Shown here in pieces: positions 1 to 64,000 of a stretch of DNA of 64,000 nucleotides (position 1 is its first letter; the number at the start of each line of letters is the position of its first letter). This DNA comes from an uncultured delta proteobacterium (GTDB taxonomy: Bacteria; Desulfobacterota; WTBG01; CAIYCZ01; CAIRTM01): NCBI GenBank assembly GCA_963804955.1, contig CAWDSQ010000020.1:41349-105348 (forward strand). Reading direction: 5' to 3'. A program made the position numbers and the translations under genes. Under the pieces are notes generated by a model. That model ran no database searches. It was not told the origin of the DNA and saw nothing but the letters and a program-made list of their open reading frames with translations.

Positions 1-750
1 GTATTATCACGGCATAGCCCTGGAGCGTCTCAAACGCAATCATGAGGCGCGGCTGGCATTTTCTGCCGTTGCTCCTGATTCAAAATTTTATGCGCAGGCA
101 CGGCTGCATATGGGGTTTATACTGGATGAAGAAGGTGAAAGAGAGCGTGCGCGCCAGGTTGTTCGTGAAGCAATTGCCACGCAGGGAAGATGATGCCGAC
201 CTCTATCATTTTCTTGCTTCGCTCTATGAAAAAGACTTGAAGATAGACGAAGGCATCGCTGCCCTTAAGGAAGGTCTTGCCGTTGAGCCCGGCAATGAGA
301 ATCTGCTTTTTTATCTTGGTGTTCTGTATGATAAGGCAAAACGCTTCGATGAAAGCATACGCGTCATGCAGGAGGTTCTGCAGAATAACAAGAATAATGC
401 AGAAGCCCTACAACTTTATCGGCTATTCATGGGCTGACAGAGGGATACATCTGGATGAGTCTGAAAAGCTGATTAAAAAAGCCCTCAAGCTGAAGCCTGA
501 GGACGGCTATATCATAGACAGCCTTGGCTGGGTTTATTTTAAGCAGGGCCGAATCGATGAAGCAATAGCTGCGCTTGAAAAAGCGGTGCTTTTAGCGCCC
601 AAGGATGCAATCATTGCAGAGCATCTTGGTTTTGCCTACCTGTCTAACAATCAATTTGAACGGGCCCGGCATATGTTTAAACAGGCTCTTGAACTTGATC
701 CGGCAAAAGAATATTTGAAGGCTAAAATAAATGAAATTTCAAATAAATAG
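1..750 (+). CDS. TPR-repeat protein; 5' end lies outside the window and the reading frame is broken twice (near 185 and 425)
   Basis: Three successive frames read as one continuous TPR-like protein. Frame 2 from nt 2 gives YYHGIALERLKRNHEARLAF..YAQARLHMGFILDEEGE. The tail of ORF 42..437 gives DADLYHFLASLYEKDLKIDEGIAALKEGLAVEPGNENLLFYLGVLYDKAKRFDESI. ORF 277..750 gives NFIGYSWADRG..DGYIIDSLGWVYFKQGRIDEAIAALEKAV..AEHLGFAYL. Confidence 0.7.
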
Positions 751-1537
751 ATCCATATACCTGTTTATTTTATTAGGTTTTTTTGCAGCGGCTGCGCAGT
801 GCTGCCAGCGCGCCAAAAGCCCCTTCCCGTTCTTAAAGATCCTGCCGGCTATTTTCAGGAAAGCTATCAAAAAGTCGCATGCTGTAAACGACGTATCGGG
901 ATATGCAAAGCTCAAAATTTCCACGGACGGGAAAACTTCGACATCACGCAATGTTTTTTTCGTCAGAAGGCCCGACATGATCCGAATCGAAACCCTGGGT
1001 TTTTTGAGCAGGCCGGCCCTGTTTTTTACCGCTGACAGCAAGTCTATGTCCATCTACGCCATTGAAAGCAATGCTTTCTATAGCGGAAAAACCACTGTTG
1101 AAAATTTACAGCGTATAATTGGCATGCGGCTCGAACTCCGGGAAGTCATTCTGTCATTTTTGGGAGAACCGCCTCTTGTCGACTGCACTCGTAAGAAGAT
1201 TACCTGCAGTCAGGATAAAAATCAGTACTATTTTATTATTGCATGTGAAGGAGCAAAACAGCTCATATGGATTGACCCTGCAACAGGCAGTATTACCGGG
1301 TATAAACTTTATGAGAATAAATCACCCGTATACGAATACGCATTCTCCGATTTTCAGAATTTTAACGGCCGTCTTTTCCCTTTAAAAATTAATATTCATC
1401 ACTACACTACTAATACAGATATCACTCTTGAATTTGAGTCGATAAGCTTTGACCCGATTGCCATTGAACGCTTCAACATGAATCTCCCGCCGGGGGCGAC
1501 CTCCATGAGCATTGAAGAGCTTGGCATGCCGCAGTAA
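731..1537 (+). CDS. Putative lipoprotein of unknown function (LolB-like/DUF4292-type is only a guess)
   Basis: 268-aa ORF whose start overlaps the end of the TPR gene. The N-terminus MKFQINRSIYLFILLGFFAAAAQC resembles a lipoprotein signal peptide. I recognise no catalytic motif. Confidence 0.5.
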   Translation: MKFQINRSIYLFILLGFFAAAAQCCQRAKSPFPFLKILPAIFRKAIKKSHAVNDVSGYAKLKISTDGKTSTSRNVFFVRRPDMIRIETLGFLSRPALFFTADSKSMSIYAIESNAFYSGKTTVENLQRIIGMRLELREVILSFLGEPPLVDCTRKKITCSQDKNQYYFIIACEGAKQLIWIDPATGSITGYKLYENKSPVYEYAFSDFQNFNGRLFPLKINIHHYTTNTDITLEFESISFDPIAIERFNMNLPPGATSMSIEELGMPQ

Positions 1538-1680
1538 AGCAGATACAGACCGATGGAGCCTGATTGTTTGCTGCAATCATTTAAAAAGTTTTTGTTATTT
1601 TTTCTTGATATTTTATTTTGGAAATAGTAGCTTTTCAGACATTCAATTTAAAAAAAATCAATTGATATTCGTGCACTGCC

Positions 1681-2052
1681 ATGTCAGCTAAACTGCTCGT
1701 AGTCGACGACGAGGAAAATATACGCTTTCTGTATGAACAGGAACTGCTTGATGAAGGCTATCAGATAGTTCTTGCCCGCGATGGCAAGGAATGTCTGGAG
1801 ATGGTCAAAGAGCATGCTCCTGACCTTATCATTCTGGATATACGCATGCCGCGCATGGACGGCCTTGAAGCAATCGGCAAGATTATTGAAATAAATAAAA
1901 ATATTCCAATTATTATTAATTCGGCATATTCCACGTACAAGGATGATTTTATGAGCTGGGCTGCTGATGCCTATGTGGTTAAGTCCTACGACCTGGATTC
2001 TCTCAAATCCACCATTCGGGAAGTCCTGGAAAAGAAAAAGCATAAAAAATGA
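1681..2052 (+). CDS. Single-domain response regulator (CheY-like receiver)
   Basis: 123 aa with LLVVDDEENIRFLY at the N-terminus and the phospho-acceptor context LIILDIRMPRMDGLE. There is no output domain. The stop overlaps the glgC start (ATGA). Confidence 0.9.
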   Translation: MSAKLLVVDDEENIRFLYEQELLDEGYQIVLARDGKECLEMVKEHAPDLIILDIRMPRMDGLEAIGKIIEINKNIPIIINSAYSTYKDDFMSWAADAYVVKSYDLDSLKSTIREVLEKKKHKK

Positions 2053-3266
2053 AAAAAATTCTGGCCATGATTCTCGCGGGCGGCAAGGGCGAAAGGCTCT
2101 ATCCGCTGACACGCGACCGCGCAAAACCATCGGTGCCTTTTGGCGGCGCCTACCGTATCATAGATTTCACCATAAGCAACTGCATCAACTCTGATATCAG
2201 AAAAATCTATATAATGACCCAGTATAAGTCCCTGTCCCTTGACCGTCACATACAGCGGGCATGGAACGCTCTCAATGGCCGCTTTGGCGAATTCGTTTAC
2301 ATCATTCACGCGCAGCAGCGCGTCAATGAAAACTGGTATAAGGGAACCGCGGATGCCATCTACCAGAATTTTTATACCCTGCAGCAGGAAAAGCCCGATC
2401 TTGTCATGGTGCTGTCCGGCGACCATATCTACAAAATGGATTATCGCGAAATGGTTGAGCAGCATATACGCAAGAAGGCCGACCTGACCATCGCCACCAT
2501 GGAGATGGACAAGCAGTTTTCCAAAGAATTCGGCGTTGTGCAGACGACCAAAACGGGCCAGGTAAAAGGTTTTCAGGAAAAGCCGGTAAAGCCGACAACT
2601 GTTCCCGGCAAACCGGATTCAATACTGATCAATATGGGGATTTATATTTTCAATACCGATGTGCTGGTCAAGCGCCTGATTGAAAATGCCCGCAAACCTG
2701 ATTCGCAGCATGACTTCGGAAAAAATGTGATTCCCGCCATGCTGAAAACAGACCGCGTGTTTACCTATTCTTTCTGCGACCGCGATACACGGCAGGCCGG
2801 CTACTGGCGCGATGTGGGAACTATAGAGGCCTACTATGAAGCGAACATGGATTTGCTGGAAGAACGCCCGCAGTCAAATCTTTTCGACAACAGCTGGCCC
2901 ATCTTCAGCTCGGAGAAGCAGTCGGCACAGGCAAAGGTGTGCGGCTTTGAACAGAAGGACGGCCAGCTGTACGGCGTGATGATCAATTCCATCATATCGC
3001 GGGGCTGCCTTATTAACCGGGCTCATGTCGAGCATTCAATTCTGTCTCCCAATATTCACGTTGGCGAATACTCGGAAATACATGACTCGATACTGCTGGA
3101 TAATGTGAGAATCGGAAAAAACTGCAGAATCAGGCGCGCCATCATCGATAAGGGCGTTAAAATCAGCGACGGCACGGAAATCGGCTTTAACCCGAAAAAG
3201 GACGCACAGAAGGGCACGATTTCTGATGCAGGCATCGTGGTAATACCAAAAAACACCGTATTCTGA
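2049..3266 (+). CDS. glgC: Glucose-1-phosphate adenylyltransferase (ADP-glucose pyrophosphorylase)
   Basis: 405 aa. The N-terminus reads AMILAGGKGERLYPLTRDRAKPSVPFGGAYRIIDFTISNCINS, followed by YKGTADAIYQN. The C-terminus has a hexapeptide-repeat-like region (ILSPNIHVGEYSEIHDSILLDNVRIGKNCRIRRAIIDKGV). Confidence 0.93.
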   Translation: MKKILAMILAGGKGERLYPLTRDRAKPSVPFGGAYRIIDFTISNCINSDIRKIYIMTQYKSLSLDRHIQRAWNALNGRFGEFVYIIHAQQRVNENWYKGTADAIYQNFYTLQQEKPDLVMVLSGDHIYKMDYREMVEQHIRKKADLTIATMEMDKQFSKEFGVVQTTKTGQVKGFQEKPVKPTTVPGKPDSILINMGIYIFNTDVLVKRLIENARKPDSQHDFGKNVIPAMLKTDRVFTYSFCDRDTRQAGYWRDVGTIEAYYEANMDLLEERPQSNLFDNSWPIFSSEKQSAQAKVCGFEQKDGQLYGVMINSIISRGCLINRAHVEHSILSPNIHVGEYSEIHDSILLDNVRIGKNCRIRRAIIDKGVKISDGTEIGFNPKKDAQKGTISDAGIVVIPKNTVF

Positions 3267-3312
3267 TGAGACGCCCCCTGGGGAGCAATTGTTCCTGCTT
3301 GTACCACGCACA

Positions 3313-3340
3313 GGCTGCGGTATTCAATTCCACCGCAGCC
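3313..3340. terminator. Hairpin between convergent glgC and the SPFH gene (possible bidirectional terminator, no clear U-tract)
   Basis: ggctgcggt (3313-3321) pairs perfectly with accgcagcc (3332-3340) around a 10-nt loop. Confidence 0.3.
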
Positions 3341-3354
3341 GCACTCATTCCGCC

Positions 3355-4110
3355 CTATGCATCTTTTTTATCAGCCAGCTGCAGAAACGGTTTTATAAGC
3401 TCCATGGGCAGGGGGAAAATGGTGGTCGAGTTGTTTTCCGTAGCAACCTCCGTCAGGGTCTGAAGGTATCTGAGCTGGAGAGCCACAGGGTTTGACATGA
3501 CCACAGCGGCCTCAGCAAGTTTTACCGCAGCCTGGGCTTCGCCTTCGGCATGAATGACCTTGGCCCGGCGCTCGCGCTCGGCCTCGGCCTGCTTAGCCAT
3601 GGCTCGCTTCATCTCATCGGGCAGATCTATATGCTTGATTTCCACATTGGTGACCTTGATGCCCCAGGGATCGGTCCTCCGGTCAAGTATTTCCTGCAGC
3701 TTCATATTGAGCTTTTCCCGTTCAGACAGCAGATCATCAAGCTCAGCCTCTCCACAGACGCTGCGAAGCGTTGTTTGCGCAAGCTGTGATGTTGCATACA
3801 GAAAGTTTTCAACTTCCACAATAGCCTTCTCCGGAATCACCACTCTGAAATACACAACGGCGTTTACTTTCACCGAGACATTGTCTTTCGTAATGATATC
3901 CTGAGGGGGCACATCAAGGGTGACGAGCCGAAGGCTCACTTTCTGCATCTTGTCGACAACCGGAATAAGAATTATCAGTCCGGGACCCTTGCTTCCTATG
4001 AGGCGGCCAAGGCGGAAAATAACGCCCCGCTCATATTCATTGAGAATTTTTATGGCGCTTGCCAGAAACATAACCACCAGCACGATGATAAAAAAAGTCA
4101 TATTGAACAT
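3355..4110 (-). CDS. SPFH/band-7 (stomatin/QmcA-like) membrane protein
   Basis: 251 aa. An N-terminal TM helix is followed by [18 protein letters not shown] and a charged coiled-coil tail [24 protein letters not shown]. It sits immediately downstream of an NfeD gene, the classical pairing. Confidence 0.9.
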
Positions 4111-4125
4111 GATGCCTCCTTTTGC

Positions 4126-5439
4126 TTATTCAGGGTTTATGTGTTCAGGCAGCGGCATAACGGTCAGATTCATGCCGTCCACCCGTGTGATTATTGCCTG
4201 TTCTCCCTTTCTGAGCGGCATAGTGCTTTGCGCGTTCCAGTACTCACCATGCACGAAAACCTTGCCCTGCGGGTTGATTGCGACCATGACTTCGCAGGGT
4301 GTGCCGATAAGGCCCTGAAGACCGGTCTGCGTCTTGCGGCGCTGTGCTTTAACCACAAGTCCGACAACTATGACAAAAAAAGCCCATATGAGCAGAGACG
4401 AGGAAATGATGACGCTCCATGAAATGCGCAGATAGGGCACGGATGAGTCAAACAGCATGAGAGAGCCGAGCACCACGGCGATTATCCCGCCTATGGACAG
4501 CAGGCCGTAGCTCGTCACCTTGATCTCGGCTATGAAGAGAATGACGCCCAGTAGTATGAGCAGAAGCCCCGCATAATTAGCCGACAGTGTCTGCAATGAA
4601 TAAAAGGCAAGCAGAAGAGAGATACCGCCAAGCGCGCCGGGCAGTATGGCCCCGGGGGTTGACAGTTCAAAATAAAGGCCTGCAAGGCCGATGAGCAGCA
4701 GGATATACGCAATAGTCGGATCGGCAAGGGATTTCAGAACAATTTCACGAATGCCCATTGCCCGTTCAGTCAGCTGCGCATTTTTTGTTTTAAGCCTGCG
4801 CGGGCCTGCCGGCGTTTCAACCTCGCGTCCGTCGATGGCGGCAACCAGAGCCCGCGTGTCGGTTGCAATAAGATCGATGACATGCTCTTTGAGAGCGTCC
4901 GTTTCACTGGCGGACAGGCTTTCGCGGACGGCTTTGACTGCCCATTGCTTATTGCGCTTGCGTTTTTCAGCAATGCTTTCAGCATACGCCGCCGAGTCAT
5001 TTTCTGCCTTTGAAGACATTTCCTTATTCTGCTCACCAAAGCCGATACTGACCGGATGTGCTGCGCCGATATTTGTGCCGGGCGACATGGCTGCCACATG
5101 AGCTGCAAGGGTTATTATGGCTCCGGCCGACGCTGCCCGAGCCCCTGATGGGGTAACGTAGACAATGACCGGCACTTCCGATGAGAGTATTTTTTTTATT
5201 ATGTCCCGCATGGCAAGATCAAGACCGCCGGGCGTATCAAGCTGCACTACCAGGCATTCCGCCCGCGACTTTTCGGCAGCTGTTATTTCACGAATAATAT
5301 ACTCTGATATGACCGGCGTAATAGGATCGTTGATGGTAAGCACAACGATTTCAGAGCAGTATGCCGGTGCCGGGCGCCCGGCGAACAAGGCGCATACAAT
5401 CAGCAGCCAGAGCAAAAGGGGTGAATAGTGGCGGGCCAT
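4126..5439 (-). CDS. NfeD-family membrane-bound ClpP-class serine protease
   Basis: 437 aa. It has a signal/TM segment, a ClpP-like domain (DTPGGLDLAMRDIIKKI..ARAASAGAIITLAAHVAAMSPGTNIGAAHPV), several TM helices and a C-terminal NfeD OB-fold tail (GKVFVHGEYWNA..GEQAIITRVDGMNLTV). Confidence 0.88.
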   Translation of the reverse strand: MARHYSPLLLWLLIVCALFAGRPAPAYCSEIVVLTINDPITPVISEYIIREITAAEKSRAECLVVQLDTPGGLDLAMRDIIKKILSSEVPVIVYVTPSGARAASAGAIITLAAHVAAMSPGTNIGAAHPVSIGFGEQNKEMSSKAENDSAAYAESIAEKRKRNKQWAVKAVRESLSASETDALKEHVIDLIATDTRALVAAIDGREVETPAGPRRLKTKNAQLTERAMGIREIVLKSLADPTIAYILLLIGLAGLYFELSTPGAILPGALGGISLLLAFYSLQTLSANYAGLLLILLGVILFIAEIKVTSYGLLSIGGIIAVVLGSLMLFDSSVPYLRISWSVIISSSLLIWAFFVIVVGLVVKAQRRKTQTGLQGLIGTPCEVMVAINPQGKVFVHGEYWNAQSTMPLRKGEQAIITRVDGMNLTVMPLPEHINPE

Positions 5440-5629
5440 AGCAACTCCTTGTACAAAACTAATTTCATTTGAAACTGATTACCATCAGGACAAGCCACAG
5501 TACAAGTAAAATCGCACCTGTCTGCACGAGACTTTCTCTGCCGGCATCCGGAAAAAACATGCTAAAAATCGCTTGACTTATGAGCGCAACTGCCTTAAGT
5601 ATAAGAACTCTTTTGCAGCCAATACCGGT

Positions 5630-5705
<76 letters not shown>

Positions 5706-5821
5706 TTTTTTTGTCTTCAAATAATCCGGCCAGATATCCAAAATACCCCTCCTGTAAGTATAGCGGTTTTTTTTTGGAAACAAGGCAGGAAAAACGTAAT
5801 AAATCAGGAAAGATGCGTCAT

Positions 5822-7124
5822 ATGTCAAATGTTGTCATCATTGGGACCCAGTGGGGTGATGAGGGCAAAGGCAAGATCGTTGATCTGCTGACCGAGCATG
5901 CCGACGTCATCGTTCGCTTTCAGGGCGGCCCGAATGCCGGCCACACCGTCGTTGTGGGCGATAAAAAGACCATCCTGCATCAGGTACCCTCAGGAATACT
6001 TCATCAGGGCAAGCAGTGCGTGATCGGCAACGGCGTTGTTCTGGACGCCGAATCACTCATCAAAGAGATTGATGAAGTGAAAGCACAGGGGTATTTTTCG
6101 GATGATTCCGTGCTGCATATCAGCGAAAACGCTCATCTGATAATGCCCTATCACAAGCTTATCGATGTTGCCCGCGAGAAGATGAAAGGCGAGGGCAAAA
6201 TCGGCACTACCGGACGCGGCATAGGCCCTGCCTATGAAGATAAGGTCGGCCGCAACGGCATACGGCTTGCCGATATTTTCAATGATGAGGTCTTTCTTGC
6301 CAAGCTCAATCAGAACCTTAAAGAGAAAAATTTTTATCTGAAAAATTATCTGGGCGAGGCTGAGATAAGCTGCGATGCTATTTTCCCTGTTTTTACAGCC
6401 TTTCGCAAACGGCTCAGCAGCTATGTCGGCAATGCAGCTCTTTTTCTGCATGATGCGCTGGCTGCCCGCAAAAAGGTTCTTTTTGAAGGGGCTCAGGGCG
6501 CCATGCTCGACGTCGATCACGGCACCTATCCTTTTGTTACTTCATCAAATACGGCTTCTGCAAATGCCGCCATCGGCAGCGGGGTAGGGCCCCGTCATCT
6601 TGATGTAATTGTGGGTATTGTCAAAGCCTATACCACGCGCGTCGGTGAAGGCCCGTTTCCAACCGAACAGGAGAACGACCTTGGCGAGAAGCTTCGCGAC
6701 AAAGGAGATGAATACGGTGCAACGACAGGCCGGCCGCGGCGCTGCGGCTGGCTTGATCTTGCAGTGGTTCAGCATGCCATTCGCATGAACAGCATCACGC
6801 CATCTGCTGATTACCAAGCTTGATGTTCTCAGCGGCCTGAAAACGATCAAAGTCTGCACCGGCTATACCTGTGATGGCAGAACTATCGCCGGTTTTCCGT
6901 CTGATCTTGCCGTGCTTGAAAAATGCACACCGGTCTATGATGAACTTGAAGGCTGGGAGGATGATTTGACCGGTGTTACCCGCTATGAGCAGCTTCCCGA
7001 GGCTGCAAAACGGTATATAAGCTATATCGAGCAGAAGACTGAAACTCCCATAAGCATGGTATCCGTGGGGTACAGGCGTGATCAGATCATTACACTGATC
7101 GACCCGTTTTCTGTCACCAATTGA
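5822..7124 (+). CDS. purA: Adenylosuccinate synthetase; one frame break near 6795-6805
   Basis: Begins MSNVVIIGTQWGDEGKGKIVDLL (ATG 5822, about 10 nt after AGGAAAG). It continues with GGPNAGHT and TTGRGIGPAYEDK. After ..AIRMNSIT the text continues in the next frame as LITKLDVLSGLKTIKVCTGY..PVYDELEGWEDD.. to the stop at 7124. The long 5' extension of ORF 5573..6823 runs across the tRNA and is not real. Confidence 0.9.
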
Positions 7125-7182
7125 TTTTACAATTGTAAATCAAGACCATTTTTTGTTATAAGAATAAATTACAAGATTATAT

Positions 7183-7258
7183 GAGTCGCTAGCTCAGTTG
7201 GTAGAGCACCGGACTTTTAATCCGTAGGTCCCGGGTCCGAGTCCCGGGCGACTCACCA
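7183..7258 (+). tRNA. tRNA-Lys (anticodon UUU)
   Basis: 76 nt. Acceptor stem GAGTCGC/GCGACTC, anticodon loop CTTTTAA, T-arm GGTCCGAGTCC, encoded CCA end. Confidence 0.95.
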
Positions 7259-7266
7259 TATACATG

Positions 7267-7302
7267 AAGCACTTAGCCGATACCAGGTTAAGTGCTTTTT
7301 TT
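7267..7302 (+). terminator. Rho-independent terminator after tRNA-Lys
   Basis: aagcactta pairs with taagtgctt (9 bp) around a 13-nt loop, followed by T7. Confidence 0.65.
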
Positions 7303-7725
7303 GTGGCCGCCATGAGATGCTCAAAACTAAAAACGGCTGCTTGCCCACAGGTATACATCCATTGATTGTAAAGCAAATTCAGCCTTTGGGCAGTTTGCAC
7401 ATTGGTTATAACAGCCTACCGCTTAAACTTTTCAATTCCTTACAGACACCGTCAGCGTATCAAATACCAGTTTGATGCTTTTTGTACCGGTGCCGCATAC
7501 AGGTATATGGAGCGTATTATATTTTTTACTCAATTCCATGCTTGTATATGTTTCTTGAGCACCACATAAAGAACCGGCAATTATATTTTTTTAAATTTTG
7601 AAAATTATTCTTGTCAAACTCCAAAATAGGATTAAAATACGAAGATTTTGTGATATCTGCCTGCGAATGTAACATCAGGCTGAATAGGAATTGTAACCCT
7701 TAAAGCTTCATCTGGAGAGAAGAGA

Positions 7726-10361
7726 ATGAAGATTCGTTCCGTGCGGGCTTTGCGTGGGCCTAATATATGGGCAAATTTTACTGTTCTTGAAGTTCTTGTT
7801 GACCTTGAGGAATTCAAGGACAGTCCGTCCAGTATGATTCCCGGATTCAATCAAAGAGTCATGGAAGGCCTCCCCTCGCTTATCGAGCACCGTTGCGGCC
7901 GTGGTGTGCGCGGCGGATTTTTTCAGCGCCTTGAAGAGGGAACCTATCTCGGCCATGTGCTTGAGCATGTAACCCTTGAGCTGCAGACTCTTGCGGGAAC
8001 CGATGTCGGATACGGCAAAGCACGCGAAACTGATGAGGGTGGCGTCTACAAAGTTGCCATTGAGTATGAAAATGAACGCCTGGCACGTGAGTGCCTTGCC
8101 GTTGCCTGGGATTTTTGTCTGTCTGCTGTTCACAATACGCAGTTTGATTGTGCGGGTCACATAGCCCGTCTCAAAGATCTTGCCGGCGATGTCTGTCTTG
8201 GCCCCAGCACCAGGGCAATTGTCGATGCCGCGCGCGAGAGGGGCATTCCTGTCCGGCGCCTCAATGACGCAAGCCTCGTGCAGTTCGGCTTTGGCGCAAA
8301 GCAGCGCCGCATCATGGCCGCAGAAACAGACCGCACGGGAGCTATAGCAGAAGAAATAGCCCAGGATAAAGAGCTGACAAAAATGATACTCAAGTCAGCC
8401 GGTGTGCCGGTACCCTACGGCAGCATTGTTCACAGCCGGGATGATGCATGGGCTGAGGCGCAGGACATAGGCTTTCCGGTGACTGTCAAGCCGGCTGACG
8501 GCAATCAGGGCAGGGGTGTTGCTGTAAATTTAAGCACGCGAAGAACAGGTTAAAGCTGCCTATGATGCAGCTTCGAAAGAAAGCAGGGACGTGCTGGTGG
8601 AAGAGAATGTGCGGGGCAGGGATTTTCGTTTCCTTGTGGTTGGCAGCCATCTTGTTGCAGCAGCATGCCGCATACCGGCCCAGGTTGCAGGCGACGGCAT
8701 TCATACGGTTGCTGAACTGGTTGCGCAGGAAAACACCAATCCACGCCGCGGTGACCACCATGCCCTTACCCTCAGCAAAATACCCCTTGATACGGTCTCC
8801 CTTGCCGTTCTCAAAGCCCAGGGCCTCACGCCCGACTCAGTGCCGCCTGAAGGGGCAAGCGTGCTTATCCGCCGAAACGCGAATCTGAGCACAGGCGGAA
8901 CAGCCATTGATGTTACCGATTCCGTCCACCCTCTGAATGCCTCCTTTGCCGTCGGCGCAGCCAAGTGTGTGGGGCTTGATATTGCGGGTGTTGATATTGT
9001 TGCTGAGGATATAAGCATCCCCCTTGATGAGCAGGGAGGCAAAGTGATCGAAGTAAACGCAGCACCCGGGCTGCGCATGCATATAGCGCCGTCTGAAGGT
9101 CAGAGCCAGCCTGTGGGAAAAGCGATAGTTGATATGCTTTTTCCTGAGGGAGAAACAGGCCGCATACCGCTTGTGGCCGTAACCGGTGTCAACGGCAAAA
9201 CCACAACGACCCGATTTATAGCCCATATTTTGAAAAGCGCGGGCTTTCAGGCCGGCATGGTCTGCAGCGACGGCATTTATGTTGATGGCAGGCGCATCGA
9301 AAAAGGGGATTGCAGCGGCCCTCAGAGCGCCAAAAGCCTGCTTCTGAACCCCTTTATTGATGCAGCAGTGCTGGAAACCGCGCGGGGCGGCATTATCCGT
9401 GAAGGTCTCGGCTTTGACAGGTGCGATGTCGCCGTTGTCACTAATATCGAAGGCGGCGATCATCTGGATCAGAATGATATCAATACCCTTGACAAGCTGG
9501 CGGTGGTGAAGCGCACTGTTGTTGAATCTGTTTCAAAGCACGGCACAGCCGTTCTCAACGCGCAGGATCCCCTTGTCGCTGATATGGCGGAGCATTGCCG
9601 GGGGTCGGTCTGTTTCTTTGCCTTAAACGGCGACAACCCTGTTGTCAGAAGAGCACTGCGCCAAAGGCGGCAGGGCACTGTTTGTCCGCGATCACATGAT
9701 CATCCTTGCCGATGGGGCACAGGAGGTTCACTTTGCCATGCTTGACATGATACCTTTGACCCACCGGGGCACGATACGGTTTCAGGTTGAGAACGTGCTT
9801 GCGTCAATCGGCGCCGCCTGGGCCCTCGGGCTGCCGTTTGAGAAAATACTGACGGCAGCCGAAACATTTATTGCCAATTTCATCAATCTTCCGGGCAGGT
9901 TCAATGTCGTAAGCAGAAACGGCTCAACCATCATCGTCGATTACGGCCATAATCCTTCATCCCTTGAAGCAATTATCGCGGCACTGGACAATTACGACCA
10001 TAAGCGGCGCGTGGCCATCTATTCTACAGCCGGAGACCGCCGCGACTGCGATATCATCCTGCAGGGAAAGCTGCTGGGCGAGGCCTTTGACTCTGTTATC
10101 CTGTATGAGGACCATTATTTGCGGGGGCGGCAGAAAGGTGACATCATACGGCTGTTCAGGCAGGGTCTTGCGGGGTCACCCCGGACCAAGGAAGTCAGTG
10201 AAATATTCGGTTCGCTTAATGCCATCGATGCCGCCATGAGCACTCTTGCCACAGGAAGCCTGCTGCTCATACAGGCCGATGAAGTTGATGAAACAGTCGA
10301 TTATATGCGCAAGTACTTTCCTTTTGAAATACCGCTGCCGGCAGCAGCGGCACATGCCTGA
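7726..10361 (+). CDS. cphA: Cyanophycin synthetase; two frame breaks (near 8535 and 9650)
   Basis: ORFs 7726..8553, 8591..9745 and 9642..10361 lie in frames 1, 2 and 0 and read as one protein. The N-terminus is MKIRSVRALRGPNIWA. An ATP-grasp part follows (FPVTVKPADGNQGRGV, GGTAIDVTD), then the Mur-ligase P-loop VTGVNGKTTTTRF and C-terminal VDYGHNPSSLEA. The RBS is GGAGAGAAGAGAATG. Confidence 0.9.
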
Positions 10362-29240: not shown

Positions 29241-30706
29241 TGCTGTCCTCCTTTTCGTTTAAATAACTGCCTGTCCACTGGCCGGGATTGAGAATGCCAT
29301 GAGGGTCAACAACTCCTTTGACAGCCTCAAACAGGCTCTTGAAGCCGGGGGACCAGCACGAAGCGTTCAGGTCTGACATAAATCCCTGATTGTAGACATC
29401 AATTGATCCAAGGCTGTGGGCGTATTTCTGAAAATCAGCCATTAACGTGCGGGCAAAGGCGATGGCAGCCGGATTGTCAACATCGGCAAAGAAAACGTCG
29501 ATTTCACCGACGATGGTGCTTGGGTCAGAAGCGGTGAAAAACTCCCAGGTTGTGCGCACGCGAAGGCCCAGTTTTTCTGCTTCTTTCAGCCTTTCATTGC
29601 GCCAGGCGATCAGCTTGTTATATACTTCCGCAAAGCCCTGCCGCGGCAGGTTGAAGGGCAGCCATGCCGGAACGCCGAAGCTGTTGAAAATGGCCATCCA
29701 GTCCATTTCGCTGTCCTCGCCCGTCGGCGTTCCCATGGCTTCAGCCATGGCGTCGAGCATGAAGTTGCGCTGCGCCCCGCACTGATCGGCAAGGCTGTTG
29801 ATGGTGGCAAGCCGTGCTTCAACCTCGGCCTCCTCGTGGCCCTGTATCATAGCCTGCACGGTAAAGGGCGCTACCTCGTCGGTATCACCCATAAAATTTT
29901 TCATTGCCCCGGCGCCGAAAACAAGCACCGGGATCAAAGCGAAGCACAGGGCGGCGTTCAACGTGGAGCCGCACGAGCTCAAGCGCAGGCTCGATTGCAT
30001 CAAAAGCGAAAATGCCAGCCCGCAGCTTGGCCGGGTGCTTCGTCATGCGGATGGTTGCCTGGGTTTTGATGCCGAAGGAGCCGCCATCGCCGATGAACAT
30101 TCCGGCAAAATCCGGTCCGCCCAGATTACGGTTGTAGGCAAGGGTCTGGTGCACATTGGTGCCGGGCCCGCCGCCGGTTTGCACAATGGTGCCATCGGCA
30201 AGCACCACGGTGATGCTCACGATATCGGTCCAGAGACCCGCTGCGCCTGCAACGCCTGATATCCATCCGCCAAGTGATACCATATGCAAAGGCGCAAAAG
30301 GCGACCACATATAAAAACCATTCTTTTTGCAGGCATGCACCATTTTGCCTAAGATAATGCCTGCTTCGGCCGTGACGGTCATGCTCTGTGCATTAACATC
30401 GAGAACCCGGTCCATGCGCGTCATGTCCAGCAGCACGGTACGGTCCGGGTCGCCCTTGGGCTGGCCGTAAATAGTAGCCCCGCCGCCGCGGGTCACGATG
30501 GGCACGCGGTGCCGATTGCACAGGGCTGCAATGCGCGACACCTCAGCGGTTGAGCCCGGCCGCACAACCAGCGCGGATTCTGTTCCGCCGAAAAGGCTTG
30601 CATCGCGGGTATAGGTGAATCGCGTCACCGGGTCGTCGGTCACGTACTGCTCGCCGACGATTTCATTCAATTGTTTTTTGAACTCACCAGATAAGGCTTC
30701 CGTCAT
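29233..30706 (-). CDS. FAD-binding PCMH-type oxidoreductase (GlcD-like), copy 1; one frame break near 29950
   Basis: ORFs 29885..30739 and 29233..30003. The likely start is MTEALSGEF (ATG 30706, RBS AAAGGA). The FAD domain reads ALVVRPGSTAEVSRIAALCNRHRVPIVTRGGGATIYG. Its end overlaps the Fe-S gene start by 8 nt. Confidence 0.85.
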
Positions 30707-30725
30707 GACGTCTGTCCTTTCACGG

Positions 30726-31351
30726 TTATTTGATAACAAATTTGTCGATTAAAGCTTTGATGCCAAGGCGCACATCCTCTTCGGTATAGCCCATGACGCG
30801 CCTGCCATGGCTTTCAAGTATCAGGCCCTGGTACAGCATCTGGCTTGAACCGCCGATGATCTGCCGTATGACCTGAGGCTTAAGCGCTGACTCGATAAGA
30901 CCCTGTCGCTGCCCGTCGGCAATAAGGTCGTCGAGGGTCAGCTGCAGCTGGCCGGGCGCCTCCAATAATCAGCGCATATTTTTTTTGCAGATTTTCATCC
31001 TTCATCTTTCTCAGTATCGGGCAGAACTTCTTTGAGGATATGCCCCCAGTAGAGATTCTTGTTGCTTTGTGACATAAGCTCCATGAGGGCTGCAAATACG
31101 GCATGGAGCCGCTCAACCGGTGTTGAGCACCGGGCGAGCTTTTGATTGATCAGATCATTGACGCTTTCAATAAAGAAAAGAATGACATCCAGCAGTATGT
31201 CGAGCTTGTTTTCAAAACAGACATGCACAAGGCCTTTCGAGACGCCTGCCTCTTTCGCGATTTCGGCGATGGTGGTGTACTGGTAGCCTTTACAGGCGAA
31301 AATTTTCATCGCCGCGTTGAGGATTCGCGTCTTTTTATCCTGTTCGGTCAA
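30726..31351 (-). CDS. TetR-family regulator; frame break(s) near 30970-30995
   Basis: The N-terminal HTH is KKTRILNAAMKIFACKGYQYTTIAEIAKEAGVSKGLVHVCF (ORF 30995..31351). The C-terminal ligand-domain text continues in ORF 30726..30965. Confidence 0.8.
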
Positions 31352-31369
31352 TCGATATACTCCTCTGCC

Positions 31370-32644
31370 TTACAGCATATCGCTCAGGCTTGTTTTGGTG
31401 CGGCTGTTTATTTTTTCATGCAGTTCAGGCCGCTCAGACCGGATCAGCTGCTCATGTTTAAGAATAGCATTCCACATGAGCCGCGGAGATTTGTACTGGT
31501 TGTAGGTGCCTTCAAGAATCTCATCTTCTATGAGTCCGAACAGATAGTCAAGCTCTTCATCGGTGTAGGTGGGCACCAGGGCGAATCCCTGCGCAACCTG
31601 CAGGTAGTCATCTCCATTAAACTCGAAGGACTTCTGCCACCATGCAGTGTACTGGCTAAATCCGCCCCGTCCCTCAAGCTCATCGGCAACAGCGCCTGCT
31701 GCACGAAAGCCGCAGGCAAGGGCGCCCTGCATCTCGACTTCGACATAGGCTGCTGCATCGCCGATCACGAGAACATTGCCTGCATGCGGCACTTTCAGGG
31801 ATGAGTAGGCCCGTGCAGCGCAGCCGGTTTTTTTTATAACCCGTGCATTCCGAAGCGACGGGGAAAGAGCGCCTTTATGTGCGATATCCTGAAACATTTT
31901 TTCCGGCGGGCTGTTTTTGTTGCCGATAACGACCAGGCAGGCGGTGTCGGCATCATCAAGGGCCGTGTTGAGCGTAAGCGGTGCAAGACCGCAGTAGGTA
32001 CGACCGAAATACGTCTTCAGGGCGCTGGGTTCAAAACCGGCAACGCCTTTCAGAAAATAGATGACGCACAGAGCAGAAGCAAAGCATTGGCGATTGCTGT
32101 TTATTCCCATGCGCTCAGCAATCCGGGAATTGACGCCGTCGGCAATAATAAGCTTGCGGGCATTGATCACGTTTTGTTCCCCTGCGCTGGTTATGAAAAG
32201 CGCAACCATATCACCGCGGTCAACAGCGCCGGTTACATGCGTGCCGGACCGCAATTCAGCACCCGAAGCAGCAGCTGCATCCCACAGGTTCCGGAGCATG
32301 AGTCCCTTGTCGATTTTGATTACAATGGGGCTTTTGTCCGGATAGGCAAAATGAATGGTCCTGCCGGCAGGGGAGATGAAATACTTATCGGTGACATCGA
32401 CAGTCGGGCCTCCGTAGTCGACACAGAAGCCGTTGTTGAGTGATACAATTTTGCCAGCTTTAAGTCGGACCGTGTCGCCCTGAAAGTCTTTGTCCATAAT
32501 GAGCTGTTCGCAGCAGGCACGGGTGATGAGCGATACATCCTGTCGCTTTTCAAGCAACACTGTTTTCAATCCCAGTTCAGCGGCGGTTTTTGCCGCCATC
32601 AGCCCCGCAGGGCCCGCTCCGATTATTGCAATGTCATACACCAT
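31370..32644 (-). CDS. FAD-dependent oxidoreductase, geranylgeranyl-reductase (BchP/ChlP/FixC-like) family, copy 1
   Basis: The start is MVYDIAIIGAGPAGLMAAKTAAELGLKTVLLEK (ATG 32644 after AAGGAG). A GDAA motif (VLVIGDAAAYVEVE) is present. The distinctive ~100-aa C-terminal extension is shared with the paralogue at 42416..43736. Confidence 0.85.
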   Translation of the reverse strand: MVYDIAIIGAGPAGLMAAKTAAELGLKTVLLEKRQDVSLITRACCEQLIMDKDFQGDTVRLKAGKIVSLNNGFCVDYGGPTVDVTDKYFISPAGRTIHFAYPDKSPIVIKIDKGLMLRNLWDAAAASGAELRSGTHVTGAVDRGDMVALFITSAGEQNVINARKLIIADGVNSRIAERMGINSNRQCFASALCVIYFLKGVAGFEPSALKTYFGRTYCGLAPLTLNTALDDADTACLVVIGNKNSPPEKMFQDIAHKGALSPSLRNARVIKKTGCAARAYSSLKVPHAGNVLVIGDAAAYVEVEMQGALACGFRAAGAVADELEGRGGFSQYTAWWQKSFEFNGDDYLQVAQGFALVPTYTDEELDYLFGLIEDEILEGTYNQYKSPRLMWNAILKHEQLIRSERPELHEKINSRTKTSLSDML

Positions 32645-32666
32645 GGCAGTCTCCTTATTGAATATG

Positions 32667-32915
32667 TCATGCACCTGATGGAAGCAGAGGGAATTTATAC
32701 ATACCGAACAGAAAGGCTATATGGTCGATGAACCAGGCGACCTGAGTTACCGTAATAATGCTGTGATAGGCTGCTATACGGCGGGCTCTGCGCAGCAGGA
32801 GGGCTGCAGGAAACAGCAGCCACACGACAAAGCCGATCACGATGGCAAAAACAATCACGCTGTTTGTTCCCGGCAGGTTCATCTTTAGGGCCGTGACTCC
32901 CATCATCGGCAGCAT
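32667..32915 (-). CDS. Small hydrophobic protein (two predicted TM helices), hypothetical
   Basis: 82-aa ORF with VIVFAIVIGFVVWLLFPAALLL and VAWFIDHIAFLFG. It ends 20 nt upstream of the flavoprotein gene. It has no homology signal I can name. Confidence 0.35.
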   Translation of the reverse strand: MLPMMGVTALKMNLPGTNSVIVFAIVIGFVVWLLFPAALLLRRARRIAAYHSIITVTQVAWFIDHIAFLFGMYKFPLLPSGA

Positions 32916-33092
32916 GCTCTACCAGGAAATCAAGCAGCACTGCCCAACTCATTATTAGCACAGAAAAATGGCTGCCATTGTCGCGATACGACCAAGCCGC
33001 TCCGTGATAAAGAAGCAATAGGCAACCGTGTACAGTGTTTCACTGAGCGTCATTTTAGGTTTCCCTTCTACTAGTGCACAATAAAATTGAAT

Positions 33093-33108
33093 TTGGCTTC
33101 AAAGCCAA
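33093..33108. promoter_or_regulatory. Palindrome TTGGCTT-CA-AAGCCAA, candidate TetR-type operator of the leftward operon
   Basis: A perfect 6-7-bp inverted repeat lies in the 296-bp AT-rich divergent intergenic region, about 40 nt upstream of the first leftward ORF. Confidence 0.35.
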
Positions 33109-33200
33109 TATGTATTCTGCTACGTACACGATTTCTTTTCTGCTGTCAAGTTTGCAGGAGATTTCGCACGTTGATATTTACAGAAGTTGAAAATTTCCGA

Positions 33201-33248
33201 TTGACAAGACAAATTCAATAGTCTAATTAATAGTTGTAAGTTCAACTA
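33201..33248 (+). promoter_or_regulatory. Candidate marR promoter (TTGACA-17-TAATTA) abutting the palindrome TAGTTG-N6-CAACTA
   Basis: TTGACA at 33201-06 and TAATTA at 33224-29. The inverted repeat TAGTTGTAAGTTCAACTA is at 33231-48. The same TAGTTG-N6-CAACT motif recurs at 33817. Confidence 0.4.
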
Positions 33249-33349
33249 ATTTTGATTTTTATATTGGACTTTGTCTGATGGCTTACATTTCTGTTATTTT
33301 CTAGAATACCAATAATAACTACAAAAGAATTAGCCTGGCTATCTGATCC

Positions 33350-33850
33350 ATGGACTATACAGCAGAATTTAATCCCAATGATTCATTATCTTATCTCCTG
33401 GACAAGACAGCAAGAGCCCAGTTCTGCCGCTTGCAGAATGTTTTTACAAAAGCCAATTACGATATAACGGTTGAACAGTGGATGATTCTGCTGCTGCTTT
33501 GGAAAGAAAACGGCCAGTTTCAGCAGCAGCTTGCTGATGGTATGTGTAAAGATAAAACAACATTGACGCGGCAAATAGACGGACTTGAGAAGCGCAACAT
33601 TATTGTGCGTGTACCTGACAAAATAGATCGAAGACAAAAACGTATTTATCTAACCACGAAAGGTAAAGATTTGGAACAGGAACTGATACCGCTGGGCATT
33701 GCAAACGGACTATGCGCAATAAAAGATATTCCCCCTGAGCATATTCAGATTTGCAAGGATGTACTGCGTAAAGTTTATGAAAATCTTATAAACAGGTTAA
33801 TATTATATTGCATAATTAGTTGCATAGCCAACTGTGTGCGGCGCAACTAA
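33350..33850 (+). CDS. MarR-family transcriptional regulator
   Basis: 166 aa with a winged-helix core ITVEQWMILLLLWKENGQFQQQLADGMCKDKTTLTRQIDGLEKRNIIVRVPDKIDRRQKRIYLTTKG. Confidence 0.88.
   Translation: MDYTAEFNPNDSLSYLLDKTARAQFCRLQNVFTKANYDITVEQWMILLLLWKENGQFQQQLADGMCKDKTTLTRQIDGLEKRNIIVRVPDKIDRRQKRIYLTTKGKDLEQELIPLGIANGLCAIKDIPPEHIQICKDVLRKVYENLINRLILYCIISCIANCVRRN
33817..33834 (+). promoter_or_regulatory. Second copy of the TAGTTG-N6-CAACT palindrome, 32 nt upstream of the SDR-2 start
   Basis: TAGTTGCATAGCCAACTG lies within the last codons of marR. A further CAACTAA half-site is at 33844-50. Confidence 0.35.
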
Positions 33851-33865
33851 TATAAGGAGATACAA

Positions 33866-34671
33866 ATGGAACAAAGCGCAAAAAGATTTATAAATAAGCA
33901 TATTATTATTACAGGTGCGGCAGCCGGCATCGGCAAAGGTGTTGCTCACCGATTTGCTGACGAAGGGGGCAGGGTGGTTATTGCCGACAGGAACCGGGAA
34001 TGCGGTGAGGCAGTTGCGAAACAAATTACTGAATCCGGTGGAACCGCTGTCTATATTCCTGTTGATGTGGCTGATCCGGATTCAATAAATGAACTCATAA
34101 AAAAAGCAGCTGACGTTTTTGGGCCGATAGATGTCGCTGTGTCAAACGCGGGTATCAGCGAAACGCAGTCTTCAGCCCTTGATATTACCGTTGAGGAGTG
34201 GGACCGCGTGTATGACATAAATACCAGGGGGTCATTTTTTTTCTGCAAAGCATGCGCTCAGAATATGATGGATAATGATATCAAGGGATCAATCGTGACC
34301 CTGGGATCAATTGTAGCGCGCAGCGCGAAAGGCATGTCGGGGGCGTACGCTTCTTCAAAAGCTGCAATCATCATGTTTACTAAAACACTTGCAAAATGCC
34401 TTGCGCCCATGGGCATACGGGTAAATTGTGTTGCGCCGGGGATTGTTGCAACCGAAATATATAACGGTGTCGAAAAAGAGATGATGATGGAAAAAGATTC
34501 TTTTGCCGACTGGCTGGTAGAGCAGTCGATTGCAAGCGGCCAGCTGCTTATACCCCGTTGCGGTACGGCAGGTGATATCGCCTGGCCATTGCCTTTCTGG
34601 CATCCGATGATGCAGCCTATATTACCGCTCAAAACTTAAGCGTTGATGGCGGCATAGACTGGTGTTGGTAA
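33866..34671 (+). CDS. Short-chain dehydrogenase/reductase (SDR), copy 2; one frame break near 34585
   Basis: Motifs ITGAAAGIGKG, NAG and GAYASSKAAI. After ..GDIA the text continues in another frame as AIAFLASDDAAYITAQNLSVDGGIDWCW* (stop 34669-71), matching the C-terminus of SDR-1. Confidence 0.88.
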
Positions 34672-34702
34672 TACTGTCACGTAATTTATTACGGAGAGTA
34701 TC

Positions 34703-35182
34703 ATGACGAAAGCTTTTGGAAAAGAGATCCCCTGGGAAAAACAGCGGGATATGCTGATTGAAATGACCGCGCTGAAATTACCGATGCTTTTTCAATCTCT
34801 TGTTTCCGCGTACGGAGCAGATGAAGGAAAAAGGATATATGAAAAAATCTATGAGGAAGGTTTCAAGCAACGCTCAAGCCGCTTCAAGGATAAAGATATT
34901 GGCGATATCCTGATGGCCGAAATAGACATGTTCCCGGCAATGGGCTGGAAGCTGTGGGTTGAAAAGGTGGAAGAAAAGGGATCTGTTGCCTGGTATGAGC
35001 ATCTGGAAAAATGCCCGCATCTTGAGGCGACGAGAAAGTATAAATTGCCTGACCCCTGTTCTCTTATCTGCGACATGGATTGCACCTTAGGCGAGAAATA
35101 TAAAGTCGCACACTGGGAAAGGATGAAACACATGCCGGCAGGTGACAGCGAATGCTGCTTCAGGATTACCCGGTGCCCATAA
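34703..35182 (+). CDS. Small Cys-rich protein resembling the L-2-amino-thiazoline-4-carboxylic acid hydrolase (ATC-hydrolase-like) family
   Basis: 159 aa. The C-terminal pattern is CPHLEATRKYKLPDPCSLICDMDCTLGEKY..GDSECCFRITR. This matches the C..e....pe.c..fC..D......G...CxFr signature as I remember it for that family. Confidence 0.5.
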   Translation: MTKAFGKEIPWEKQRDMLIEMTALKLPMLFQSLVSAYGADEGKRIYEKIYEEGFKQRSSRFKDKDIGDILMAEIDMFPAMGWKLWVEKVEEKGSVAWYEHLEKCPHLEATRKYKLPDPCSLICDMDCTLGEKYKVAHWERMKHMPAGDSECCFRITRCP

Positions 35183-35249
35183 AATGTGTTTGCAGTTGCT
35201 GCTCATTGCTAGAGCAATCTGAATTAATAAATTTATATATCAGGAGGCG

Positions 35250-36239
35250 ATGTTACACATGACTAATGAAAATGCAGCATCAATTTTTAAGGTGGATGAA
35301 GATCTTTGCATTGGCTGCGGGATTTGTATTGATGCCTGTCCCATGAAGATTCTGGAGATTCAGGACGGGCTGTGCATTATGACGGACCCGGAAAAATGCC
35401 TTGAGTGCGGAACCTGCGAGCGTGCATGTCCTGAAAAAGCCATTACCATTAAAGTTGGCGCCGGCGCCAAAGCGAAAGCAACGTTAAAAACGGGCACAGC
35501 GGGAGCCACGGAAAGCGCGCGGGCCAAGTTCTACCCCATCCTTGATAAACTGACGGAAATGATACAGGTGGTCAGCCCGAAGCAGATATTCACCTTCGAG
35601 GGGCAGGATATCACGAGCCTCAATAATTTCGAAATCGATAACGAGCCCTCCTATTACCGGGCCTATACGGCGGACAAAATCGATAAGCTGGGCATATCAA
35701 GCTCGCTTTTCTTCGGGATTATGACCGCGGATGTGATGGTCCTGACGCCGTCCAAAGAATATGATATCCCCTATTTTGTAATGGACTGGGATGAGTCAGA
35801 AGAGCATATATTCTTTATCTGCGATCTTATGCCCGGCGATGATCCGGGAAGGAATAACGACTATCTGAACAAATATCTGTATGAGCCACTCGAAGAACTG
35901 TACATGAACTACACCATGTCCATACCCGGTCTGAAAAACAGCGTGTTCCACTGGGTGCGGTCCATCCATTCCCCCTATATCATCACCGGCTCCATAGAAA
36001 AAACCAAAGAGAACATTGAAATGCTTGCCAACTGCGCCTGTGATTACCTGAAGGCCTGGATCGAAATATGGAAAAAGGCAGAGCCGCAGGACCCCAATTC
36101 TCCGTACATGAAACTCGTGCATGAGCGGAGAAAAAACATCCGGGCAATATACAAAGAAAACGACCCCGGCGCCGGATCGCTGAACAAATACCTGGGCAAG
36201 GAGCTGGGGGCGACGGCCATTTCCATCATCGAGCCCTGA
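35250..36239 (+). CDS. Fusion of a 2x[4Fe-4S] ferredoxin domain with a ferredoxin-dependent-bilin-reductase (FDBR)-like domain
   Basis: 329 aa. The N-terminus carries CIGCGICIDACP and CLECGTCERACP. The remainder aligns by eye with PcyA/PebA-type FDBRs through YRAYTADKIDKLGISS..ADVMVLTPSKEYDIPYFVMDWD..IFFICDLMP and the C-terminal IYKENDPGAGSLNKYLGKELG. ATG 35259 is an alternative start. Confidence 0.6.
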   Translation: MLHMTNENAASIFKVDEDLCIGCGICIDACPMKILEIQDGLCIMTDPEKCLECGTCERACPEKAITIKVGAGAKAKATLKTGTAGATESARAKFYPILDKLTEMIQVVSPKQIFTFEGQDITSLNNFEIDNEPSYYRAYTADKIDKLGISSSLFFGIMTADVMVLTPSKEYDIPYFVMDWDESEEHIFFICDLMPGDDPGRNNDYLNKYLYEPLEELYMNYTMSIPGLKNSVFHWVRSIHSPYIITGSIEKTKENIEMLANCACDYLKAWIEIWKKAEPQDPNSPYMKLVHERRKNIRAIYKENDPGAGSLNKYLGKELGATAISIIEP

Positions 36240-36309
36240 TGTGGGCGCAACCGGGTTGTGCAGCATCATGATCAATGAAGGTTAAACAATTTAGATAAGG
36301 AGAACAGCC

Positions 36310-37022
36310 ATGGCAGAAATACTACAGTTTGCAGCAGAGGCAAAAAAAAGTCTTGAAGCGCTGCTGCCCCTGCAGCCCGTTGCTCTTGATCCACAGCTGC
36401 AGCATATAAAAACCGAGGGTGGCTCTGTCGATATCGAGCTTTTCAAGGCCGACAAGTTTGAAAAAATTGTTCTGTGCACGATAAACATCTTCGAAACCGA
36501 AGTGGTTGAGGCCACCGTTATGGCATGGCCCGATGAAAAGCACAATTTCCCCATTCTCTGGGGCAATCTGACCATAGTCCCCTATGTCATGAACGTTCCT
36601 ATCTTTGATTTCGTTCCCCTGATGGACCCGGTTCTCTATCAGGACTATGCAGATACCTACATTGAAGGAGTCAACGAGCTGAAAGCAGACGCCCTTGAGC
36701 GTGCTCGGGGATACGGTCACTCAATAAAGACGTAGTGCTGCCGTCAAAAACCATCTATACCCTGTCGCCGTACAGCCTTATTGCAAATATTAAGGAAGAG
36801 GGAATTCCTCTCGTCCCGCAGATCACGGATGCCTATATTAAGGCGTATATAAAGCTCTGGCAAAAGGCCGGGCCCGTGGAAAAGGCCGCTGATCTTGAGC
36901 ATTACGCAAAAAAGCGGGCTGCAACACGCACTCTTATGAAGGGCAATGACCCCGGCTACCCATTTATGATCGATGCTTTCGGGGAGGAAAAAACGCATAA
37001 GGTTTTTGATATTATTTTTTAG
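36310..37022 (+). CDS. FDBR-like protein (stand-alone paralogue); one frame break between 36699 and 36733
   Basis: ORFs 36310..36735 and 36735..37022. Matching blocks are LPLQPVALDPQL..GGSVDIELFKADKFEKIVLCT..ATVMAWPDEKHNFPILWGN..PIFDFVPLMD and the C-terminal KGNDPGYPFMIDAFGEEKTHKVFDIIF (compare PcyA QKNDKTRRVLEKAFGEAW..VLFD). Confidence 0.6.
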
Positions 37023-37500
37023 TTTACGGCAGCCGGTGTGCGGCAGAACACTGAAAAATTTATTGCTGCACATGGACGTTTTGACCCTTTAAAAATGCAA
37101 TTTAAACAGTTCTGTAAGGTGCAGGTAAAAAGCGATGCTGCTAGTGAGAACAGCGTGCGTACGATGAACAGGTTTAAGTGTGTTTTAATCGACACAGGGG
37201 TACTTACTCTGTATCTGCTTATAAATTTATTGCCGCTCAGAGTCCGTGATTATATTCTGGACAGAATGTTTCCACCTATCCGGGATACTCGGCACTCAGC
37301 GTATTCAAAAGGTAAGGAGCACCGTGCATAAATCATGAAAAAATTTTACCTGAAAAAAGTGTGTTGAATGACTAAATAGTTACTGTTTCAAGCGACCTTT
37401 TTTAAAAAGGTATGCTTAGAAAAGGAGGGTGTGATTGTCTTTTCAATCGTAAAAAGTTGTATGGACACAAAATAATTTTTTCTAAAGGAGTACGGGACTT

Positions 37501-39430
37501 ATGAGAAAAACCGAGATTAGAAAAAAACTCAGATTCTTGGCGGTAGCAGCTTCTTTTTTATGCATAGTGATGGGGTATGGGGTTTCATGGGCCGCAGACA
37601 GTGATGGTGACGGCATTGACGATGCGATTGACAACTGCCCCGCCATTGCAAATCCCCAGCAGCTTGATGCCGATGATGATGGCATAGGAGATCTATGCGA
37701 CACCACCCCCGGCTGCGGCGGCTGTGGTGTGGTTGCCTGTGAGGGTCAGGTTGATGCGGACCTTGACAATTGGGCTGATGAGATTGATAACTGCCCGAGC
37801 AGCTGCAATACCCAGCAGCTTGATGCCGATAGCGACGGCATCGGCGATGTGTGCGATACAGCTCCCGGCTGCGGGGGCTGCGGACCAGCCGGCCTGTGAG
37901 GGGGGGTGCGCAAAGGACCCTGAAGTAGTCGTAACAGCAAGCCAGTCTATAGCCGGCAAGTTCGATCGTTATACGGTGACCGGCATCAGGACGCCCCTGC
38001 CGCAGCTGCCCAATGTGCCCGGGTTCATCGGGGCATCCTATCTGACCATTGGAGATATTGACGGTGACGGCAGGCAGGATATCCTGAGCACATCCGGTGG
38101 CGGGCTGGATAACAATTTCACCACATCCGACGGTGCTGTTGCAGTGTACACGCAGGGCGCAGACCTTGACAGCTGGACACAATCTATTATTTATCCGGTT
38201 GGGACGACGGGCCTTCTTGGCTTCCCCAATGAGATGGTGCTGCGGGATATGGATGAGGACGGTGATTTTGATATTATGGTTCTGGATAATTTTCTTGCCG
38301 GCTGGTTTACCCACTTCCCGGCAGGCATCTATTATCTGGAAAACAAGGGCGGCGATATTACCAGCAAGCTTAACTGGGAAATAAAGACCATTTTCCGGGG
38401 AGACGCAACACAGATCGGCTGGTCATCCTATCACCGGGCGCGCTTTCTTGATATAGACGGCGATGGGCTGGAAGACTTTGTCACCACAAAAGTGTGCATG
38501 TACAACTGGCAGAATACGTCTGACCAGTATGTGTGGACGGAATGGTGGAAAAAAGAGGGCAGCCCGGAAACCAGCCCCACAGCTTATTCAGGCCCTTATA
38601 CTATAGGTGACGGCGCCGGATTTTTGTTTGAAATGATGGATATAGATGGAGACGGAGACCTGGACGTTGCAGGGCCGCAGTTCTACATTCAAAGTCCGGG
38701 TACGCTTGTGGTAAAGCAGGGTACTATCCGCGGCGACAGCCTGATCTGGTTTGAGAATCCGGGAACGGCTGGTGCGGTAACGCAGCCCTGGAACCGCTAT
38801 ACGATTGACAACTGGTACACATCGCAAAACCCCCTGGGCAAAAACATGGAGGTTATTTCAGGCGATATCGATAATGATGGGAAAATAGAGCTGATAGATA
38901 CAACTCACAACCATCAGGATTACAAGCCGAACAATGTTCCCGGCGATCCGCTCAACCACAGGATCTGGCCATCGGGGGTGTACTATCTGGGCATTCCTGA
39001 TGATCCCAAGATAACGGCCAACTGGAAGCCGATCACGATTGACCGTGGCGACCCGAATCTTGACCCGACTGATCCGGTAGCGGTTGCCAATGATGTCTAT
39101 GCAGTTGATCGTCCGGGCGGACCCTACAGCCAGGGCTCACCGGGCATGGTGAGAGCTGCGGATATAAGCGGAGATGGCTACCTTGACCTGGTTGTGCCCG
39201 GTGACGGCAAGGGAGCAGTGTACTACTATGAATCCCTGGGCAGATCAGCAGGCAAACTGCAGTTTTTGCGGGCGGCGATCTATAAAGACACAGCCTGCAT
39301 GCCGGGTGATGCCAAGATTGTGGATATTGACGGCGACGGCACGCTTGAGATCGTACAAGTAATATACGATACCAGTGTGGAGAAAAACTCGTCATCAGGC
39401 TCCATATTTATTTACAAGCTGAAGCCGTAA
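37501..39430 (+). CDS. Secreted protein: two thrombospondin type-3 repeats followed by a seven-repeat FG-GAP/VCBS (integrin-alpha-like) beta-propeller; one frame break near 37890
   Basis: ORFs 37501..37899 and 37724..39430, with a signal peptide. The TSP3 repeats are [43 protein letters not shown] (2 copies). The seven Ca-loop repeats are [60 protein letters not shown] and [10 protein letters not shown]. Confidence 0.85.
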
Positions 39431-39452
39431 AAGCTGCTTGTAAAGTCTAAAA

Positions 39453-39497
39453 AACCAAGGGCGCCTGGGGCATATACTCCAGGCGTTCTTGGTTTTT
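39453..39497 (+). terminator. Rho-independent terminator
   Basis: aaccaagggcgcctgg pairs with ccaggcgttcttggtt around a 10-nt loop, followed by TTTTT. Confidence 0.75.
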
Positions 39498-39706
39498 AGT
39501 GTAAAACTATATTTTAATCATGCGTCTCATCCAGTTATTGTTTAAGCAAGTAGAGCTTCACCTGCAACGAAGGGCAGTCGCTTGTATGGTCTTTAACCGA
39601 CATGACTGTCAATTCAATCGATATGTTATGTTTATAGATTGACTTATCTGTACTCTTTGAGCTTACTATGAAATAATGAGAATATATTTCTAAAAGGAGC
39701 ATGTGT

Positions 39707-40453
39707 ATGAAGAAGGGTAAAATATTTTTCCTTTTTATGGGGTGGTTTATTTTTTATTCACTGCTGTATTTTTTAAGCCTTGATATTACCGGTGATTCTC
39801 CCGGCAAGGAGGGTTCTGCATTCCACAAGTTTTTTAATTACGGCATACTTTTTATTGTTTCTCTTTTCGGCTGGTGGTTTTCCTGGAAAAAATTTCAAAC
39901 TGTGTTTTCTCCTTCAGATCCTGCAGGCGGAGGCATTATAGAATGCCGTTTCGGGCTGAGAAATCCTGAACTCATGTATTATCTGATGTTTTTAAAGCTT
40001 TTTTTGCTTGTCATGGGCGCCAACGGCATTATTACCCTTTCGCACCACACCGGGGCGGCACGGACATTTTTTATATGGAACTTTATCGTACTGTATATTT
40101 ACGCCATTCCTTTTTTCCTGATAAAATTCGGCAAGCTGAAAAAAGCGCTGAGTACCTCTCTGATTCTTGATGAAACCAGCATTGCCCTGCGCTGTAAGGA
40201 TCAGACAATTGCGCAGATGAATTATTCCGCCATCTCGCAGGTACTGATCGAAGAGGCAACCGGCGCTGCCATTATCCGCAGTGATACTGCATCATTCTGT
40301 CTGGGCAGCAAACACTCCAAAATATCACCATTTTATACAGCGGGTATTGAACAGGTTGTAGAAAAAATCCGTCAAAAAGCCCCGGATAAAATTAGCCCTG
40401 TTGCATCATTGAAGGATGAATTGAAAAGGCTTGCCATAAAGCCATTTTTTTAA
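39707..40453 (+). CDS. Hypothetical integral membrane protein
   Basis: About 248 aa with four hydrophobic helices and a soluble C-terminal ~100 aa. ATG 39707 lies 7 nt after AAGGAG, whereas the track start at 39701 is too close to the RBS. Confidence 0.6.
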   Translation: MKKGKIFFLFMGWFIFYSLLYFLSLDITGDSPGKEGSAFHKFFNYGILFIVSLFGWWFSWKKFQTVFSPSDPAGGGIIECRFGLRNPELMYYLMFLKLFLLVMGANGIITLSHHTGAARTFFIWNFIVLYIYAIPFFLIKFGKLKKALSTSLILDETSIALRCKDQTIAQMNYSAISQVLIEEATGAAIIRSDTASFCLGSKHSKISPFYTAGIEQVVEKIRQKAPDKISPVASLKDELKRLAIKPFF

Positions 40454-40480
40454 ATCATAAAAATGATGCGTGCAGTAAAT

Positions 40481-40515
40481 AAAAACAGCCCGATTTTTTT
40501 CAGCGGGCTGTTTTT
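40481..40515. terminator. Bidirectional rho-independent terminator between convergent genes
   Basis: aaaaacagcccg / cgggctgttttt form the stem, with A- and T-tracts on both sides. Confidence 0.75.
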
Positions 40516-40530
40516 ATGGTGTAACCCTGG

Positions 40531-41808
40531 TTAATACGTTTTTTGCAAATTCCCGACTGTGAACATATCCGCAGGAACATCTATGGTAATCGCCGGCTTG
40601 TAAAAATATTCCTGATCACTTAAGCCTGAATGGGTCCGTTGAAACTCTTCAAATTGTGTGGCCACAATGAACGGTTTTATTTGACCGGTCTTTGTCGGCA
40701 GTGGGCAGGTGTTATTCATGAAGCACTTCCAGAATTTGCCGTTGGAATCATAAATTTCCGTCCAGAGAATTATAGCTGTTTCGGGATCAAGGTACCAGAC
40801 ACGCTTGCTGTAAACATAATTGGGATCCTTGCTGATGACATCAATAACAAGCGTGTTGCATCGTTCAAGCGTCAAACCGTTTGAGAGGGCCTGTCCGGGG
40901 ATACGCGTCGTTGCTTTCATGTCAGTGTGCCTGCTGCAGAGGAGGTCTTTTTTACCTTTTAGTGTGTATTTGTTTCTGGTTAACTGGCCATCCCACAGGT
41001 ATTCATCATCATAGATTATATCTGAACCGTCAATTGCATCGGTACGTTGGGCCGTCGACATTCTTCTAATCCGCCTGAACTGGCTGTACCAAAGATATGC
41101 ATCATCTTCCATTTTCGGATCAATGTATCTGATATTGAACATGCGTGTATTTAAAAACTCAGCAGGTTTGAACATATGGAGGAAATATGCCCGATGCATT
41201 CCTTTCGGATTTTCGGCGACTGCAGGGAGGGGTTCTTTTTCAGTACGGTGAATGAAAAAGTATTCAGTGTACTCCTGATCTGCAATGCGATCGTTTTTTG
41301 CTGTAGGATTGATCGATGGACTGTAGCGTCGATATTTACAGGTATCTCCATGATTGTTGAACTCAAAATTATAGGCTGCTTCCATGCCGTCCGCCGGCTC
41401 AGGAAATGGACGCCCGGCTATTTCAGCATAGTTGGTTATCGTACCGTCCTGATTTTTTTTGACTGTTGACGCATACTTCCTTGTTGCATCAGAAAACCCT
41501 TTGGTTTCAGGTACAGGCTGGTAGGCGACGATAGCAAAGAAAAACCCCTCCGGAGGGGCGCCCCACTTTTCAGGTTCTTTTATAATTCCCACATAGGAGT
41601 CGGGCATATAAGCCGCAACCTGATCGATAGTTGCTTTATCTACTTTTTTCCCAGCCCAGGTTTTTTCCCATTCCCTGACTTTTGCCAGTTCATCAGGCGT
41701 GTATGCAGTGCCGATTACAGTTTGTGCTCCTGCAAGCGCCGGGGCCAGATACAGCAGGAGCGCTCCAAGCATCCAAACTCTGAACATGTACTGCCAGCTG
41801 TTTTTCAT
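40531..41808 (-). CDS. DUF1329-family periplasmic/outer-membrane-associated protein (LolA-like fold family)
   Basis: 425 aa with a signal peptide (..LYLAPALAGAQ). The characteristic IAGRPFPEPADGMEAAYNFEFN motif is present, and size and overall pattern are typical of DUF1329. Confidence 0.7.
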   Translation of the reverse strand: MKNSWQYMFRVWMLGALLLYLAPALAGAQTVIGTAYTPDELAKVREWEKTWAGKKVDKATIDQVAAYMPDSYVGIIKEPEKWGAPPEGFFFAIVAYQPVPETKGFSDATRKYASTVKKNQDGTITNYAEIAGRPFPEPADGMEAAYNFEFNNHGDTCKYRRYSPSINPTAKNDRIADQEYTEYFFIHRTEKEPLPAVAENPKGMHRAYFLHMFKPAEFLNTRMFNIRYIDPKMEDDAYLWYSQFRRIRRMSTAQRTDAIDGSDIIYDDEYLWDGQLTRNKYTLKGKKDLLCSRHTDMKATTRIPGQALSNGLTLERCNTLVIDVISKDPNYVYSKRVWYLDPETAIILWTEIYDSNGKFWKCFMNNTCPLPTKTGQIKPFIVATQFEEFQRTHSGLSDQEYFYKPAITIDVPADMFTVGNLQKTY

Positions 41809-42038
41809 TTCATTCTCCTTCCTAAAGGTTTATGGTTGGAAAAAAAACATTGATTCCATGCAGAGAGTCACAAAATCGACTGCCATCCCCCCCATTTTTT
41901 AGTATTAATAAAGAGCCCTGTTGCCATTGTCGAATACCGGTTGACCGCCGAACGTTCTGGTTAAGGGCAGGGCATTGTTGTTTATACCATGCTGTGAGGC
42001 ATAAGGCTGATTTTGCCATTATTATTCACTGTTTTTAC

Positions 42039-42386
42039 TTAGTGGGCATCCCAACATTCATGGGCGATACCTTTCATATAATGAAAATATACCTTCTGCA
42101 GTGGGGTTGTCCTGATAACCCGCACCATGCCCAAAGGGAACACAACCGGCGCGCCGGTGCGCTGCTCAAAATCGTCAAGCATGGGCTTGAAGAGCTTCAG
42201 CGCATAGTTGAGCTCCGCCTGATCCTCGGTGAAAATTTCAGCAATTCCCTGCATATTCAGCCCGCGCACCGAGGTAATTGTGCGCGCGGAGGTGCCGATC
42301 CCGACCGCAGGGAAAGATCGTATGCTTGAACGATAGTGAAGATGGTAAAATTTTTGTCGGCCTGCGGTGGATATTAAATGATACAT
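42039..42386 (-). CDS. Hypothetical small protein (start uncertain; ATG at 42254 would give 71 aa)
   Basis: ORF directly downstream of flavoprotein copy 2. The C-terminal text is IAEIFTEDQAELNYALKLFKPMLDDFEQRTGAPVVFPLG... I recognise no family. Confidence 0.3.
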   Translation of the reverse strand: MYHLISTAGRQKFYHLHYRSSIRSFPAVGIGTSARTITSVRGLNMQGIAEIFTEDQAELNYALKLFKPMLDDFEQRTGAPVVFPLGMVRVIRTTPLQKVYFHYMKGIAHECWDAH

Positions 42387-42415
42387 CTGCTACAGCAGTT
42401 AGATAAATGCTCTAA

Positions 42416-43736
42416 TCACCCAGGGTGCGCGACTGCTGCTTCTTGAATTTTATCCCAGATTTCAGGCCGCTCTCTTTGAATGCGCTCATCGTGTTTGTGG
42501 ATTGCAGCCCACATCATGCGCGGTGAGTCATACTGGCTCCAGCTGCCGTTCAGGACCACATCGTCAAGCAGCGAAAACAGGAACACGACCTCCTCGTCCG
42601 TATAATACGGGATAAGGGCATAGCCGGTTGTAACCTGCATCATGCCGTCATCGTTGAACTCAAAAGTTTCAAGCCAGGTTTTGCCGTATTCGGCAAACCC
42701 GGGCTTACCCTCAAGCTCTTTTGCAACGGCATCTGCTGCCCAGTAGCCGCAGTTGAGCGCACCCTGGGCCTGCACCTCGACGAATGCCGCGGCATCGCCA
42801 ATCATCAGGCAGTTGCCCCGATAGGGTGTCTTCATGGGCGCAAAGGCCTTGGTGGTGCAGCTGTGCATGCGCTCGACTTTTGCGTTTTCAAACATCCAGG
42901 CAACAGGGCTCTCTTTGGTAAAATAATCAAACAGCTCCAGGGGCTTTTTTTCAAGGGATCCCACAAGAATCAGATCGGCCCAGTCGAAATGACCCGCCGG
43001 GCCCGTGCCCAGAAGCGGCGCAAAGGCGGAACCATAACACTGCCCCCAGAATCCGACCCATTCATTGGGGCTGTAATTTTTCACCCCTGACATATACAGC
43101 GCCACAACCGGAGCTGAGGTAAAATACATGCGACCTTCATTCATCCCGAGGGACTGGGCAATCTGCGCGCTGGCGCCGTCGGCCGCGATGAGCTTTTTGG
43201 CCTGAAGCCTGAAGCGCTTGCCTTCGCTCACGCATTTCAGCGTTACCTCTGTCGGGGCCATCCTTTGCCTCATAGCAGATCGTGTTGTTCATATAATCAA
43301 CACCAAGAGCAAGGACTTCATCAAGCAACTGCTGCTGCAGGCCGCCCTTGTCGTATTTCCAGGCAATGGGTTTCTTGTCGGGCCAGGCGTAATGGGCATT
43401 ATGCTTGAGATCAGCAGAATAATAATATTTATCAAGGCAGGGGCACAGCGGCCCGTTGTAGGTTATTTCCCAGCCGAATTTTTCAGATCTGATCTTATTA
43501 TCCGGGTTTGACGGCACCATGCGGTTGGGCCCTTCCATGGGCCGGCCCGGCTCAACAATAATCGTGTCGCCGTTATAGTTTTCATCAAGGATGATATGCT
43601 CGCTGCAATAGCGGGTTATCTTGCTGATATCTTTCCGTTTTTCGATCAGCGCTACTTTCAGACCCTTTTTTGCCGCCCATTTTGCCGCGTGAAGACCACC
43701 GGGACCCGCTCCTACGATTGCCACGTCATATGTCAT
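42416..43736 (-). CDS. FAD-dependent oxidoreductase, geranylgeranyl-reductase-like, copy 2; one frame break near 43260
   Basis: ORFs 43137..43736 ([33 protein letters not shown]) and 42416..43273 ([14 protein letters not shown]..). The C-terminal extension parallels copy 1 ([39 protein letters not shown]). Confidence 0.85.
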
Positions 43737-44972
43737 AAAATACCCTTCCTGAATTTTTTCGTAATTTTACTTCATCAATTCCAGCAACCGTTGCCATGGC
43801 CGGGCCGCCGCCGGCGCACAGGGAAGCGCAGCCGAGGGCCGCGCCCATGCGCTCCATTTCATGCAGCAGCGTCACCAGCACCCGAAGGCCCGAGCACCCG
43901 ACGGGATGCCCAAGGGATATGCCCGAGCCGTTGCGGTTGACGATATCCATGTTAAGCTTGTAGCCGTGTTCTTTTGCAAGCAGGTGCTCCACGCCCAGAA
44001 ACTGGGCGGCAAAAGCTTCATTTACTTCCCAGTAGCCGATATCGGCAAACGACAAGCCCGGCTTTTTGCAGCACCCGCGGAATGGCATAGGCAGGGCCGA
44101 TGCCCATGACCGAAGGCTCAACGCCCACGCTTGCCGTTGCACGTACGCGGGCCTGTGATTTGCAGGCCCAGATCGCGGGCTTTCTGCTCGCTCATAAGCA
44201 CCATGGCTGCTGCGCCGTCATTGACGCCGGAGGCATTGCCTGCCGTCACCGTTCCGTCTTTTTTGAAAATTGTTTTGAGGTTTGCCAGTGTTTCAAGCGA
44301 GGTGTCCGCCCGGGGATGTTCGTCAGTGTCAAACACAATAGGTGCCTTTTTTCTGCTTAACCTCGACCGGCACGGTTTCGGCTTTAAAGGTTCCGGCCTT
44401 GATGGCTGCGCATGACCGGGCATGGCTCAAGCACGGCAAGCTCGTCCTGCACCTGCCTGCTGATGCCAAAGCGGGCAGCCACGTTTTCAGCCGTTACACC
44501 CATGTGGCAGTGCTCAATCGAGCAGACCAGCGCATCCAGAAGCATGGCGTCTTCAATTGTAGCCGGTCCCATGCGGTACCCTGTGCGGGCCTTCTGCAGA
44601 AGATAGGGGGCCATGCTCATGTTTTCGACACCCACCACAAGGCACACATCTGTTTCTCCAAGCATGATATTGCGGGAGGCGATTTCAAGGGCGCGCATTG
44701 AGGAAGCGCACAGCTGATTGACCGTGCAGGCCGGGCTTTCCCAGGGTATGCCGAGTTCGGCCTGTATCTGCCTGCCGATATTGCCGCCAACGCCTGCCTG
44801 AATGACATTGCCGCAGACAAGCTCATCGACCTGTTCAGGCGTTGATGCCCGCCCGCTGCATCGCCTCAGCGCCGACGATACGACCGAGCTCCCGTGGGTG
44901 AATCTCTTTCATTGATCCCAGAAAATCGCCTATCGGTGTTCTGCAAGCGCTGACGATAACAGCTGCATTCAT
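43726..44972 (-). pseudogene. Acetyl-CoA C-acetyltransferase (thiolase) with four or more frame breaks
   Basis: The start is MNAAVIVSACRTPIGDFLGSMKE (ATG 44972 after AGGAGG). Fragments 44617.., 44384.., 44118.. and 43726.. carry thiolase text: [56 protein letters not shown] and GHPVGCSGLRVLVTLLHEM..CAGGG. Confidence 0.8.
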
Positions 44973-44997
44973 ACTGCCTCCTGTACGATTTTTTTAA

Positions 44998-45769
44998 TTA
45001 CTTTCGCATCCAGCGCTGATATTTGCGCATGCCGTCTTTTTCAAAAGCCGAGCTGTTGACCGTAACCTGGTTGACGGTTATTTTGCTCAGAAGCATGCCT
45101 TTTTTGATCATTTCACGGGCCTGCTGCGGTTCGATTTTCATTTTTTTTGCAAGCTCCTCGTAGGGATAAATTTCTACCAGGACTTTTTCGAATTCAGGGT
45201 TTGATCCATCAATAAGTTCAGCAGTGCCGATAAACTGTGCGCACAGCACCGTACCCCATGTTTTGAATTCTTCATGCCAGTTGAGGCTCACCTTTGGATT
45301 CTGTTTTATGTGCAAAAGCTTCGTGGTGCCTTTTTCATGCAGTCCGTACAGTGTCATGGTGTCAGGATCAAAGGCGAAATCGGCTGTGGTGGTAAGCGGC
45401 ACATTATTGAGGCTGGTGCCCAGCACACAGGTTCTTTTGCTGTTTTTTGCCGCCCATGAGTTTTCCGATTTCAGCCTTAAGCCGGTCCTGCGGCATGACG
45501 CCCTGACCTGCGGCATACTTAAGATAGGCCCCATGCAGCCAGGCCTGCGTTGCGGTTGTCTTTGCATCCAGCTTTACCTCATGGCAGTCATTGCAGGAAA
45601 CACCCTGCGGTATTTCGGGATGATTGTCGCTCAGGCCGCTTGCAGCGGCGTCGATCTGTTTGGGCTTTGCCGCCTTTTTCTGTCATGCTGCGGCAGCGAA
45701 AGAAAAGCTCCCGAACATGAGAACAGCTGCAATGCCGGAAAACAATGCTGTATACATAACCTTCTTCAT
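44998..45769 (-). pseudogene. Exported protein: signal peptide, single CxxCH haem-c motif and a pyridoxamine-5'-phosphate-oxidase-like split-barrel domain; in-frame TGA (45683-85) and one frame break (~45455)
   Basis: My translation of the reverse strand from ATG 45769 (RBS AAGGAG) gives MKKVMYTALFSGIAAVLMFGSFSFAAAA-TGA-QKKAAKPKQ..GVSCNDCHEVKLD... ORF 44998..45567 carries TCVLGTSLNNVPLTTTADFAFDPDTMTLYGLHEKGTTKLLHIKQNPKVSLNW. Confidence 0.6.
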
Positions 45770-46010
45770 TACGATGAACTCCTTATTTCGGTTTATGTTT
45801 TCAGTTTTATGTACTATGGCAATTTTTTTTCTGCAGTGCTGAGTACTGACAGGTTGAAAAATCCAGTCGAAAATAGATCCCGTACTCTGCGGGCGTCAAT
45901 TTCGTCAGAAGCACCAGATAACTAAACCCGTATCGGTTAAAATAACCTTGAACAGGTCATTGTGAAATGCTGCTTAAAAAAAGTCTTTTTTATCTGTACA
46001 GCAAGGGTTG

Positions 46011-47275
46011 TTAGATCGCCCTGTTAACCAAATCAACCAGACTCAGCATTTTCAGCGGGCTGCCGATAGCGTTGATGGAATCCCCGAGATTCGACTCACA
46101 CCAGGGGCAGGAGGTGACCAGCGCTTCGGCTCCGGTTGATTCAGCCTCCTCAATGCGCTCGCGCGCTGTTTCAAGTGCAAATTCCGGAAATGCCGAGCGC
46201 ACTCCGCCGCCGGCGCCGCAGCACCATGAAAATTCCCGGATGCGCTCCATTTCCACAAGTTCAACACCCGGTATGGCTTTCAGCACATTGCGCGGTGCAT
46301 CGAATACGCCTTGTGCTCCGTAATTGCGCTCCCGCGGCGGCTCTGAGAGGCCCCACTTCACGCGCACGCCTTCCCACAGGTCCTGCGGCTCGCTGCCGCG
46401 GCCCAAATGGCAGGGGTCATGCCAGGTGACACGCATCGGCACTTCTTTCGTAAACTTCAGCCGTCCTTCCTGTATAAGCTGATCGAGATACTCGGAGCTG
46501 TGCTTTACCTCAAAATTCATTTTGCCGACTCCGGGGTACTGGCTTCTTAAAACTCCGTAGCATCCTGCGCATGAGGTCACGACGGTCTTGATGCCCAGGT
46601 CATTGAACATTTGAATATTGTCGGCCTGCATGTTCGCGAAACATGTCTACCATGCCCACCTTCAGCACCGGGCTGGCGCAGCAGGCCTCATTGTTTCCGA
46701 GAATGCCCGACATCAATGCCCGCATTCTGAAGAATACCGAGTGTCGCGCGGGACACCTCCTGCATATTGGCATTGTAGGAATACGTGCAGCCGGCAAAAT
46801 ACAGAACCTCGGCCTTTTCTTTGCTGATGTCTTTCACCTTCATTTTACGCGCCCAGTGACCGCGCCGCGAGCGGGGCTGGAGCCAGGGATTGTTGTTCTG
46901 GCGAATGCTGTCAACCGCAGGCATATGGCCGGGCAGGGGGCCTTTGCCCTTGGCAACGGCAAGTGCACGCAGCTCCTGCAGAATTTCAAGGGGCTCCATG
47001 TCGCGGGTGAACTTGCAGGTCACGTCACATCCGCCGCACAGGGTGCAGGTGTAGATGACCTCGGCGGCTTTGTCCGTCATTTCCACCTCGCCTTCCAAAA
47101 GCGCCCGGGCAAGATCAAAGCGGCCCTGGGCTGAGTAAGCGTCAAATTTGTATTTCTGCATCGACGGGCAGATCCGGGCCCGCTCTTTGCTTTTGATACT
47201 CCATGGGTGCACCCATTTGCACATGGAGCAGCGCTCACAGTTAACCAGGTCCCAGCGGTATTTTTCAAGACTCAT
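46011..47275 (-). CDS. Fe-S oxidoreductase with CCG domains (GlcF/HdrD-like), copy 2; one frame break near 46640
   Basis: The start is MSLEKYRWDLVNCERCSMCKW (ATG 47275). Also present: CTLCGGCDVTCK, then (ORF 46011..46631) VVTSCAGCYGVL, WHDPCHLGR, WCCGAGGG and SCPWC. Confidence 0.85.
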
Positions 47276-47412
47276 TGGTTCTCTCCATTTTAGATTTTGG
47301 ATTGCGGAGTTTGGATGCAGTACAAAGCAAATATCCAAAACAGCCGCTTGTATTTAGTTATTCATCTGAATCGGTTTGGGATTTTTGGATTTTCAATCAG
47401 CAATCGTAAATC

Positions 47413-48956
47413 CTAAAGGCCGAGCTTTCCGGGATTCATTATGTTTTTCGGGTCAAGCACGTCCTTGACCATTTTTGCCGTCTGAAACTGCACGGCGTTG
47501 CCGCTTGCGATCATTTCGGCCCAGGGGCCATAGGCCCGGGTAAACAGCGCTCCAAGCCCGTACATGCGGCGGCTTGCGCTGCCGTGTACCTGCCGCATGC
47601 GTGCGCAGTCATCACGGTCTGACGGGTCATAGGGCAGCATAAATTCAAGATGGCAGACCCGGCCGTTTTCAATCGGCTGTAAATAGATGCCCATGTCGTC
47701 GGTTGCCACAGAGCTCTTTATCGCTTCCTGGTGCATGGCATCGACAAACTTCGAAGCGCGGTTCATGGTGGTGATGAAGAAAATATCCGAGCTTGCCCCT
47801 TTCAGGCGATCCTTCCAGTACACATCGCCATCCCAGCACCGAAGCAGGTTCTGACTCAAAAAAAGCGGCTGCACGGGGCGCCTGGCTGATGCCCGGCTGC
47901 GGCGCGAGACCGCATTCGCGGGCTGTTTCAAGAAAATCAGCCTCCTGCCAGGCAATGCGCTCATCGGGCAAACGGCGAAGCCCCCCGATGCAGAAAATCT
48001 GCACATAGGCGGGCAGCCGCTTTTTAAGACGCTCATAATCCTCGGGCATGCTCTGCGCAAGTATAAGCGCCAGTGCCGTGCGGTTCAGGATAAAGCATTC
48101 ATAGCCAAGCCACTTGCGCTGAACCCTGTAGGTAAAATCAACCAGTGCGTCCAGATTATCAGATGCCGTGAAAAAAAGTTTCTGCCGGGAGGGCAGGGGT
48201 TCTGCCATGATATTCATCCAGGTTGACTATGCCAAGAGTGCCCTGTGAACGGGTATACAGCCTGTTCCAGTCAAAGCCGGGTCCCCAGGGGCCTACCATG
48301 TCTGAGTTGTTCAGCTCGGGCGGCCCGAGGGCTGCTGTGCCCGTGCGGAAGATATCGCCCGACGGCATGACGATCTCCATAGTGTAAACGGGCTCGCTGT
48401 AATTAAACTCGGGGATGAGCTTGGGCTGCGCCTCAAGATTAGACGTGAGCACGGACTGATCCCTGCGGGGCAGAAGCGGAAATAAAGCCCGGAGATTTTC
48501 TTTGGCAAGGGCTTCCTGCAGCTGGCCATAGGTGACGCCGGGCTGTATGCGGGCGCTGCGGTTTCTGTGATCGATTTTTTGTATCTGCCGCCAGCCCGAC
48601 AGGTCGACCGCCGCGCCGCCCATGCGTACCAGAGCGTTTCCATAAGTATGGGTGCCCGAGCTGAGCGGGGTCAGGGGAAGGGATGCTTCATTGGCGTATT
48701 TGACCAGAGCGCAGAGCCTTTCAAGATTATCAGGCTTCAGGACAAAGCAGGGCCTGCCGGCCTCTTCAAGGCTTTTGTCCCGGCTGAGCGCGTCGAGGGC
48801 CGCAGGGTCTGCGCACACCTGCTCCGGGCCAAGTATTTCTTCCAGACGGGCTTTCTGCTCAGCGGAGTAGTGCTGCCGCTCTCTTATAACCTGGTCGTAC
48901 GGTTTATCTTCCAGGGGCTTTAAATAATCAACTTTTGCAAGCACGGTATCTGCCAT
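47413..48956 (-). CDS. FAD-binding PCMH-type oxidoreductase (GlcD-like), copy 2; two frame breaks (~48190, ~48040)
   Basis: Fragments 48159..48956 (FVLKPDNLERLCALVKYANEASLPLTPLSSGTH), 47669..48217 and 47413..48060 (..VKDVLDPKNIMNPGKLGL C-terminus, typical of this family). Confidence 0.8.
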
Positions 48957-49042
48957 GTGACCTCCTGAATCAAGTAAAACTGCTGGTATGTGTCATCTCG
49001 ACCAAAGGGAGAGATCTTTCTTCAGTCTGCATATTTTAAATA

Positions 49043-49066
49043 CCCCTCACCCTGACCCTCTCCCGC
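49043..49066 (-). repeat. GGGAGAGGG-(T)CAGGG(G)TGAGG-type intergenic motif, copy 1
   Basis: cccctcaccctgaccctctcccgc is the reverse complement of gcgggagagggtcagggtgagggg. A partner half-site aaagggagag lies at 49004-13. A second copy is at 56346-90. Confidence 0.5.
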
Positions 49067-49189
49067 AAAGAAAGAGTAAGCTTGTAAGGAGTGTGTATAG
49101 GCTGTATCGCATTACATAAAGTTTCGAAGGCAGAGTCTGTTTTAAAAGTGGCTCTTTAATTCGGTAAATCCATGGTCCCTTAATACGCA

Positions 49190-50755
49190 TTAGCCTTTGG
49201 GCGGCTCCTGCGGCACCGGGTAATCGGGGTTCGAGGTCAGCCTCGGATCAACAGCCTTCTTAATGTTGAGAACCAGTTCATGGTAGTTACACATGGTCGG
49301 GCCGGCGATATAATTCATGGGACCCAAAGGCCAGGTGGTGCACATCCTGCGCTTCACCGCTTCTACAACGGTCTGGGCATAGCTGTTAATGAAGCTTGCG
49401 CCGGCGTCAAGATCGTGCTCGAAATAAATAAGGGGTTCGGTCTCTGAGTAGTGCCCCAGCTGATAGGAGTTCAGCCAGTCATTATGCGTGTCGTCAGGCA
49501 CGAAGTGCCCCTTTTTCTGGCCCTGTTCAATGAGGGGCCACATATAGTCTTCGCTCATTTTGTAGCTTTGGTCGATGGAATCAAAGCCGAAGCCGCCGAT
49601 GACGAAAAAGTCACCTGCAATGCGGAACAACCGGTTTGACAGACCCGTTCGAATCTGCTCGCCGATATTGTCCTGGCCGATGCTCCACAGCTCCGAGCCC
49701 TCTTCTATATATGCTTCCGCCGAGCTCTTTAACGATTGCGTCAAGCACCTTCTGCTCATAGGCTATCTGGCGGGAAGAGGAGAATCCGATAAGGGTTACG
49801 GAGAGCACATTGCGCCACTGCTTCATGAAGTCCGGGTATTTTTTCCAGAAATACTCAACCGAGGGAGATGCGCCCGAGAGCACCATGGTGGCCGGCTCTT
49901 CATGAACGGCTGCTGCTATTTCGGCGTGGCCGACTTCATACATCGCTTCGATCAGTTTCTTGCGGTCGGGAAACTTGATAAGATTGAGCTTGAAGCGGTC
50001 TTTGGGGAAATCGACTTCAAAGTTCGGGTTTGCACCCTTGACCGGAAAGGACTGAGGGCCCTGGATAGGGAAACAGTTTTACCGCCATGCGGGTAACCAT
50101 GCCCATGCCGCCGCAGTGGCCTGAATCTGCCCGCAGCAGACCTTTCAGGTTCATGCCTGCGCAGTCGCCCCAGAACCAGTCCGCACCCGGCATTGCTGCG
50201 CGAACCTATATGCAGAATATCTCCGTTTGGCAGCACCCAGTCGCATCCCAGCACGCCGCGGTTATAGCCGAATTTATGCCCTGTGCCGCCCATGCCCTGA
50301 AACATATTGTTAGCCACGACAGATACCTGGGCGCCGGCCTCTGCTATCGTGATGGTCAAACCGTGTTTCATGGCCTCAGCCTGCAGCTGGGCATAGGTCA
50401 CATACGGTTCCACCACGGCATACATGTTCTGCGTGTCGATTTCGACAATGCTGTCCATCCGTTTGGGGTCTATGATAATCGTATCGGCCCGGGCCGGTAT
50501 GGTCGGCGGCAGCAGATTGGTGCCGACCGGAATGTAATTGAACTTATACCGGTTGGCGATTTTAATGATAGTCTGCACATCCTGCGTACTGCGCGGCAGC
50601 ACAACAGCTGCGGGCCGGTAGCGGCCTGACTGGGCATGAGTGCTGTAGATCAGCCACATATAGCTGTAGCCTGAAGTTACAGCCGGATCGTCGCAGATGT
50701 TTTCAGCGCCAAGCGCATCGGCAAGCGCCTGATAAGCTCCTTGTGGAAGCCCCAT
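49190..50755 (-). CDS. FAD-binding PCMH-type oxidoreductase, third paralogue; two or three frame breaks
   Basis: Fragments 49952..50755 (AVVLPRSTQDVQTIIKIANRYKFNYIPVGTN), 49611..49943 and 49190..49759 (..LNIKKAVDPRLTSNP). The middle frame continues upstream to about 50190. Confidence 0.75.
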
Positions 50756-50783
50756 TATGCATTCCTCCTGATAGAATTATCCG

Positions 50784-51221
50784 TTAAGCGTTTTTTTTGA
50801 TGGAATCCACAATGCTGTTGATCTGAAAGTGATTTTGATCCGCAAGATCAAATTCAACCTTCATGACAAACCGCGTAAAAATAACCCCGATTGAAAGAAA
50901 ATAAATTGCCCTCGCCAGTTTCTCGGCGTTAACCTGACGGAAGGAGCCCTCTTTGATGCCCTGACGAATTATACCGGCCAGCGTGCTTATGTATTTGTCG
51001 TAAAAAGAAGTAATCATTTCCTTTGCTTCAACACGCTCGGCTTCTTTGGCCAGAAATTCGATATAGATTTTGAAAAAGTCGCTATGCTCGCCGATGATTG
51101 AAATTGCCCGGTCGACAAAAATTTTCAGCCGCTCTTCGGCGTTTTTTCCTTCATCGATCCCTGTCTGGATTTCATTAAAATACTTGTTTGTACCGTAGTG
51201 AAATATTTCTGTTGTGATCAT
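50784..51221 (-). CDS. TetR-family paralogue consisting of the ligand-binding/dimerisation domain only (no HTH)
   Basis: 145 aa with its own RBS (AGGAGG plus 5 nt). It aligns with residues ~52-195 of the TetR at 51384..51971 (AEERLKIFVDRA..SDFFKIYIEFLAKE.. versus PEERLQVFINKA..ADFFKFCIEFLSYG..). No HTH-coding sequence occurs in any frame of the 160-bp upstream spacer. Confidence 0.75.
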   Translation of the reverse strand: MITTEIFHYGTNKYFNEIQTGIDEGKNAEERLKIFVDRAISIIGEHSDFFKIYIEFLAKEAERVEAKEMITSFYDKYISTLAGIIRQGIKEGSFRQVNAEKLARAIYFLSIGVIFTRFVMKVEFDLADQNHFQINSIVDSIKKNA

Positions 51222-51242
51222 AAAACCCTCCTATTGTTTGCC

Positions 51243-51253
51243 GACTGGTCAGT
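51243..51253. promoter_or_regulatory. Operator-like motif GACTGGTCAGT (copy 1), overlapping a TATACT -10-like hexamer of the HTH-less tetR paralogue
   Basis: The same 11-mer core (GAC[T/C]GGTCAGT) occurs at 51326-36 and 51997-52007. Confidence 0.4.
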
Positions 51254-51325
51254 ATAGTAATTTGTCTTAAAAAAAGTCTTTGAAAATTAAAGCATTGTCC
51301 TTTTCCGGCAGTAAAAGATTTAGAC

Positions 51326-51336
51326 GACCGGTCAGT
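51326..51336. promoter_or_regulatory. Operator-like motif GACCGGTCAGT (copy 2)
   Basis: It contains the perfect palindrome GACCGGTC and lies between the tetR terminator and the downstream paralogue. Confidence 0.35.
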
Positions 51337-51350
51337 GTACCATTATGTTG

Positions 51351-51374
51351 AAAAAAAGGGGGTTGCGGCCCCCT
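51351..51374 (-). terminator. Rho-independent terminator after tetR (51384..51971)
   Basis: The reverse strand reads cagggggccgcaaccccc followed by T7. Confidence 0.6.
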
Positions 51375-51383
51375 GTTTCAGCA

Positions 51384-51971
51384 CTATTCCTTGAGAGTTT
51401 TAAAAATATTGTTCAGTTGAAAAGAGTGCTGTTCAATCAGGTCATATTCCACATTGACTGAAAAATACGTGAAAAATGCCCCCATAAAGAGAAAATAGAT
51501 CGCCAGGGCTGTCTTCTCGGCATCATGGGGTTTAAAAATACCCTTGCGTATGCCTTCTTCGACATAACTTTTAAATGTGCCGACTGATTCCTTGTAAAAA
51601 GCAGTCATCATGTCGCGTATCTCGGAATCACGCACGCCATAAGAAAGAAACTCAATGCAGAATTTGAAAAAATCGGCATTTTCTTTCTGGATATTACCGG
51701 CTTTATTTATGAAAACCTGCAGACGCTCCTCCGGGTTGGCTATATCCGCCGTGTAATTTTTCAGATAGTTGGTATATCTGTAAACGCGATACTTGAACAG
51801 TTCCTGAAAAAGCTCTTTTTTGGATTTGAAATGGTAATAAATACCGCCCTTGCTGATTTTAGCCTTAGCGGCAATCGTATCCATGGCTGTTTCATAATAG
51901 CCTTTTTCATTGAAGCACTGTACGGCAGCCTCAAAAATATCCTCTTTTCTATCCCGTTTTGAATCATCCAT
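51384..51971 (-). CDS. TetR-family transcriptional regulator (full length)
   Basis: 195 aa with HTH IFEAAVQCFNEKGYYETAMDTIAAKAKISKGGIYYHFKSKKELF. Confidence 0.9.
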   Translation of the reverse strand: MDDSKRDRKEDIFEAAVQCFNEKGYYETAMDTIAAKAKISKGGIYYHFKSKKELFQELFKYRVYRYTNYLKNYTADIANPEERLQVFINKAGNIQKENADFFKFCIEFLSYGVRDSEIRDMMTAFYKESVGTFKSYVEEGIRKGIFKPHDAEKTALAIYFLFMGAFFTYFSVNVEYDLIEQHSFQLNNIFKTLKE

Positions 51972-51992
51972 GGTAGACCTTTTTTTTGATAG

Positions 51993-52039
51993 AACTGACT
52001 GGTCAGTTCATATATATCCGATCATGTTTTTTGTGTCAA
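51993..52039 (-). promoter_or_regulatory. tetR promoter (TTGACA-17-TATATA on the reverse strand) with the palindromic operator AACTGAC-NN-GTCAGTT at the transcription start region
   Basis: On the reverse strand, TTGACA is at 52039-34, followed by a 17-nt spacer and TATATA at 52016-11. The operator at 51993-52008 has 7-bp perfect arms. Confidence 0.55.
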
Positions 52040-52336
52040 GATAATTTTAAACATAAGACGGATTCTGCACATATAAAACACTACACTCGTGCTTGTACGG
52101 AAAAATGCTGGTTCAAGGTGCATGAAATGTCAGTGGGATTAACTTGCAAACCAAAACCCATTTCCCGGCCGCAATCTATATGATTTGCCATTAGTGTATT
52201 GCTATTTTATAACCTGTTCCTATACTTTTACTGTATAGCTCTGTCTCATCGCCATTTCTGTTTTTTTAACAGCAGGCTGCAGTCGTGAATTTATCCGCAG
52301 CCTGCACAACAATTATTCAAGTGAAGGGAGCAGGTC

Positions 52337-52726
52337 ATGAAAAGATTAGCTGTTTCACTGTTGAGCCTTGTCATCGCGCTGGGTTTTGCCGGGCTATGTT
52401 TCGCAGAAGAGCAGGAGATCGACAAGGCCGACAAGATCAAGCAGGCCCAGGAAGGCCTTACGAGCCTTGACTATTACAAGGGCGAAGCCACCGGCAAGAT
52501 GAACCCGGAAACACGCGCTGCTGTAAAGGAATTTCAGAAAAAAGAAATGGATATGAAAATGCCCTCTGGCGTGCTCAATGCTAAAACTTGCGACATGATC
52601 TGCAAGAAGGCCGATGAAAAAAAACCCAAGGACAAAGAGGGCGACAAGAGCATTATGGATAAGGCCAAGGACAAAGTCGATGAAGGCAAATCCAAAATGA
52701 TGCCTGCCGCTGAAATGCCCAAATAA
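52337..52726 (+). CDS. Secreted lysine-rich protein with a PG_binding_1-like (peptidoglycan-binding) domain
   Basis: 129 aa with signal peptide ..GFAGLCFA. The domain reads AQEGLTSLDYYKGEATGKMNPETRAAVKEFQKK..SGVLNAKT, followed by a K/D/E-rich tail. Confidence 0.65.
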   Translation: MKRLAVSLLSLVIALGFAGLCFAEEQEIDKADKIKQAQEGLTSLDYYKGEATGKMNPETRAAVKEFQKKEMDMKMPSGVLNAKTCDMICKKADEKKPKDKEGDKSIMDKAKDKVDEGKSKMMPAAEMPK

Positions 52727-52742
52727 AAATGTTTCAAGGCAT

Positions 52743-52774
52743 AAAAGGCAGGCTGTGAGGCCTGCCTTTTTTTT
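52743..52774. terminator. Bidirectional rho-independent terminator
   Basis: aaaaggcaggc / gcctgcctttt form the stem around a 6-nt loop, followed by T8. A-rich sequence on the other side serves the convergent gene. Confidence 0.75.
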
Positions 52775-52827
52775 CACTACATGCCGCCGGCAGTTCTAAA
52801 GCAGGGATGCTTCACTCCTCGCCCTCT

Positions 52828-53474
52828 TTAGCGCCTGCCGCCCCTGAACCAATTGCCTGGGGTATGTCCCCCAGAGCCCATGCCGCGATTCTCCCGCTGG
52901 GGGAAGCCCCTGCCGAAATCATTCCGCTGGCTGCCCCTCCTCTGAAAGCTGCGCTCGCGCGAAAAAATATCCTGAATAGTGTCCCGGATGTTCTCAAAAC
53001 GTTCCTGCCGATTTTCCCTGCGCTCATGCATAAAATTCTGGAAATTTTCCCGGCGGTCCAGCCGCCGGTCACGCATATTCTCAAGTGTGTCCGCCAGATC
53101 GCCGCCGGAACGGCCGTGGCGCCTGTGCCTCAGGTCATGATGATCGTCATCATCGTAATAACGCCAGGGATAGCCGTATGTTCCATAGTACGGGGCGGCA
53201 TACGGATAGTAATCGGGATAGTAGGGATCATAGTAGAATGAAGGGAAGCGCCGCAGCCGGCTGAGGTACCAGGGGTCATCATAGGCCGGGGCCGGCATGT
53301 ATTCATCTTCACTCTCTGCATTGCTGCCTGCAGCGTTCGAGGTGAGATTGTCAAGATAGGCCAGATCGTTGTCCGTCAGCGCCAGCACCGTGTTATTCCG
53401 GTGCACTGCACGCGGAGCAGTATCGGCAGAAGCAGCATAGATAAAATGTTAGCAGCATATTTTTTCACGACCAT
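52828..53474 (-). CDS. Secreted Tyr/Pro/Asp/Arg-rich low-complexity protein; one frame break near 53400
   Basis: The signal-like start MVVKKYAANILSMLLLPILL (ATG 53474) is in one frame. ORF 52828..53406 continues with ..FYYDPYYPDYYPYAAPYYGTYGYPWRYYDDDDHHDLRHRRH and an R/E/N/F-rich tail (RRENFQNFMHERRENRQERFENIRD). Confidence 0.5.
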
Positions 53475-53664
53475 GCATCCCCTGCGCATCTGTTTAAAGT
53501 ATATCATGTGAAACATACTCAGAAGCAAAAAAAACAGGGCAGCATCATCAGGAAACTCGAAATATATATTTAAACACATGGCCGGGAAAGGGTTTGCGAA
53601 TTTATTAAACCAGAAGAAAGAATCCGGAATTCAGGAGTCAAACTTCGACATGGAAAATAATAAA

Positions 53665-53746
53665 CACCCCGCCGCAGGCAGCGGGGTATAAAAGTTATTT
53701 CGTCATCCAGTCATTTCATTCCGGATTCTGTCCGTCGCTGTTGACT
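53665..53746 (+). repeat. Dispersed double-hairpin repeat, copy B
   Basis: The sequence is caccccgccgcaggcagcggggtataaaagttatttcgtcatccagtcatttcattccggattctgtccgtcgctgttgac. It is collinear with copy A. Confidence 0.7.
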
Positions 53747-53992
53747 TAAACCTATTGATAAAAAACCTCTATAACATTATTAGAAAAGTTTTTTAATGCT
53801 CCGTAATTGCTTTATTTTTTTAAATTTTAGTCTTTTGTTTTAAGTCTTCCAGAACAGCATATTCTCGCCATAAGCCCCTGCATAAGTGAATATCATTAAA
53901 ATTAACAGCATCAATTTTTTTTTCTCTTTTTGACCTTATATGACAAAAGTCGCGGCTATTGTTCAGGTACAAACAACAGAAAGGAGCATACC

Positions 53993-54433
53993 ATGAAGAA
54001 GTTGTTCATAACTATAACGGGTATCGCCATGCTGTTTATTACAACAGCCCGGGCTGGTGAGCCTCTGGGCAACTACAGTGCAAACCCCTACGGCCATGAC
54101 TCAACCTCAAACCCCTACAGTGAGGCCGGAAGCCCCTACAGTTCAAAAAGTATCAACAATCCTTACGGCATATACGGCAGCCCTTACAGCTCAAAGTCTG
54201 CCAGCAATCCTTATGCTTCCGACGCGCCCCGGCTTTATGACAGCCGTGGCAACTATCGCGGCAGGCTTTCCAGCAATCCCTATGACCCGGAATCTGTTTC
54301 AAACCCCTATGGCCGCTACGGCAGCCCCTATTCATCCGAGAGCATCAACAACCCGTATGGCCCGGGCAGCCCGTACCGCACAGACAGCCCCAATAACCCC
54401 TATGGCGAGGGCTTGGAAATTATCGGAGACTGA
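53993..54433 (+). CDS. Secreted NPY-repeat protein
   Basis: ATG 53993 lies 7 nt after AGGAG, and the signal peptide is MKKLFITITGIAMLFITTARA. There are eight NPY motifs, three within GSPYSS(K/E)S(I/A)(N/S)NPY units. The central segment is LYDSRGNYRGRLSSNPYD. Confidence 0.7.
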   Translation: MKKLFITITGIAMLFITTARAGEPLGNYSANPYGHDSTSNPYSEAGSPYSSKSINNPYGIYGSPYSSKSASNPYASDAPRLYDSRGNYRGRLSSNPYDPESVSNPYGRYGSPYSSESINNPYGPGSPYRTDSPNNPYGEGLEIIGD

Positions 54434-54505
54434 TAGATTGCCGGCAGACGCATGGCTAAACAAGATGACTTATAAAAACCAGTGCCTTACAGGCGAAAGC
54501 AGGAT

Positions 54506-54815
54506 ATGAGAATAGATGAGATTTTAAAATATTTGCCTCAGTTGGCAGGTAAAAAAATTAAAAAGATTTGTTACTGTGAACCGCAGCCGGGCTACGAACC
54601 GTTTACACAATCTGTATTTTGAGTTTGACGATGGCAGCCATTTTGAAATGTATGCTGATGCTGAAATGCGCTTCACCGGCATAATAGAATTTGATCCTCA
54701 TTTGGGCAGCATTGTCGAAAGAACATTCACCCTGGCAAAAACAAGCACTCTGATTGCCGTTAAAGTTGACGAGAGCGGCATTGCGTTTTCAGATCCATCA
54801 TTGCTTTTACTCTAG
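54506..54815 (+). CDS. Hypothetical small protein; probable frame break near 54575
   Basis: MRIDEILKYLPQLAGKKIKKICY.. (frame 2) continues as ..NRLHNLYFEFDDGSHFEMYADAEMRFTGIIEFDP (ORF 54576..54815). Confidence 0.4.
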
Positions 54816-54897
54816 CAGGTGGACCCCCATTGAACTAAAAAATCAAGCAATCAGAGGCGGGCAGGGCATATTCCCCAGGTCGCAGACCTAGCATACC

Positions 54898-54963
54898 CTC
54901 ATTCCGGCGAAAGCCGGAATTCAGAAAAAAGCAGACTGATGCCGGATCAAGTACTGCATGAGA
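54898..54963 (-). repeat. Dispersed double-hairpin repeat, copy D (inverted orientation)
   Basis: The reverse complement reads ctcatgcagtacttgatccggcatcagtctgcttttttctgaattccggctttcgccggaatgag. Confidence 0.7.
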
Positions 54964-55133
54964 AAAACCTGGAAGGGTTCTGGGGCTTTCAAAAAATCGA
55001 ACAAATAGCATGCTAAAAATTACACTTGCCATTCTTTCTATTTGACATACAATCATTTTACTTTTTAATATATCCCATCTGCCCTGCTTGATTCTTAAAT
55101 TTTCAACCTTGAACTTTGAACAGGAGTTGCCCC

Positions 55134-55373
55134 ATGCAGCAGAAAGAAATTACTCTCACCTTTGATCTTGATGTTGAAGAGGAGCAGCGCGTCTATACAG
55201 CGCTCATGAACCTGCCGGAATTCTACAAGCTTGATCTTTCAAAAGCCCTGATCCGTTTTGTCAATAATCTGGTTTCCGGCATGGCAGAGTGCGAAGAGCG
55301 CAAAAACCAGTGCGAAGGAATTCTAAAGGCTGTGGTGGGCAGTGTGCCTAAAGGAAAAAAAATGTGGAATTAG
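55134..55373 (+). CDS. Hypothetical small protein (79 aa)
   Basis: ATG 55134 follows CAGGAG. The text is MQQKEITLTFDLDVEEEQRVYTALMNLPEFYKLDLSKALIRFVNN... I recognise no family. Confidence 0.45.
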   Translation: MQQKEITLTFDLDVEEEQRVYTALMNLPEFYKLDLSKALIRFVNNLVSGMAECEERKNQCEGILKAVVGSVPKGKKMWN

Positions 55374-55492
55374 TTGAATAGTTGAATTAGTTTGATTGGT
55401 TGAATTAGTTCAATTGGTTGGATTGGTTCAATGGGTGTTTTTTAATTCTGAATTCTGACTTCTGGATTCTGAATCTAACTCTGAACTCTGAC
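55371..55492 (+). repeat. Two blocks of degenerate short-period tandem repeats (9-bp T[AG]GTTNNAT x7, then 7-9-bp TCTGA[AC]-type x6)
   Basis: Block 1 is tagttgaa tagttgaat tagtttgat tggttgaat tagttcaat tggttggat tggttcaat. Block 2 is attctgaat tctgacttc tggattctg aatctaact ctgaactctgac. Both lie just upstream of the RBS of the gene at 55536. Confidence 0.7.
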
Positions 55493-55535
55493 TAGTGAAT
55501 GCCGAACCACTGTATTTCTATATAAGGAGTACCCC

Positions 55536-56213
55536 ATGAACATAGTTGCCGTAAACGGAAGCCCCATCCGGGGCGAAGGGCTGCACAGGCCGTCTGCTGT
55601 GCGGCCCTGATTGATGGCGCTCGTGAAGCAGGCGCAGCGGTTACGCTGTTTGAACTAGGCCAGCTCACTGTCAAACCCTGCACAAGCTGCCGCACCTGTC
55701 AGCGGGTCGGCACCTGCGTTATCGAGGATGATTACCCGAAGATACAGGCTGCCCTGATAGCGGCTGACGGCATAGTGCTTGCCAGCCCCAACTATATATC
55801 CAGTGTCAGCGCCCAGATGAAAGCGCTTTTGGACCGCTGCTTCAGCATGTTCCACACCCAGGCGCTGCACGGGAAATACGGCGCCGGCGTCGTGGCCTCA
55901 GGCGGCCCCATGTGCCAGATGACGGAAGAATATCTGATGCATGTCATTGGCAGCATCGGCTGCTGGAAAGTAGGCAGTGTGGTCAACCGGCGGAGGCGTG
56001 CTTGACGATCCCGCCCAGGCGCCGGACGTGCTCAAAGAGGCCCGCGATCTCGGCGCCAGGCTCGCAGATGCCATTGAAACCAGGAAGCGTTTCCCCGAGC
56101 AAACCGATGAGCGGGAGCAGTCTTTTGAAATTATGCGCTGGCTGGTTAGTGAGCATAAGGACATGTGGCCCTATGAATTTGAATACTGGCAGAAGCACTG
56201 GAGCACGAGCTGA
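55536..56213 (+). CDS. Iron-sulfur flavoprotein (Isf)-like NADPH-dependent FMN reductase family protein; two or three frame breaks
   Basis: MNIVAVNGSP.. is followed by the compact cluster motif C-x2-C-x2-C-x5-C (KPCTSCRTCQRVGTC) and LASPNYISSVSAQMKALLDR. The C-terminus is in ORF 55977..56213. Confidence 0.75.
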
Positions 56214-56345
56214 TTAGGGGGGGCTCAGTTTTTTCTTTTTTTGCCCTTGAGAATATTATGAGGGTTATCTCGTAGTGTCATATGGCGATATGCCCGTTCT
56301 CCCGTAGGGGCAGATTGCGTTACTCATTCTTGTTTGATGTGTTTT

Positions 56346-56390
56346 CCTCCCTCTCCGCCATGAATGGGGGAGAGGGCAGGGGTGAGGTGG
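56346..56390 (+). repeat. GGGAGAGGG-CAGGGGTGAGG-type intergenic motif, copy 2 (with hairpin CCCTCTCC/GGGGAGAGGG)
   Basis: The sequence is cctccctctccgccatgaatgggggagagggcaggggtgaggtgg. Confidence 0.5.
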
Positions 56391-56465
56391 CTGATTATTG
56401 CTGAATAGCATGGCACCAGTCGCTGCGCTTGAGTCACAGAGTGATATTGAAAAAATGCAGACGAC

Positions 56466-56500
56466 ATTTATTTTTCGCCATCTCCGGCGAAAAATAAAAT
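56466..56500. terminator. AT-rich extended hairpin (possible bidirectional terminator)
   Basis: atttatttttcgcc / ggcgaaaaataaaat form a ~14-bp stem with one bulge. Confidence 0.35.
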
Positions 56501-56554
56501 CTCATGCACTCTGTGCTCTTTGCGCCTCTGCGGTGCATTTAGCTAATTTTTTTA

Positions 56555-56590
56555 CTTCTGAACGCTTCTGACTACTGACTTCCTGAATTC
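56555..56590 (+). repeat. TCTGA[AC]-type short repeat block, second locus
   Basis: ttacTTCTGAAcgcTTCTGACTaCTGACTTcCTGAATTC lies 25 nt upstream of the ATG at 56616. Confidence 0.5.
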
Positions 56591-56615
56591 TTTTTTTTCT
56601 CATGGAGTTCCACCT

Positions 56616-57272
56616 ATGCCTGTGCTCCATAAGTACAAAAACAGAAATGAATATTACATCCTCACCATGATCGGCAAAGCCGTGGCAACCTTCCATTTAA
56701 AACCGGAAGGCTACCGGAAACTGGCGGCTGCAGGCATTAAAAAGGGCGCAACCTTCCCCCGGGCCCTGCTGCTTGATTTATACCGCGTGGGCGATGCCTA
56801 TACGCATGAGCCCGTACCCGGCGATGCCGAGAGCAAACAGCCAAAACTCCAGCTCAAACTCGATTTCCCCGATGACCCCGAACCCGCAAGCCTGTTTCCG
56901 CACTGTTCAGCCTGCTCGTCGGTAGATGACCTGCATGTTGTTGAAATAAAGCAGCCTGAGCATATAGCCTCTATTCTCTGCGCTGCCTGCCGCGCAAAAA
57001 AGATAATCGATTCCAGCATCCCGCTGCCTTTTGTAACCTGTGATATATTGTCCCGGCTGCTCAAAATGAAAAAAATTCACAAAGTAGATATCTCTGTTCT
57101 TTCCTATCAAAAACTGCTCAACGCGGAGTTCGAAACCAAATGGGATCATGTTTTGAAAAACAAGCCGCAGCAGACAAAGCTGTTTGATACAGAGGATAAA
57201 AAGCAGAAAAAGCTCGCAGCCAGGACGAAAAGACTGATAGCGTGGGGGAAGCCAAAGGATTACCTCGAGTAA
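56616..57272 (+). CDS. Hypothetical protein with a CxxC...CxxC zinc-ribbon-like motif
   Basis: 218 aa with HCSACSS..(24 aa)..LCAACRAKK and a K-rich C-terminus. Confidence 0.55.
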   Translation: MPVLHKYKNRNEYYILTMIGKAVATFHLKPEGYRKLAAAGIKKGATFPRALLLDLYRVGDAYTHEPVPGDAESKQPKLQLKLDFPDDPEPASLFPHCSACSSVDDLHVVEIKQPEHIASILCAACRAKKIIDSSIPLPFVTCDILSRLLKMKKIHKVDISVLSYQKLLNAEFETKWDHVLKNKPQQTKLFDTEDKKQKKLAARTKRLIAWGKPKDYLE

Positions 57273-57553
57273 CTTTAAAAGAAATTTAGCCACCCCCGAC
57301 TAAAATTATCATTTCATAACATCCCACCATTCCTAAAAATCCTATCGATGTTCCACCCATAATCAATATTTTTTCAATAGTGACTTGTAAAATTTTGTCG
57401 GTTTATCGGGAAATAACTCTCAATTCCATCAGCTACATTGCGCGGAGCGGGGCACGTCTTTCGATTCGGTCACCCAACCCGGGTTTAAAAAAAGGTGACA
57501 GGCACAGGTTTTTGAAGCTAATAGAAGAAGCTTGCAAACAAACATCTTGTATG

Positions 57554-57569
57554 GTACTTAAATAAGTAC
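57554..57569 (+). promoter_or_regulatory. Palindrome GTACTTA-AA-TAAGTAC, candidate antitoxin operator
   Basis: Perfect 7-bp arms lie 27 nt upstream of the antitoxin ATG. Confidence 0.4.
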
Positions 57570-57595
57570 TCAATAAGGTTTTAAAGTATGCGCAT

Positions 57596-64000: not shown

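Follow-up and report, generated by a model that had tools for sequence, protein, structure and literature searches.

A ferredoxin fused to a bilin reductase-fold domain, and its adjacent paralogue, in a conserved gene unit of uncultured Thermodesulfobacteriota

An SDR, a protein with the fold of ferredoxin-dependent bilin reductases (FDBRs) that usually carries its own ferredoxin (Fd-FDBR), and a stand-alone FDBR paralogue (FDBR2) together make up the core of an operon unit that is conserved among uncultured, presumably anaerobic Thermodesulfobacteriota. We describe this unit in a 64-kb stretch of DNA (the window) from an uncultured bacterium of the sulfate-reducer type and in related loci. 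Fd-FDBR and FDBR2 probably do something new, because there is no sign of the O2-dependent haem-opening step that normally precedes FDBRs. In the reading that we prefer, with a probability of roughly 0.45, they are a self-sufficient two-step reductase pair that acts on an imported bilin-like conjugated substrate in anaerobic catabolism or detoxification. As MAGs and SAGs are the source of every sequence, strict anaerobiosis was inferred from taxonomy and O2-sensitive enzyme content.

Results

The preliminary description of this DNA had read the ORF at 35250..36239 as a double ferredoxin module continued by an FDBR part, and profile searches bear out both halves of that reading (Table 1). Translation probably begins at the ATG at 35259, where the orthologues also start. 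The N-terminal domain, of about 55 aa, is a bacterial 2x[4Fe-4S] ferredoxin whose clusters are predicted from two CxxCxxCxxxCP motifs (C20-C30 and C50-C60). The Pfam models Fer4 (aa 12-68, E 1.4e-14), Fer4_7 and Fer4_10 all exceed their cutoffs, and the eight Cys are all invariant or nearly so in 31 Fd-FDBR sequences. In the linker that follows, pLDDT falls below 50 at aa 71-74 and 79-86 of the AF2 model, and the alignment has no conservation and varies in length. Fe_bilin_red (PF05996) matches aa 163-319 with 48.3 bits (E 1.3e-12; gathering cutoff 31). When the core was compared as a profile with the PDB, the matches were HY2 (E 3.9e-13), PebB (1.6e-8), and RCCR (3e-4), and the scores of 52.7 bits for HY2 and 37.6 for PebB against 18.8 for PcyA are a measure of similarity, not of phylogeny. 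The AF2 model (pLDDT 87, pTM 0.85) matched HY2, PcyA, PebB, RCCR, and PebA in the PDB by Foldseek (TM at most 0.74, best E 1.8e-10). FDBR equivalogs are absent from the best 25 of the 125 NCBIfam matches of Fd-FDBR, and the nearest representatives outside the family score 20-45 bits, compared with FDBR equivalog cutoffs of 206-327.

Table 1. Positions of the FDBR-fold genes, their domains, and neighbouring genes in the window
Feature	Position	Strand	Evidence and remarks
Fd-FDBR fusion gene	35250..36239	+	329 aa; ORF, Pfam, homologues, AF2, Foldseek, dN/dS
2x[4Fe-4S] ferredoxin domain, aa 12-69	35283..35456	+	CIGCGICIDACP and CLECGTCERACP; Fer4-family matches
Ala/Lys/Gly-rich flexible linker, aa 70-89	35457..35516	+	low pLDDT, variable alignment
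FDBR-fold catalytic core, aa 90-329	35517..36236	+	profile matches to PDB; invariant D179, D192, SPY motif, D305-P306-G307
FDBR2, stand-alone FDBR paralogue	36310..37022	+	236 aa once repaired; two 1-nt insertions break the frame
Classical SDR oxidoreductase	33866..34639	+	adh_short E 1.5e-54; tightest-linked neighbour
MarR-family regulator	33350..33850	+	MarR E 1.4e-13; first gene of plus-strand operon; 8/29 loci
ATC_hydrolase-like Cys-rich protein (accessory)	34703..35182	+	PF14196, 48.6 bits
Small membrane protein, ~125 aa, frameshifted	32667..33053	-	tblastn to 127-aa gene of locus L004; 10/29 loci
GGR-superfamily FAD flavoprotein 1	31370..32674	-	FAD_binding_3; 10/29 loci
TetR-family regulator, frameshifted	30726..31351	-	9/29 loci
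FAD_binding_4 dehydrogenase and Fer4_8/CCG iron-sulfur subunit, both frameshifted	28018..30739	-	Pfam; tblastn frame changes
Second cluster-type SDR copy	27185..27991	-	adh_short_C2 E 1.9e-63; 67.5% identical to cluster SDR of locus L004
Second redox module	42039..48956	-	PNPOx fragment, GGR-like 2 (split), thiolase (split), PNPOx-like, Fer4_8/CCG (split), FAD_binding_4 (split)
DUF1329/LolA-like outer-membrane protein	40531..41808	-	PF07044 E 1.3e-35

The next gene had been taken for a stand-alone FDBR paralogue with one frame break. The paralogy stands, but comparison with intact 236-aa orthologues in two related loci (L007, 11061-11771; L008, 5801-6511) places two single-base insertions in the gene, at ~36700 and ~36719; it is uninterrupted in these loci and in more than 60 further sequences. 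The two halves of the window copy match complementary parts of the Fe_bilin_red profile (positions 3-124, 28.8 bits; positions 151-220, 19.8 bits), and 81 of 88 FDBR2 relatives, the near-identical intact ones included, have a precomputed PF05996 match. Alignment of FDBR2 with the Fd-FDBR core by hhalign gave a probability of 98.6% at 21% identity, and profile matches were again to HY2 (3.9e-7) and PebB (1.4e-5). Identity with the PcyA, PebA, or PebB equivalogs was considered and rejected, as the halves score 21.7 and 12.3 bits where the NCBIfam cutoffs are 206 and 263. FDBR2 was modelled through an 88%-identical orthologue (P0174; AF2, pLDDT 92.7), whose top Foldseek matches in the PDB are all FDBRs or RCCR (PebB, TM 0.85; PebA, 0.82; best E 6.1e-12). 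Judged by these models, both proteins have the cofactor-free alpha/beta/alpha fold of FDBRs and RCCR. The profile-HMM and structural comparisons that had been proposed as checks both came out in favour of the FDBR assignment.

Residue equivalences were drawn from Table 2 of Frascogna et al. 2026 (PMC13446030), and invariance in Fd-FDBR was scored over 31 sequences. The position of PcyA His88 is occupied by Val162 in Fd-FDBR and Thr69 in FDBR2, and that of Asp105 by an invariant Asp179 in the former and an invariant Asn86 in the latter; a non-His residue in both copies and a catalytic Asp in the fused copy only had already been noticed in the preliminary description. The equivalent of HY2 Asp256 and PebS Asp206, in the NDPG motif, is invariant in both proteins (D305 and D213). 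By alignment, Fd-FDBR retains both FDBR proton-donor Asp residues (the equivalents of PcyA Asp105 and HY2 Asp256), and FDBR2 retains the second, with Asn at the first as in plant HY2. The H88/D105/D256 signatures are Val/Asp/Asp in Fd-FDBR and Thr/Asn/Asp in FDBR2. Equivalents of PcyA His88 and Glu76 are absent from both.

Of 82 Fd-FDBR homologues, about 70, in independent metagenomic sequences, are proteins of 318-336 aa in which Fer4 and Fe_bilin_red are fused. At species level, 20 of 27 MAGs have the fusion, and Thermodesulfobacteriota predominate. In a sister clade the ferredoxin is a gene of its own, encoding 73-103 aa and lying ~20 bp upstream of the FDBR core. The preliminary description had noted that the novelty would be lost if the fusion dissolved into two genes once sequencing errors were corrected; a continuous ORF in ~70 independent sequences shows that it is genuine. 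FDBR2 follows immediately downstream of Fd-FDBR in ~19 of 27 genome loci and is non-adjacent in about one third of loci, so that a two-enzyme relay need not be obligatory.

Pfam confirmed the SDR, ATC_hydrolase-like, and MarR neighbours named at the outset. A cluster-type SDR with 65-70% identity lies inside the ±10-kb locus in 18 of 29 loci, mostly directly adjacent, and a MarR gene in 8; the ATC_hydrolase-like gene, present in L008, L009, and L011, is dispensable, being missing in the 93%-identical L007. The C-terminus of the window SDR is frameshifted, so that tblastn covers residues 1-233 of 268. Frequent flanks of the SDR, (Fd-)FDBR, and FDBR2 unit are FAD_binding_4/FeS-CCG, GGR-like, AKR-Fer4, AOR, TetR/MarR, and DUF1329 genes. 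The FAD_binding_4 dehydrogenase is found in 12 of 29 loci and its Fer4_8/CCG subunit in 11, AOR adjoins FDBR genes in 6 loci, and the same gene set as in the second redox module accompanies Fd-FDBR in L007, L022, L023, L030, and L032. In 8 loci, PAS sensor kinases are encoded on the opposite strand less than 10 kb away. The label BchP/ChlP-like, given earlier to the flavoproteins at 31370..32674 and 42416..43736, was overstated, and neither is BchP/ChlP: for the former, TIGR02023 scores 46 bits against a cutoff of 343 and the GGR model TIGR02032 reaches 79 against 158.8. The small membrane protein has no Pfam match. Homologues of the DUF1329/LolA-like protein lie near FDBR genes in L017, L026, L028, and L082, and the window protein is a candidate for hydrophobic-substrate uptake. 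The conserved neighbourhood fits reductive catabolism of a hydrophobic conjugated substrate, without naming that substrate; the linear tetrapyrrole, chlorophyll catabolite, or polyene of the preliminary description would be hypothetical candidates. For the GGR-like proteins, thiolase, SDRs, and AOR, catabolism of an isoprenoid, a polyene, or an aromatic compound would be at least as good a setting as a bilin reading.

Pfam scans of ~66 window ORFs, most of at least 150 aa, found no haem oxygenase, globin, V4R, phytochrome, or photosynthesis family, much as the preliminary description had reported for haem oxygenase, phytochrome, and photosynthesis genes. Haem oxygenase, globin, and V4R are likewise absent from the annotated relative loci L001-L006, L077, L081, and L082. 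None of the loci showed an enzyme that could generate the substrate (haem oxygenase, ChuW-type radical SAM, or PAO), so the tetrapyrrole assignment follows family precedent only.

Discussion

In the mechanism that we propose, the fused ferredoxin would take the place of the free ferredoxin of classical FDBRs and deliver low-potential electrons, one at a time, to a conjugated substrate held in the pocket. Radical intermediates would receive their protons from the Asp residues, and in this way one C=C bond would be reduced by 2e-/2H+. By the precedent of PebA and PebB, FDBR2 may then reduce the product of Fd-FDBR a second time, with a different regiochemistry, and it would probably be fed by the same ferredoxin. 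The electrons might come from the aldehyde:ferredoxin oxidoreductase or the FAD_binding_4/FeS dehydrogenase encoded nearby. The most likely substrate would be a linear tetrapyrrole that resembles a bilin, or something closely analogous, which is imported and destined for catabolism or detoxification rather than chromophore biosynthesis. This suggestion draws on the absence of haem oxygenase, on the genes for TetR/MarR regulators and DUF1329/DUF1302 outer-membrane proteins, and on the reductases and dehydrogenases around the unit (SDR, FAD_binding_4/FeS-CCG, GGR-like, AKR-Fer4, AOR, and FMN reductase).

Among characterised proteins, HY2 and PebB (tomato HY2, 6KMD; Guillardia PEBB, 6QX6) share the alpha/beta/alpha fold of the pair and are its best profile matches and among its top Foldseek matches. 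The Asp256 of the C-terminal DPG of HY2 is kept in Fd-FDBR and FDBR2, and the Asn of FDBR2 at the PcyA Asp105 position is that of plant HY2. However, identity to HY2 and PebB is only 15-20%, the HY2 Asp116 equivalent is missing, there is no haem oxygenase partner, and the hosts are non-photosynthetic anaerobes. Nor is a free plant-type ferredoxin implied: where FDBRs use a free soluble ferredoxin, the predicted 2x[4Fe-4S] donor here is fused (~70 of 82 homologues) or encoded by a dedicated gene ~20 bp upstream. Identity to any characterised FDBR is 15-20% at most, which tells against a bilin reading. PebA and PebB are encoded by neighbouring genes and catalyse sequential steps. The cyanobacterial proteins are likewise two adjacent, distantly related FDBR paralogues, a likeness that suggests consecutive 2-electron reductions with the intermediate handed over. 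The present pair is nevertheless non-orthologous to them, with NCBIfam scores far below the cutoffs, and differs in that one member carries a covalent donor and an SDR belongs to the unit.

The niche that we propose, in which anaerobes that lack haem oxygenase reduce linear tetrapyrroles, is that of the bilirubin reductase BilR and the anaerobilin reductase ChuY. BilR is an OYE-type flavo-FeS enzyme and ChuY an NAD(P)H Rossmann enzyme; their folds and cofactors are unrelated to those of the pair, and a ChuW-type gene was not seen in the loci. RCCR, which in plants acts downstream of the O2-dependent PAO, has the same fold with comparable Foldseek TM (0.65-0.79), and it is catabolic and ferredoxin-dependent, as we propose for the pair. 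Identity of Fd-FDBR with RCCR was rejected, as RCC_reductase (PF06405) scores 17.4 bits, under its gathering cutoff of 24.9. In a published analysis of the family, Schekmanbacteria sequences fall in the RCCR outgroup (PMC10151467).

FDBR relatives in non-photosynthetic bacteria, mentioned in the preliminary description, are indeed on record as the pre-PcyA proteins that heterotrophic bacteria carry (Pre-1 to Pre-3; Rockwell et al. 2023, PMC10151467; Frascogna et al. 2026, PMC13446030). We consider it very unlikely that the pair simply belongs to these lineages, making phytochromobilin or PEB from biliverdin with nothing new about it. The Pfam family is the same, pre-PcyA proteins also lack His88 and Glu76 of PcyA, Pre-1 and Pre-3 clusters also have a separate Fe-S protein, and Asp at the D105 and D256 positions is common to Fd-FDBR and Pre-2. 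However, the signatures differ: they are Asn or Thr/Glu/Ser in Pre-1, Asn/Asp/Asp in Pre-2, and Thr/Asp/Arg in Pre-3 (PMC13446030, Table 2), whereas the His88 equivalent here is Val or Thr, not the Asn of Pre-2, and the Thr occurs only in FDBR2, where it is combined with Asn instead of Asp at D105. The defining gene contexts, namely haem oxygenase, a BBAG globin, a V4R pair, and an Fe-S protein for Pre-1 and Pre-3 and a B12-binding protein with a globin for Pre-2 (PMC10151467), are absent from the window and from the annotated related loci. The known hosts are Myxococcales and diverse aerobes rather than Thermodesulfobacteriota, the best profile similarity of the pair is to HY2 and PebB and not to PcyA, and the pre-PcyA papers (PMC10151467, PMC13446030) do not mention a ferredoxin fusion. 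We attach just as little weight to the idea that the fusion was mis-assembled or made by a frameshift, or that FDBR2 is a pseudogene and the pair non-functional. Many other genes in the window are frameshifted and FDBR2 itself is interrupted, which speaks for such an artefact or decay; but the fusion ORF is unbroken both in the window and in ~70 independent assemblies, and FDBR2 is intact elsewhere, as described above. Because the window is riddled with frameshifts, the break in FDBR2 says nothing about biology. Both genes are under purifying selection (dN/dS 0.11-0.19 for Fd-FDBR and 0.10-0.12 for FDBR2), and as the FDBR2 value holds on the window lineage there is no relaxation. The break stems from faulty assembly or from a lesion of very recent date and does not mark an old pseudogene.

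A reading that deserves more weight, although we still hold it to be somewhat improbable, keeps the architecture and the radical, proton-coupled chemistry and changes the substrate to a polyene, carotenoid, isoprenoid quinone, or aromatic or phenolic intermediate, reduced catabolically together with the GGR-like proteins, SDRs, thiolase, and AOR. The recurrent neighbours are indeed generic for C=C/C=O redox and beta-oxidation-type chemistry (GGR-like, SDR, thiolase, AKR-Fer4, FAD_binding_4/CCG, and AOR), DUF1329/DUF1302 and TetR/MarR genes are typical for catabolism of hydrophobic substrates, tetrapyrrole-related genes occur in none of the loci, and the nearest relatives score far under all named FDBR equivalogs. 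Against this, conservation is strict at both proton-donor Asp positions and in the NDPG motif, and to our knowledge tetrapyrroles are the ligands of all characterised members of the fold (FDBRs, RCCR, and remotely CPO); we know of no precedent for an FDBR with a non-tetrapyrrole substrate. It is unlikely that the pair is biosynthetic, with an O2-independent enzyme opening an endogenous tetrapyrrole and the pair turning it into a reduced bilin-type chromophore or cofactor for a sensor or enzyme encoded elsewhere. A biosynthetic role is that of classical FDBRs and of pre-PcyA proteins (PMC10151467), and PAS sensor kinases lie in the neighbourhood. However, PAS proteins are ubiquitous and here lie on the opposite strand, a globin, a GAF/PHY acceptor, a lyase, and a ring-opening enzyme are all missing nearby, and TetR/MarR control together with outer-membrane uptake proteins points to catabolism.

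FDBRs are textbook cofactor-free radical enzymes and are known to us solely from the making of photosynthetic or photosensory pigments, after an O2-dependent haem oxygenase. The study of their origin ties the FDBR fold family as a whole to oxygen and infers that the relatives of PcyA are all ultimately O2-dependent and arose after oxygenic photosynthesis (PMC10151467). The anaerobic Thermodesulfobacteriota clade departs from this pattern, with an O2-sensitive 2x[4Fe-4S] donor, a second FDBR and an SDR, a catabolic redox setting, and no haem oxygenase. It is conceivable, if on the doubtful side, that the clade represents an oxygen-independent FDBR branch in which the self-wired [4Fe-4S]-FDBR of strict anaerobes and its partner FDBR reduce, without haem oxygenase, linear tetrapyrroles or a wholly new non-tetrapyrrole class. 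Such a branch would contradict the inference that all PcyA relatives depend on O2 and would disclose a route, hitherto unrecognised, by which bilins or chlorophyll catabolites are turned over anaerobically in sediments and soils. If these findings hold, Fd-FDBR would be the first natural self-sufficient FDBR architecture, of use in studies of mechanism and in engineered bilin production without a ferredoxin/FNR system. The pair would then indicate that bilins or conjugated pigments related to them meet an unrecognised anaerobic fate in soils and sediments, or that the fold accepts a new class of substrate, and it would add evidence on whether the fold is older than oxygenic photosynthesis.

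Architecture and fold of the fusion protein

Open reading frame calling recovered the two adjacent genes of the preliminary description, the fused copy Fd-FDBR and its stand-alone paralogue FDBR2 (see the table of window features). Fd-FDBR carries Fer4-type Pfam domains at residues 12–68, and the fold of ferredoxin-dependent bilin reductases (FDBRs) proposed for the remainder was borne out by profile search, residues 163–319 matching Fe_bilin_red (PF05996), whose gathering cutoff is 31, with 48.3 bits (E 1.3e-12); RCC_reductase scored 17.4 bits, under its cutoff of 24.9. Since orthologues begin MTNENAAS, translation probably starts at ATG 35259.

A homologue search using the FDBR-like domain only as query gave 82 cluster representatives with at least 48% identity, except for one short fragment. 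About 70 of these are 318–336 aa long and carry both Fer4 and Fe_bilin_red, and they come from many independent assemblies; their database names are solely '4Fe-4S binding protein', 'PreA subunit' or 'ferredoxin'. Accessions of the family include MBN2106579, MCX5899338, MEI6128425, MFC1670708, and MFC1592057, for which the FDBR literature searched gave no match. When 31 full-length members are aligned, each of the eight cluster cysteines is invariant or almost so, and D179, W180, E182, C191-D192, D198, S241-P242-Y243, and D305-P306-G307 are invariant, while the inter-domain segment varies in length and sequence. The alternative that the ferredoxin and FDBR-like parts are really separate genes does not apply to the lineage of the window, in which they form a single gene. 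In a sister subclade (L022, L023, L025, L026, L030, L032, L033, and the more distant L077), a separate ferredoxin gene encodes 73–103 aa and stops about 20 bp upstream of a core gene that is unfused and encodes 240–243 aa. Fusion in one lineage and a split arrangement in its sister argue for the ferredoxin as a dedicated redox partner.

The structural comparison likewise upheld the proposed fold. For the fused protein, the AF2 model (pLDDT 87, pTM 0.85; linker residues 71–86 of low confidence) matched HY2 (E 1.8e-10), PcyA, PebB, RCCR, and PebA in the PDB by Foldseek, with target-normalised TM scores of 0.65–0.74 at 15–20% identity; the remote fold relative CPO was a weak match. For FDBR2, the model of an 88%-identical orthologue (pLDDT 92.7) matched PebB (TM 0.85, rmsd 2.0 Å), PebA (0.82), RCCR (0.79), and PcyA (0.75). 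The best sequence-profile matches were HY2 and PebB (3.9e-13 and 1.6e-8 for the core; 3.9e-7 and 1.4e-5 for FDBR2), with RCCR (3e-4) and PcyA (8.5e-3) weaker, and the two paralogue families, fused core and FDBR2, align at 21% identity (hhalign probability 98.6%). The nearest non-family relatives (28–35% identity) reach none of the NCBI PcyA, PebA, and PebB equivalog cutoffs, and both proteins therefore fall in an unnamed part of the superfamily. The FDBR-fold Foldseek matches also include 8xqw_H and 8xks_P (E about 1e-7), which represent one subunit of the chloroplast import motor Ycf2/Orf2971-FtsHi of Chlamydomonas, so the fold also occurs within a complex without a known bilin-reductase role.

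Residue equivalences were taken from HY2 alignments of both copies and the equivalence table of PMC13446030. As the preliminary description had proposed, the catalytic histidine (PcyA His88) is replaced in both copies, by Val162 in the fused copy and Thr69 in FDBR2, and the catalytic aspartate (PcyA Asp105) is kept only in the fused copy, as the invariant Asp179. FDBR2 has an invariant Asn86 at this position, the same residue as in land-plant HY2. The position of HY2 Asp256/PcyA Asp220 is Asp305 in the fused copy and Asp213 in FDBR2, both invariant and within an NDPG motif. Judging from these residues, both copies keep the machinery of proton-coupled reduction, each in a version of its own.

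Distribution

An exhaustive search covering 1.84 billion representatives yielded no more than 76 clusters at E ≤ 1e-3, with 9 reaching E ≤ 1e-30, and the Fe-S fusion is limited to five 50%-identity clusters. The family occurs in 27 of 185,579 species-representative genomes, all MAGs or SAGs and none an isolate; for most of them the label reads 'uncultured delta proteobacterium' or Thermodesulfobacteriota, and a single one belongs to Spirochaetota. Some loci have a third FDBR-like paralogue (L001 16500-17204, L011 12435-13226, L026 11755-12573, and L033 5278-5997), and that of L001 has diverged so far that neither window paralogue detects it at E ≤ 1e-3. These additional copies hint that FDBR-fold proteins have radiated more widely in these bacteria, in a group still unnamed.

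The frame break in FDBR2

The two FDBR2 open reading frames match Fe_bilin_red at positions 3–124 (28.8 bits) and 151–220 (19.8 bits), and are thus two halves of one domain. The gene had been described as having one frame break; the break is present, but it consists of two extra single bases, near 36700 and 36719, relative to L007 and L008. The former (CAVRBJ010000038.1) is the closest relative of the window, syntenic at about 93% nucleotide identity (L008, about 88%), and both have an intact 236-aa FDBR2 at the corresponding position. After repair, dN/dS of the window gene is 0.117 against L007 and 0.102 against L008, compared with 0.132 for the intact L007–L008 pair, indicating purifying selection. 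Relative to intact orthologues in the related locus L004, the frame is changed mid-gene or the end lost in TetR, one FAD_binding_4 gene, both Fer4_8/CCG genes, the second GGR-like gene, the SDR C-terminus, and FDBR2. Given the low dN/dS, the intact orthologues, and the many frameshifts of the window, the FDBR2 break is either an error of assembly or a lesion that arose very recently and does not indicate decay of the gene; a pseudogene reading was rejected on the same grounds.

Across window positions 27000-51000, the majority of genes above about 1 kb are split into at least two open reading frames relative to intact L004/L008 orthologues. This suggests an assembly prone to indels, perhaps from long reads, and calls for caution with any pseudogene call in this region. 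The cyanophycin-synthetase-like gene is probably split by frameshifts as well.

Gene neighborhood

Features of the window (positions in the window; empty cells, no entry)
Feature	Position	Strand	Description
MarR regulator	start 33350	+	plus-strand run
SDR	start 33866	+	plus-strand run
ATC_hydrolase-like gene	start 34703	+	plus-strand run; 480-bp gene stretch 34671-35152
Fd-FDBR	35250..36239	+	plus-strand run; 329 aa; two CxxCxxCxxxCP motifs at N-terminus
FDBR2	36310..37022	+	plus-strand run; split into 141-aa and 95-aa ORFs
Divergent run	27185-33053	-	~125-aa membrane protein, GGR-like flavoprotein, TetR, FAD_binding_4, Fer4_8/CCG, second SDR
Segment downstream of FDBR2	37048-42409		FG-GAP repeat protein, 250-aa membrane protein, DUF1329 outer-membrane protein
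DUF1329/LolA-like outer-membrane protein	40531-41808		
Second module	42039-48956		PNPOx fragment, GGR-like 2, thiolase, PNPOx-like protein, Fer4_8/CCG, FAD_binding_4
FAD_binding_4 dehydrogenases	28018-30739, 46011-48956, 49952-50752		two adjoin a Fer4_8/CCG iron-sulfur subunit (GlcD/GlcF-like); third near another TetR at 51384-51971
Large secreted/surface repeat proteins	14330-20433, 37501-39430		NHL, MopE-type metal-binding, TSP3, Glucodextranase_B, CarboxypepD_reg, FG-GAP
Cyanophycin-synthetase-like gene	7726-10361		Cyanophycin_syn N-terminal domain, Mur_ligase_M, Mur_ligase_C; over three ORFs
Examples of split genes	28018-30739, 30726-31351, 42416-43736, 43726-44950, 46011-48956		

The genes of the plus-strand run are separated by 16–71 bp. 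In a scan of 32600–37600, promoter-like sites were fewer than the shuffle expectation and terminator-like sites lay mainly within genes. Neighborhood conservation was surveyed in 27 genome loci, with L001 and L004 added for clustering (29), and tblastn with the window's genes agreed with unbiased clustering of all open reading frames. FDBR2 lies directly downstream of Fd-FDBR in about 19 of the 27 genome loci. The following counts out of 29 are lower bounds, given the shortness of many loci: SDR (65–70% identical) 18, FAD_binding_4 12, Fer4_8/CCG 11, GGR-like flavoprotein and small membrane protein 10 each, AKR with a Fer4 domain and TetR 9 each, MarR 8, thiolase 7, aldehyde:ferredoxin oxidoreductase (AOR) 6, and FMN reductase and PNPOx-like protein 5 each. 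The suggested conserved neighborhood thus holds for SDR, Fd-FDBR, and FDBR2, but not for the ATC_hydrolase-like gene, which is absent from L007 and most loci and is therefore accessory, ruling it out as a core component. The window, L008, L009, and L011 all carry the 480-bp gene, and L007 has 3 bp in its place (9901-9904), a presence/absence polymorphism within the operon. Downstream of FDBR2, L007 has about 3.2 kb of unrelated sequence (11797-15020) in place of window 37048-42409, and the second GGR-like gene is where synteny returns. In L008, L017, and L020, too, Fd-FDBR has an FG-GAP homologue nearby. The BchP/ChlP identity once proposed for the GGR-like flavoproteins was rejected.

Starting from FDBR2-type proteins, the same gene repertoire was found in shuffled order: L081 has SDR, FDBR2, FAD_binding_4, and FeS/CCG, and L082 has DUF1302, AOR, FDBR2, a ferredoxin of 68 aa, DUF1329, and MarR; a further FDBR lies 8 kb off. 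A tungsten-type AOR (AFOR_N + AFOR_C, about 650 aa) adjoins FDBR genes in several lineages (L015 11079-13031, L016, L017, L018, L028, L032, and L082 5928-7871), and could be a low-potential electron source or a BamB-like reductase. Locus L077 (48% identity) encodes at 9669-13034 a ferredoxin (80 aa), an FDBR (240 aa), a 155-aa unknown protein, a 303-aa NIR_SIR + Fer4 protein, and a second FDBR (235 aa). The NIR_SIR domain is typical of sirohaem-dependent sulfite/nitrite reductases, and a tetrapyrrole-cofactor-type enzyme lies between the two FDBRs.

In keeping with the preliminary description, Pfam found no haem oxygenase (HO), phytochrome, phycobiliprotein, or photosynthesis family, nor globin or V4R, in about 66 window ORFs (most at least 150 aa), an absence that is strong but not absolute because 13 ORFs have no Pfam hit and frameshifts may mask domains; nor were these families found in the pre-annotated related loci.

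Predicted function and comparison with known families

We propose that the tethered 2x[4Fe-4S] domain would take the place of free ferredoxin and pass electrons one by one to a conjugated substrate within the pocket of the FDBR, with protonation by Asp179 and Asp305. FDBR2, with Asn86 and Asp213, may carry out a second, different reduction, after the precedent of PebA/PebB. The SDR would act either before or after the FDBR steps, and electrons may be supplied by AOR or by the FAD_binding_4/FeS dehydrogenase.

Our leading reading, held at a probability of about 0.45, is that the substrate may be a bilin-like linear tetrapyrrole taken up from the environment. Family precedent favors a bilin-like compound, while DUF1329/DUF1302, the regulators TetR/MarR, and the lack of HO point to uptake. 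The main rival, in which a reductive pathway of this kind acts on a conjugated substrate other than a tetrapyrrole, would use the same redox neighbors and departs from the family precedent; it is the less probable of the two. A biosynthetic role would fit the precedent of classical FDBRs, but is improbable beside the features pointing to uptake.

The pre-PcyA proteins (Pre-1 to Pre-3) are likewise FDBR homologues in heterotrophs, and are active biliverdin reductases (PMC10151467, PMC13446030). Membership of Fd-FDBR and FDBR2 in this group is nevertheless very improbable: no pre-PcyA context feature, such as the HO, BBAG globin, and V4R proteins of Pre-1 and Pre-3 clusters or the B12-binding protein and globin of Pre-2 (PMC10151467), is present at the genes, and the residue signatures differ too. 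That the pair reflects artefact or decay is scarcely credible, the FDBR2 break notwithstanding, considering its intact orthologues and constrained sequence. The finding is real and concerns a known kind of enzyme with a predicted function. New are the domain architecture, pairing, context, and host range, and the pair is set apart from pre-PcyA by published context and signatures. Ca. Schekmanbacteria sequences have been placed in the RCCR outgroup (PMC10151467), and two newer uncharacterised FDBR clades are of unstable placement (PMC13193486). In the literature searched, we found no paper on a ferredoxin-FDBR fusion or on FDBRs in Desulfobacterota, and a search for PF05996 likewise gave no relevant paper.

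It has been argued that all known PcyA relatives are ultimately O2-dependent (PMC10151467). To this argument, a clade that has O2-labile clusters and occurs in presumed anaerobes in which no HO was found is directly relevant.
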